A stretch of 64,000 bases of DNA. It comes from Marsupella aquatica. Taxonomy: Eukaryota; Plantae; Marchantiophyta. Position 1 is the first letter of the stretch. Every line of letters begins with the position of its first letter. Where the stretch lies: positions 3,831,659 to 3,895,658 of the forward strand of contig OZ316895.1 in NCBI GenBank assembly GCA_973895155.1, read 5' to 3'. Made by a program: the position numbers and the translations under genes. Below the pieces are notes generated by a model. That model was not told the origin of the DNA. It searched no databases and worked only from the letters and a program-made list of their open reading frames with translations. Below are positions 1 to 64,000 of this stretch, one piece after another.

Positions 1-520
1 CCTGAGAGATCCAAGTTGACACTAGTTCTCCAGCCAATTTTGTCGGCGTAGTACTTCCCAACAATATCTAGCACCCCAGGATTTTGTCGATTATGAACTA
101 GAGAATCTAGGTACTCCAGCCGTTTCTCCTTCGGATACAAGACTACCAATGACCAATGTTCTTTCACATCATTGTGTACTGGAAAGACCAGTTTGTCGTA
201 ATCACTGATTTTTAGCGGAAACTCCTTTGTCCAAGTTGCTCTCTCCTCGTCAAAAATGGTAGGATCCATGGAGAGAAGCTCAAAATGTGTGTTTGGAAGA
301 ATTTGACAAGGTCTGACTTTCCAACTCTATCGAGAATCAGTTCGAGAAAACTCAAATAAGCATTAATTATATCATCGGTGAGCAACTCACGCGGTCTCAG
401 ACACATCATATGTTTCCTCTTGATCGAGTGTTGTAAGAACTTGATCAACAACTCTTCCATATCCTTAGAAGGATCAAGGCATTGATCTATTCGACTAGCC
501 AAATTTTCAAAAAACTGCAA
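1..520 (-). pseudogene. Ulp1-family SUMO protease (peptidase C48) catalytic domain, frameshifted, truncated by window edge
   Basis: LRPRELLTDDIINAY is followed, after a 1-nt frameshift near 275, by WTKEFPLKISDYDKLVFPVHNDVKEHWSLVVLYPKEKRLEYLDSL. This gives the catalytic His (HW) and Asp (LDS). The catalytic Cys would lie left of position 1. Confidence 0.85.
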
Positions 521-1524
521 AAAACAGAGATTTCAGTATGCCTTCAAATAACGTACTGAGGTTGTAGCCTAAGGGTTCTACCTCAGAAAACAGAAACAAT
601 AACAAATCAATAATAAAATAATGACGTCTATAATAGAAACTTTAAGCTTATAGCTTGCAAATGACCTTTGGATTGGGTGGATCCGGCCTTTTCGCAGCTG
701 ATCTCTTGGGTGCCTCAATCGCAACAACATCCTTCAGCCCTCCTCGAGACCGCAGTGATCGCTCCATCGGACCAGTTTGCAAAGGTTGGAGCGATGAGGC
801 GGGAAGACCTTCAAATGGTTGTGGCATTTGATTCAAATATTCCACAATCTGGGAATCCGATTCCAAAATATCCGGTGCCACAATTTCTGCGCAAGTGACC
901 TCTGCAATATATCGGGGTCGAGACCACGAACCCGGTCGCGTCAAGTCAGCTGTTAGTCTCTTAACAACTTGAGCCGAGTCTGGTGCCAAAAACGTTCCCA
1001 GGTCTTGCACTCGATTCTCGGAAAAGCGGACATTATTGATGATTGTCTCCATTCTGGATGTAGTGGCAGTCTTCTCCTCGGTAATCAAAAGACCCTTCGA
1101 ATATTGCAAAGCAAGGACTGCCTGGACTCGGAGCTACTCCGATGAATATTTATTCCAATCATCCAACGAGATCGTACTTAAGGGTGGATCGTTAAATTCA
1201 AACTCCGGACAAAGAAAATAGTCTAATATTTTCTTCTTAACTGCAACTGAGGGTGAAGAAGGCTTCTTCAAATTCAGCCTTATTTTCGGTAGACGTTGTG
1301 CCTCAGAAATAAGCGAAAGATCCTTGGCCCTCTTGGCCTCCTTCCTCGCTGCCTCCAGTCTTCCGGCTTCTTCTCTCTCCAGTCTTGCGAAATCGACCTT
1401 TTCTGCCTCCAACTTCTCCGCCTCCACCCTCTCCGGTCTTGCGGTCTCGTCCGCCATCCTCTCGGCCCGCACCCTCTCAGCCGCCACACTCTCCGCCTTA
1501 TTTTCCTCTGTCACTAAAAGGACT

Positions 1525-2350
1525 CTTGCAGCCTCCGCTTTCTCAGCCTGGGCTTTCTCAGCCTGGGCTTTCTCAGCCTGGGCTTTCTCAGCCTGGGCTT
1601 TCTCAGCCTTCGCGTTCTCGGCCTGGGCTTTCTCCGCCTGGGCTTTCTCAGCAAGGACTCTCGCAACCTCCGCTTTCTCAGCCTGGGCTTTCTCAGCCTC
1701 CGCGTTCTTTGCCTGGGCTTTCTTTGCCTGGGCTTTCTTAGCCTGGGCTTTCTCAGCCTACGCTTTCTCAGCCTGGGCTTTCTTAGCCTAGGCTTTCTCA
1801 GCAAGGACTCTCGTAGCCTGGGCTTTCTCAACCTGGGCTTTCTCAGCCTCCGCGTTCTCGGCCTGGGCTTTCTCCGCCTGGGCTTTCTCAGCCTGTGCTT
1901 TCTCATCCTGGGCTTTCTCGGCATCCGCTTTCTCAGCCTGGGCTTTCTCAGCCTAGGCTTTCTTAGCCTGGGCTTTCTCAGCCTCGGCTTTCTCCTTCTT
2001 CTTCGCGGGAGTTGCTTTTCTAGCTGCTGCCTTTTTCTTCTTAACCTCCTTCTTTTGAAGCTCCTCTTGCCGGGCCGCCTCTTGTCGGGACGCCTCCTCC
2101 TGCCGGGCTGCCTCCTCCTGTCGGGCCGCCTCCTTCTTTTGAAGCTCCTCTTGCCGGGCCGCCTCCTGCCGGGCCGCCTCCTTCTTTTGAAGCTCCTCTT
2201 ACCGGGCCGCCTCCTGCCGGGCCGCCTCCTTCTTTTGAAGCTCCTCTTGTCGGGCCTCCTCCAGCCTGGCCTCCTCCTGCTGGGCTGCCTCTAGCCTGGC
2301 CTCCTCCTGCCGGGCCGCCTCCTCTCTGGCCTCCTCCTGTCGGGCCGCCT
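1525..2350 (-). repeat. Coding tandem repeats: 15-bp (AEKAQ)n at ~1525-1995 and (ARQEE/LQKKEA)n at ~2050-2350
   Basis: The plus-strand unit gcctgggctttctca is repeated about 30 times, followed by gccgggccgcctcct variants. The minus-strand frame gives a charged coiled-coil. Confidence 0.9.
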
Positions 2351-5300
2351 CCTCTCGGTCCACCTCATGTCGAGGCTCCTGTGTGGCCTCTTCATCAGAG
2401 TCCTCAGCGTCCTCAGAACCCTCCATCTCCTCGCCCTCTTCATCAGCATCCTCAGCGTCCTTCATCTCCTCTCTGTCACTCTCTTCATCTCCTCTATTGT
2501 CAGAATCTCCGACGTTGTTCTGCGTATCGGTCATCCACTCTGGATCTTGGTCATTGACATCCCCATCCGCGTCACCTTCCACGTCACCTTCCCCCTCACC
2601 ATTCGCATCACCATTGCTCCCTGCATCCTCAACATTGAAGCCGCAGTCAACTTGATCTGAATAAAATCAGATCATTTGATAAGAATGACTCATGCGCATA
2701 TTCGCGTGAAAAGAAATGTTATGAATGTCCACGCGCATGTTCACGTGACGCAATAAAAAGTAAGAGGTTTCAAAAGTAACTTACCTTGGATTGGCCCACT
2801 AGGGTACTCCGTTGGTCGAATGTACAATCGATCGGAATCTTCAGAGAGTGCATACTCTTGCAATAATTGATTACAAATATTATCAATGATATGTTGTTCG
2901 TGGAGGACATCCAAAACATCAGCCCTGAGAGCAGTTACGGATGGACGGTACTTCATTAATTTATCTATACATTTTTCTATACTAGCCCGTACTGGGTCAA
3001 TCAATGACAACGTTGTATCAATTGTCGCCGTGGTGTGTTGCAAGAAACAAGACAACTCCCTATGCGTTGCCATAGGGCAGTAATATTTTACATTGGATCC
3101 AGCATCCTGTAAAAAAAGCTGAAATTAGTTCACAATATTAATTGAGAATATAATAATCTAAATAATCTTAAAATCGAAACCCCAAAATATAAATCTCAAA
3201 ACTTACCATTAAGCACTGGATCAAGTTCGTTCCCTCACCGAAGCATATAGCCCATTCCCCACATTGGACGAATTGACTAACAATACTTTCAAAGAATGGA
3301 AGTATCTTTTCTTGGGAAGGTGTCGTGAACTCGCCGCTCTCTTCAAAATTGGCTATCTTCTCAATCTGATATTTGGAGACCAATTGGAACTCGAGGGCTT
3401 GTGGATCGCCCATTGTGCTGAAGGCCAAGCTGTGAAAAGCGTAGGTTACAATAAGCTTCTTCTCCTTCGGCCACTTCTGAATATAATGGCTATCAACAGC
3501 AACGTAGTGTGTGTACTTCCCTAATTCCCGTTTGATTAAGTAAGACTCAATGGGAGAGGCTACAATAATAACCACATGGTGTGGTTTTGCCCCTATCTCG
3601 CTAGTAGCACGAAATAACCCCTCATAGAATGAGCAATTTGGCGGACGCAAATCTCCCATTGATGAGGGATCAAAATAAATCAAGCTCGCAAGGTTCTTGT
3701 CTTCACGTATGATACAGTCTGCAAACCCAGCATTTTGTATATCCTGTAGGGATTGCAATTTCAGCCTCTCACCGACCGGCCACACTAGTTGGTTTCCTTG
3801 ACTATCAACTGATTTTTGTATTCCTTCCACCAACCTGTAGAATATAGGGTCGATCTCCTTCAACAAATTATCATTACTAATATTTACATTTAAGCACTTC
3901 TTCAGATAACCACTCAACGCATCTCTCAACTGCTTCAGCACCATCTTGTCGAGCTTAAAGCGATCAATCATTCCTTTGACCCGCAATTTTTGCGCTAAAT
4001 CTGTCAGACTTTTCAGCTCCGTCCGGGTGGATGTATCCCCGTTGAGTTTACTCAATAATAAAATCTCAAACTCAACTTTTGTCTTCTTCTTTATACAGAA
4101 TTGCTCCAAACTCATGCTGGTCGTTGACAACACTAGAGCCTCAGAGGACTTCCTCGCCTTCCCAGATTTCACTTTGATACTTCGGTTTTTGAGTATAGAC
4201 AGTCTTCCGCTCAACATATATTCCGCTGCCTTTTGAAGAACCGAGTCTGAGCACCCTTGACAAGAACGGAACGTCTTCTTTAGAAGATGATAAGCATATG
4301 GATTATCCGCAATTTTGACGGCGTCCCTCTGTAAAATTCCGTTGTAAATTACAAGCTCTCCTGTCCTTGATAGTTCATAGACCTCCATCCACTTCTTGAA
4401 TGTTTCGTCCTCCATTGTAAAGAGAAACGGAGCCAATTCTCCAAATTTCATCATTTCGTTCTTCCCTTTTTGAGCCCATGGGCAAACAAAACTTGTAGCT
4501 CTCATAAATACCTGAAAAACAATGGAAACATGACAATTCTAAGCTTGACGCGACCGTTCGCGTGACAAAAGTTTAAACGATAATGTGATCAAAGAGGGAT
4601 ATTTATATACCTTCCAATTTGGATGACGATAATGTGATCCAGGCCGCCCAAATGAGTTCAAGATATTACGACACTGTCGTACAATGGTGAGAAACTATCC
4701 TTCTTCCATTGATGTTTGATGACAGTGGTTCAGAGCTTTCGATAATCCCATCAAATGAACATTATTGTCGTTGTTGAGTGTTGCCCAAAACATTACAGCT
4801 TCTACAGTACCGCAAGCATCTCATACAACTTGGCTGACTTTGTCATCCTCTCTGAGCAATTTGTACGCCATTATTGTGTGCTGGCCTCCGAGTATCCAAA
4901 AATGACTGGTCATAATGTCCTCCTCTTTTGGCGATGAATCGTAGGGCGCCCCATTGTAGTCGGGATCTCTATTGGCCTCCGACTGAACCCACTTCACAGG
5001 GACTAAAAAGCAGCATCGCTTCTCGAACTTTATAGCCGAATGAGAGAGGAGTGAATTCTTTAGCCTATCTGTGTAATCCTGATTCCACTCTCGGTACTTG
5101 ATGTGGTCCGGTGCAAGATGACAACGTGATGTCTCAACAAAAAATGACTTGCTGTTAAATATATTCATAGCACTATATTCTTTGAGGAAAGAATCGAACA
5201 GAGCCCCGACATTCGCTGAGGTAATTACTTTTGGAAGATTCTCCGCCGAGTATACTTCAACCTTGCTCACTGGCGGGGCCTTTCCCAAGCAAAATCCTTG

Positions 5301-5924
5301 GTTGAAAGGAACTCTCTGGAACTCAAGTACGTCAATAATGTATTGACATATCAAATCTCTCGTTGATCCCTCTGGATCAGAAGGATATCCCACACTAGTA
5401 ACCTTTTCCAAGGCGTGCCTTGCACCTAGAAGATCATCGATTCTGGGCTGATTGAAGGTTACATATTGCGTTCGATCCAAACAAATGCTTATTTTGTCTT
5501 CCTGCTGGTCGTCGCTAACTAGCAAAACCAATCCCTCTGTACACTCTTTAACTTTCATGTTCTTCTCAAAGAAACACCCGAGAATTTTTTATCTCTCCAA
5601 AACTGTAGCTTTATCATTTCTTGCCACCACAAGACGGATAGCCCCATTGCGAACGACTATTCCAAAATTGGATATCTCAGTCGATTCAAAGAGATGGATA
5701 CTCTTCGTCTCCGGTGTTCTCTCTCTGATTGACTTTCCTCGGTATGCAAGTATGGATGTCTCCGCGGGAGTCATTTTTGTCTTGGTTTTCTTACGAGAAG
5801 CAGCTTTAGACGAGTCTCTTTTCCGCTTTGAGGTTCCGGTAGGATCCATTCTGAAATAGACAAATATTGAAAGTTAAACGTTTATTATAAAATACTAACA
5901 CGTGCATGGTCGCGTTGTGCCGAA

Positions 5925-6455
5925 TTACATTTTAGGAACATTTATCCTGACCCAATCTTCTCGCTCATCTTCATCTAACCAAAACCAAAGGTTCTTAAAC
6001 GTGTCAAGTTCAAATCCTTCAAATCCACCCAGAATGTCCAGCGGCGGGAGAGTTTTGATGGATTCTGTAAATCTTAATGCTACACTCCGTGAAGTCAAAT
6101 GCCTTCGAAGCGATTCATATCCTGGTCTATCAGTGAAGTCGTAAGCTACCAAGGTGACCGTCGCCCAAGTACTACTATAAGTAACTATGTGGCACCACTT
6201 CTTACTGACTGTTCGAATGGCGATCAAGTCCATGACCCGATTTTTAATTGCAGTATCCGATAAATTCCCAAGACAGTGGAAAAACTCTTTGACTAATGGC
6301 CAAATATATTTCTTGACAATATCGTCCGGAAGACCGGGTATCAGGTCTTCAGCTTGACTCCATATCATGTTTCGGTTGATAACCTTTGCACGTGCAATGC
6401 GCTCCATCATTATTTGACGATGAGATTTTCGATTCATGTCAAAGGATTGCAGCAT
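5925..6455 (-). CDS. Small F-box protein (paralog 1)
   Basis: LIPGLPDDIVKKYIWP...IRTVSKKWCHIV is an F-box-like motif; open 176-aa ORF. Confidence 0.7.
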   Translation of the reverse strand: MLQSFDMNRKSHRQIMMERIARAKVINRNMIWSQAEDLIPGLPDDIVKKYIWPLVKEFFHCLGNLSDTAIKNRVMDLIAIRTVSKKWCHIVTYSSTWATVTLVAYDFTDRPGYESLRRHLTSRSVALRFTESIKTLPPLDILGGFEGFELDTFKNLWFWLDEDEREDWVRINVPKM

Positions 6456-6539
6456 AATATGGAAAAGATTAAGAACAAGAACCTATCCATTAAGAACTGG
6501 GACCACCAAGATTCTGAGAAAATCTACCAAACCTTTCGA

Positions 6540-7055
6540 TTAGGACATCTCGTTCTCCTCATCTAAATTGTTATATTTGTTCGTAAACAATGCTATTTTG
6601 TCAGAAGTAGTAGTCCCAAGAACAGATATTTCTGGAAGCATAGAAATATCCTGTCGAATAACTCGACAGACTGAGTCAAACTCCAACTCGTCAGTTTCGG
6701 GTATGTCGTAAAGAGCATCATTTGCGACATCGACAATCCGGTTTGCTTGTTTGAGGATAGCCCATAACCTTGTATTTGTAACTAAAAAGTTCCACTTCTT
6801 GCTACAAGCTCCAAGCCAAATAAGGTCTCAGACCCTATCGATAACCAAATCGTTATCGAGGTGTCGATATCCACGCAATCTTTCAATTGAAATAAAGTGT
6901 TCATAGAGTATTGGCCAAATGTTTGAAATGACCAAAACATCTGGTATTCCTCCAATGAGACTAGAGGAGGTTTCATCCAGCGTATCCTATATTGTTTTAT
7001 GTTTCTTTTCATGAGATGAAAGGAAATCTCAAGCCTCATTCAAAAGTTGGCTCAT
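6540..7055 (-). pseudogene. Small F-box protein (paralog 2), three premature stops
   Basis: Manual translation from ATG 7055: MSQLLNEA*DFL...TI*DTLDETSSSLIGGIPDVLVISNIWP...RV*DLIWLGACSKKWNFLVTNTRLWAIL...EMS*. It is 172 codons and colinear with the two neighbouring F-box genes. The ORF track does not report it. Confidence 0.7.
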
Positions 7056-7120
7056 CCTGCTTTTATCATATCACAAAACATTGTTAGAAGACATACGACG
7101 CGCTTGGTCACGTAAGTTAA

Positions 7121-7672
7121 CTAGAATTCCTTAAAAGCGTAGATGTCACCCTCAAGGTATCCAACTTCGTGGCATTTGACTGTAAATTTCCATTTTTCAA
7201 GAGGGTGAAGAGCATCGTAAGTCTTCGTGAAGAGTTCCCTAAGATCTCTGGACATTGACCCCATGAATTTAATTCTTGGGTATTTCTGGAAGAAACTTTG
7301 AACTGTCGATGAGAGAGACTCATTTCCGATCGGTTTAGTAGGATTTCCTGGGAAAGCCAAATTTAATAAACTCAACTTGATTACACCCAGAAGATAGGTA
7401 TTCCCAACAAGGTGGCGCCATCTGCGACACACCGAAGATAGTCCTACAAACTCATCCAATTCCTTTATTGAGAAATTTCCTGCATTAGCCAAGGAATTAA
7501 AAGTCTCCTTGATCCAAGGCCATATCAATTCCGCGACAATGAAATCTGGAAGTCCAGGTAGTAGTGTTTCAACAAATACAGAATATCCCGCCAGTAGACC
7601 ATCTTGGCTTCTGTCCAAAACGTCAAATATTGGGCATAGATATCTGAAGCTCTTCAGACCAGGTTCGCCCAT
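7121..7672 (-). CDS. Small F-box protein (paralog 3)
   Basis: LLPGLPDFIVAELIWP...LSSVCRRWRHLV is an F-box motif; open 183-aa ORF. Confidence 0.75.
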   Translation of the reverse strand: MGEPGLKSFRYLCPIFDVLDRSQDGLLAGYSVFVETLLPGLPDFIVAELIWPWIKETFNSLANAGNFSIKELDEFVGLSSVCRRWRHLVGNTYLLGVIKLSLLNLAFPGNPTKPIGNESLSSTVQSFFQKYPRIKFMGSMSRDLRELFTKTYDALHPLEKWKFTVKCHEVGYLEGDIYAFKEF

Positions 7673-7812
7673 GACTCTTTTCAGCTGAATGATATATCCC
7701 AGAGATTATTTTCACGCGACTGGTCGCGTCTACAAATCAGAATGTATAAACAATTCTTTGAGAGACTGATTTTTTCGGGTCACAACGTGACAAATTATAA
7801 ATGTTGCTTCGT

Positions 7813-8453
7813 CCTCTAACAGAACCAGTCAATGAGAGAGCTACCTCAGATGCGAATGGTCGCGTCAACTGCTCCTAAATGAAACCTTACCTCCTCTAAC
7901 AGAACCAGTCAATGAGAGATCTACCTCAGACGCGACTAGTCGTGTCAACTGGTCCTAAAAAGAACTTTACCTCCTCTAACAGAACCAGTTAATGAGAGAG
8001 CTACCTCAGACACGAGTGGTCGCGTCACCTGAACCTAAACAACTATATCCATTGAACCTTCCTTGTGGAGATTTGGATATGGTATGCACTCAGTAAATCT
8101 ATCCAGTTTCCTTCTCACACGCGACTGGTCGCGTCAATTGGTCCTAAAAGGAACCTTACCTCCTCTAACAGAACCAATCAATGAGAGAGCTACCTCAGAC
8201 GCGACTGGTCGCGTCAACTGGTCCTAAAAGGAACCTTACCTCCTCTAACAGAACCAGTCAATGAGAGAGCTACCTCAGACGCGACTGGTTGCGTCAACTG
8301 AACCTAAACAACTATATCCACTGAAACTTCCTTGTGGAGATTTGGATATGGTACGCGCTCAGTAAATCTATCCAGTTTCCTTCTCACACGCGACTGGTCG
8401 CGTCAACTGGTCCTAAAAGGAACCTCACAATATTTTCACGCGACTGGTCGCGT
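7813..8453. repeat. 80-bp tandem repeat with 269-bp higher-order period; each unit carries the ACGCGACTGGTCGCGT palindrome
   Basis: Unit cctctaacagaaccagtcaatgagagagctacctcagacgcgactggtcgcgtcaactggtcctaaaaggaaccttacct starts at 7813, 7893, 7973, 8162 and 8242. A ~109-bp intervening block occurs twice. Confidence 0.9.
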
Positions 8454-9536
8454 CAACAACTCAAACAACTTTTGGACAATAGGATAAGACAGTGATACAA
8501 CTGTGATTATTGACTCGTACGGACAAGGAAATCCGAGTAAGCATGATTTCATTCATTTGTATTCATTCATGAACTTTACAATAATTCAGATGTTTGAGCT
8601 CTGTCATTGTGAAACTATTATATATCAGAAGTTTAGAGAATGATCCAGCTAAGATGATTCAATTTAGCAGTCTACTGGTTGTATTCGTCAATTAAAGGAT
8701 TTAGTGTAATGAGATTCACATAACATGAGAGTTTATATGATTAAATTCACAGCGTGCAAGTTTGTAATGACTTACTTAAGACGATTCAGGTTGTATTTTA
8801 ATTAGTGAGTTTGTATGATTCACACATATTTGAGTTTACAAACAAACCGCATTATGAAAACTCAACTTAATAATCAAGAGAAATTTTAGCAAACCACAAT
8901 CAACACCAGCAGAAAATGTAGAAATTGCACCTGAATTCTGAAAAATTGATGTAATCGTCTGAGAGATTGACGTCTAAGCACTTGAAGACCTTGTTGCGGC
9001 ATTCCAGAAAGTAAATATAAGATTGAAGATATTAATATGCTAAACAACAACAACACAGCTTCTATACTTCTATACATAGAGCTTCGCTGCCACCAATTGA
9101 ATAACATGTGCTTAATGCTAAGGAGCTCATTATGTCGAGTTAAAAAGACTCTTTCAGAAGTATAATCAAAGCTATGGATAGGCAAATTGAGCATGAATAA
9201 AAGCGCACTAAACCTGAAGATTCAAAGAGGTGAAACAAACCTGAATACTGAATGGAAGGAGCTAAAACAAGCTGCCAAAAAGTAGTTCGAGCTGCTGAAA
9301 CACGTTGATCAAGCTGATATGAGCTTAAAATTGGCTGACACGAGCTGATACAAGCACTCCCAAAAAGCTAGCTGCAATGAACTAGCAAACTAGAAGTGAA
9401 TACGAGCTGTAAATGCGAGCTGCAATGTGCCAATGAGCTCCTGGTCGAAACGATGGACAACTACTAAGAGCTGCAATGCGCCGACAAGCACCTGACCACA
9501 ACGAACGAGCTGCAACGACAAAAATGAAATCCAGGG

Positions 9537-9706
9537 CAGGAGCAAGAGCAGCGAGAGCGAGAGCAGCAAGAGCGAGAGCAGTGAGAGCGAGAGCAGCGAG
9601 AGCGAGAGCAGCGAGAGCGAGAGCAGCGAGAGCGAGAGCAGCGAGAGCGAGAGCAGCGAGAGCGAGAGCAGCGAGAGCAGCGAGAGCGAGAGCGACGAGA
9701 GCAGGC
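9537..9706. repeat. GA-rich simple repeat (gcgagagcagcgaga)n
   Basis: About 11 copies of a 15-bp unit are directly visible; they produce spurious Ala/Arg/Leu ORFs. Confidence 0.9.
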
Positions 9707-12401
9707 ACGCAAAAGTCTAGGGAGCGAGAAACAACAACAATGAACAGTGAACTCGAGACTGTGGGCGCCGACACTAAGGAAGGACTAATTAGGGTATTGT
9801 TTTAGCATAACCCTAATAATAGCCTAGCGACAGGAAGGTTCCAGATGATCTCCGTACACTCCACCATCGACTGAACAAACTATGCAATCGTGAAAAAAAG
9901 ATTACCAGATTCCTTTTGATTTGCCGTACTAAAGGAGATTTCTATTTGATCGCCAATTTGAAATTTAAACCGGTAATTATGCAACTGCGAAAGATTGTTA
10001 GTGGGGACCCCTGGATCCGGATCCGTATCTTCACTATATCTGCCAATTCAAATCCAAAATGTGAATGAATGACAACTTTCTCACGATCGTTCCATCACGT
10101 AGTGGAGGTGAACTTCAAAATCATTCCATTTTGGTAGTGGAGACCGTCGGATCCAAATCCGTACTCCACTCTCTATCTTGCCAATTCAAACCCTTACTCT
10201 AAACAACGTAAAACGATTCTCACGGTCGGGGAGAACCGATATTCAAAATCAATCCTGTACAATGATTCTCACGACTGGAGACTCAACCAATTTTCAAAAT
10301 CAAAATCGAGTCCAAATGAACACATCCTCCATGGAGTCAATAGACTGATCTCATTGCTCACGGATCATTCTTCATTTTCAGTTTCTCCTGACCAGGATAC
10401 TAGCTGGGCTCTCAGCGGAGGCTGATCCAAGGCACATTTGAGGTGGAGCAGATTGGATCATTCGACTATTCCAATCGGAGGCGGAGCTCATACAAGCAAC
10501 GCTAGCGCAGCTCTTGTTGTATCACCTTCAATCTTGGGGAGAGCACATCCGATCAAGCAGGAGAGTTGCGACGAAGCGAGACGACAAACATTTAGAACCT
10601 CCATAGTCTGCCTCATTCATCGAAGCATTCTAGCGGACCAACAAAGAGCAGCTATTCTGAAATCACAGTCTGGTCAAGGATTTTGATCTTGATACGATCA
10701 ACAAGTTGTCATTCTCTGGTGGTGGGATTTGATCACGATACTCAAGGAAATTGGAGTTTGAAGGAGGAGGCTTAGTTGGCTGGGACGAGGAGGCTACGTT
10801 GGAAGGAAGAGGCTTGGCTGGGAGGAGGGTTTCCGCCAACATCGGAGGGTTGCCGCCAACATTGCTGAGACCACACGCAACTGAATAACTTGTAAGTATC
10901 AATCAGCATTAATTCCGCAATAAATGAGGAGAGTAGTTGCCTTAAATCACGCATTCAATGCATGAATTGAGTCAATGAAGTTATGGTCCAATTTCTCACT
11001 CCGATTTTGATCAATCTGTGTTTCAAGTCCAATACAGAAGCAATATATCAGAAGTACTAGTAGAGGATCCGAATGAATTCTCTAGTCTAAAATTGTATGG
11101 CGTACGCGTATAGTTGTCCGTACGTTTTGCTATTGTTTATTGTAGTCGACGGCCTAGCAAAACGAAACGTAATCGAGGTCCATTTTTCAGATCTTCCTGA
11201 TCTCAACTTGTTAGTAGGATGACCTATTTTTTGGTTACACATGTAGTTCGTCATGCGCACAGTCGTGTGAACCAATCTATCTCGTGTCTTTTGATATTGT
11301 TTATTGTAGTCGACAGCCTAGCAAATTGGCCAGCAATCTATTTTAAAACCAACGTCTTCGTTTCATCACGCGCACGGTCGTGTTAATGTTTTAGAGGTCA
11401 GCGAAAGCTCTGCACTCTTAGATGTAATCGCCCTTTATTTCTCAGATCTGCCTGATCTCAACTTGTTAGTAGGATGACCTGTTTTTGGTTACACATGTAG
11501 TTCATCACGCGCACAGTCGCGTGAACCAATTTATCTCAGGTCTTTTTGATATTGTTTATTGTAGTCGACAGCCTAACAAATTGTCAGTCAGAGGAATCTC
11601 GATTTTTCCTTGATTGCAAAAATGGTTACATCGATCCCGAAGGACTTCGGATGTGGACTCCATATCCACTAGCACTATCCAGGAATTTAAGCTACACAGT
11701 ATCTATAACAAGTTCTAACTTGAACTACACTTGAATTTGTAGTTCTAATCTTTGACTACTCAAAATATTGTTGACTTTGATCGAGTCAGTCATTCCAAGA
11801 TGAAGGCATCCACTCATCGGTGTCTGGTGTGGATTCCCTTGAATCCAGAAATTCTTCCTTTGCCCAAGTCCTAACGTCCATAGATTTTCTCGGCTTGCTC
11901 TTTCTGTGATACAAATCAGAATCTTCGTTCATCTCTAATTGCCTTTTCTTTGGTGTGTCCACTTTCTTGGCCTCCTTCTTGACTGTCTTAGCATCTGCTC
12001 ACTAGAAGAAAACAGGGCCCTTTATGACCAATCACCCAATGACAGAGATGAATAAATGACCAAAATTTCTAATGACACAAAAAGAATGACAGGGGAATGA
12101 CTATCCACAATGACCAATAGACTGAAATGACAAAATGTTAACTTTTGCGTCATTTTGTATAATGTCTGTAATGACTGATGCGACCAAAATGACCCAATTT
12201 TCCTAAATGGTCAATTTAGACACGTGTCTTAAATGACGCAAATAATAACAACAATGATAAATCAATGTTTAGCAACATTATAGTCACTCTAGACAATGAT
12301 AGAAATGACCAAAAATCTATTTAGGTCATTTTGGACAACGGTGATAAATGACAAAAAATGTATTACCGTCATTTTAACCAACGGTGTTAAATGACAAAAT
12401 A

Positions 12402-12830
12402 TAGGGTCAATCTGAAAATGAGAAATAATATATAAGTGTTTACAATAACATATTGTCATTATGGACTCCTCCCATAAATGACTAACTCTAGGGTCAATCT
12501 TGAAATTAGGACATATCAGTGTTTACAAGAACATACCGTCATTATGGACTTCTCTCATAAATGACTAACTCTAGGGTCAATCTTGAAATTAGGACATATC
12601 AGTGTTTACAAGAACATACTGTCATTATGGACTTCTCTCATAAATGACTAATTCCATAGTCATTCTTGAAATTAGGATATATCGGTGTTTACAATAACAT
12701 ACAGTCATTATGGACTTGTCGCATAAATGACTAAATATAGGGTCAATCTAAAAATTATGATATTCAATGTTTACAATAACATACAGTCATTATGGACTTA
12801 TTGCATAAATGACTATTTATAGAGTCATTA
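12402..12830. repeat. ~83-bp tandem repeat x5 in the CACTA left subterminal region
   Basis: Unit tagggtcaatcttgaaattaggacatatcagtgtttacaagaacatactgtcattatggacttctctcataaatgactaactc starts at ~12402, 12489, 12572, 12655 and 12738. Confidence 0.9.
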
Positions 12831-12919
12831 AAGAACCCAAGAGATATGAAAATTAAAATACTCAATAGTCATTCCAGACACCGGTCATAATTGTAGAGTC
12901 ATTGATATGGTTGATAACC

Positions 12920-15900
12920 TTTCCACTAAGTGCGAGACACAATACTCATCATTGTCCTCCCACTAGTTGCGGATTAGCAATTTGAACACATGTCTTGCAT
13001 TTACTTTAGGCATGATGCACCTAGCTTTGGGGAAATCACTCCCAAGTCATACACCTTTGGAGTGATTTTCCAGAACTGTCACCATATATAGATGCGCGCA
13101 TACTATCGTATCCAAAGGCAAATGAAACTTTTTTGTCTCTCCAAGAAGTAGGGCAATACCAATGGAAGGTTGTCAACCTTTGTTGTAATTGTGTCATGTT
13201 TGTGCCTTTGTTTGGATGGGGAATATTCTATTTTGCAAATGAATAGTGACAGGGCAATGAAGGATGTAGTGTAATCTTTATTGGGTCATTTTTAGACAAA
13301 TTTGTGTCATAATGCCAATGACTACAAGTAGAGTCATTAAACTGTCATATGGTATGTCATATCAGTCAAGTGACGAGACTTGTGGTCATTTGTGTGGTCC
13401 CTCATGCAGTCATTAAACACAAGCACAAATGACCAGTTTGGGGCTAGGGGCTGGAGATGGGGCCTAGAGTGCAATGGGGCCCCACATAGAGGTGAGAACC
13501 CCTCCACTAGGTGCAGGACACTATACTCATCATTGTCCAACCACTAGTTGCGACATAAACACTTTGGACACATGTTTTTGCGTTTACTTAAGGCATGATG
13601 CACCTTTGGGGAAATCACTCCCAAGTAGTATGACTTTGGAGTGATTTTCCAAAAGTGTCACCATGCATGCATACCATCACATCCAAAGGCAAATAAAAGT
13701 TGTTTTTTGGTTCCCCAAGAGGTAGTGATGCACCAATGGAATGGGCAAGGGAGTCGTGCTTCTCAGTATGGTGTGGGTGCGGGTTTAGCAAAGAGGAATA
13801 TTCCAATCTTGCAAGGAATCTAGAGTTGGCTCTAGTTGGAGGTACTAGGGCCTTTATTGGCTCATATGTGAGCAATGGCCCGTCATAAATGCCAATGACT
13901 AAAAGTAGGGTCATTAAAACTGTCATATGGAGTGTCATATCAGTCTAATGACTGGATTTGTGGTCATTTGAGGGGTCCCTTATGCAGTCATTAAGGAAAA
14001 GCATAAATGACCAGTTTGGGGCTAGGGGCTTGAGGTGGGCCCTAGAGTGCCATGGGGCCCCACATAGAGGTGAGAACCCCTCCACTAGGTGCGGGACACT
14101 ATACTCATCATTGTCCAACCACTAGTTGCAACATAAACACTTTGGACACATGTTTTTGCATTTACTTAAGGCATGATGCACCTTTGGGGAAATCACTCCC
14201 AAGTCGTACGACTTTGGAGTGATTTGCCAAAAGTGCAACCATGGATGTATACCATCCCATCCAAAGGCAAATAAAAGTTGTTTTTTGGTTCTCCAAGAGG
14301 TAGTGTTGCACCAATGGAATGGGCAGGGGAGTCGTGCTTCCTGGTATGGTGTGGGTGCGGGTTTAGAGAAGAGGAATATTCAGACCTTCCAAGGAATCTA
14401 AAGCGGGCTCTCTTTGGAGGTACTATGGCCCCCATTGGGTCATTTTTGCGCAAAGTTGTGTCATAAGTGCCAATGACTACAAATAGGGTCATTGAAATTG
14501 TCATTTAGGATGTCATATAAGTCAAATGACTGGACTTGTTGTCATTTGAAGGGTCCCTAGTGCAGTCATTGAAGACAAGCCTGAATGACCAATTTGGGGC
14601 TAAGGGCTGGAGGTCGGCGCTAGAGTGCCATGTAGACCCACATAGAGCTCGCAACCCCTCCACTATGTGCCAAATACTATATTTACGATTCTCCAACCAC
14701 TAGTTGCATCATTAGCACTTTGGTCTCATTTCTGTGTTTACTTAAGGGATGATACAATCTTGGGGAAATCACTCCCAAGTCATACAACTTTGGAGTGATT
14801 TGCCAAAAGTGTCACCATTGATGCATACCATCCTATCCAAAGGGAAATGAAGCCATTTTTTGTTTCTGCACGAAGTAGCGCAACACCAATGGAAGACTAT
14901 CATCCTTCCATGTAATTGTGTCATGTTTGTGCCTTTGTTTGGATGGGGAATATTCTATTTTGCAAATGAATAGTGACGGGGCAATGAAGGATGTAGTGTA
15001 ATCTTTATTGGGTCATTTTTAGACAAATTTGTGTCATAATGCCAATGACTACAAGTAGAGTCATTAATATTGTCATATGGTATGTCATATAAGTCAAGTG
15101 ACTAGACTTGTGGTCATTTGTGTGGTCCCCCATGCAGTCATTAAACAGAAGCACAAATGACCAATTTGGGGCTAGGGGTTGAAGGTGGGCCCTAGAGTGC
15201 CATGTGGCCCCACATAGAGGTGAGAAATTCTCCACTAGGTGCGGGACACTATACTCATCATTGTCCAACCACTAGTTGCGACATAAACACTTTGGACACA
15301 TGTTTTTGCGTTTATCAATGCATGATGCACCCTTGGGGAAATCACTCCCAAGTCATACGAATTTGGAGTGATTTTCCAAAAGTGTCACCATGGATGCATA
15401 CCACCGTATCCAAACGCAAATGGAGCCATTTTTTTGTCTCTCCAAGAAGTAGTGCAACACCAATGGAAGGTTGTCATCTTGTGATGTAATTGTGTCATGT
15501 TTGTGCCCGTATTTGGATGGGGAATACTCCATTTTGCATATGAATAGTGTCGGGGCATTGTGAGTAGGTGTTATAATCTTCATTGGGTCATTTTGGAGGA
15601 ATAGTGTGTCATTAATGCCAAAGACTGCAGTAAGGGTCATTTTGGCCGTCCGTTTGGAAGTCATTTGTGCCAAATGACTCCATATGGGGTCATGATAGAG
15701 GTCCCTCATGGTGTTATTATGGACCATAAAAAATGACCCTTTTGGGTCTAGGAGCTTAATGTGGCCCTAGTGTGCCATGGGTCCCTACATGAAGGTGGCA
15801 ACCACTCCACAAGGTGCGGGGTACTATACCCACTATTCTCCAACCACTAGTTGCACCATGAGCACTTTGGAGCCATGTTTTTGCAATTACTTAAGGGATG

Positions 15901-16400
15901 ATCCAACATTGGGGAAAATCACTCCCAAGTCATACAACTTTGGAGTGATTTGCCAAAAGTATCACCATGCATGCATACCATTCGTTCCAAAAGCAAACAA
16001 ATTATTTTTTTGTCTCTCCAAGAGAGATATAGTGCAATACTAGTGGAAGACTATGTCCTTCTATATAACTATGTCATGTTTGTGCCGACATTTGGATTTT
16101 GGATATATTCTATTAAATTTCAAAGGAATTGTAAGGGGGCACTCTGAGAGGCAGTATACTCTTTATTGGGTCATTTTCACATAATATCTGTCATTAATGC
16201 CAATGACTACAATAAGGGTCATCTTGGTAGTCATATTGGAGGTCATTTGAACAATTGACTGCATATGTGGTCATTAATGAAAACACCTCAAATTAGGGTA
16301 ATCTTGGTTGTCATACTAGAAGTCAGAAGTACCAAATGACTGGAAATGTGGTCTTTACAAAGGCTATTGGGGGGTTCTCTTTGGAGGTACAAGGGAGTTC
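12920..16400. repeat. ~578-bp internal satellite, ~6 diverged copies
   Basis: The anchor ccactaggtgcgggacactatactcatcattgtccaaccactagttgc recurs at ~12920, 13500, 14078, 14657, 15230 and 15805. ggggaaatcactcccaagtc(a/g)tac..tttggagtgattt is present in each unit. Confidence 0.9.
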
Positions 16401-19400
16401 ATTGGGTCATTTGAATTAAATGGTGCTTCAATCTGAGGACTAAACATGGGGTCACTCACGCTGTCATATTGGAAACCATTAATGTTGGCATATTGGAGGT
16501 CATATAGTCATGGGAAGGCTCACTTGTTAATGCTTTGGTGTAATGCTCTCAAAAACTTTTAGACAACATAGCCTCATATGTAGTGGTCATGTAGCATGTA
16601 AGGGGCCCGTGAAGTGGGCCCTAGACGAGGGTGTTGGCAAGGGCATGTACAAAAGTACACATACTATACATATGTCTATATGAAACTAATAGTTGCCCTA
16701 TAAATGTGCTTGAGTCATGACTGAGGGTTTCTCTTGAGGTTTCTCTCAATTGAGTCACGAGTGGAAAGCTATTAAATGCTAACATTTGGATGAGTATCAC
16801 TATCATATGGTGAGACTAATAAGGTAGTCCAAAATTGTGTTCATGCATGCATATATTTTTGCAGACATAACCTATCACTCAAAAACCATGGCCGGTACAT
16901 AGTTAATTACACTAATGTAATCCACAACACCCTCACCTCCCATGAAGGATTAATTTGTTTAAATGAGGGGCGGGTTATGGGTTTAGGGTCAATGTGATTT
17001 TGAGCCATAACTCTAGAGCACCAAGTTAGAAAACCAAGGTTTTCCCTTGGTCCAAAAGGACCTTTTATATTGCGGGCATCATTTTTTATATATAACATGC
17101 GTCCTTAACATTCTTGTTGGCACCTACACAAACAGCCATGACCTTTAGGGCTCTCTTTAAATTGGATATACCATAACCTTCATTGGGTTTTTTGCAAACC
17201 AATAATGGAGAGGTATTAAGTTTATAACCTAGTGGAGAGGTATTAAATTGTCCAACCTAGTGGAGAGGTATTAGATTTTTGGCACCTACACAAGTGCCAA
17301 CGGCTGAGATCACACCCTAGATCATACAATCAACATCGTGCTCCAATTCCCGCATTCTTGTAGTAGGCCCTCGGAACAAAAGTGGTCGACAAATCTGCAT
17401 TGGAGGTGCACAACGGCAAATGTCGAGTCGAGCACAAGTTGTGAAATGTAGGGTTTTTGTGGTTGAGGTGCGCGTTTTCATCAAAGGAATGTGGCGGTGG
17501 GCAATGTGCATGGAGTGCGGGGCGCACTTGAGTTCAGTTGCGAGTTGAGACAGCTTTGTGGAGTGCGCACTCCGTTTCTTCCCACAAACTGTATCAGGGT
17601 GCTGCGCGCGGTCAGGGGAGTAGGAAAGCTTAGGGTGAGCCGGTAGGACTTGGGAGCTACTACCACGGAAGAGCTCCAATCCATTGTTGCAGTGTCGCGC
17701 AACATTGCAGAGCATTTGGCGTTAACGTTGGAGCTATATGTCTCAGAAAGCTGCCAAGGGCGACGATGTGCGATCGATGATAACCAATGGGTGAGGAGGA
17801 GACTTGGGACAATACATTACGAAGGAGCTGCGGGAGGCTACCTCAGCGAAGGGCGACAAGCTGTGATTGGTGATAACCTGCGGGTCATAAGCTGCGAGCT
17901 CGGCTGCGAGGAGTGGTTTAGGGTTCATTGGGAAGGAGCTGCAAGCTATGATTGGGGTAACTAAGCTACAGAGGAGTGGTGGAGCTGCGGGAGGTCACAT
18001 TGGTGGAGCTTCGAGAGGTCACAGCAGGCAGGATCTGCGGGAAGAGCTGCAGGAGGTCTCACCGTTCGTCAGTGTGCTGCGGGAGCTGCGGGAGGTTACA
18101 TCGGGAGCTACGGGAGGAGAAACGGGAGCTGCAAGAGGTTGTGCTCTTCTTCCCCTTCAATCTGGCTATGTTTCATAGTTTCAATTTACTCTTTCCTTTT
18201 GCCATGCTACCCCTGCCTTCTTGCTATGTTGCTCTATTGCTCTGTTTCTCCTCCTGCTTAGCATACATTTTTTGTGTTTGCTATGTTAAGTTCCGAACCC
18301 TTCGATTGCCACGAGACTATTACCTCAACCTCTCAGTCCCTCTCTAGAGCTCTCTCTGTGATTGCTCGAGGTTGCACCAGTTCTTCCGAGTTTTCCATTT
18401 TGGCTGCTGTTGATTTCCGACAGTCCCTATCAATTGTTTGATTGTCATTTTCCCTCTGAATGGTACTGCTTGAGTTCCAACACCGAATTGAACAAAAACG
18501 TGCTCATGTCCTTGGCAGGAGTTCTGCACGACCTTAGACAGTCGTCCCCTCTCATGTGGTGTGCATAAGTTGAAGTGGATAAATCTGTAATTCTAAAAGC
18601 CACCTTCTGCCTGAACTTGTCACCAAAATTATGAGAACCTATTTTTCTAACAGTCCCTTCACATAAACCATGCCCTTTTCCATTAGACCCAATTCTTGTC
18701 GGAGACGATCGATTTGTTCGTCATTGCCTTGGATTATAACATCAGTCGATCATTCATCATCAGCTACCACCAACTTTACTTATATCTGCTCCTTTTGTGA
18801 TGCTCTCGTCCAATAATAGAATCCTTTGAGTAAACGAATGAAGAATGTTGTTAGAACGGCATACAATAAGCATTGAGGCGTACACGGGAAGGACAAGATT
18901 GACCCTGTTCAATGCTTGAGTGGGCCAGGATTGTTTCTGCCTAAGTGGAAGGCTGGTCTGTTTAATGCTGCCTAATTGAACATAGAATCTGCTAGTAAGT
19001 TCATGGAGTTTGGCAATGAATGTTTCATTGGCAATGTTTGTTGTGTTCGTTGTGTTCAGTGGGCCGGAATGTCTTACAAAATTATACCCCACTGTCCACA
19101 AAGTCCAAATGGAGAATTTGCCATCAAATGATTTTAGTCGTTTACTTCAAACAAATAAATTTTGTTACAGAGAATGATCCAGAAGAAGTCTTGTCACATT
19201 AGGAGAGTACTAACCTTCCTAGACCTGACGCAACTTGGGATGGATCATCGCCTGGGTATCTCCCGCTTTAGACTCTGGGTAGAATTTCCCGATGCTATGC
19301 AGGGACAAGGTGAGAACTTTATTCACAGCCTTGACCCATGTTTACTTCATGCCTCTACATGATTTCATTGTGTGATTGTTTTGAAGTCGTAGCCGTGGTG

Positions 19401-20228
19401 AAAAGCTGGTCTATAAAAATCGAATTCAGGTTGCTGCTGTATATAAAGCGCAGCAGGATCAAAACTAGAAAACTGTCCCAGCAAATTTTGTAGCTCTCAC
19501 TACTTGAATATATAAATTATTTGCCCTGATCGGTCTTAGCCTGCTGCGCACAAGGCAGGCAATGAAACAAGTCTGTCCATTTTAAAACTTGAGAACCCGG
19601 GTTCCTCACTTCTTTTCTTCCGACCCATCACGCGCGAATAAGTATAGGGTTTTTTTATTGGGTTTAGTGAAATACTTTTAAATTTTTGTTGAAGAACATT
19701 AGGGTTATTTAAATCCAATTTTGAGAATTATAAGAATCATAGGGTTTTTTTAAATCAAATATGGGAATATTCTTGGAATATTCCATTAAGTTATGGATAA
19801 AACAATTCCTAAAAAAAACTTTATTGACTTAACTTTTAGGGTGTTTATTCCCCCAAAACTTCGAGCGTGATATGAGACACCCCTTGGATTGAGGCCCCCG
19901 AGCTTGAGAACCAATGCTTTGCTGAAACTCAATTGCTATTTGTTCTGTGTTGCCCTTACAGATTTAAAAAAGGCAGGGTGAGTGAGCACTGCTGGACAGA
20001 AGGCGAAGGCATACAGGTTGCAATATTTGTGATTGCTTCCAATCATAGGCCAAGGTTATTTGCGTTGCTCAGTCCTAGTGCTTTGCCATCCATAAAGCAT
20101 TGGTTTATGCTGCTCCCTTGTGGTTACATGTCATATTTTATGCTGCACCCTCATTCTTTTGTGTCATGTTGCACCCTGTTATTCCTTCTTGTTTCACAAT
20201 CTGATGTAGGGTCTGAGTGTGCAGGACC

Positions 20229-20888
20229 ATGGCTCGCAATAAGCAGAAGGCCATGAATCGTTGCAGAGGTGAATCCTCTCAAGCACCTCAATTGGCCTTA
20301 TATTCAGACATTGAGATTAACCAAAATAGTCCACATGTATGTGCGATTTGTGATGAGGGAGGGGATCTCATTGTTTGTGATGGGCCTTGCCACCGACATT
20401 TCCATAAGAATGTTTCCTGTCCTTTGGGTCAGCAATGGCTATGCCCAACTATATCCCTGGCTGATGGCCATGTTGGAGAATGGCTTTGTGTTGATTGCAA
20501 GAATGATGAACATTCTTGCTTTAAGTGCCATGTGTCTGGAAAAATTGGTGAAGAGGTAAGAAAATGTCCAGACCCTCTCTGTGCCCGGTTTTACTGTCGG
20601 CAGTGTTTGGTTTCTGGCACAGCATCATGTGGACTCCATATTTGTCTTACTTGTGGACAGGGGCCCAATGATGGGGCTAATGGCTTTTTGGTTCAGTGCA
20701 TGAGGTGTCCTAAGGCATGGCACAAGGACTGCCTGTTGTTTATCCAACAGAGGGGATTTGCCCATGATCGAACAATTTGGGATCACTCAGCGCATGGGCA
20801 GCCCAAGAAGGGGATGTTTTACTGTCCTGACCATGACATTGACCCTACACTAGGCACTCCTGCTAGGAGCCACATATCTTGGATTTGA
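20229..20888 (+). CDS. Stand-alone EDM2-like composite PHD-finger protein carried inside the CACTA element
   Basis: Intact intronless ORF from ATG 20229: CAICDEGGDLIVCDGPCHRHFH...CVDC...CFKC...CPDPLCARFY...CGLHICLTC...CMRCPKAWHKDCL...IWD...FYCPDHDIDPTLGTPARSHI. As I recall the EDM2 PHD region (CAICDNGG..CEGSCLRSFH / CRRCPKSYHRKCL / IYCQEHEID..LLTPVRDH), the two are colinear. Confidence 0.85.
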   Translation: MARNKQKAMNRCRGESSQAPQLALYSDIEINQNSPHVCAICDEGGDLIVCDGPCHRHFHKNVSCPLGQQWLCPTISLADGHVGEWLCVDCKNDEHSCFKCHVSGKIGEEVRKCPDPLCARFYCRQCLVSGTASCGLHICLTCGQGPNDGANGFLVQCMRCPKAWHKDCLLFIQQRGFAHDRTIWDHSAHGQPKKGMFYCPDHDIDPTLGTPARSHISWI

Positions 20889-21472
20889 TTGAGGCTGGAT
20901 GGAACACAAACTTGAGATAGAGCTTTTTGATGGTTTCACGTGGACTTAAACAATTTTCAGAGTGCTAAAACATGTGGACTATTTATATGCAGTTTGATGA
21001 ACTCCTCATGTATACACACTCTACGACAGTGCATTGCGGATTGAGGCAATTAATTTTGAGAAATCAACTTTACTATCTTTTCCAGGGTAGGATTCCGATT
21101 TTCATGCATGTGCTTTGAGTGTGATGTCTAAACTTCACTTGTAAATTTGTCACTGATGTCACAAACGTTACTTATTCCAGACCTGTCTGCTCACATTCCT
21201 AATAGGCAAACAAATATTGGAAATGATGAAGGCACAGAGATTTACGTTCATAGTATCATTCTGATGACACTGTATGTGATGCTCTATTTGTATGCAAGAA
21301 GGAGAAGGTGCCTCACTACAGTGGATTTGAGAAACTGGGCTCTGTGGGTTTGAGCAATTGGACTGTGGTTGGCATCGGTTGTACAACTGTGACGGTAGGC
21401 CCAATTTTGTATGCATGTCACACTGATTCAGTTTGAAAATCATAGTTTGAATACAATTTCAATCAAGCTAGC

Positions 21473-24400
21473 ATGGCACAATTGCCACAGAATACGTTAG
21501 GTGTGGGTAGAACTCCAAAGTTGCCACTCTTCCATCCAGCTAGAGTACAACATCGTGATGATGCTTTGTGGGTTCGAGAACAGAAGGCCTGCCACAAGAG
21601 TGGGGACCATAAGATGTACTGCCCTTGTGTGAACTGCAAAGGGAATTATAGGACTAATCGGAATACTACTAGACTGCACCTTATTAAACATGGTCGGTAC
21701 CCTGCATGTCGAGTGTGGGTGGGAGAGGGACAAGACTCTTCTGATGAAGAGTGGGGTGCTGACTACATGTCACAACATGGCCCTGAGGCATTGAGGGTAG
21801 CAAACCTTCAGCAGGCAACCTGTGCACAACAACCAACTGTAGATGTTGAAGAATATTTATTTGTAGACGTTCCAGAGTATCCAACTGTGGATGTTCAAGA
21901 ACATCCAACTATAGATGTCGAAGAACATATCAGGGCTCTACTAGAAGAAACGTTGCTGAGAACCAGTGAAGAATCCCCTGAACATGAACTAGATGATCAG
22001 GACCGTTTTGACTTGGATTTTGTACTTGGGGATGATGAGAGTGAAGAAGGTGCCCATCCTGTAAACCCCCTTGAAACCTCTGAAACTCCTGTGGAGACTG
22101 ATCCTGCACAGTTATCTTTAGATGCAGCAATGCAACCTTTGTTCCCAGGCAGCAAAATAGATGTTGTCATTCATGTTGCTTCTGCTGAACATCTGTCATG
22201 GCCATGGATTCTCAAACAAAGGAGTGAATGCATTGTTGTCTTTGATGGGGGAGCATGGTATGCCTGCAGAGCATAATCTGCCCAAGAACTTATATGCTGC
22301 AAAGCAGCTATTGAGAAAGCTTGGCTTGGATTATGAGAGAATCCCTGTCTGTGAGAAAGGTTGCATGCTCTTTAGGGGTGAGAATGCCAAGTTAGAAAAC
22401 TGTTCAGTGTGTCAGCAGCCCAAGATGAAGAGAGTGGGGAATTCATTACAGGCAAGGAAGGTGGTGAGGTATTTCGCTATAATTCCTAGGTTGAAGAGAT
22501 TGTATGCCACTGCTGGTACATCTAAACTCATGACTTGGCATCATGAGAATAGAAGCTCAGACAACATGGTTCGGCACGCAGCAGATTCAAAGGCTTGGAA
22601 GCATGTGGATACAAATATTGATCGGAAATTTGCAGATGAACCAAGGAATGTGCGATTTGGGTTGGCACTTGATGGGGTGAATCCCTTTGGGAATAATTCC
22701 ACAGCTTGGTCTACCTGGCCAATACTGTTGTTGAATTACAACTTACCTCCTTGGCTTACCACCAAGAAGTTCTTTGTCATGCTAGCTATGCTGATTCCAG
22801 GACCTGATTCAGTAACAGAGGAACAACTAGACATAATATTGGGCCCATTCTATGAGGAGCTGGAGCTGTTGTGGAAGAAAGGAGTGCCCTGCTTTGACAA
22901 ATTGCCACGCCCAGGATTGTCTCAACACTTCAACCTTAGGGCTGTGCTATTGTGGACAATCAATGATTACCCTGCATATGGTTTAATATCTGGACAACAA
23001 CACTCTGGATACAAAGGATGTGTCATCTGTGGGCCAAAATGTGTGGCACGTGGTTCTAAGCACTTGCAGAAATTAGAGTACAGTGGCCACCGTCGATGGT
23101 TAGCAGCAAGGCATCTTTTTCGTAGACCAGACAGTGCACAATACTTTGATGGTGCAATTGAGAGTCGACCTGCACCGTGTAGAATGACAAGCTCTGATAG
23201 AAAGAAGTGGGGAGACGAGACAACAGAATATTTGAAGAAGGGAGGAACCAAGGTTGAGGATGAGAAATGCCCTATAAAGGTGCATGGAGTGAAGAGGGCT
23301 ACTGGTCTGTACAAGTTGCCCTATTGGAATGTAAGACTCCATACTACTACAATGAATTTCTGCAATCTCTTCATATGACTTTGAAATATATTCTCTTCAT
23401 ATACTTCCTGTAGCCCAGATTTTGTAATAGTTGTATTCAATGCACTAATTTCTGAATTGTGTCTACTGCACAAACTACTGTCCAGTGATGCCAAAAGTTG
23501 TATTCAATGCCCTAATTTCTGAATTGTGTGTCCACTGCAGAAACTACTCATTAACCATTGTCTAGATCCCATGCACTGTGAGAAGAATCTTGCACACAAC
23601 ATTGTGCACACTATCATTGGGACCAAGGACACTCCTTCTGTGAGAGAAGACATGAAGCTCTTACAGGTGCGCCAACACCTATGGCTTGTACCCAATCCAG
23701 CTCCCAAGCGTAACGATGACAAATTGTTGATGCCCCCAGCCCCATATTGCCTGAGCAAGAAGGAAAGAACAAGGTTCTTGGAGGTGTTATTGACCTTGAA
23801 AGGGCCCACTGGTTTTTCAAGTTCTTTGGCGAAGTGTGTTACAAAATCCAAGAAACTCTCTGGGTTGAAATCACATGATTTCCACCAACTCATGCAACAG
23901 ATTCTCCCTTTGGCAACAATGGGATTACTTGATGAAGGGGTTCGCTTGGCCATAGCTGGGGTGAGCAATATCTATCGCCAGATCTGTACGAAGGTGTGGG
24001 ACCCTTCAATGTATGAGAATTTGATGATGGATGTTGCATTCACTCTCTGCATTTTGGAAATCCATTTTCCACCAAGCTTCTTTGATGTCATGACCCATTT
24101 AATGATTCACCTAGTGGAGGAATTAGACTTGTGTGGCCCAGTTATAGGCAGATGGATGTACCCAATAGAGAGGAACCTGAAGGTATTGAAGGGTTATGTA
24201 CGAAACAAGGCACGTCCAGAGGCTTCTATGGCTGAAGGCTATATATTAGATGAGTCTTTGGGATTCCTTTCTGAATACATGATTGATGCAAAGGGAGAGG
24301 GAAAACGAACCTGGGAGTTGGAGGAGGATGCTGGCGTTGCAGGCATTGTTTTGGAAGGGGCTACAAAGGCGATAACTTTAGATTGGTCTGAAATGATGGC

Positions 24401-25408
24401 CATGCATCATTATATATTGGAGAATGAAGAGACAGTGGCTCCATGGTACAGGTACATAAACCCTAAATTATGTTGCCCCATTGTGTTTGTATATTCATGG
24501 TGGATCATGCACTAATGTCTTCAGTGTTGTTGTTGCCATGTAGGATATATGATGCTACCAATGAGACTGTTACCAAACGAAGAGTGGATTTACGGAAGGA
24601 ATGGATGAGGAAGCCTGCCAATCGAAGAAAACCGGTGGAATTTCCCGCTGACTGCCAAGAATTGCCACCTTTCAGGGAATGGTTTCAAACATTAGTCAAT
24701 ACCCATAATTTTGAGAAAGAGTCTGAGCGGTCATTACTATCTGTATACTCCACACCACCTAGTTTGAAGGCACGACTGTATAGGGCATGCAGAGCCTATG
24801 GGCACCATTGGAGGACTATTCCATCCTTGGGGTGTTTGAGTGATTGTGATTCTGGTGCTTTCAGCACTTTTGATTCTGGGATGGCTTCTACATTCACTGA
24901 GAAGCGAGTGGACAGGTCTGGTGCAACCATAGAAGAATCTGTACAGTATGTAGGGGCCTTGACAGATATCTTGGTACTGAATTACGGCAGCTTGAGGAAA
25001 GAGGTGATTCTTTTCAAAGGGAAATGGGCAGATCCATCATGGACTCCTAAATCCTCTGCCAGTATGAGGTATTCCGAGTCTGGTCTTTGGCAGGTGAATT
25101 TCCATAGAGAACTGGGTGTGTCCAAGAAAATGCATTACGTTTTCCCAAAGCAAGTGGAGCAGGTTTTCTTCCACCCCAATGAGAAGGGGATAGCATGGAG
25201 AACAATCCTCCACAAAGAATCCAGGTCCACAAGGGTGTTAGGTGATTACATAGACTTTGATTTCCATGCTACAATGGAAAACAATGCCAAATTACACATC
25301 GAATTGGCTAAGGCCTGTAGGTCTAGAGCAAATCCAGGACCATTGACTGGTCCCAAACGAGGCAGAGATGCAGAGGGATCTGCAAGAAAGGGCAGGCATA
25401 AGCAGTGA
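21473..25408 (+). pseudogene. CACTA TnpD/Tnp2 transposase (transposase-associated domain, Transposase_21, DUF4218, DUF4216), one frameshift
   Basis: KMYCPCVNC..RLHLIKHG; frameshift at ~22160; RNVRFGLALDGVNPFG, NYNLPPW, WTINDYPAYG. Intron 23331-23540 joins LPYWN|KLLINHCLDPMHCEKN. GLKSHDFH, FPPSFFDVMTHL, RWMYPIER. Intron 24452-24543. YVFPKQVEQVFF. Confidence 0.93.
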
Positions 25409-25499
25409 ATAGGTTTTAGGTGTGTGCGGGGGTGTGTGAAGTCCATAGATGGACTACATGTATGGACTATATATGAAATCAGACTAATGGTTTACCCAT

Positions 25500-28400
25500 T
25501 TGTGCAGTTGGTGAATGCAGCCTGTGAAAGGAAGATTGCAGGGTTGTCACATTTTGTGAATCCTTATGAGGAGGCCCGAAATCGGAACATAGAGCATAAT
25601 GTCAGAATTATGCGTGATCTAGGACTGGGGCCAGACTGCAAGCTGATGTGTGTGTTAATATGTCTGTTGCAAATTTGATTCAGTAGATGGAGTTGTCAGG
25701 TTCCTTTTCTGTTTTCATATTCCAGATTGGTCTCATACTAGTATTTATCCTGTACATAAGTACTAGACAGTGTTACGGTGTTGTAGATTCATTTTGCATG
25801 TATGTTTGATCTGCATTGGTGTATGTTGATGATTGCTTTAATTGTTCCTTAGAGGCCCAACCACACATGTACAACGAGAGAGAGAAAAGCCTGCTTTGGT
25901 GAAAGGTACTTCAACTGAAACATTGCCAAAGAGGAGGAGCTCTAGACTATCAGAAGTTACCAAGGTGAACATGGCAGAGTTTGGTGATGATGGCTATGGT
26001 TCTCCTTCTGGGTATGACACTGAGGATTGTGACATTGGAGGGTCAGAACCAGAGAGTGAACAACAGGTAATGCTTGAACTTCATCATCCTAATAGGAAGG
26101 GATCCTTGTCCCTTTTTCAAATTATATGTTGATATGTTTACATTGTCCATGATGTAGGTACAGAAACAAAATCGTGGTCCTAAGAAGACTGGGCCTGGTG
26201 GAGGTGGGCTGGTGAGATGTTGGAAAGACCCAGACACTGGACTCTTATATGAAAGTGAGTGGATTGTACTGTTCTACTTTTCAGGTGTGTTTGGAAGTTG
26301 ATATTCTACTTGGAAATGAAATTAATTGAAGTGCTTTGGTGTTGTGTGTTTGTTTAGTGGTTCCATCAGCATCTGAAGGCAGATCAGGTCAATCTGATGT
26401 ACTACATTCCAGAGGATCTTCAGGTAATACACAATCTGCTCGTCATGCATATGCAAGTGCATTTGCTGTACTTTTCAATCATGTACATATTTTTTGATTG
26501 AATGCATGTGTGTGCATTGTAGGCGGGGCCTCTGAGATGCGCAGGGAACGAAGGCATGCTAAGAAGCAGTTTGATAATACTGCCAAACAACAAAGGGATT
26601 GCGGAGAGGTGCCCAAACACATTAAAGTGAGTATTGTACTTTTTTTGAATGTAGATTTAGACAAATCTGATCCTCTCTGTTGTTGTGTGTATAAAACCTG
26701 GACTCTGCATAAATTCCAGAGTTATGATCTGACACTGTCTGTGAAATGCAGATTTATGACAATGATATTGATGATTATGATGGCAACAAACAATACTGGC
26801 TGGAGGAACTTCGTGGCAATGTACTCAGAGTCTTTGATGTATCAAAGCCAAAATGGACTGATCATCCACAAGTTCATACAACCACAGTGTGGAATAACAT
26901 GGCAGCTGAGTGGGAGTATGTGGGTGGGGAATTTATTAACACCAAATTCCAGAGTCATTGTCGTGGCATATTGAAGAGAGAGCGCCATAAAATGCATGTT
27001 TACTGGAAGAAAGTTTGCAATGAGGATCCAACCAAACCTGGGCCATCTGGTGTTGATCCAAAGAAATGGGCAGCTTTGGTATCTCATTTTACCAGTCCAG
27101 CATTGATATCTTTGAGTAAACAGATGACTGATAAAAGAGCACGAGTGCAAGATACCTCTCACTTTGGAAGGGGAGGGCATGCTGCAGCAGCAAAGAGAAT
27201 GGTAAATTGTCTATCATTTTCACTATCAATTCTGTCTTGTTTGTGAATCTTGATGAAAACAGACTCTGTGATTTCTCATTCATTGTGTGTTTGAACAGAA
27301 GCAGAAGAGAGGATCAAGCCCAGGTATATCTGACCTGAAAGAAAACCATGGTAGTCAGGGTTCATTGCCAAAGGTGACAATGAGCCCATCATTGGCAAGT
27401 GCAAAAGGTCAGACTGGTAGTTTTGTGGGAGCAAAGGTGAGCCCATCATTGGCAAGTGGGGAGGGTAAAAGTGCTAGCTTACTGGGGCAAGGATACAGAC
27501 ATGGATCAGCTGTGAGTATTGTCATACCAATTTGATTTGTACATCATTCTCCATTTGACAGAGTGTTGTGTCGTTTGTAAGTTTGACAGTGAGAATGTTG
27601 TGTTGGTTTGTGGTTCATTTATAGACCCCACATTCAAAACAAGAGATCACTGCCATTGGGGCTGTGAAATTGGATGTCGCTGAGTTGAAAGGCACTGTGA
27701 GGGAGTTGACAAACATGATGACTACGTGGATGGCACATCACACTAGTAATGTACAAGTTCCAATAGTTGTGCCTAGTCACAGTAAGTTGACTACAACTAC
27801 TAAACAAGGTAGTAGAAAGCGATCTTTTACTTTTTCAGGCGATAATGAAGGTAAAATTCTCTATCATGTATACACTGTCCATTCAATGTAATTATTGTGA
27901 TGTGTATATGTCATTGCATGTTTATAATGTTCTTGCATGTTTTTAGTGTGATTATATGTTGCTGGTGTATACATGTTTGTTTATGCATTACTTTTGTGTG
28001 TGTTTTATGACAGCATCTTTAGGGGAGCCTCCTGTGTCGCAGGGAAGACCAACTGACACAGCTAACAGTACTCTAAAGCAAACTGAATTGGAAGTGAACC
28101 TTTTGCCATCTAAGTTGCCCAAAGAAGCCATTTCAGATGCCTTTCAGTTGCCAGAGGATAAGTCGACTCAGTTGACACCAAATGTAACCCCATAATCATC
28201 TGAGTTGCCAAAAGAAACTCCCATTCCAAGTGAGCAGGATGACACTCCATCAACTAGAAAGGGAAAGAAGAAAAGGAAGAAAGGATCCTCAGCAAATGCA
28301 TCACCTGCACAGAAGAAACCAATGCAGTCTCCTAACCCTGTTGCAAAGGTAAATGTGTGTTTGATTTGAGTGTTCTTCTATCTTTCAATTTCTGTTTATT

Positions 28401-28690
28401 GCATTTTTAACAAAATGTGTTGTTCACAGTTTGCAAGAGGAGATTTGGTGAAGATGAAGAGCGTTGTGGACAATTCCATGATAGTGGCAGAAGGTGAGGT
28501 GACAGGGCTGCCAGGAGAAGATAAGTTTCATTGTGCAGATTTTGAAAGCCCTTTCTTGCGAGTGCGTGTGATTGAAGTGTTTGTAGATGTGGCATTGCCA
28601 TTTGCCAATTCAGGGGAGAACCAGTCTAAATTATCTGATGTGAAAGGGATGAATGCCCTATGGAACTCTAGATTGCTTAAGAAGCAATAG
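25500..28690 (+). CDS. CACTA TnpA-like multi-exon gene (Transposase_24-like region and C-terminal Tnp1/En/Spm-like domain); exon structure approximate, may be disrupted
   Basis: 26750-27200: GPSGVDPKKWAALVSHFTSP..SKQMTDKRARVQDTSHFGRGG. 28430-28690: IVAEGEV..FHCADFESPFLRVRVIEVFVDVALPF..LSDVKGMNALW. Many short GT-AG introns; a possible in-frame stop at ~28193. Confidence 0.75.
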
Positions 28691-29795
28691 AAATAGCACT
28701 CTGTCAAGAAACAATAGACATGATAGAATGACAACTCTATTTTTCTATAAACATGCAGAGTGATTGGTATGTCAGGTTGTAACAATTGACAATCTAATAT
28801 TATTGATGTCAATGTAATTTTGTTTCATAAATTTGCATTGAGTTCAATATTTATCGTGAGACTTATGAAGGTATCTTGTATGAATATCAATTGGATTTGT
28901 GATATATATCGAATGTTGCTTTAAGTTTTCATTCAGCAAATCTATTGAATGGCTTTGTAATGTATGATTTTTGATTGACATGAAGTTTTATATATCATGA
29001 TCACTTAAATTTGAATTTCTCCAAATCATTGAATACTTCGTCTGAATGACTGGCTAGAATGACTGAATGACTGGCTAGAATGACTGAATGACTGGCTAGA
29101 ATGACTGATGTAATGGTCATTATCCACAACTATCTTTGTGACCAATATGACTCAACTCTGGTCATTAAAGACATAGACTAAATGATTCAAAGAATGACAT
29201 ATACAATGACCTTTCTCATGGTCATTATAAACAAGTCCACTATGACTCACTTTATGTCATTCAAGACATGTCATTAATGACTAATGTGTATCTTTACGTG
29301 TCTTCTCCCAATTGAACCACGTGTCTCAATATGACTTGTTTATACCGTAGTCATTTTGGACACGTCCAAAATGACCCAAATATATTGCCAAATGGTGAAT
29401 CCTCTTTAAACCACGTGTCACTATTTGATTTGTTATATAATGTACGTCATTTTGGACAAGTCCAAAATGACCAATGTTATTTGTTTTTTAATTGCCACGT
29501 GTCGTTGTGTGATTGGGTACGGGGACCATCGACGGTCAACGGCAATTGACCGTCGATGGTGATTTGTGTCGTCATTTTGGACCGTTCAACATTTATGACC
29601 ATATCATAAAAATGGTCATTTAGGATAGTATGAAATGACCACATGTTTTTAGCGTCATTTGTCCAAAAGGACCGTGACCAAAATGTCCGTTGTGACGCGT
29701 CTGGAAAGACGAGAACGATTGCGTCATTGTTTTGTTAAAAAGACCTGATTAATAGTCATTGTTTCGGTCATAAAATACATTGTTTTCTACTAGTG

Positions 29796-30127
29796 GCTGC
29801 TGCTTCCCCCGAAATGGATTAGACGCATGCTCTGGCCTTCAACTTCTCCCCCTTCGAAACGGATTCCACGAGGGCTTTGCCCTTTAACTTCTCCCCTGAT
29901 GCCATCTTTGTAGTCATCTCTGTCGGATTGGTCTCCATCTGATCTTCCATCGACAAATATGGCGAACAATGTCATCTCTCACAAAACATTTGACCCGATT
30001 TAGTCACCGCAAACATTATATTACATCGCTGACACATTCTGTAAGGAGTACCACGAATTCGATACGTCGAACCTTCTGAATCGTCCGTCGAAACATCCTC
30101 ATTCTTTGAGCTTAGCGGAGTAGTCAT
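29796..30127 (-). pseudogene. 5' half of a small zinc-ribbon-like ORF split by the CACTA insertion (continues at 11996-~11870)
   Basis: MTTPLSSKNEDV...MCQRCNIMFAVTKSGQMFCER*HC...SISGEAAA joins in frame to DAKTVKKEAKKVDTPKKRQLEM... once the element and one TSD copy are removed. Confidence 0.6.
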
Positions 30128-30603
30128 CGCCCTTCAAACAAGAGATGCTGACCGAGACTAAGAATTGGAAATGAGAGAGCTGATGTGCGAATAGATTATC
30201 CAGTAGCCAGAAAGTGGAATGCGTGGGGGAATGAGCAATAGGGATCATCTCAATGCTTTATACTGTTTAGTCTCCACTAGTCATTGTACATAGTGGTTTC
30301 TAGAAGAGGGTGCGCGTTTGACTGGCGCGTATTAGAATTGGCGGGAAGTTCAGTTGTCCTCTAATTATGGCTTTAATTTCACGTTTGGCGACCGCCCCGG
30401 GAATACTGATTGCTAGTGAAGTACTGAGATTTCTTATGAAGGTCAGTAGTTACTGATTGTCCGGTGTCCACTCATTGGTAAACTGGTACTGTCCACTCAT
30501 TTTTTCTGAGTGGAGTTGAAATGATTGTTCGTAATCGATTGTAGTCGTTCTCATTCACTTGAAATGACTGACGGACCATGCATAATCTTTACCGGTATGT
30601 GTG

Positions 30604-30911
30604 ATGCCTTTAGATCCGTAATTGTATCTTCCTGTCTCGCGTGCAATTGTATCTTACTTATGAAGTACCAATTACGAGCTAGAGTTTGGGCCTAGCCTTC
30701 TAGCTTCTACGTCGTAGACCTTGTTATCCCTACACCCTCTGACTAAGGTCACGCGACATGCCTTTAGATCCGTAATTGTATCTTCCTGTCTCACGCGCAA
30801 TCGTATCTTACTTATGAAGTACCAAGTACGAGCTAGAGTTTGGGCCTAGCCTTCTAGCTTCTATGTCGTAGACCCTGTTATCCCTACACCCTCTGACTAA
30901 GGTCACGCGAC
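30604..30911. repeat. ~154-bp tandem duplication ending in the ACGCGAC palindrome
   Basis: atgcctttagatccgtaattgtatcttcc...gactaaggtcacgcgac occurs at ~30604 and ~30758. Confidence 0.85.
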
Positions 30912-31798
30912 TAGTCGCGTGCAGGGCAGTGCATTGACTACATTCTGCCTACTTATTGACGGTTGTGATAGGACAATGCAGTTCACGGACGTTTTACTGG
31001 CGCTTATTAGCACTACTGTCCTCAGTAGTTACTGACTGTCCACTCATTTGTTTTGAGTGGATGTGAAATGATTGATCGTAATCGATTGTGGTCATTCTCA
31101 TTCATTTGAAATGACTGACGGACCATGCATAGTCTGTTGCCGGTATGTGTGGTACCTCTAGGGTCATGCGACCAGTCGCGTGCAGCGCAGTGCATTGACT
31201 ACATTCTGCTTATTGACCGACGTGACAGGACAGTGCAGTGAAATTGACAGACGTGATAGGACTGTACGCTTACAGTGATATTCTCTGATGTGCAGGATCA
31301 TAATTATTATTGTAATGCTGTACATTAGTTAGAAATAATGGAAATTTTATAAATTTTAAACTTTTTCTAACTCAAGGTACAATCTAGTTACCTTTTGTAG
31401 CAATTTAGATCAACCGAACACTTTACCTAATGTTATGCTTCATCGGAGGCTATTGCCTATATTGGACAAGGATCGCCAATATAAATCCTTGCTCTTTACA
31501 TGCTACCAAGAAAGAAGACTGGACATCATTGGAGAAGCAATGCAGACTAGAAGATTCAAGAACCGGACTCCAAAACACTTCTTCAGCAAGAATGAGCTCT
31601 CTATGCAATTATCACAATCAGCCGATCTCTGCTATTTTAGTTAAATAGCTAAAGTGGTCAGAAAAGTCTCATACTTTTTCAGGCATTAGTAGTTACGTAG
31701 TAGAATCATCCCTGAAAGTTTCATCTCAAACCAACATGTGTTTTGAAAGTTAAAATTATTTTAGTTTAGCTATTTTTTTACATAGCCGCGACTTCGCC

Positions 31799-32385
31799 GA
31801 CGCTTTGAGAAAAGTCCTTTGTATTTTTGGACGCTTTGAAAAGCATCCACCCAAGACCACGACGCTTTGAGAAGCGTCCGCCACCCAACCAGTTGTACTC
31901 CGACGCTCTGCAATCCACATGAGGAGCGACGCCCACAGAAGCATCCGCTACCCCGAAGGCGACATCGACACTGCGACGCCCACTGAAGCGTCCCGCCCGA
32001 AGACCAGAAGACGGACGCTACGACCAAAACCTCAAAATTCAGCCGACGCTTTCTGAAGCGTCCACAAAAGTCCTTTGTAGTTTTGGACGCTTTCTGAAGC
32101 GTCCACTATGTTCCCGACACTTAGAAAAATGTTCAGTTTTCGCACTTTTAAAAACACCGCGCCACTTTTACCGATTTATTTGAGGCACTTAGAGATCTCA
32201 GAAAAGTCTGAAACTTTGTCAGCATAGAGATTATATGTAGTAGAGTACCCTAGAAAAGTTTCAACTCATTCCGACTCTTAGTTAGAAGTTAAAATTAGAT
32301 TAAAATCACTGTTTATTAGTTTTACTGCAAACACCAACGCTTTGCAAAGCGTCCGCTCAAACCTCGACGCTTTGAGAAGCGTCCC
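31799..32385. repeat. Cluster of ~10 GACGCTT-N4-AAGCGTC palindromes, probable subterminal repeats of the downstream DUF7869 element
   Basis: gacgctttgagaagcgtcc (31861, 32366), gacgctttctgaagcgtcc (~32045, ~32086), and variants at ~31799, 31830, 31928, 31975 and 32337. Confidence 0.75.
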
Positions 32386-33328
32386 CTGCATTTTCGACAT
32401 TTTCAGCAGTGTCCATTCACTTTTCAAGGATGACCGTCATTAAGTTTATTCAAGACCCTTTAGATATGAAAGGGCATGTCCTTTCAGTCTCTTAGTCTCC
32501 TTGCGTTCCTGCTAGCCTATATGAAGTAGAATTTGTGTCATTTTCAAGGGTGAAGAAATAAAGTAGTGCCTGTGGCATGTGCTGCAGTACTGGAATCACC
32601 TTTGCTTGCAAATACAAAAGAATTCTTCTCCCTTCCTTGGTCTGAATGATTGAGAGTTTAGATCATTGAAGTAAAATTACTTGTATGAAGTTGAATCTCA
32701 GAAGTATGAGGGAATAGATTCCTTAAGTGGTGACAACCCATCTTCTTGAGTTCTTGATGCATAATTTTTGGCGTGACATTGCTTGTGCACGGATGCAAAG
32801 ATTGTTACTCACCAATTACCTGTGACTTCAATTTGATCATGATGGTGTTTATTATTCGTGACTCAGAGTACCGACTGGATATCGAAGTGATTGATTACTA
32901 GTTTCTTCTGAGTACCTTTGGAAGGAAAAGTTGAGACGTGTTGACAGCATTTTAGTAATCATCCTAGTACAATAATCCATTCCAAAAATGTTCTTACGGA
33001 TATACCACCCAAAATCACATCAAATGAAGTATTGATGAGAAGTTACCTTGGTGTTTTCCAGCCTCCCTCATCATACCTCAAGATTTCATTGTGTTTTGTT
33101 ATTTGTTTCCATTTTATTAATTGCATTTACAATGTTAAGCAAACATTCAAATCTATGCCTTGCTGGGCAATCATAGTAAAAGGCTCAAACCTGTGTTTTT
33201 TTTGTTACCTTAATCATTCATAAGTGTTAAATGATAGAAAATCATTCCTTTCTTGTTCTTCCATGGGATCGAATACCGAGTTTTGGACATTAAATGCTGA
33301 TTTATGTCCTTAGTGCAATACTACAATT

Positions 33329-36300
33329 ATGGTGACATCGACAGTCTGGATCAGGGAAGGCGGACAAGTTATTATAGGCATACGTGAGAAATAGGTTGGA
33401 AAAGGTCGCGTGATAAGTCTTGATCCTTCCAGGGTTTGTCACAATGTTCCTCTTGGGGCGGACAGAGTTCTTCTTCTATTGGAGGAAGTTTTTGACGAGA
33501 CCATTCTATGCGAAGATGGCAAACTTTTGAAGGACATGATTGGGGGTTACCTTGTATGGGAAAGGAATCAGCTTTTTCGAGCTCCCATGGAATCGGAGGA
33601 TGTGTTTGGCACTGTTGGTGATGATCAAGATCCAGTCAATCAAAATTCTGATGGGAACAACCATAATGAGAGTCGGTCTGGTGTGGAAGTAGTTTTACCA
33701 AAGGCCTTGTGGATGGGCATGCCTGTAAAGGTGGTGGATGAGAACAAGTTGATTTTTGCAGTGGCAACTATACATGTTCTAGATCCTATAGTGAAGCTTG
33801 GGGATGTCACCCTTGGGAATACACATGTGGGAATTCTGATCAACGATTTTGTCGAGGGAGCTACCATAGATCATCTGAAGCATAGAGATTGCTTAAAAGC
33901 TTGGTCAATGGACCAACTCATTGCCAAGGATGGCAACTTGTTGTCTTTCCACAACATCAGGCAAGCTGTGGGAGGGAACACATCTCCAACAAGTGGCAAG
34001 CGGTCCTACGTCCATAAAAGTAGGAAAAGAAAGAGTCCATCTTCCCAGACATCTAGAAGAGACACATCTTTGGCACGTCAAGATGTGTTGTTGATAAACA
34101 CTAAGGACTGTTGTAGTGAACATTGTTGCCAATATTTGGACCGCAACTTGGCTGTGGCAATTAGGCAAAAGTGGTGGTCAAAATCTTTTGCGGAGCGCAA
34201 GGAGGAGGAAATCAAAGCTATTAAAAATACAATACACTTGGGTACTGGAGGAAGGATTCTAGCAGTGGAGGGCAAAGTATTGTGCTTGGAGGCATGGAGA
34301 ATCATTCATTCAAGAGGAAAGACTCAATTTTATGCCTTGAAGAAGACTGTGATGGCTGGAATGAACATAGGTACCCATGGTAATGCTGGAAAAAGGCGTA
34401 TGTCCGAGAAAGTATCTCAAGCGTTCATGTCAATGAAAGAGATTATTGAGGAGGCAGCTGATCATCATCCAGCCAAGTTGAGAACCATGGCAGATAATAC
34501 AAGGATGGTTTTGAGGGAATTGCCAACAAATCTTACTTGGGAGAATATTAGAAATAGGGTTAATGTTGTCAACCAGGAGGCTGGTCTTCCTTCAATTTCC
34601 CAACCCACCTTGAGTCATCTACATCAGATGTATTTCAAGGAGTTCTCACGTCACAAAAAGGGCAACAACTTTTCAAAGTGTACAACTTGTAGTGAGTTGC
34701 TTCAACGGAAAGCAAACCTTACAAGAGCTAAGGAAGAGTTAGAGGGCCTAAGGCGTGACGAGGAGGAACATCACCAAGACCACACACAGCAAAGAATGTG
34801 CTATCATACTTGGAGATATGAGTCCATCCATCGTCCAAAGGAAGTGTTATGCCTTATTCATGATAAGATGGATCATTCAAAGACAGCTCTCCCAAGAATG
34901 CCCTTCAATCCTAAGCATGTGGATGGTGCCCAAAAGTTCCCAATTACTGTCATTGGTATCCTTACTCATGGTCATGGTCCCAAGGCCATAGCCCAATATC
35001 ATGTTGGAGTGTGGCCAGGTGATGTCAACATCACTATTGGGTCAATTGAGTCAATACTAAGGATGTTGGAAAACCCAAATCCAATGATCAAATCACTTGT
35101 GGAGGGGCCAGACTCGACAAGTCTTTTTAAAGACCTCCTTTTTGGGAGAGCAGATATCTTGGAGGCAAGTGTCCTTAGAGCATTTGAGGATGACATTGCC
35201 TACATCTCAAGCCTAGGTACTTTACTCACAATCCTTTAATTTATGATTATTTAATAATATAAGCTCACACACACTGACACTTTACTTTGTGTAGTTGTTG
35301 CTCCTCCTAGCCAAGGTTTCATTAATAGGGTTTAAACCCTAAACCCTAAATTGGGGTTTAGGGTCTGACAAGGGTTTTATTTAAAAGCATTCTGAGATTG
35401 TTACATTGTGATGCAGCACTTGAGGCACCAAAGTTCAGGCCCCTTCCACGAGTATTGATGCTACAACTGGATAATTGTGCCTCAGACAACAAGAACAGAT
35501 ATATGATGGCTTATTTGTCATTGTTGACGGCAAGGGAGGTGTTTGAAGAGGTTCATCTTGGTTTTATGGTGGTTGGGCATACTCATGAGGATGTCGACGG
35601 TATGTTCGGGCATTTTTCAGAGTCTATGATGCATAACCCCACATACTCATTGCCTGAGTTAATGTCCTTGTTCATGAGAGCAAGGACACCCAATGCAGTC
35701 CCACATTTTCTACAGGAGGTCCCAGATTTCAAAAACTACTTAGCTCCATTCATGTTGAAGGGCCCTGAGGCATTGGTGGGGCATTTAAAACCCAGGCTGT
35801 TTAGGTTCTATGTTCGTCATGATAGTATGCCATGCTTCCAATACAAAATGAAGTCAACTGATCAGAGATGGTTACCCAAGGAAGGTATTGAAATGTGGTC
35901 ATGGAAAGATGACAAAAGTCCTCACATCCCAATTGGGGTGCCCAAACGGCTACCAATGATGGAGTTGAAAATGCTTCCTGAAGTGCTGACAGGGTTGAAG
36001 AAGCATGTGTCATTCTTTGAGTTTATTCTAAAGCGAACAAAAGAGGAAGAACCAAAGCGACGTTGGACAACTCTCATCAATTATTGGAATGACATTGTAG
36101 ATACTCTACAGGGTGAGCAGGTGCAATATGAACCTGAAGGTGCACACAACTTGGAATACGGGTTTTGGCCTTTATCAATATGGAGAGAGCACGTTCCACC
36201 AGAATATCGAAATGTGGCATGTGAGTTGGAGGCAACAGTGGATTATGTGGGACCAGCAAAAGATAAACCTCCTGAGAGTTTTAACCCTAGGGTTGATGTT

Positions 36301-36705
36301 GTGAAGGGCTGTTATGTGTTGGTACGGCCGGACGACTCAGACCTGGATGTTTATCCCGTCCATATGGGGTTAGTTGTTACAGATGTGGTAGAAGGACCAG
36401 TGAATGAACAAAACCTTCTTACTCATGTATGTGGCGTTGAGTGGTTTAGACAATTTATGGCAAAGAAGCAACGTGGTCAATCAGACTGGCAGCCAAGAGA
36501 GCGGTGGGCAGATTCTTGGGATAAGAAATGGGAACGTGATCCAACTCCAATATACAAGGAAGCTGAGACAATAGATGTTTCCTCTGCCTTGTGGTGTTTC
36601 AAAGCACGCAAAAGACCAGTGACAGGGCTGGTAGGAATTCCAAAGAATGTTGTTGTCAAGGCAAGAGACTATCTCTTGACATGCATAGCAAGTGACAAAT
36701 CCTAG
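33329..36705 (+). pseudogene. DUF7869 / Sola-like DDD-type transposase with N-terminal Tnp1/En/Spm-like domains; early premature stop
   Basis: ATG 33329 is followed by TAG at 33392. CCSEHC, FSKCTTC, LCLIHDKMD; intron 35217-35416 (possible 21-nt micro-exon 35295-35315); LQLDNCASDNKNRY and GFMVVGHTHEDVDGMFG; C-terminal GCYVLVRP..YPVHMGLV..VEWF. Termini not identified. Confidence 0.75.
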
Positions 36706-37296
36706 ACAGTAATGAAGCATGTAGTTTAGCATACAGTTTAAAAGGCAACTCAGAATAGTAGTAGCCAGAGAACTCAAGTTTAGACAAGTCTTATCGTCTA
36801 AGTTAGTTAGTTGGTTAGTTTATTTAAGATATAATATTAGTTAGTGGGGCCTTAGTTTGGTGATATTAAGGCATGATATTATTGACATTCAAATGAATGT
36901 CCAGTAGACATTGTAATATACAACAATCCTATTAATTGTTGTAAAGAAACTAATTAATTAAAGGGTGGTACTTACTATGATTGTAGGTCACGCACCCTGG
37001 TGCATGTCAATCTTTTTTGTATTCAACCCTATAATAATTAAATAGACAATTGAAACAATGAATGATAGTTTAATTAAGGATTTGTGCATGGATCAAGAGG
37101 TACTTGATGTCATTTAGTGATGCATTGTTATAAAGATCTTGCAACAAAACATTTGAAGTTTTTGACTATCCCATCAAATGTTAAAGAGGTTGATCATTCA
37201 TTAACTAATAATATTTAGATAAAATTGGAATTAATCTAATACTTCAGTATTCCTTAAATTGGGGTTATAACGTTGATATATAAACGAATGGGGGTT

Positions 37297-39438
37297 TTAA
37301 ACTTTTGTAAGCCCTTTTTCCACTCTCATGTTTGTGAATACAAACACTAAATCCTTTGCACGATCATTTGTCAACCTATTGCGACTTGCAGAATGTATAA
37401 ATCCATATGAACTCCAATTTTGTTCACACGTTGTGGCACACATCTTTTGGTGATAGATTTTTCGAGCCATAATTCTTAAATCTGGATAATCAACACCGTA
37501 TGAATGTCACCACTCTCCTGGGCTAACATCACCTATACTTGATTGGGCTCCTCTCATGGTTATCGTTGTGTTTGGCAGCTTCTTTTGCGCCTCAATTGCT
37601 TGCATTTGGATGGCATTAATGAGTGCATTCACCTCACGATCATGGTTGATCCCTTCCTTCACATTGTGTTCAGCATATCTGGCAATGTATTGATTGAACC
37701 CTCTACACAATTCTCCATCTCCTGCAACATCTAGTTCCTCATCAAAAAACATCCTCGGATTTATATATGCCGCAGCTAGCATAAAATCAGTAGTAAGAGA
37801 TATTCTTCGATCCATGTAAACTTTTAGTATCCTTGGCTTCAAGTACTCAGATACCAATGAACATTCCTCCATGCTTGTCTTCAGATCAGTAATCCCCCTT
37901 TTCAGACTCCAATACAACCACGCTGACTGGGGTGAATCACCATCAAATTCACGTAGCATTTTCACCAACGGGAGAAAGAAGTTCACTATGGCTTTCACTT
38001 GAGTCCAAAATGCATCTTGTTGGATCCATGCTTTAAGTTCATCTGCCTTTCCCCTAGTCATATGCCCAGCTGACTTTGGTCGAATTGAAAGTCTATCACG
38101 ATAAGACTCTCATTTATCATCAATGACCATTTGTTGCAAAGCTCCTCTTAGCTCCAAAGCTCTTTGCGCCATCAAAAAATTGGTCGCAAATCTTGTTGCA
38201 TTTGGATTCAATAGTTTTTTGTAAGTTGATTTCCTCACAAATATTGCTGAAAGCTTTTGTGACGATGACACTGCTTTTCCTATCCATCTCAAGCGTTTAA
38301 AAATGAGTTTGAATGGATTCCGTCCACTCTCATCTACCACAATCTTCTTGTGACCACACATGTCTTCTAGCAACAAGTTAAACACATGGGCAACACACCA
38401 ACTCCATGTGACATGTGGATATTTCTTCATAACTATGTCATAACCTGCTACGCGATTTGCAAGCGCATCATCGGTTACAGATTGAACTATGTGATCCGGA
38501 CCAATGTCATCAATATATTTCAGCCACATCTCTCCAAGATATTTTTCATCTTTCCTATCAGCTTGTGCCGCATTCCAACTATCCAAGAAAAAATCACCTT
38601 TAGAAGTCAACAACATGACGTTCATCAATGGCTCCCTACGGATGTTTTCCCATCCATCGGATGAAAGAGAATATCCAAAAGGTTTTGCTTGCTTCATTGT
38701 TTTGGTCATATCTTTTGTGAGATCTTCCTTAGCCTCCTCCAACAACTTCATTCGCAAATTTCGCATAATGGGAAGAGAATACCCATTTACAATTCCTTTT
38801 GAAGTCTCACGTACCGCTTCTCGAAAATAAGAATTATGTGAAACATTGAACGTAATACCACTTGTGTAGAACGCTTTTGCCCAAAGCTTGTCCAAATATG
38901 TTCTATTTGGAATTTGAAAAGCATCCATTATTGGGTTGGAAAGACTTCTTGCCCTACCCCTAGCAGTCAAATTTGACTCCTCGTCCGTTTGAAGATGGTT
39001 AGACGCTCGTGTGGATGCTTGTGAATTTGAAGTTCCAATATCTGGCCTACGACCTCTTGCATCTCGCAAAATGTGGGTTCCATCCCTTTGTTTGTATTTC
39101 ACAGCTGATGTAATTTTGATGACATTGTACATTCTGTTGATTTCATCCAAGTCGACATGACCATATAGTCCTAGGCATGGTGGCGCATCCCCTTTCACGA
39201 TGTTTCCCATCAAATGTGCCTTTGCTCGTGTTGCATGAAAAATATTATATGTTTTGCAAAACTTGCATCTCCGATACATTCGGTTCACATCATTACATCT
39301 TGGCGGCGCTTCACATTGCTCGAAGTATTTCCACACCGCAGAAAATTTTGCATTCCGCTCCCGAGATTGGTTTGGACCATGCCTAGGAATAGTGGATTGA
39401 TGTCCAGATTCACCAGACTCTTCCTCATCGGAAGACAT
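37297..39438 (-). pseudogene. hAT transposase (BED finger, DUF659, hAT dimerisation domain) with two nonsense codons
   Basis: VWKYF..CKFC..HATRAKAHL; SLSSDGWENIRREPLMN; VQSVTDDA; CVAHVFNLLLED; ATRFATNF. Stops at 38110 and 37507 (W to stop). Read-through gives CEQNWSSYGFIHSASRNRL..DLVFVFTNMR. One frame of 714 codons. Confidence 0.92.
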
Positions 39439-40284
39439 TGTTGACAGAAAGAGGACTCTATACTCTCAAGAATGAGACCGTCACCTCCAACACACCCTGA
39501 ATTTAAAGAATTTAACATCACAAAATAAATATTTATTCCATGTGTAAATATTTCATCTATGTCAAAGCAACATATAACTCATATAACAAACAACTTAAAA
39601 AACCACATTTCCCAAGATATATATGATTCTTATTTTTTTTTAATTTCTTGGTTGTGACGAATATAAAAGACTAGGACACTCTGTTGAATTATCCCAACCT
39701 GAGTCGAAACTCAAAGATTGGGCAACAAAGTTTTCCCCATCTCTCATACTCGCCTACATCCCTACTTCAGCCTAAGTTTTTGAATATATATAACCTAACA
39801 ACCATTTATCTATGAAGTGAAAATATTTTTAAGGAATCGTGACACACATGTGAAATATCACATACCGAGCCAAGGCTCCAGGTACACGCACATGAGTTTC
39901 TCTATCCTCAAAAATATTTTGCTTCATCAAAAAATGATGTCACGTTGTTAAGGAAATATGGAAAACTCTTGCACGAAATATCCCAGGCTGAGCCGAGGCT
40001 CCAAGCCTACACGTACAAGAATTTATACATATCCCTCCATTTAAATTAAACATAATGAGAATTATAAAACAATCACATAGAAGGAAGCAAAAACAACACT
40101 ACAACCAATCAAAACTTTAATTTTAAACAAGGCATACCTTTCTACTTGTTTTCTTCATTAGCCAAAGGGCATGAAAATTGTAGTAGCAAAGTTGGAGAAT
40201 GAAAGAAAAAACGAGGAGTGCCACCTTTTATCCCCTTGCCAAAGCTCCTCGGACCCTAAAAATTGTCTAATTTAGGGTAATTAG

Positions 40285-40715
40285 CCGCCCTCTAACCCTA
40301 ATCCGGCCGCCCCTAACCCTAATCCGCCTATCCCGACCAAGATGGCCCGACCCTCCACCCGGCCCCGACCCTCCACCCGGCCCCGACCCTTTCGCCCGAC
40401 CAACCCTCCCCGCCTTTTCGCCCGACCTTCCATCCCCGACCCTTCACCCCCGACCAACCCTCCCCGCCTTTTCGCCCGACCTTCCATCCCCGACCCTTCA
40501 CCCCCGACCCTTTCACCCGACCGACCCCCCCGACCCGACCCACCCACCCGGCCCGACCATTTCGCTCGACCTCCCTTCACCGACCCTCCCCGACCCACCC
40601 ACCCGGCCCGACCCTTTCACCCGACCTCCCCTCCCCAACCGACCCTTCTCCCCCCCGACGTTTTCGCCCGACCTCCCGTCCCCGACCCGACCTTCACCCG
40701 GCCCGAGTCTTTTTC
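40285..40715. repeat. CCCGAC(C) subterminal repeat array of the hAT element
   Basis: More than 20 copies of cccgacc with short variable spacers, including a duplicated ~54-bp block. Confidence 0.85.
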
Positions 40716-41678
40716 CCCGGCTGGGAGGGTTCGGGAGAATTCGGGAGTGTTCGGGAAAGGTCGGGACCCGGCCAAGGAATATTTGAGAATATCCGACAAA
40801 TTACTCATTTTTGGTCTGACAAATGACAACTTGTCGTGTCCGACAACACAACAAGGTGTCCGGCAGCTCAAACCGGGCCCCACCCAGACCTGGGTACTCC
40901 TAAATGTCCAGGAGAAATTCATTCTTGGTTTCTTTTGGGACAAATGTACAAATGGTATGAAAGATTCTAATGTGATCCAGTGGAATCACATGAAAGATGA
41001 GAGTGGGAGCTCAAAATCTTTAAGGACACATGAATTGGATGTTGGGTAGCTGTCCTCCCCAGATTCGGAAGGCCACACAACAGAAGGGAGAACAGAGACC
41101 CAATATTGTCCAAGTGGTTATCTGCTTCTGCTGCTATCCGTAATTTCTCCACTTTGTTTTCCCCCCTCTCAAAGTGGTATTGGTAACAGGGCCATTCATC
41201 ACACAGGTCAAATTGGAGTTTTTCTTGCGCTCCTGTTGAGCATGTCTCCTTCTGCTGCGTGTTCTTGATCCCTGCGTGTGTGCAATTGACGTGTTACTCT
41301 GCTCCTCTCCTAACCATGCCAAAACAAACACTCCATAAGACACGAATTTGGAGCCAATTTGATGAGAATGTCCTGTGATCCACTAAATCCATACTCTTGG
41401 CTTGTTTCATCTGGGACCATTGACCGCAACCCTCGTATGCAGAGATTTATCCGAACCACCACTATTTGAGAATTCCTTTCAGAGAAATGTGCATTTGACC
41501 GCAAAAACTGCAGGTAACCTGACTTTATTGATTTTGTACAATTTCAAACTCAGAACTCTTCTTTGAGATACTGGTTGACAGACCGTTTCGCATGCGTAAA
41601 TCAAAATATACTCGGAAAACTCGATCATTTTGATATTTTACACACATTTGTCTCACTCAAATTTTCCTGTGCAGTACT

Positions 41679-43601
41679 TCACAACTTGGCTACTGCATCC
41701 TTGTCTGTGAACCAGACAAGCTTTCCTTTGTAGGGCTTAACAAGTTGTGCAGGAAGCTCTCCAAAAGGCAAATCTGGACCAAAGATCAGTTTCATCTTAT
41801 CAGCCTTCCCGGACCCTGTGGCCACAAATGCGACATTCGCAGCTGAGTTGATCACTGGTAGAGTGAATGTAATTCTTTCTGGAGGGGGTTTGGGTGAATC
41901 TTCGATGGAGGCAATCCAAACCTGTGTCTTGTGGACTAATGGATGATGTGGAAACAGAGAGGCAATATGTCCATCTGGTCCCATTCCAAGGAGTATGAGA
42001 TCAAAGCGAGGAAGGTCCCCAGAGTCGGCTAACGACAGCACTTGTGTCTTCACCAGCTGTCTTAAAATAAATTCATAGTCCACTGCTGCAGCTTGTGGTG
42101 ACAGCTTCTCCTTGATAGCGTACACTTGGTTCGAAGGGATGGACACCTGTAGAGACAGGTAGGAAGATCAGCACCTTTGCACATATAAATGCGGAAAACA
42201 TTCCTGAATCGACTGTTTCAGCAGAAATGAATGCTCGGAAAGAAACTCTTTGTTTTGTAATTACGCTAGTTGAGAGGCTTAACCGCTTTTTTCCGAAAAT
42301 CCAATGGATGTCAGAGACGCTAGACCGATCTCTACTCCTCAAGTGAAGAGAATACAAGCGAAGAGACAGCGGTGGAAGTAACGTAACGGAAACACTCGAA
42401 ATAAACAAAGCAGAACCTACTTTCGAAAGTAACCCGTCATAGGCAAGCTTGTAGTTGCTATCAGGGTGATCCAGCGGAACAACACGTTCATCTGCCCAGA
42501 ACACATGCCACTTTGACCAGTCTATCTTTCCGATGTAAGGCTCCTCAATTAGTTTTCTGTCACCAAAGGTAGCAAACCAACAATTCAGTGAACGGGTCAT
42601 TTGTTTTTGAGAAACAACACCAACATGTCCACAAACTAATAGTCATCAATCACACCCACTCGCTCACATCCAAAAGGACTTCTAACAGGAAAGGCACTCC
42701 CTTCCGCAAATGTACTGAGATATAATGGGTTCGAGAGGTCTGTGACCGTTGAAATATCATTAAAAGGGTATCTGCAGCTTGGCATACTGTACATTCTTTG
42801 ATTGCCATTTTGGGGACGAAGGAACACTATCTACATCATGGTTTGCAAAGATTCCATATGAGTTGCACTAGAATCATGTAGATCTTTTAAGGAATTCAAG
42901 TGCATAAAAAGAATCTCCGTAATTGATTTATTTCCAAATCTCGACCAGTAGCATCAAACTCTCAAAATCATGTTCAAGACAGTCACACACATAATCTAAA
43001 TATTCAACAGCATCATTGCTCTAGAAATATAGAATATCTATGAGAGAAACAGACATGTTGCTGCTGTGATAGTCCTCAGGATTTGGAGACCTCTGGACAG
43101 GATTGAGGAGAGAAACAAGAAAGTCTGTTGCCCTCGTACAACCTTTAATGGTCTTAAAGCGCCAGGATGAGAACAAACGAAGGGAGAAACTTACCCCATG
43201 CTGCTGATGAGAGAGCCTCCCGACAAGACTACGCTGAAGGCACCCTTCTCGCTGATTGCCGCCGCAGACAAGTCGGCAACATAAGCAGCCAAGTCCTGCC
43301 CCAACTCACTGGACTTCTCATACACCTTCAGCACCACACCTTTCTTGAGGTCCACCTTCGCCGCCATCGCGGTCACTGCTGGTCCGTAACACCTCAGGAA
43401 GCTAGAGCTGGGCCTCGTCACCGCTTTCTGTACTCTCCGGAATCTCTGTACGCCCCTGTTTCTGCTAAACCTCCCGCTGACTGTATTGAGAGCAAAGGAG
43501 GAGATCGGATGGGATGTCGCACGGGCTGTGGGCGAAAGAGCCTGCAAATTCGCCGGGATGATGGGTCGAGACAGAGTCTTGAGAGGCGAAAACTCCATCA
43601 A
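41679..43601 (-). CDS. PGL3: 6-phosphogluconolactonase, PGL3-like (plastid transit peptide plus C-terminal PTS1 -AKL), 3 exons
   Basis: Exons 43601-43195, 42556-42421 and 42146-41679 splice in frame. Motifs FSVVLSGGSLI, WSKWHVFWADERVVPLDHPDSNYKLA, FDLILLGMGPDGHIASLFP, DSPKPPPERITFT. Ser/Arg-rich N-terminus; ends in AKL. Confidence 0.93.
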
Positions 43602-45771
43602 AATCCTTCCCTTCTCTCCCGAAGGAACCCGCCTTGGGAAAAGGATTTCAAGACCCAGCAGGCACCAGGCGCAGTAACGGGACGAACGAAGGACGGAAGG
43701 AAAGAAAGAAAATTAATGTCGAAGAAAGACTGCTAGGTCGGAAATTCGGAAGAAGAGGAGGATAACGGAATGGGGAACGATCTATCGAATAACGACGTTA
43801 TTGAATTAGCTTCAGTACCTCAGCTGGATGTCATCTATCACTCACTGATTCCAATTCATGCTGATTACAACAGAGGATTGATTCACTTCATCCTTGTCAC
43901 TCACTGCCTCACTCCATTCCTGCCTCTCTTCCCAAAGTGTAAAGCTATCCAGACGTGGGGAGAAAGACGTCCGGGCTCTGTGGTGTGCAATTTGTTGGGA
44001 CGAATTGCTTCGCAGAGCTACTGTCGTGGCGTTATGTGTGTAGGTCTGCGCTTACTTTTCTATTCCAATCCTCGAATCCTGCTCGAGGTTGGTTGGTTCA
44101 ATCGAGGGAGAAGATGCCATGTGCCACACCATGCACTTGTTCCTACTCTTTACCACTTGTGCTTACTTTGAGAGTCAAACCCCTGCAAGTCATTTATATT
44201 GTACTGAATTCAAATTGAGAGCCCCCAGTACTAGTGAAACCTCAAAGCCTCATAGTTTGTCATGATGTACTAAGACCGTAAACAAACGACCATTGGTTTT
44301 CCTCAGGTTTACATAAAAAACTTTTTTTTCACTAGCCTCTGGCTTGTGCTCAGAAACAAAGGACTACAGCTTTTTCACACAGTTATGTAAAACTTGTTTT
44401 TTTCACTAGCCTCTATAGTGAGTTATGGTCATGGCATAGGACCAATTTTTATGGCAGAAATTTATGGATAATGAATACGGAAGTTCATAACTTTTTTGTC
44501 AGTAACTTTAACTACTAAGTTAAGGTCCGTCAAATTTTGAGGTTTGAGAACCCCTCATGGCTTGGACATTCATTATTCTTCACAGGGTCAAGGCTTCTGG
44601 TTGTAGGGCTTTAGACACTTTTGTTTCAGGACCCTCTTGGGTGGTGGCCGAGGCTGCTGGGTCTAGGCTTTCTAGACAAATTTCTTTGGGGACCCTTCTG
44701 TGCAGTGTACAGCTTACCAAGCTTTTCATTGTTGCTCAGGAGGGCTTTAGTTCTTTTGCCGCTGGTGGGGACTCTCAGACTTTGTGGCTCTTTGGTTGTC
44801 CAGTGTTTTTCCCCTTTTATTGGGTCTCTTGCAGTTGGGATTCTCTGGTTGGGTATTTTTTGCTCATTGGCAGTGTGATGTATATAAGTGGGAGCCCTTA
44901 AGGGTTCTTGGTTGTGCTGGGGTTTAAACCAGTGGCAAAGAAAGGGTTGTATCATGGCACTTATATTTATTTTTATATTTTATTGTTTTGTCTTTCGTGG
45001 TTGTTGGAGAAATAGAGAAAAAACTCAGAACCTTTGGATTGAAATTCATAACTATATTGATGGAAGGGAAAATATGTCCTCAGGACCAAAGGTGAACCAT
45101 TATGTAAACAAAAAGTGCCGTCTGAATAGCAAGTGATGTTTCAAACCTTTCAAAGCGAGAATAGACCATCCATCTGAGCACCTTGTAAAATGTTACAGTC
45201 TATGGTACCTTTGATTTTCATGGATTTATTAATTTCAAGCCAAATCAGATGAATTTAAACCACACAGGAAGGAAACATGTGTACAAGGACCCTAACCAGC
45301 CTCATGGTGGCAAGGGGTCGCTTCCATGGGCACCCCAGCCACCCCTGGAAGTGTCCTTACAAAAATGAGGGGTTTCCATGGCAATGCAGGCCTTGTCCGC
45401 CTACCCGTGCCAACATTTTGGTAAAATGAGATATGTGTGTGAACAGGTTTGCACATTGCTGCACTTGGGCTCTAAGCTACTTAAGGATGATTCTTTTGAG
45501 AAGGGGCATGGCCAACGTCCAAAACTATGTACTGCAGTTTCTACTAATAAAAGAATGGTTTTAGAGGATAAAGGTTGAATTTGGTACTTAAAGTGCGAAG
45601 GGCTCACATTCATGCTTGTCGAAGAATATCACTCCCGTATGCATACAATTATTTATGGACAGGTACTCTCAGTAGATGCAGAAATTATTCAGAACGTCAT
45701 AATCGATGAGTATATTTCCAAGAGTTTTGAAATGAAAATTTGAAAGAAAAAAGGCACCGTTAAATATTCAT

Positions 45772-46219
45772 TTTCATCTCGAATGTTTTGTTGAAGCTGT
45801 CGCAGGTAAGATAATTTGATGCAAGAAATTGCAACTCCCATATTTCTGTACGCACAAAAAATGAAAATTATTTCCTTGGTTGCTGTCAGATACTAAAACG
45901 CCCAGAAAACCCATCAAGCTAATTTCATCTCGAATGTTTTGTTGAAGCTGTCGCAGGTAAGATAATTTGATGCAAGAAATTGCAACTCATGTTTCTGTAC
46001 GCACAGAAAATGAATTATTTCCTTGGTTGCTGTCAGATACTAAAACGCCCAGAAAACCCATCAAGCTAATTTCATCTCGAATGTTTTGTTGAAGCTGTCG
46101 CAGGTAAGATAATTTGATGCAAGAAATTGCAACTCCCATATTTCTGTACGCACAGAAAATGAATATTATTTCCTTGGTTGCTGTCAGATGCTAAAACGCC
46201 CAGAAAACCCATCAAGCTA
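45772..46219. repeat. ~150-bp tandem repeat x3, intergenic
   Basis: ttcatctcgaatgttttgttgaagctgtcgcaggtaag...aaaacccatcaagcta starts at ~45772, 45923 and 46071; the copies are nearly identical. Confidence 0.92.
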
Positions 46220-47560
46220 CAAAAACTGGACTCTTTGTTTTGTCTTGAATGGAAATGAGGAAGAGCACTTAGTAGACTCTCCCCACCCCAATAGTGACAT
46301 ACATTCATTGTCTTAGAAAATCTTGTGAGGGAGAGCGTCACTACAGTTCATACCTTTCGGGTCTTGCTCAGCTGCCATTGTCGTCAATGAGGCCAAGGCA
46401 ACGAAAGACATGACCAAAGAGGCCAATTTTGAAAACCGTTATGAATGTGTGGCACTTGCCCTTCCCGACAATTGCAAGTTACACACCAATGCAGTCGATT
46501 TTGTGGGCTCTGGAGCTCCTTTGCCTCTTGGAGGTCACTAATCAATGCTCTCGATGATGAGGGCGCTGCTGCAAGTTGAAGAAACATACAGTTAGTGAGG
46601 TGGGGAGCTGAAGCAGGAACGCCACCTGTAATTCAGGGCTGATAAGGAGCTCCTCTACCTAAACTATCACCAAGCTTAATGAATGACGCTCTGATCTCGG
46701 ACACCTTCAGTGGGATAGGGCAAACGTTTTGGAAGGTGCAAAGTTAGTACTGTAGTCCGAGGCCACTGTTGCCTGAAGTTCCTCGATGACGAGCCCACGA
46801 TCCGTATCTGCCATCGCTCACCCTCTAGCAATGGTAACAATTTCAGGGGTTTTGATCAGGACACGGAACAGAATTCCATCCTGTTACCAAAATGTGTTGA
46901 AAACCATTCCAGGAACCTCACCGGGGCCAATTAGTACAGAAGCACCGGTAGTCACTCTTATGAATTGGATCATAAGAGTTGAATTTGAAGATCATTATCA
47001 GACTCAGGATGTTTTGAGTTGGAGCCCCACTCATCTGGGAACTCCACTATCCTACTGAACTTTCACAGATATCCCTACTCTGATCATGCCCCCTAACGTT
47101 CGGACAACACATACTGACCAAATACTGCTCAAGGAGGCAAAACTTGAGCTTCGTGCCGTTCACTGCTAATTAAATACGTCAAGACACCGAGATTTATCGT
47201 AAAGGTCCTGGTTGCATTTTCGGGGACGTAGGCAGCAGACTGACATGTGGAATTGGAACGGTGGAGACAAAACAGGACAATAGAAAATCATCCAAGACTG
47301 GTAGATGTGTCCCAGCACAAAATTAATCGAGTAAAACTGATGAAGCAAGGCTTTAGTGAAAAAATACAAATGGCAAATTGCTTGTAGGAGAACCGCCTCG
47401 TGAATTGAAACACACAATTTTCTCAATAGGTGGCAATGAAGTTGTGCATATTACCAGGGCAGCTACAAAGCTTCCACTCCGGACTTTGATAGGCCCTGAT
47501 TCTTAAAGTAATTAAAAGTGATCTCTTGTGGCAACTACAGACTTTCAAACAAGTACATTA

Positions 47561-50312
47561 TTACAATGAGCCCCTTGAGGTGACAGCAGTTTGTATTCTC
47601 TCCACCATTTGAGCAACAGAGAGTGTCCCCAGCTCCCCACCATGTCTCGTGCGCACAGTAAGTGTCTCCGTCTCCACTTCTTTAGGTCCCACAACGGCCA
47701 TAACTGGAATTTTCTGTGTCTCAGCAGTCCGAATCAATTTTGAAAGTCGCTCACCGTGCCCAAGCTCCGCTCTGATATCAAGCTCTTTCAGATGCGCTAC
47801 TACCTTCTGGCAATATGGCAACTCAGTATCTGTGACTGGAAGTAACCTAATCTGAACAGGAGCTAGCCAAAAGGGGAAGTCTCCTGCATAGTTTTCTACC
47901 AATATACCGAAGAATCGCTCAACGGAGCCAAGAATAGCACGATGAATCATTATGGGCTGTTTCTTGGAGCTCTCCGTATCTACATAAACCAGTTTGAACC
48001 TAGTTGGGAGATTAAAATCCACTTGAATTGTCGAGCATTGCCATTTTCGACCAATGGCGTCTTCAATCTTCAGATCTATTTTGGGGCCATAGAAAGCGCC
48101 TCCACCCTCATCAATAGAATAATCCCATCCTTTATCCTCCAGTGCATCTCTCAAAGCATTTGTGGCTTTGTCCCAGATTTCATCGCTGCCTACTGCTTTC
48201 TCTGGCTTGGTAGAAAGGTTGACTTCGTACTTAGTGAACCCAAATTGAGAAAGAACTTCTTCAGTAAGATCCAGTACACCCCTGATTTCATCTTTAATCT
48301 GGTGCGGAAGACAAAAGATATGCGCGTCATCTTGTGTAAAGCCCCTGACACGGAACAATCCACACAAGGCTCCTGATCTCTCGTACCGATACACTGTTCC
48401 GAGCTCAGCAACCCGAATTGGTAATTCCCTGTATGAGCGCATCGCGTCCTTATATATCTGAATATGGCAAGGGCAGTTCATAGGTTTGAGTTGGTAAGTT
48501 TCTTCCTCCACGTCCATAGGTTCATACATATTCTCCTTGTAAAAGTCAAGGTGACCACTAGTTTTCCATAAATCCAACTTTGCTATATGAGGAGTGTAGA
48601 GAAGCTCGTAGCCCCTCCTCAGATGGATTTTCTTCCAATAGTCCTCAATTAAGTGCCGTACCATCGCACCCTTGGGATGCCAAAAGACTAAACCACCTCC
48701 CGCATCTTCCTGTGACCAAGAATTTTAATAGGTCAGCTATGTAGAATTCCAGGCAAAGTAAGCAATCCTTTGGTTACCGCAGTCTATAGACAAAACAACT
48801 TGTGCGCCAGTATGAAATACCTGGATAGAAAATAGGTACCTGGATAGAAAATAGGTTAAGGTCTTGACCCAGACGCCTGTGATCCCTCCTCTTGGCTTCT
48901 TCTTTCTGTAATTGGTAAGCTTTCAATTGCTCCTCCGTCTCCCATGCAGTTCCATAGATTCGTTGCAACATTTGCCTTTTCTCGTCGCCTCTCCAATAAG
49001 CTCCAGCTACGGACTCCAATTCAATGGCCTTCCGAGGCAGTTGCCCTGTCCTCTCGACATGAGGCCCGGCACAAAGGTCCCACCATTCCTCTCCTACGTG
49101 ATATATTGTGATTGGCTCTGTTTTAATGCTGTCCAAAATTTCAAGCTTGTAGGGCTCGTTGATCTCCTTAATCCGCCGCGCTGCCTCCTCTCTGCTGACT
49201 TCCTCCCTTCTTAGAGGCAGATTACGGCCAATTATGCGATCCATTGCTTTCTTAATTTTCTTCAGATCAGCATCTGTCAAAGTCTCCTCCATGGCAAAGT
49301 CATAGTAGAATCCCTTCTCAATCCAAGGCCCTATGGTAACCTGCGCATTTGGATATAGCTTCTGAACCGCCATGGCCATCACATGAGCACTCTGTAGCAC
49401 AGCCATTTCAAGATGCTGAGTACCAAGTCCTTGGGAGTGCCAGGAAAATCCAGCTCAAATCAAAAGCACCTGAGCAGCAGTTTCAAGATGCATGAAATAA
49501 AAAGGCTATTTTTGAAGCAGCGCTTTCAAGGACAACTAGATAGCTGCACTACAGCTCCATGAGTAGTACCACACGTTGCCAGTTAAATTGATCTCTTCGA
49601 CAAAAAGTAACGTGGGTTCTCTACTTATCGGAATTGGCCCGAGACAATTGATACGAAATGCACACAATCCAGTGGCAAACTTGGTATTTTGCTTCGAGAA
49701 ACAGACTACTGTACTTCCAAGATTTACAAAATCTAAATCCCAGCACGTTAAAACCCTAACTCCTCAGAAACCAATTACTTTCAATCCCATTAATGAAAGG
49801 GCAGACAACGACCTACTGCGTTTCGAGTCCTGGATCCCAGTACGCGAGGACACAACGGGATGATCAACAGGGCTACCAGCACAAAATGAAAGAAGACGGA
49901 TGACAGGATTTCAAATCAAGGTTCTCACAGTATGCCGAATTCGCAGCAATCTGTCGGAAGAGTGATTGGTAGGAAGAACTACTGGCACTTGCTCATCCTC
50001 TGCCACAGTAATTTCCACTTCCGACGGCGTTCTCGATACGGTCTCTTGCCCTGCAGCCAACGACGCAAAAGCCTTCACTCCTTTAGATTTGAGCTGCTGC
50101 GGCTCATTACCGAGAACGTTGCTGCTGCCCACAGCATTGACTCGCACACAAGAAGGAGATGATCGTGCCGTCAAATCGACCAACATCGTAGGTGCCCATA
50201 AACCGGAGTACGAGCGAGCCGAGCTGATCGTGGACCGCCCGGCCTGGGACTTCAGCGCGACCCATGTCCGCGGCTCCCACAACACATGACAGAGGCCCTT
50301 CGTGCAGAACAT
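47561..50312 (-). CDS. Threonyl-tRNA synthetase, organellar (chloroplast/mitochondrial, bacterial-type), 3 exons
   Basis: Exons 50312-49929, 49391-48840 and 48709-47561 are in frame. RIRHT|[77 protein letters not shown]-terminal targeting extension. Confidence 0.96.
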
Positions 50313-53300
50313 TGTGGCAATTGCCCAGAGCGAGCAGGAATCGAGAGCTAGAAGACTTCCACCGAGGAGGGCAAGTGGAAATACAAATCCATGGCCAGTC
50401 ACAAACAAGAGGTGGTGTTCAAAAGACCAACAATCATCTCTCTACTTGTTCATCCACCCTAGTGATGCTGATCCACAGACGGCTTTTCGAGGCAAAACGA
50501 CTCGTCTACTCAATTCAATCTACGCTGATTCACAGACAGTCTTCGCTCTCCTTTGAGTCGAGAGGCCAGAGAGAGCTCATAAATTCGGTCAGTACATAAT
50601 AACAATTAGAGATCCATCTCACCGGAAATTGAGGAGTGCGTAATGTCCATCCCGAAATGCCGGGTGTGCTGCGGTATGGAGCTCAGGAGCTATGGCGGGA
50701 GGTGTTGTGGACGTAGCTGGGACAGTCATGTCTTGATTTCCACAGGGAGGTGGAGAGGAGAAGGAGGGGCCACAAGAAACCCATATCTTTCCATTTCGAG
50801 AAAAGATGATGTATTTTTCTTTCCGAGACTCACGCGTGCCCAATGAGGGTTGGGCCACTGGTGCATTTTTCTTTCCTCGACTGAAGCGTGCCCAATGAGG
50901 GTTGGAGGAGGTACTTTTTTCTTTCACTTGTGTGTGTGTTCCCCTTTTATTAGGCCTCTCAAACCAGGTGTTCCGTCGAGTCTTTTGGTGACTGGAATAG
51001 TGTGGCTGCAGGTCAAAAATCTGTGGTTCCAATAGGGTGTCTCAAACCTCTGAGTTTTGCCTCGGGTCACAGTCAAGGCCATTTTCCTGGAAGTAAAGTG
51101 GCCGACATGAAAAAGCTTGTACGCACACTAGTGACCAAAGACCAAAACCGTTATTTTCAGGCCATATATTTTTGCTGCCTTCACATATCTGAGACTTTCT
51201 AGTAAAATGCTATTGCCACTAATTTGGATTGTCTGTGCACTGAGGTTGGCAAATGGGTCTGCACAAATGTGAGGGATGATGGTGATTGTGACCTGTCTAG
51301 CTCAAACCAAAAACCCTCCCGGTGAAGTTTTCCTGAAAGATGGTCTTGGTCAGGGTTGCGGACAGAAATTTCCTCAAGATGGTTTTGGTCAGGGTTGCAG
51401 ACAAAAATTTCTTGCAATGGTTGGCCAAAGAGAGGGAGACAGGTAGTTTGAGATGCTAAATTTGGTTCTTGCCTTTGGGGCAATGTCTTCCACTCTGGCT
51501 CTTTTTGTTATTTGCCAGTGTGATCCAGTTAAACCACACATCAGGGTATAAAAAGCCCCAATTGAAAGTACTGTCCGGCCACTCCGTATCTGCCCGTGGG
51601 GCCCACCTTGTACTGTGCTGGCCTGCCCGTCCCCTCCGCCCGTCCTGGCTGCCCTAGCCCTCAGGAGTTGCTTGTCATGAGTGACAACTCTAGAGTCGTA
51701 GTTGTTTTGGAGTGATTCACATCTCTTTGTATATTCACAAAGAGATTCAAAATAATGTGCATCAATTCAAGAATGTGGTCCGTTCACCTTGTGTGTCACT
51801 TTGGCCTAGCGCGTGTCAGTTTGACTTGTCACCTCCAGACATCTCAAAACGCGTCCTTTGTCCTCGCCTATGAATTGTAGCATTGCTCACTGTTGCCACA
51901 ATAGGCACACTGCAAATTGTCCCGATCGATAACATGATTGTTCTGGACTTAGTCTTGTCCGATTGCACCCCTCAATAAGATGTATGTGGGCTGTCTGTGA
52001 CTGTTTGTCCCTTCTCGATGCTATCTATGTGCGCTTTTTGACAAGACTACAGGAGAAAGGTGTATAAAGCAGGTAGTATTGATCCATGCTCTGTGTGCTA
52101 TTTGCTTGAAGTGTCTTCTTGCTGTCTACTTGCAAAGAGAGGTTTCACTCAGTCAAGAACAAACTCATTGGATCAGCTGTTGTGACGGGAAGAAAGGTGA
52201 TCAATTGGTTGTGCGGTTGTCCTGCACGTTTGAGCCTGGCAATCGCCATTCTCATTTGAGAATCTATTGTTGACTTGAAATATGGAATTGTTGTGATAGG
52301 TTCTGCTTCATTCTTTACTTTTCACGAGTGCAGATTCTGCGGAACCTGCACTGACTGCACTTGTCAACTAGTGAATGACAGTAGCATGGGTGGTATTTGT
52401 GTCGTCTCCCGATAAAAGTCTAAGCCCCTCCCACTGATTCCATCGCTCCACGTACTGGGACCCGGATTGGTGGCTTGGCATCCGGTCTCATCTTCTTCCT
52501 ATACTCCATGTCATCACTCAGGTACTTTGGTCTTGGAGGACCACCACCCCGAGGAGGACGTTTATGCCGGCCACCAGGGAGTTCAGGAGGCTCCATCCCT
52601 AACATAGTGGTACGATAACTACCTTACTACAAATAAAAAAATCTCACTCTAGAGGTAGTGTCACTTGCCTATCCAACGATTAATACGTGCGAACCATACT
52701 TTTCTTCGCTTAAACCGTTGGTATCGTATTACGGGGTCGTGAATGGATGCTATTTGGAGGATTTCCACACCTAAGGATGAGTATGTTTGATTCCACTCCC
52801 GAAAGTGTACTTTTTGATCAGGTCTACCAACTTGTCTCTCCGTTTTTGATCAAGTCCAAGGGACTGGCCCTACCATCTACAACTCATGCCCACCGGTTGA
52901 GTGCTGTCACCACCCCCCCTCTCATGGGCAAGCATACAAACGTTTACAATAAGATATGAACACTAGTGACAAGGGCAAATGTTTCCACAATGAAGCCGAC
53001 CACATGCACTAGGGGAGGAAAATAAACAACACAAACAACAACAAGTGACACACAAAATATTGGAACCTCAAGCCAAATCCATATCTCTTGGTGTTTCTCG
53101 TAACACATGCAAGGACAACCCGACCTCCTACCGTTTGCCCAACTCTTGCCTCCCGGAGACAAGTGCTACGTTCTCCACCTCACTACTCTAGCTTGAACTT
53201 CTCCTAATGGGTGCGCTACTCACAAAAGCTACTCAAAAGCATCAAAGCCCTACACTGAGTTCCCCCCCTCTATTCATACCTGGGCTTCCCCCTAAATACT

Positions 53301-53595
53301 GGAAACAAACACACCAAAGCACCCCTCATGGAGTCACAAAGATGGCGGCTACCCTAGCGGTGCCGCTAAAACCCTTCACGAAAGAAATCCCTAATCCTAA
53401 AGCATGCGGCACACACATGCTCCTAAAACCCTAATCTAATTACTGCCCCTAACTTACTCATCTTGGCTCTGTTTGAGGAGCTTGCTGCCTCTTGTTGGAA
53501 TGAGCTCCGAGAGCTTTTTCCATCAAGCCCATGAGTGCCCACTTCCAAAAAGTTTCAAACTCCAGAGGTCGTACGACCAAGTCCGTACGGCTACC

Positions 53596-55343
53596 CTAGT
53601 CCTCTTCCGTGTCACTCACAGTGCCCTGGCTTGAGCCCCGTGAGTTGGTCTCCTTATCACTCTCAATTGGAGTGGAGACTACTCCGTTTTTCTTCTTCTT
53701 CACTGGTGTACTCCTCCCGCTAGTGCTTCCTTGCTTCCTCAACGCTACCAAGGCTTGCCAAGCCCTAACATAGCCCTCACCGATGGTATCCTTCCACAAG
53801 GCAGCCTCCTCACCGGATTGCAACTCCAACGGTAAAACCTGTCCGGTGGCCACGAGAGTCCCTGGTGTCACGGATCTGGATGGCATCCCCGGGGTTCCCG
53901 TATTGACTTGGGCCTCCCTCAATGACTTACGTGCCTCCTTGAGCTTCTTCTCCAAGCTCTTATTCTTCTCCTGATTCTTCTTGGCTGCTTCCAGCAGGGG
54001 ACCATACTTCTCACTTACTTCCTTCACCACCATCTCAATGGCTTTGGAGACCAGGTCAGGGGAAAGCGTGGAGCTAGGGTGGTAGGGGCTCTTCCGTTTC
54101 CCCAGACTCAAGGCCTCACTTCTCTTGGCCCTAGTCTCAAAGATCCCCACCTGACTTCGTGTTTTGCAACTTGGCCTCTTAACCTCCCCACATCTCTCGT
54201 GTTCTGCTTCTCTTTGGCCAATGCTTCTCTCAGCACCCCAACCTCCTCCGCTTCTTTGGCCTTGGTAGACAAGGCCCCTCTCAACTGAGAAATCTCCACT
54301 TGAGCCGCATGGAGGAGCTTGGCATTCTCTTGTATGGCCTCCTCCTAAGCTTTGATCACCTCCTTCATCGACGTGGCACCCTGCTGCAATGTTTCCACCC
54401 TTGTGTTGGCCTGCTTGAGCGCATCTCTCAATGTGTGGGCTAGCTTGAGCCCCTCATGGACCCCTTCACAAAAATCCCGTAATTCCGCCAAGTACACCTC
54501 TGGAATGTCGTAAGCAAGGTGCTCCTCTGGGTTCCCCACCAAAGATTCAAGCCACTCCAACGTGTGATCCTCATCCTGGATGTCTTCCTCAACTTGACCG
54601 TCTCCCGTTCCTGCTGACACTACTGGCACCTCCGTTAGTTTTCCCAAGATGGTAGTGACAATGTTGCGGATCTCCGTGGTAAGGGGTGCCCCAGCTTCTT
54701 CAGGTCCCGGGGAGGCAATCAATCCTTCTGCCCTAAATGACCCCATCAAATGCAAAGCTCCCTCCGATTTCAGACTCTTGGACTCAGTGGCCAATAGCTT
54801 TGTCAATCCGTAATACCACCATCCATAAGCATGGGTTGGGTATTTTCAAATATCCAAAGAAATTATGAAATGCTCCCCATTCACTACCCCGGATTGCACA
54901 TTATCAAGGACCCATTGGTGAACCTTGGCCAGAAATCCCTTGTGTGCTGCATCCTTGACGGCCGAGAGGTGAATGGCCGTGGTGGAGGTGGGATTGTTCA
55001 CCCAGCAGGCCACCATTGTCAACGTGAGATGCCCGATTATGTTCAGGGGGGTGAATGAGAACTGTTGGTTCTCCAAAACCAAAAACTTAGCCAATTCGGC
55101 ATGAGGCACCAACCACTGAATACACGCAAAATAAATCCCCTCCATGCGCAATTCCATTCCAGCCTCGAGGTCCCAACTCTTCCCTAGAGGGATTATAATC
55201 TCTACTCTCATGAAGTCGGTGAGCCTGGTGGCTTGGAACATAGCCTTGCAATCTTCCATCACCCGAGCAGAGGTCTTGGGGTAAATTTGACGGAAAACTT
55301 TCCTCATGACCGGTGCGGGGCTTGCTGCCGGTCCAGTGCTCAT
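53596..55343 (-). pseudogene. Degenerate unknown gene with coiled-coil segments, TE cargo
   Basis: ORFs 54846-55343, 54345-54806 and 54108-54299 share one frame, separated by stops; there is then a frameshift into 53596-54150. No family recognised. Confidence 0.5.
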
Positions 55344-58300
55344 TGTTGCCTTTCTTTCTTCTCTCTCCTTCTCAATTAGTGTTGCAATGTACTCATGGTA
55401 AGCGGCCTTTTATTTACGAACACAAGCAGCACTGAACTTAGGCTGATCAAGCATCCATGCTCTAGAAAAAATCCCCAATCACAAAATCCCATCACCACAT
55501 TCAAATCCTGGCCCGAACGGAGTCGCGGAACTCAACTACCTTAACACTTAGCTCCGGCGTTGCTGACTTCGACGTCGAGCTCCCTTATGGTCCAGGCCCG
55601 GAGGCAAGGAGCCAAGCTGGGGACAAACACTAAGGACTTGGACTAGCTAATAGTTGGTCGGGTCAAGGGGAGATGGGCTGGGCTCAAGGATGGCCGTCCG
55701 GATCTCCGGATGGACTTTGAGTTATGAGGGCTTGAGTGGGAGCTCCTCTTGGGCCCAAGGCCAATGGAGTTGACACCATGGGCAATGGACGCTTGGGGCG
55801 CAAGTTATGGCCCGATCCGGGTTGGGCCGGTCGGGGGCCCCAAGCGGCGATGAGACCTGAGGGCCTAGGCATGAGCACTGGGTTGGCCCGATCACAACGG
55901 TCTAAGGCACTGCACTTGCGGATGCCTAACGAGAAAGGTATGGGCGTTGCCAGTTGGTGGCGCGCCCATTATGCGCGATAGGATCCGGGTTGGGGGCCAA
56001 ATATTTAGGGACCAAAGCTGGTCCGGGGGTGACAGGTCTCCAAAAGCATATATGAGGGGAGTAGTGACTCCCTGGGGGCTAAGGGCAAGCCAAAGTCGTG
56101 AGCCACGGCGATCGTGACACTAAGGGAAACCGCCAAACAGAAACGATGATATCTTTCCAACGGGAAGTTCGTTGGAGAACTTCTTGGGTGTGTTGGAAAG
56201 CTCAGCTGGGTCTGGGGGCACTATGGGTTCTCAGGGTTTGCGGGTGTTAACTCACCCGCTTGCCAAATCCTACCGAACAACAACCAAGCCGTGTTCAGTC
56301 TCCCAAGGGAGCTTGCGTTGGGGAGGCAAGGCCAAGTAGGTGTGGAGGTTGAGTCCTAAGAGTGTCCGGCCCCTAGACCATCAGTGGGGCAAACCGGGAG
56401 TTGGTTGCTAGAGTCGGGGCCAGTCTGGTCCCGGCGTGTTGGGACAAGCTTGGGACAAGCTTTAGGACAAGCTACGCTATTTGGGCCATGAACATGTCCT
56501 GGGGTCAGGGCGGTCAATTGGTGATGGATAGGAACGAGGGGAAACTCGGGCCGCGCCCAAGGAAGGAGCTGTTCTGGATGAACAGTGGGCGTGGGTTCTG
56601 GTTCTGGCTTATGGCATTGGGAGGATGTATCGCTGACCTATTTACCAATGTCTGGTGAGCTTGAGTTAGGATGCTAGACTTGGCGAGTCCTAGATCCTGA
56701 AGGGTTACTTACCAAGGTGCTTGGTTGCTTGTGCAGATAGTGAGGACCGTTGAGTAGCGGTCGCGTTATAGAGCAAGTGCGGCTTTGTATGGGAGGGGTC
56801 GTTGGCGGTGCAAGGGGCACTAGGGTGCTTGCTCAAGGTATTCCGTGGAGGTGTTCGGGCACCAAGGGCCTTTAGGCATGAGTGCTGGGATTGGTGGGGG
56901 CGCTGGGTGGCAAGGTCCTCCACTTATGGCCCCCGTATCCCGATCAAGAACCACCTTCAATTTCCCCAGAAGCCACTCAATGCCGCCGTCGCTAATGCCT
57001 GGAAAAAGTGAGCCACCAATCTCCAATAATCAACCATGAGAGAGCTTCAAAAATAATTGCAAGAGCTGGAGAGAGCTTTCGGAATTGGGGAAATTGCTTT
57101 TGGCAATGAGAGGAGTCGCGCGCGACGGAGAAAGGAGAGAAAAGAAAAGCAAAGGAAAATTAAACACAAAGGAAAAAAAACCAAAAAACAAAGGGGAACC
57201 GAGTCCTCCCCTTGTGTTTCAAGTCCTCACGTCTCTCGCGCCACCCACCTTGCGGCGGCGCCTGCCTTGACTCACGGCTGCTGCCTCCACCTGGTTGCGG
57301 CCTACCGACTATCGGGAGCATTTAATGCCCCCGGCTTGCTCCGTGGGCCCTCGCGGGAGGGTGTAATAAGCCCCCCACTGCTCCGTTTTAATCCCCTCCC
57401 GGCTGCACTCTCTACGCGCCATGCAAGGGGGCTGCTCACGGCTCGGCTGGCCCTGGCAGTTCCTCGCGGCTGCCTGCTCCTACTCCTCGCTTGCGGGAGG
57501 GTTTAATGGGCGTCTCAAATATGAGGCGTCTCGGACTTTTCATCGGACCGGGGGTCAGCGGTCAGGGACGAGGGCCAAAGGTGGTCGGTCGCCCATATTT
57601 GTGACCGCTATTTTGTGTCCGGACGAGTTGCCGTGACCACGAACTTCCAGCCAAGGTGTATGGTTAAGTTAACTTAACCAGCCAGTGACTGCCCGTCTGC
57701 CAAACGGGCTGTTTGAGAAAAGTGCAAGGTTTGACTGTGAGAAACGTCGGTTTCAATCCAATCAGCATCTTCGACACTACACCAACAAAAGGTCAGGGCT
57801 GTGCGAAAGTTGCTCAGCTGCTACCTCACGCCATCTTTTCGGTGGTACCTCAATTTGAAGTTGCATCTAAAGCTGGATGGACAGGAGTGTGCGTGATGAG
57901 TTGTGCTCCCTCACTTACTGGAGTGGAGACCGATTGATTGATTTTATTCTGCTCGACTCCTCTCGCTCCTTGCTGTTGGTACGACTTGCTCTGTCACTCT
58001 CTCTGCTCCTCTGCCTTGCACCTAGGTTCTACCGTTCAGCTGGAGCATAAGGGACTGGAGGCAGCGGACGACGACTTCATACAGCAGCCCAGGAGCCCCT
58101 GAGTCTTGGTGAATTTGACCTAGACTCGTTACTCTATAGTGTAGTCTCTCTAGCTATTGAAAAGTTGTGTTCACACCTGTGTAGGAAATTGCTACCTTGC
58201 TGTAGCTTCGAATGAATCATGTGGAGCAGAGAATTGAAACGATGTGTTGCAATTCGTTTTTGCTTGAGGCCATATGAGTTGCTCGGGGAGTATTGCAGTA

Positions 58301-59338
58301 ATTGAGTGCAATTAGGTAAGTAAATGATGAATGCGTAACATGCACTGTAACTCTACATGTGTAACTAAGAAATTGAGTTTTCTTCACAACAGGGGAAAAG
58401 AATTAGCCAACGGGAGAACGGGCTTGAAATTGAAGCAGCTCCTAGTACTGTTAGGCTCTAGCCACCATGCCAAGCCAGCTACATTTGCAAGAAAATTGAA
58501 GCTCAAAGTTGATATCAAACAGTGAAAAGGAGGTGGTGTGCTTCACCATTGCAATGCCACACATGACGGCGATGATTTTCTGGCTACCAATTGTTCCCAG
58601 ATAGAACCTCCGGCCTACAAAACAAATTCAAAACAAAAAGCTTGTTCAGATTAATACATGCAAAACGGGCATTCAATGGACGTTGCTGAGGAAGTTCGAT
58701 CCTCCAAGGTAATGTTCTCAGTACTTTATCCACTGTATTGATTGCAAGCATTTCATAGATTTCGAATATTTATTTAATGAATTAACTACGACCGAGCTGA
58801 GGAACTTGCAATTAGACTGTCGGTTTATAAAATTATGTACTAATTTAGCCTGGACATGGTAACTTGATGCATTCTCTCATTTGCCCCCTAAAGCAATGAA
58901 TTACGAGTGTAACTTGTTGACTCCTTGGTGACTAAGACGATTTTTGATTCCTAATGTTTTTGGCATAGTTGTCTGTATGGCTGAGTGAAATTTCTTTTCA
59001 GACGTAGAGAATAATAGGGTTGATGACAAAAGCCATCAATTTCCACAAGCGCTTGTCTGGGCAGGAAATTCAGTGTTCATGTAAAAAATCCGTATCCCTC
59101 AAAAATCATATGTGCAGTCCAGCCGACTCTGGCCTTCCATGCAATTAAATCTCCTTGTGGCATTTCCTGTTTGGAGAGCCTATGTTTTGGTTCCAGCTGA
59201 AGCGGGTTTATGTTGTTAGTGGAGATAGCAAACCGTTGAAAGCTCTGTCAGATTTTGGTGTCAAATGTACCTTGTTTTGTCAAGTTCTTAGTGACAGTCC
59301 TGCTTGTTCTATTTTTCAGATTCGTCATTTCATTCAAG

Positions 59339-60860
59339 ATGCCTCGAATTTCAGACCGCCAAAAACAATTGAGAGTGGTCAAGCAAAACCTTGAATTCTA
59401 TATTGCTCTTCAAAGCTCATCTAGTGACTCTGATGTGGACTCCATCAACACTGTTGGATCACTTGAGTCAATTGAAATCACCAATTTCGACACAGATACA
59501 GAGGACGACACCACGTTTCACCTGGATTCCTCATCAGACTCGGACAGAGGAGAAGAGCAAGGGGAGTTTGATGCTAACCCAACTGACCTGTTTGAGTTGT
59601 ATTTCGTCCTGTACAATACCCGGTATTTTGTGCCTCGTCATGTTACAACCAAGTCGAATGAATTTGCAACACAATTTTTCCATAATTTGCCTGACAGATT
59701 GTTTCGTCAACTCACAAGGATGAGTAAGACCTCTTTTTTTCATTTGCTAGACTTGATTGTGCCTCACCCAATCTTTCAAAACAATTCAAACTATGATCAG
59801 GCACCTATTGTTCGTCAACTGGCTGTTTGTCTAGACCGCCTGGGGCATCAAGGGAATGGAGCATGCTTGAACCACATGATTCCTACTTGGGGTGTTAGCA
59901 ATGGGAGTTTGATTAATTTTTCTAGCCGATGTTTTAAGGCACTGGAAAGTGTGCTTGCAGACCAGATTTCATGGCCTACCAGATCTGAAAGGTACTTGCT
60001 TAATGAGGAATTTGCAAAGCATGGATTTCCTGGTTGTGTTGGTCTCATAGACAGATCTCTCCTTCCATTATCACAACGACCAAAGGCACATGGAGAGTGC
60101 TACTATGATCGCAAGTGCAACTACTCTGTGAATGTCCAGGTGGTCTGTGATCACCGTCGAAAGATTATTTTTATGTTCACAGGTAATTCCTCCTCTCCCT
60201 TCATTGCAATATTGTGCAGATTTGAATTTGAAGCCATTTGCTTGGATTTGTCTCATCTAAATTATGTATCATTTCTTCTGCCAAATTGCAGGGATGCCCG
60301 GATCATGTTCAGACCTCACTTGCGTGAGGCGGTCCCCTCTATGGCAATATTGCACTGATGTTCAGAGTAACATGTTTTTTGATGATGAACAATATATTAT
60401 CGGTGATTCCGGATACCAGGCATTGCCACATCTTGTTTGTGCTTTTAAGAGGGCGGACATGGTACTTGATAAAGAAGATTTCAACACATGTGTCGCCAAG
60501 TGTCGTGTTACAAACAAGCATTGCATTGGCATTCTAAAGTCACGATGACATTCACTAAAGGAGATCAGAGTTCAATTGAATAAAAAGAAAGACAGTGTGT
60601 GGATGGTTAGGTGGGTAATGCTATGCGGTAAATTACACAATTATGTCATGAGTCAAAATGATGAGTGGACACTAGATGATGAGGAAATAGAATTACCAGA
60701 GGTCCTGCCCAATGAGGAGGTAGGGGCTACTGAACGCACTGGGCGAGTTTCAAGGCGAGGGATTATAGCAGCGGGCAATGCTTTGTTAGTAAGAGTGATG
60801 GACGAGGCTTTGGCATTCAACAGACAACATGGAAGGTTTTTGTGGTCTCCTAGCGAGTAG
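59339..60860 (+). pseudogene. Harbinger (DDE_Tnp_4 / HARBI1-like) transposase, inactivated
   Basis: FRQLTRMSKTSF, GFPGCVGLID, YYDRKCNYSVNVQVVCD. Intron 60183-60291 joins G|MPGSCSD; IIGDSGY. RVTNKHCIGILKSR* has K at the expected catalytic E and a TGA at 60546. LHNY follows downstream. Confidence 0.9.
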
Positions 60861-61394
60861 TACATCACATTCGGTAGTACTTGCCCCTATCATTTTGCAG
60901 TAGGATTTCAGACTTGGCCAGTACAAATGAGGTAGAGTTACTCCTTGGATTGGAAACTAGTATTTTCTGATTTACCTGGAAGGCTTGTACCTGGATTTTC
61001 ACCAATGAATACGACCACATTTTGGAATGAGAATCAGCACTGCATTTGCTCACAATTTTTGCACTCCATCATTATGCTTTTTTCATCCTTCTTCAAATGT
61101 GTAGGCTTGCAATTGCAAGCACTTTGCAAAAATGTAACACTGGCACAAGTTCAATCTGAAATGTGCTGATATTACCAGAGTGGATAATATTAACTCCATT
61201 CAACTGTTTCATAAAACAAATGCTCACATGTCTCACAATATTCTAACTTAGTCTAAGTCAACTGTCTCACAATTGCTTTCTGTCCTAAAATGTCGACTAG
61301 GACCTGGATTTACTATTGGAGATGGAGTTGGCACACTAGATGCAGGTCCTGGGACGAGTGCCAGTAAGGAACGCATCTCCTCCTGGCTTCTATT

Positions 61395-62862
61395 TTATTT
61401 GAATAGCTCACTTAGTAAGGAGGTTGTTTGTTGAGTCTGGAGCAGAGCAAGCTGGTGGTGCTGGTCCATTCGAGCTCTCTTATTTTCATGTTTTCGTTGC
61501 AGCCTGTCCCTCTCCCGAGCCTGCAACGCTAAGGCTTCCCTAGCCTCTCTTTTGTCTGCCAGCTCTTGACTTCTCCATTTGTCTTTTGTTTCAATCATTT
61601 GTTGCCTATAGAGACTTTTCTCAGAAAGTTTCTCCATATAAACCTCTGCCAAATTGGGTCGAGATGTGACTTGTGATGCAACAGGCCTTTTCAAATGTCT
61701 TCTACCCTGGTGGCCCCTATCACCTGTTGGATTTGGATCCAGAGTAGATGTAGCTCTTGATGCTTGGCCATCGACAGCAGTGGGATTGGTGTGGGCAGGA
61801 GCAGCTGGGGCTGGTTGAGACGGGAGGACCTCCTCTGTGGCTTCACTAGCTTCCGGTTGTGCCTCCGTCCTGGTTTCATGGACACCCCCAGCTAATCCAG
61901 TCCCAAAATCAAACTGAGACTCTTCTCCTTCATCGCCCAAATCTACAATTGAGATTATTTCACAGAGAAATCGTTTTCAAAATCCACAACAAATGAAAAG
62001 AGATAGCACCTCAAATAGAAAGCTCAAAAAACAACTCGAAGTGGATTGAAAACTACACTTTACATGTTCAATCTGAAATCTTGAGGCCAAATACGAACCA
62101 AGCAAGAAGCTTAAAAATTAGCAATCAAGGATGGATGAATTGAGTACCTCTATGTTGCGACTCATTATTGTGGTCCTGAGGTCTCTCCATGTCACCCTGA
62201 TCGTCCTCATCAGACCCAGGGTCAACATACAATTCTGGGAACCCAGGCAATCCTGCCGCTCCTGTGCTTGGAGGAGAGACATTGGCCCTTTCTCCATACA
62301 AGCAATGCATCCTGGCGAAGTGTGGGCATATTTTCTCAAGCTTATCCTCCAGTGTGATACCCAGCCTAAGCTCAGCCAACGTGAGACCAGCTCCCGAGTC
62401 CTGTTTCATGGCCAGGGCCTCCTTGTACTTTTTGACGTAGCGATTGAATCTTTTCCCAAGATTCTCTCCAGTGCACACAAATTTTGGGAACCCCTTCGTA
62501 TGCAACACAAGGAGCATAATTCTGAAGACTGTTTTCTTGGAAGGATGCCTTGTCCCTACAGGCAGCCTACGGCTGGAGCCATTCAACATTGCAAAATTAT
62601 CAGGCTCCTCCAGCCAGTCTACGATCTTGGAGAGGTGATCAGAAGTGAGCTTACGAGTATCGCCACTACAGGCCTGAACATTTTGAGAGGCGACCATGTC
62701 TATCTCTGTGTCTAGCTGCGAGTCAATCACAAAATCTGCCACCTGCGAATTGAGTGTTCCTGGAATTGAAGTTTGAGAATCAGGCGAAAATGAATTGGCC
62801 ATGGTGCAATCCACTTGCTGGAAATGTACCGGCAGAAACGCTGGAGATGGTAGTGGGATCAC
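61395..62862 (-). CDS. Harbinger-associated Myb/SANT-like DNA-binding protein, probably 2 exons
   Basis: IVDWLEEPDNF..SKKTVF..RFNRYVKKYKEA..SGAGLT..LEKICPHFARMHCLYGERANV, then a second exon (~61395-61942) with a charged coiled-coil tail. Convergent with the transposase, as is common in PIF/Harbinger elements. Confidence 0.7.
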
Positions 62863-64000
62863 AGATCATCACAGAGTGGAGTGCGGAGCATGCAAAATGT
62901 CTTGGTCAGGCATAGTGCAACGCATCAAGGTTTGTGGAGTGGTTGAAAAGGCTGAAATATTTTTTCTGTGGGCAACCCTCTAACCACCGTTAAACTAGGC
63001 TTTAACCCAAGGTAGAGTGGCCCGTGGGCCCTCTCAAAACAACGCACCCCTGCACGGATGTGTTCCGAGAATAGGGACCCGGACAGCCTTTCGGACCTCC
63101 TTTTTTACGGGCAGAAGTCCGGACACGACGTTGGGGATAGCATATTTGAGACGCCCTAAAATACTCCCCCCCACCTGGTATGCCCGCGGCTGCGCCTTGC
63201 GGGTCCTTTTGGGGAATCACTCCCCTTCTACTGCCGCGCCCGTCCGGCTCGCCTGCCTCCAACTCGCGGCCCGACAGCTCTTTCTCGGCTTGCCCCGGCT
63301 CGCGCCTGCCTCCTACACGCGGCGGTGCCTAGCGCTCCCCGGCTTCGCCTCCTCGCGGGCTAGCGGGGCATCTTTGGGGGATTTAACCCCTCCCCATTTT
63401 TCCCCCTTTCAACCCCCTTTCTGCGCGCCTGCCCTGCGCCTCCCTGCGAGCTCCCCGGCCATAGTGCTTGCGCCTTGCCCGGCCCAGCACGCCTCCCTAT
63501 GCAAGGGGGCGCTTGCCCCCGGGACGCCACCTCCTTCCTCCCACTCACGGCTTGCCCTGGCTGCGTCCTCTTTGGGGAATTTAAACTCCCCCTCTTTTTC
63601 ACCGGCTAGCGTCCCAGCTGCCGTTTGGCCCCCTCCCGGGAGGGTATAATGTGCCTCCCCCCCGGCTTCCTGCGCTCCTTTTTGGGGAATTTAATCCCTC
63701 CTTACTCCTTTAATCCTTCCCTCGCATCTGGGTGCCTCCCGGCTGCTGCCGCGCCTCGCCTTGGGGATTCCACATGGCGGCTCTAGGGCTGCCCCTTATG
63801 GGTTCCCCACCAGAGCTTGCCCTCTAGCTCACCGGGTCCCTTCCTTGCTCGCGACCAGTCCTCCGTCCTTATGGCCTCCCTCCCGAGTTCGAGATTCCAC
63901 ATGGCAGCCCTAGGGGAGCCTCTTATGGGGTCCTCTTTTCCTTGGGGTTTTAAAGAAAACCCCCCTTTAAAAAAACTTCTCCTCGATCATACAAACGAGA

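Follow-up and report, generated by a model that had tools for sequence, protein, structure and literature searches.

Accessory genes in related mobile elements

The closest described counterpart of the gene reported here belongs to Sola1-1_Ec32, a 21.5-kb transposon of the brown alga Ectocarpus, whose accessory gene encodes a ParB-like domain and, after it, a methyltransferase-type domain of the N4C/N6A kind; its supplement gives the moss Sola1-1_PPa transposase as the best match (available parts of PMC12477816). Our locus comes from a land plant, the liverwort Marsupella aquatica, and was analyzed in a window of 64,000 nucleotides. Going by the accessible description of the algal element, both are giant elements (at least 17 kb here) with nested insertions and an accessory gene opposite the transposase, in which a ParB-like domain precedes a methyltransferase-type domain. 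They differ in host and in protein length (~1,790 or more versus 1,104 amino acids), compared by description, and the liverwort element has a PH-like domain, peptide repeats, an Ulp1 domain, F-box genes, and degenerate methyltransferase motifs. It also has a dispersed palindrome and a CpG footprint, neither of which is mentioned in the available text on Sola1-1_Ec32 (PMC12477816). The plant gene extends a ParB-methyltransferase transposon design so far described in algae. A preliminary description of this DNA had suggested a possibly undescribed transposon; a transposon gene that combines ParB and methyltransferase is already published (PMC12477816). In the portions of the literature accessible to us, the functions of the algal accessory genes and of Ulp1 domains in plant transposons are proposals so far. 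Literature searches returned no bryophyte ParB/methyltransferase/Ulp1 transposon, no DUF7869/Sola cargo, and no DUF3723-ParB report; they also missed the Ectocarpus paper, so this absence is weak.

A second comparison is with VANC and KIU of VANDAL Mutator elements, where demethylation has been shown for VANC (PMC5735166 and PMC13317346, as far as available). According to those texts, the systems share an element-encoded accessory protein with peptide repeats and an optional Ulp1 domain, and a short motif that occurs both in introns and upstream and is amplified by tandem repeats. The liverwort element differs in its transposase family, in having a palindrome rather than same-orientation 8- to 9-mers, and in its putative ParB-like binding module; Pfam finds no VANC domain.

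The gene shares a predicted ParB/Srx fold with bacterial ParB, Noc, KorB, and PadC, and the order of ParB before a methyltransferase-type domain with phage ParB-methyltransferase fusions. Bacterial ParB-type palindromic sites are of similar size to the one found here. Unlike the bacterial and phage proteins, the liverwort protein has Thr/Ser for the GxxR arginine, is only ~9 to 15% identical to them, is encoded by a spliced gene, and has no accompanying ParA. DUF3723 is a conserved cargo of giant fungal Starship elements (bioRxiv 2021.12.13.472469, available parts), and the Atlas places a homolog's ParB region nearest to DUF3723 clusters (0.94; 191 and 178 shared features), a likeness that is a lead only. 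Unlike in Starships, no tyrosine recombinase was seen, and Pfam gives no DUF3723 match. Zisupton/KDZ elements, also large DNA transposons, carry a SUMO protease. Their reported association with F-box genes (PMC12062965, available parts) adds to the likeness in Ulp1 and F-box cargo, whereas the transposase here has no KDZ or CxC Pfam match.

The giant gene and its domains

All motifs quoted in the preliminary description were located on the minus strand: FWILGGQHT at ~4901, LIYFDPSS with its D at 3671, QEKILPFF at 3314 (~119 codons after LIYFDPSS), and CFGEG..CLM-DAG, which spans intron 2. The scattered ORFs had been read as one spliced protein, and four GT-AG introns (99, 100, 128, and 151 nt; 64 to 78% AT) do join them in frame, giving 1,695 codons up to position 287 and ~94 beyond the frameshift. 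Introns 1 and 2 are backed by homologs, in which exon-sized database ORFs enter the intron at the same place, and homolog P0029 (reassigned to the exon-2 alignment) holds exon-1 and exon-2 sequence within one ORF. The donor of intron 4 (665) is a weak one, placed by the reading frame alone. We infer that all exons belong to a single transcript. As first noted, this copy is dead, with eight premature stops (5591, 4823, 4697, 2201, 1955, 1790, 1760, and 1136) and a frameshift near 286, and it decayed afterwards.

Exon 1 (4611 to 5849; 413 codons, three stops) encodes a basic N-terminus, a PH/PTB-like domain (~5745 to 5310), and a ParB/Srx-fold domain (~5170 to 4700), with limits mapped from alignment A1. 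The protein of this exon is predicted to have both folds. For the ParB/Srx fold, a Foldseek check on a model had been proposed, and Foldseek and VIA-align matches of the AF2 model of homolog P0004 (pLDDT 79) bear it out. In this domain, W-I-L-G-G-Q-H-T replaces GxxR, and among the 11 members covering the motif, 10 have Thr and one has Ser in place of the nucleotide-binding arginine of CTPase clamps, which makes the earlier label of a “DNA clamp” doubtful. Pfam gave no ParB match among family members, PDB sequence and profile searches gave nothing meaningful, and an NCBIfam search gave nothing relevant; PHROGs returned weak ParB-like rows (E 0.099 to 0.56) for three of eight exon-1 homologs. 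Alignments of the ParB region did not score against phage ParB-methyltransferase fusions in hhalign (E 0.06 to 0.6), a test made insensitive by shallow profiles.

Exon 2 (3207 to 4511; 435 codons, open) encodes a helical region after the ParB domain and, from ~3780, a methyltransferase-like region that ends in exon 3 (2785 to 3106), where a further helical segment follows. By its position, the helical region of exon 2 is a candidate DNA-binding part; a single-sequence AF2 model of this exon reached only pLDDT 31.6. Exon 2 has three homologs of near length, and none among longer or shorter proteins. Pfam showed two of the 29 representative matches (P0014 and P0031) to be unrelated proteins from bacteria, and both were dropped. 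Metagenomes yielded a single decayed 17-residue match (L001).

Results for the methyltransferase fold proposed for this region were mixed. In hhalign, a first template set scored above block-shuffled controls in global mode (0/60 and 1/60 shuffles; local mode, 5/60 and 10/60), while a second set did not (global, 8/40 and 14/40; local, 3/40). An Atlas lead to methyltransferases scored 0.87, under the tool's 0.9 line, with 10 of 10 family matches agreeing, and Pfam N6_N4_Mtase (PF01555) matched none of four members. Motifs IV and I are degenerate. The motif IV position reads DPSS, DCSV, DSTL, and DSTL; the acidic residue is retained in all four members and the DPPY-type (D/N/S)PP(Y/F/W) motif is missing from all four. 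Motif I reads CFGEG, CFSEG, and CFGEG, with the DPF-G-G pattern absent. The domain is likely dead, and the missing DPPY-type motif fits its initial portrayal as catalytically dead.

Exon 4 (666 to 2656; five stops, 3' splice donor uncertain) encodes an acidic tract, peptide repeats (EEAARQ and AEKAQ; 15-bp) of coiled-coil-like composition, and a linker. Exon 5 (1 to 514) contains the frameshift and the Ulp1/C48 SUMO-protease domain that had been expected below 520 (Pfam PF02902, 28.7 bits, cut-off 20.7, E 1.5e-6). His and Asp of the triad are in the sequence; the Cys region falls outside the window, past position 1. Three small F-box-like ORFs follow one another on the minus strand at 7705 to 7121, ~6990 to 6490 (broken), and 6482 to 5925. 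Their Pfam F-box matches are sub-threshold (E 0.0024 to 0.057), and the outer two ORFs are 33% identical (pairwise E 6e-14). The preliminary description mentions neither the PH-like domain and F-box genes nor the palindrome and CpG retention.

The element, its probable transposase, and nested insertions

The giant element is interrupted by a complete CACTA element that is not part of it (12000 to 29795, plus strand; CACTAG...CTAGTG, 3-bp GCT target duplication; Pfam Transposase_21 and DUF4218). Loose ends at 11999 in runs X1 and X2 resume at 29799 onward, which represents the empty site. The continuation (29799 to 31305) is CpG-rich, lies upstream of the transposase, and holds two palindromes and tandem repeats. 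A solo-LTR-like insertion (31311 to 33325; TG...CA, 5-bp ATTAT duplication) is nested in the transposase gene at its 5' end, and the joint from 31305 to 33326 was found in runs X1, X3, and X4.

The transposase had been expected left of position 1; instead, a DUF7869 gene lies on the right (33395 to 36705, plus strand; Pfam PF25273, 128 bits, cut-off 26), with three acidic motifs (IHDKMD at 34856, QLDNCASDNKN at 35464, and GHTHEDVD at 35575). We take DUF7869 to be a Sola-like transposase, and this gene is likely the transposase of the giant element. The giant gene, on the opposite strand, is placed in the same element by the empty-site joins 11999/29799 and 31305/33326 and by continuous high depth, a linkage made by a chain of joins with no single contig spanning both genes. 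The right end lies between ~37040 and ~37430. Near 37 kb, neither a hAT nor a Sola terminus could be made out convincingly, and no CGGTT terminus occurs in 36700 to 37520; Rfam had no match in 1 to 37500. The left end falls outside the window. In depth, the contigs reach tens to >100x the level of neighboring host genes, and in other copies the reading frame continues past the sites of the 4697 stop and the 286 frameshift. This depth and these variant copies uphold the earlier view that the DNA is a giant transposon present in many copies and not a host gene.

Palindromes, CpG retention, and possible functions

The element carries 20 copies of a palindrome, (TS)ACGCGA-N4-TCGCGT(SA), of the ACGCGACCAGTCGCGT type, between 926 and 31181. 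A degenerate copy lies in exon 4 (926); others are found in intron 3 (2692 and 2731) and intron 1 (4548), adjoining gene starts (5900, 7098, and 7714), within 80/269-bp tandem repeats (7850 to 8438), at 11253 to 11507, and upstream of the transposase (30905 and 31166). The pattern gave 19 matches versus 0.44 expected (0 of 100 shuffles; a PWM scan was also run), and with a 5-base spacer it gave none. There are eight clusters, one of them in coding DNA, and the short element-specific motif is found in non-coding DNA and tandem repeats. Viral contigs held 61 isolated single sites, taken as chance.

The palindrome-bearing block retains CpG, and both CpG content and palindromes break off sharply where the transposase gene begins. 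That gene is free of palindromes and depleted in CpG (o/e 0.32; 16:122, P 4e-5 versus the giant gene). Thus, protection, if there is any, is confined to part of the element, or else its two halves differ in history. Furthermore, the giant gene and the host ThrRS gene do not differ in CpG level (P 0.22), and the nested solo LTR, which has no palindrome, is rich in CpG (0.80); the motif is therefore not needed for CpG retention.

We propose, with slightly less than an even chance of being right, that a giant cut-and-paste transposon, present in many copies, carries the giant gene as its accessory gene, and that the encoded protein binds the element's own 16-bp palindromes and keeps the element unsilenced by local SUMO removal. 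The ParB-like half would bind the palindromes, a ParB-type dimer reading the two half-sites, and the methyltransferase-like domain may be a dead relic kept for DNA or cytosine contact. Ulp1 would remove SUMO locally and, with the F-box proteins, could act on host silencing factors. The element would then stay unsilenced, and CpG retention might record long-term escape from 5mC. More tentatively, an early land-plant giant transposon may have turned a phage-type ParB-methyltransferase into a sequence-specific anti-silencing machine. Both enzymes would be disarmed and serve to read a parS-like CGCG palindrome, with a SUMO protease fused on and F-box proteins in support. VANC-like self-protection would then have arisen a second time, independently, and acting as such a ParB-type module might even be the role of DUF3723 in Starships. 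The idea is directly testable, since the element has a candidate binding site and a CpG footprint and occurs in tens of near-identical copies, some of which are open at two lesions of the present one (the 4697 stop and the 286 frameshift). If true, it would be a second natural sequence-targeted desilencing system in plants, and giant-element cargo would be linked across algae, plants, and possibly fungi.

The same protein could instead be a transposition helper or self-activator that joins distant ends or switches on genes, with CpG retention marking expressed promoter-like DNA. Palindromes adjoin gene starts (5900, 7098, 7714, and 30905/31166), the long repeat region is a possible spacer, bacterial ParB proteins bridge and condense DNA, and the CpG level matches a host gene. 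However, the sites in introns 1 and 3 and their tandem-repeat amplification fit the VANC pattern, and the Ulp1 and F-box cargo suggest host-protein targets; we consider a helper role rather unlikely.

An improbable scenario is that the CpG-rich block (giant gene, F-box genes, and palindromes) was a unit of its own or a recent arrival, derived perhaps from a virus or another transposon, which fused to a Sola-like element and was afterwards amplified along with it. The sharp boundary at the transposase start, the existence of phage ParB and methyltransferase fusions, and giant-virus ParB/Srx proteins among the fold matches of the ParB-like domain would suit such an origin. Yet spliceosomal intron positions are common to homologs just 30 to 50% identical, no relatives were found in viral and prokaryotic contigs (pattern scans) or phage records, and an algal Sola1 with this opposite-strand arrangement has been published (available text of PMC12477816).

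Still less probable is that the protein made by intact copies is a working amino-methyltransferase whose active site has diverged and which writes 4mC or 6mA on the CGCG palindromes, so blocking host 5mC. The retained acidic residue of motif IV and 34 to 47% identity between members across this region are compatible with activity, an active role has been proposed for the algal protein (PMC12477816, in the text available), and Marchantia has 4mC at CG sites (bioRxiv 2021.02.12.428880). Against this, motif IV is without its PP-aromatic part and motif I without DPF-G-G, none of the four members has the Pfam match, and in five of six pairs its conservation falls below that of the helical region. 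Lastly, a pseudogenized single-copy host chromatin gene would account for the introns and host-like CpG content, but this is refuted in practice by the contig depth and by the copies open at the 4697 stop and 286 frameshift.

A decayed giant gene within a repeated element

The left edge of the window carries, on the minus strand, one gene with ParB-like, methyltransferase-like and Ulp1 protease domains, which begins at an ATG at 5849 and runs beyond position 1. Its exons (5849-4611, 4511-3207, 3106-2785, 2656-666 and from 514 onward) are separated by four GT-AG introns of 99, 100, 128 and 151 nt; the donor of intron 4 is weak. The reading frame comprises 1,695 codons up to 287 and ~94 further codons past a frameshift. 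We infer that the five exons form a single transcript, in line with the earlier suggestion that scattered ORFs make up one protein of more than ~1700 codons. The window copy contains eight stops and one frameshift and is therefore dead, as the preliminary description had proposed. Contigs from other sequencing runs hold copies without the stop at 4697 and without the frameshift at 286. Among the differences listed between run X1 and the window copy, 146 are A>G or T>C and 63 are C>T or G>A, a skew that is as expected if the window copy underwent C-to-T decay.

Contigs from runs X1 and X2 covered 30/30 bins of 1-12500. Single-contig depth lies in the thousands over the element and in the tens over neighbouring host genes, for which 6-phosphogluconolactonase and threonyl-tRNA synthetase (41679-43712 and 47561-49454) served as low-depth controls. 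Taken as depth and not as copy number, this difference rules out a gene present only once. Nested at 12000-29795 is a CACTA element, complete over 17.8 kb and bearing a 3-bp GCT duplication; in other copies, 11999 continues straight into 29799. Likewise, 31311-33325 is taken up by a solo-LTR-like insert that shows an ATTAT duplication, and run contigs join 31305 to 33326, opening directly onto a plus-strand DUF7869 transposase. By ~37430, depth has fallen to the level of the adjoining hAT. With inserts subtracted, the element measures at least 17 kb, its left side being open. It also encodes three F-box-like ORFs.

Among the element's own ORFs, a small lysine-rich one on the minus strand (11786-11999 + 29799-29912) is interrupted by the CACTA insertion. 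At 9382-9805, a 15-bp tandem repeat, GAGCGAGAGCAGCGA, of ~10 copies keeps several frames open, varies in copy number among runs, and is possibly an exon of another element gene. Telomere-like TTTAGGG/CCCTAAA repeats (35320-35365) lie within the intron of the transposase gene. CACTA domains, repeats of the TTTAGGG type and housekeeping genes place the host among land plants, perhaps the bryophytes.

Relatives of the giant gene

A search with exon 1 (E up to 0.001) returned 29 representatives, two of which were unrelated. The others, 24-57% identical, are ORFs about the size of an exon, and many stop at a common WK|V intron. Exon 2 had three matches (38-52% identity), and the database homolog P0029 contains both exon-1 and exon-2 sequence. 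Searches of phages, viral contigs and prokaryotic genomes turned up no close relative. Phage ParB-terminase methyltransferases are described as donors, and inactive methyltransferases as occurring in transposons (PMC4738411). The giant-gene protein lacks the catalytic signatures expected of ParB CTPases and of beta-class methyltransferases. An active amino-methyltransferase in the element is an unlikely reading; 4mC has been reported in Marchantia (bioRxiv 2021.02.12.428880).

The gene and element are real and are a variant of an already known kind of system. Their layout resembles that of Sola1-1_Ec32, an Ectocarpus giant element with a ParB-methyltransferase accessory gene (PMC12477816), and their function possibly resembles that of VANC, a VANDAL Mutator anti-silencing protein; membership is established in neither case. 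Sola1 is known from Physcomitrella (PMC9033089), F-box from Zisupton (PMC12062965), and Ulp1-bearing VANC/KIU proteins exist (PMC13317346).

In the Atlas cluster comparison, residues 185-375 of another homolog, P0005, fall nearest to DUF3723, a conserved cargo of fungal Starships (bioRxiv 2021.12.13.472469). Fungal DUF3723 may contain a ParB/Srx-type domain; a literature search for DUF3723 together with ParB returned no paper with both terms.

Palindromes, CpG and possible function

The 16-bp palindrome ACGCGA-N4-TCGCGT occurs 19 times (0.44 expected). Scanning with a PWM trained on 18 of them gave 21 sites; 20 fall inside the element, and both the transposase gene and 41000-64000 are free of them. 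Seven of the eight clusters are non-coding, lying in introns 1 and 3, at gene starts, in tandem repeats and upstream of the transposase. VANC motifs are also sited in introns and tandem repeats (PMC5735166).

We tentatively regard the giant-gene product as a self-recognising accessory protein, a putative palindrome binder acting against silencing; this is the most likely reading. Recognition of the palindrome would fall to a ParB-derived dimer, with a further DNA contact coming from the probably dead methyltransferase-like domain and the repeat region serving as a spacer; Ulp1 and the F-box proteins would remove or degrade silencing factors. That the protein instead helps transposition or transcription is a weaker candidate, favoured by the palindromes at gene starts and upstream of the transposase.

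CpG o/e reaches 0.83 and 0.93 in the two palindrome-bearing blocks; the CACTA (0.34) and the transposase gene (0.32) lie lower. CpG retention at codon position 3|1 is far higher in the giant gene than in the CACTA or DUF7869 genes, and no higher than in host ThrRS. The footprint argument is weakened because the palindrome-free solo-LTR-like insert is also CpG-rich (0.80). That the palindrome-bearing, CpG-rich block is a fused foreign block is improbable.

Nested inserts and neighbouring loci

Within the CACTA, 20217-20888 is a PHD-finger ORF of the NSD type, scoring over cut-off for the Pfam families PHD_NSD and PHDvar_NSD. The CACTA also contains, at ~12900-16300, a 578-bp tandem array that has palindromes inside it. 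The solo-LTR-like insert has repeated GACGCTTC...GAAAGCGTC palindromes at 31800-32400, and two of its internal segments resemble each other. Adjoining the element's right end is a hAT-type transposase (DUF659; 37507-39465 and 40284-40766), whose termini were sought and not found; its subterminal repeats are rich in CCCGAC. The segments at 53596-55409 and 59240-62865 hold GC-rich ORFs without a Pfam match, a Harbinger-type transposase (DDE_Tnp_4) and convergent partner ORFs.

Follow-up and report, generated by a model that had tools for sequence, protein, structure and literature searches.

A CACTA element carries a conserved gene for an EDM2-type zinc-finger cassette with a histone-H3-like N-terminal tail

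A 17.8-kb CACTA element at positions 12000-29795 of the 64-kb window (the whole stretch of DNA analysed) carries, upstream of its transposase gene, a stand-alone 219-aa open reading frame (20229..20888, + strand) that joins a histone-H3-like N-terminal tail to an EDM2/NSD-type zinc-finger cassette. This PHD ORF has in all probability been kept by selection. The reading that we prefer, and to which we give an even chance of being right, is that it is a conserved accessory CACTA gene whose product serves as a small chromatin adaptor or decoy, with a tail that baits the host H3 machinery and eases silencing.

The limits of the element were drawn from its inverted termini, target duplication and empty site. 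The left terminal inverted repeat (12000..12029, + strand) starts with CACTA and pairs with the right terminus (29766..29795, - strand) at 80% complementarity over 30 nt; GCT is duplicated on either side (11997..11999 and 29796..29798), and contigs join 11996 to 29796 in 4/4 runs, giving the empty site. The CACTA inverted termini, the 3-bp duplication and a TnpD with Transposase_21 assign the element to CACTA/En-Spm. The left subterminal repeats (12210..16330) comprise tandem units of 43 bp and 83 bp, together with about six longer ones of 572-581 bp with internal palindromes; the latter, at 12900-16300 and with one palindrome each, were missed by Tandem Repeats Finder. Contig depth over 16949-19592 was much below that of the rest of the element and CpG was above it (observed/expected 0.67 for 17300-19200), and this part is probably a separate insert or a region variable between copies. 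No extra accessory gene was found in 17300-20250 (nine ORFs, without a meaningful Pfam match). Three TATA-like words (19412..19515, + strand), recognized by consensus match, form a candidate promoter of the coding block. A short MITE-like insert of ~315 bp (19588..19911) has 9-bp direct repeats outside and imperfect inverted ends, and contig depth spikes to very high values in its bin; in one run a loose end at 20586, inside the PHD ORF, resembles the terminus of this insert.

The preliminary description held that this copy had landed in another TE. The flanks do look repetitive and are joined across the insertion in 4/4 runs, but the flanking ORFs match no transposon family in Pfam. Four ORFs of 185-456 aa at 3168-7705 (- strand) match no Pfam family apart from a weak F-box, and the stretches 5925-6482 and 7121-7705 (- strand) are F-box-type paralogue look-alikes; the ORFs at 3168-7705 may belong to a repeat that the CACTA element interrupted.

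The TnpD transposase gene (21473..25408, + strand) shows Pfam matches to Transpos_assoc, Transposase_21 (E 8.5e-67), DUF4218 and DUF4216. Two breaks at 23331-23540 and 24452-24543 are bounded by GT..AG and are likely introns by their sequence, contrary to the coding damage that they appear to be. TnpD had been called frameshifted, and its frame does shift near 22164 in this copy, where two bases are absent (22164..22165, + strand) that other copies possess in 4/4 runs (in all of the listed depth in three runs and ~60% in the fourth); adding them puts TnpD back in frame. The contrast drawn earlier between an intact PHD ORF and a broken TnpD fails with this result, since the 2-bp deletion is absent from other copies, and it has no weight for the further reason that the TnpD coding sequence (~3.6 kb) is a likelier target for a small deletion than the 0.66-kb ORF. 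Selection on the PHD ORF was accordingly not read from the frameshift. The multi-exon gene at 25409..28690 (+ strand), for which Pfam gave no meaningful match, is presumably TnpA-like by its motifs and position. These homologies mark the organism as a plant.

The PHD ORF runs from an ATG at 20229 to a stop at 20886-20888 without an internal stop, as first described, and when the bases of the element were shuffled 200 times, no stop-free run reached this length (mean longest 134, maximum 202). The first ATG of TnpD, at 21473, lies 584 bp downstream in the same orientation, in agreement with the ~600 bp originally given. The composite PHD cassette occupies residues 36-215 (20334..20873, + strand) and includes the C-terminal YCxxH..TP..H signature; the longer form reported for it, YCxxHxIDxxLxTPxRxH, was found as YCPDHDIDPTLGTPARSH. 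The ORF is not made only of this cassette as had been stated, for ~35 residues precede the first cysteine. Pfam placed PHD_NSD above cut-off (E 3.5e-8) and also returned PHDvar_NSD, PHD and PHD-1st_NSD. The single-exon product of ~25 kDa is predicted to fold well; an AlphaFold2 model (95 sequences) had a mean pLDDT of 90.1, with residues 1-13 below 50 and predicted disordered.

The start context of the ORF has A at -3 and G at +4, with an in-frame stop 15 bases upstream, and an AG at 20223-20224 could splice an upstream coding exon onto the ORF. AG occurs 4 and 19 bases before the ATG of the ORF and 1 base before that of TnpD, which suggests alternative splicing of both from a shared leader. 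The further proposal that the ORF may be spliced onto TnpD or TnpA with its cassette intact found no support: within its final 90 nt GT occurs only as poor donors located upstream of the signature, and relatives conserve the stop. On these grounds an in-frame fusion to TnpD was rejected. The same grounds weigh on an improbable alternative, in which the product is a targeting factor: held to the transpososome by non-covalent contacts, it would direct new insertions into a particular state of chromatin. In other elements the choice of integration site is guided by reader domains, as in chromodomain integrases, and this parallel, the position of the ORF directly before TnpD and co-oriented with it, and the repetitive flanks of this copy would all suit such a factor; however, no fusion is available to the ORF, and a single insertion site in a repeat-rich window tells little.

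The ORF was found in other copies and organisms and is thus not peculiar to this copy. One contig from organism A covers 20126-21312, taking in all of the ORF and the greater part of the spacer to TnpD, with 14 differing letters and 16 gap letters. The ORF was covered in 30/30 bins in 3/4 runs (two from organism B and one from organism C) and in 8 in the fourth. Linkage of the ORF to TnpD in other copies is presumed from continuous cover, no listed contig spanning both; contig depth was 701 over the ORF and 750-888 over TnpD, which is of the same order and a hint rather than a copy number. Of 38 differences listed, one is located 3' of the ORF and 37 lie within it, divided into 20 silent, 16 missense and 1 nonsense change, with no listed indel. 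The silent share (20/37) exceeded the 21-29% expected at transition ratios of 1-6 (p 1e-5 to 1e-3), and pN/pS was 0.23-0.34, an estimate that pools contigs, includes private mutations of this copy and stands without a matched TnpD control. The Cys and His residues of the cassette were unchanged in all listed differences. The ORF is, by these values, under purifying selection rather than evolving neutrally. The CpG observed/expected ratio was 0.22 for the ORF and 0.23-0.27 for TnpD, compared with 0.54-0.60 for an apparently intact threonyl-tRNA synthetase gene of the window (47561-49454, - strand; long exons and probably an intron) that stood in as an approximate host control; the depletion in the ORF, on par with that in TnpD, suggests long residence in methylated DNA.

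Three near-length relatives with 82, 71 and 53% identity stop at the same residue as the ORF. A profile search returned 514 proteins, 150 of which were listed. When 152 of 155 rows were placed in a tree (three with repeated modules were dropped beforehand), 18 short rows formed one branch with support 1.0, and in an IQ-TREE analysis of 43 rows the nine longer clade members formed a 100/100 branch. A further search yielded 18 more clade members among 33 matches; in a 175-row tree with the tail excluded, all 36 clade rows (77-278 aa) fell on one side of a branch, the support of which was 0.61 with fragments included. Transposon context is established for the window's member alone, the other 35 relatives being without genomic context; 14 of these 35 terminate 1-9 residues past the C-terminal signature. 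Relatives in metagenome contigs were sought with a 4-sequence alignment, and 0/74 matches were confirmed; 1/21 was confirmed among viral contigs with the same alignment (a 40-residue match, E 6e-4).

That the cassette is of EDM2 type, as proposed at the outset, was borne out by the word search, in which the sole longer match (1 of 1309 candidates) was an EDM2-like protein with 29% identity over the whole cassette and the C-terminal signature; identity as a generic PHD was rejected for this reason. The solved structures closest in sequence were the PHD cassettes of NSD proteins (NSD3, E 3e-10; NSD2, E 2.5e-7; residues 30-167). Foldseek matched NSD PHD5-C5HCH and PZP domains at whole-chain TM scores of 0.2-0.3, which are low, and matches in the ESM Atlas were all under 0.9, with NSD-like PHD clusters of Streptophyta on top. 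The resemblance to NSD1/2/3 has limits: the matches end at residue 167, the EDM2 C-terminal signature is absent from NSD, and the ORF product has neither a SET nor a PWWP domain.

Phylogeny set the ORF in a clade separate from host EDM2, with at most 36% identity to host rows over at least 150 residues, the host EDM2-like rows compared being without this organism's own EDM2. RFD and the ELP region were found in 0/18 clade rows tested; of 137 host rows, 79 had RFD and 83 had ELP. This bears on the very improbable alternative, now largely refuted, of a neutral Pack-CACTA passenger taken from a host EDM2 exon. Many clade rows are shortened or frameshifted, one minor copy bears the nonsense change, and loose ends reveal inserts in some copies, all as a passenger might show; but decayed copies are expected of any transposon gene, full-length members down to ~40% identity share the same stop region, and neither the pN/pS values nor the distance from host rows fits a recent capture that drifts. 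The marks of Pack-CACTA capture, near-identity to a host exon and neutral drift, were both lacking among the rows and copies compared. The element shares with CACTA/En-Spm and Pack-CACTA elements its CACTA termini, 3-bp duplication, subterminal repeats, TnpD and TnpA-like gene; it differs from Pack-CACTA captured fragments, as portrayed in PMC13317346, in that its extra gene is ancient and conserved and evolves under selection.

One group of EDM2-like rows that end just past the cassette (P0012, P0013, P0015, P0020, P0021, P0052 and P0149; support 99/98) had RFD in 5/6 and ELP in 0/6 of those tested. A V-x-C-x-RCPxxW motif is common to the transposon clade and to these RFD+PHD rows; RC[PS]xxW[HC] was found in 10/18 clade rows, 7/7 rows of the group and 8/130 others. 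The tree does not unite the group with the clade, and an AU test (p 0.357) neither rejects nor shows their union. By this shared motif the RFD+PHD rows are a candidate donor lineage of the transposon clade.

Like the Arabidopsis EDM2/EDM2-like proteins, which act with ASI1/IBM2 and AIPP1/EDM3 in the AAE complex, the ORF product has the C-terminal signature and an atypical PHD cassette of 2.5 fingers (described for EDM2 in PMC7529245); the closest EDM2-like match was a Chenopodium protein with 29% identity. It differs from EDM2 in being transposon-borne, in having no RFD, no methyltransferase-like ELP and no acidic stretch before finger 1, and in having a His-to-Cys change in finger 2, a shorter linker between fingers 2 and 3 and the H3-like tail. 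At most the product functions in the manner of an EDM2 reader, and it falls short of full membership of the EDM2 family. Its zinc ligands are retained save for the Cys that replaces His in finger 2, the residue being Cys in 12/13 clade rows and His in 122/124 host rows. D or E stands three residues before the first Cys in 114/125 host rows and 0/16 clade rows; the acidic run before finger 1 is replaced in the clade by Q-x-x-x-H (Q in 15/16, H in 15/16). In AIRE-type fingers the acidic residues before the finger contact the H3 tail. H3K9me2 is among the marks bound by EDM2 fingers (PMC7472560), EDM2 alters TE transcript levels in both directions (PMC3632883), and some plant PHD superdomains reportedly bind no H3 (PMC9640981). 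The preliminary description had carried H3K9me2 reading over from EDM2 to the ORF, an assumption that sits badly with the loss of the host's acidic pre-finger residues from the clade; since these are lost and His is swapped for Cys, the ligand of the clade cassette may differ from that of the host or may be gone.

The first reading of the ORF had missed its start, where the pattern A-R-x-K-x-x-A-basic-basic is found; the H3-like tail (20229..20261, + strand; within the residue 1-13 region) reads Met-A-R-N-K-Q-K-A. The 82% relative has Met-A-R-T-K-Q-K-A, and a minor variant of the window's family also has Thr at that position. An H3 N-terminal mimic is defined in PMC8166343 as iM-Z-R-X-K, a start shared by 48 of ~21,000 human proteins. 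The window protein, with Met-Ala-Arg-Asn-Lys at its predicted start, conforms to this definition with a small Z; it is without a K9 equivalent. Tails were scored in 31/36 clade rows (three were without the region and two were missed by the search pattern), and 25/31 contained an [AST]RxK core; in members found after the idea had been formed the core was present in 12/15 scored (3/18 were unscored). At least 4/10 identities to H3(1-10) were counted in 24/31 clade rows and 12/142 non-clade rows, clade rows being kin so that the counts are not independent. Shuffles gave this many identities in a mean of 4.0 rows (maximum 11 over 3000), and 1/3000 scrambled H3 motifs did as well on the clade rows.

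These data allow a bolder form of the proposal, which is tentative and which we regard as doubtful: the ORF would be a transposon-encoded H3 mimic, from an old plant DNA-transposon accessory family, in which an H3(1-10)-like tail and a re-specified EDM2 reader together act as a decoy nucleosome tail against silencing. A rather unlikely alternative accepts that the gene is maintained and gives its parts other roles: the tail would be a basic stretch serving nuclear import or DNA binding, and the cassette, having lost the ability to read histones, would be a protein scaffold for TnpA/TnpD or for a host factor. The tail is rich in K and R, with Pro at position 3 in 12/25 core-bearing members; Met immediately precedes the core in 13/25, and in the other 12 the motif is internal (after M-P-x in 4, otherwise in 8). 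The tail was not packed back onto the fingers in the single-chain model, and this, with the cassette changes described above (acidic residues lost, His to Cys), would suit a scaffold. Against it, residue order counts beyond composition, shuffled and scrambled motifs scoring far lower, and Ala at 7 (18/25) with K or R at 8 (16/25) and at 9 (18/25) matches the spacing of H3. Classical PHD-type recognition requires a free N-terminus (PMC8166343). A complex predicted from the cassette and the tail of P0002 scored 0.02, which has no weight either way, and no PDB chain matched the first 24 residues of P0002 at E <= 10, the query being short.

Similar starts were also seen outside the clade. Nine long EDM2-like rows (P0012-P0016, P0022, P0031, P0066 and P0085), all outside the angiosperm-like group, start with Met-A-R-(T/V/A), and six of the nine bear ELP; from these rows, ancestral EDM2 may itself have begun with an H3-like A-R-T that is absent from most flowering-plant-like rows. 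Three short EDM2-like rows (P0094, P0095 and P0118; 320-386 aa), without RFD or ELP and outside the clade, start with Met-A-R-x-K and may have combined the tail with a bare cassette independently.

Under the adaptor/decoy reading that we prefer, the gene would descend from a host EDM2-family gene captured in the distant past, its RFD and methyltransferase-like domains having been lost, and would be expressed from the shared leader spliced to the ORF's own acceptor. The product would be nuclear. Its EDM2-type cassette would, by prediction, bind chromatin or proteins associated with it; its H3-like tail would bait host readers and writers of the H3 tail, or could gate the protein's own fingers, and such baiting would weaken silencing of the element.

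The start iM-Z-R-X-K is common to the window protein and the human H3TMs (VRK1, MEF2, BCL11, FOG and SALL; PMC8166343). These are host proteins, whereas the ORF is a plant transposon gene with its own PHD cassette adjoining, and the motif is internal in about half of its relatives. VANC of VANDAL, PAG2 of Plavaka and the SET gene of HarbingerS are likewise separate genes beside a transposase, shown or proposed to act on chromatin; PAG2 is given as a SET and DNA methylase in papers on accessory chromatin genes in transposons (10.1101/2025.02.11.637652; PMC10398659), and chromatin-related accessory genes were also found in a giant EnSpm case (PMC12477816). In contrast to these DNA-binding anti-silencers and predicted enzymes, the ORF encodes a non-catalytic reader-type module with a histone-like tail. 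The red-algal paper (10.1101/2025.02.11.637652) presents VANDAL/VANC as the only transposon case of binding and modifying its own sequence. A full-text literature search, with subscription papers, supplements and Repbase-type annotations mostly outside its reach, found no CACTA-borne EDM2-type PHD gene and no transposon-encoded H3-tail mimic.

Histone mimicry against host silencing is a strategy known from viruses, and the ORF product is a direct test case for its use by transposons. Few transposon products have been demonstrated to counter host silencing, and this one is small and easily made and assayed. It also lets the binding of an EDM2 cassette be probed once the acidic pre-finger residues are changed, and it draws attention to the A-R-T/V start of several full-length EDM2 rows that are not angiosperm-like.

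Other transposon-like sequences were noted to the right of the CACTA element. ORFs of 614 aa and 447 aa at 33395-36705, the second with DUF7869 (E 4e-37), mark a second transposon-like element. Pfam also identified a DUF659 (hAT-like) transposase remnant at 38110-39465 (- strand) and a DDE_Tnp_4 (Harbinger-like) transposase remnant at 59240-60358 (+ strand).
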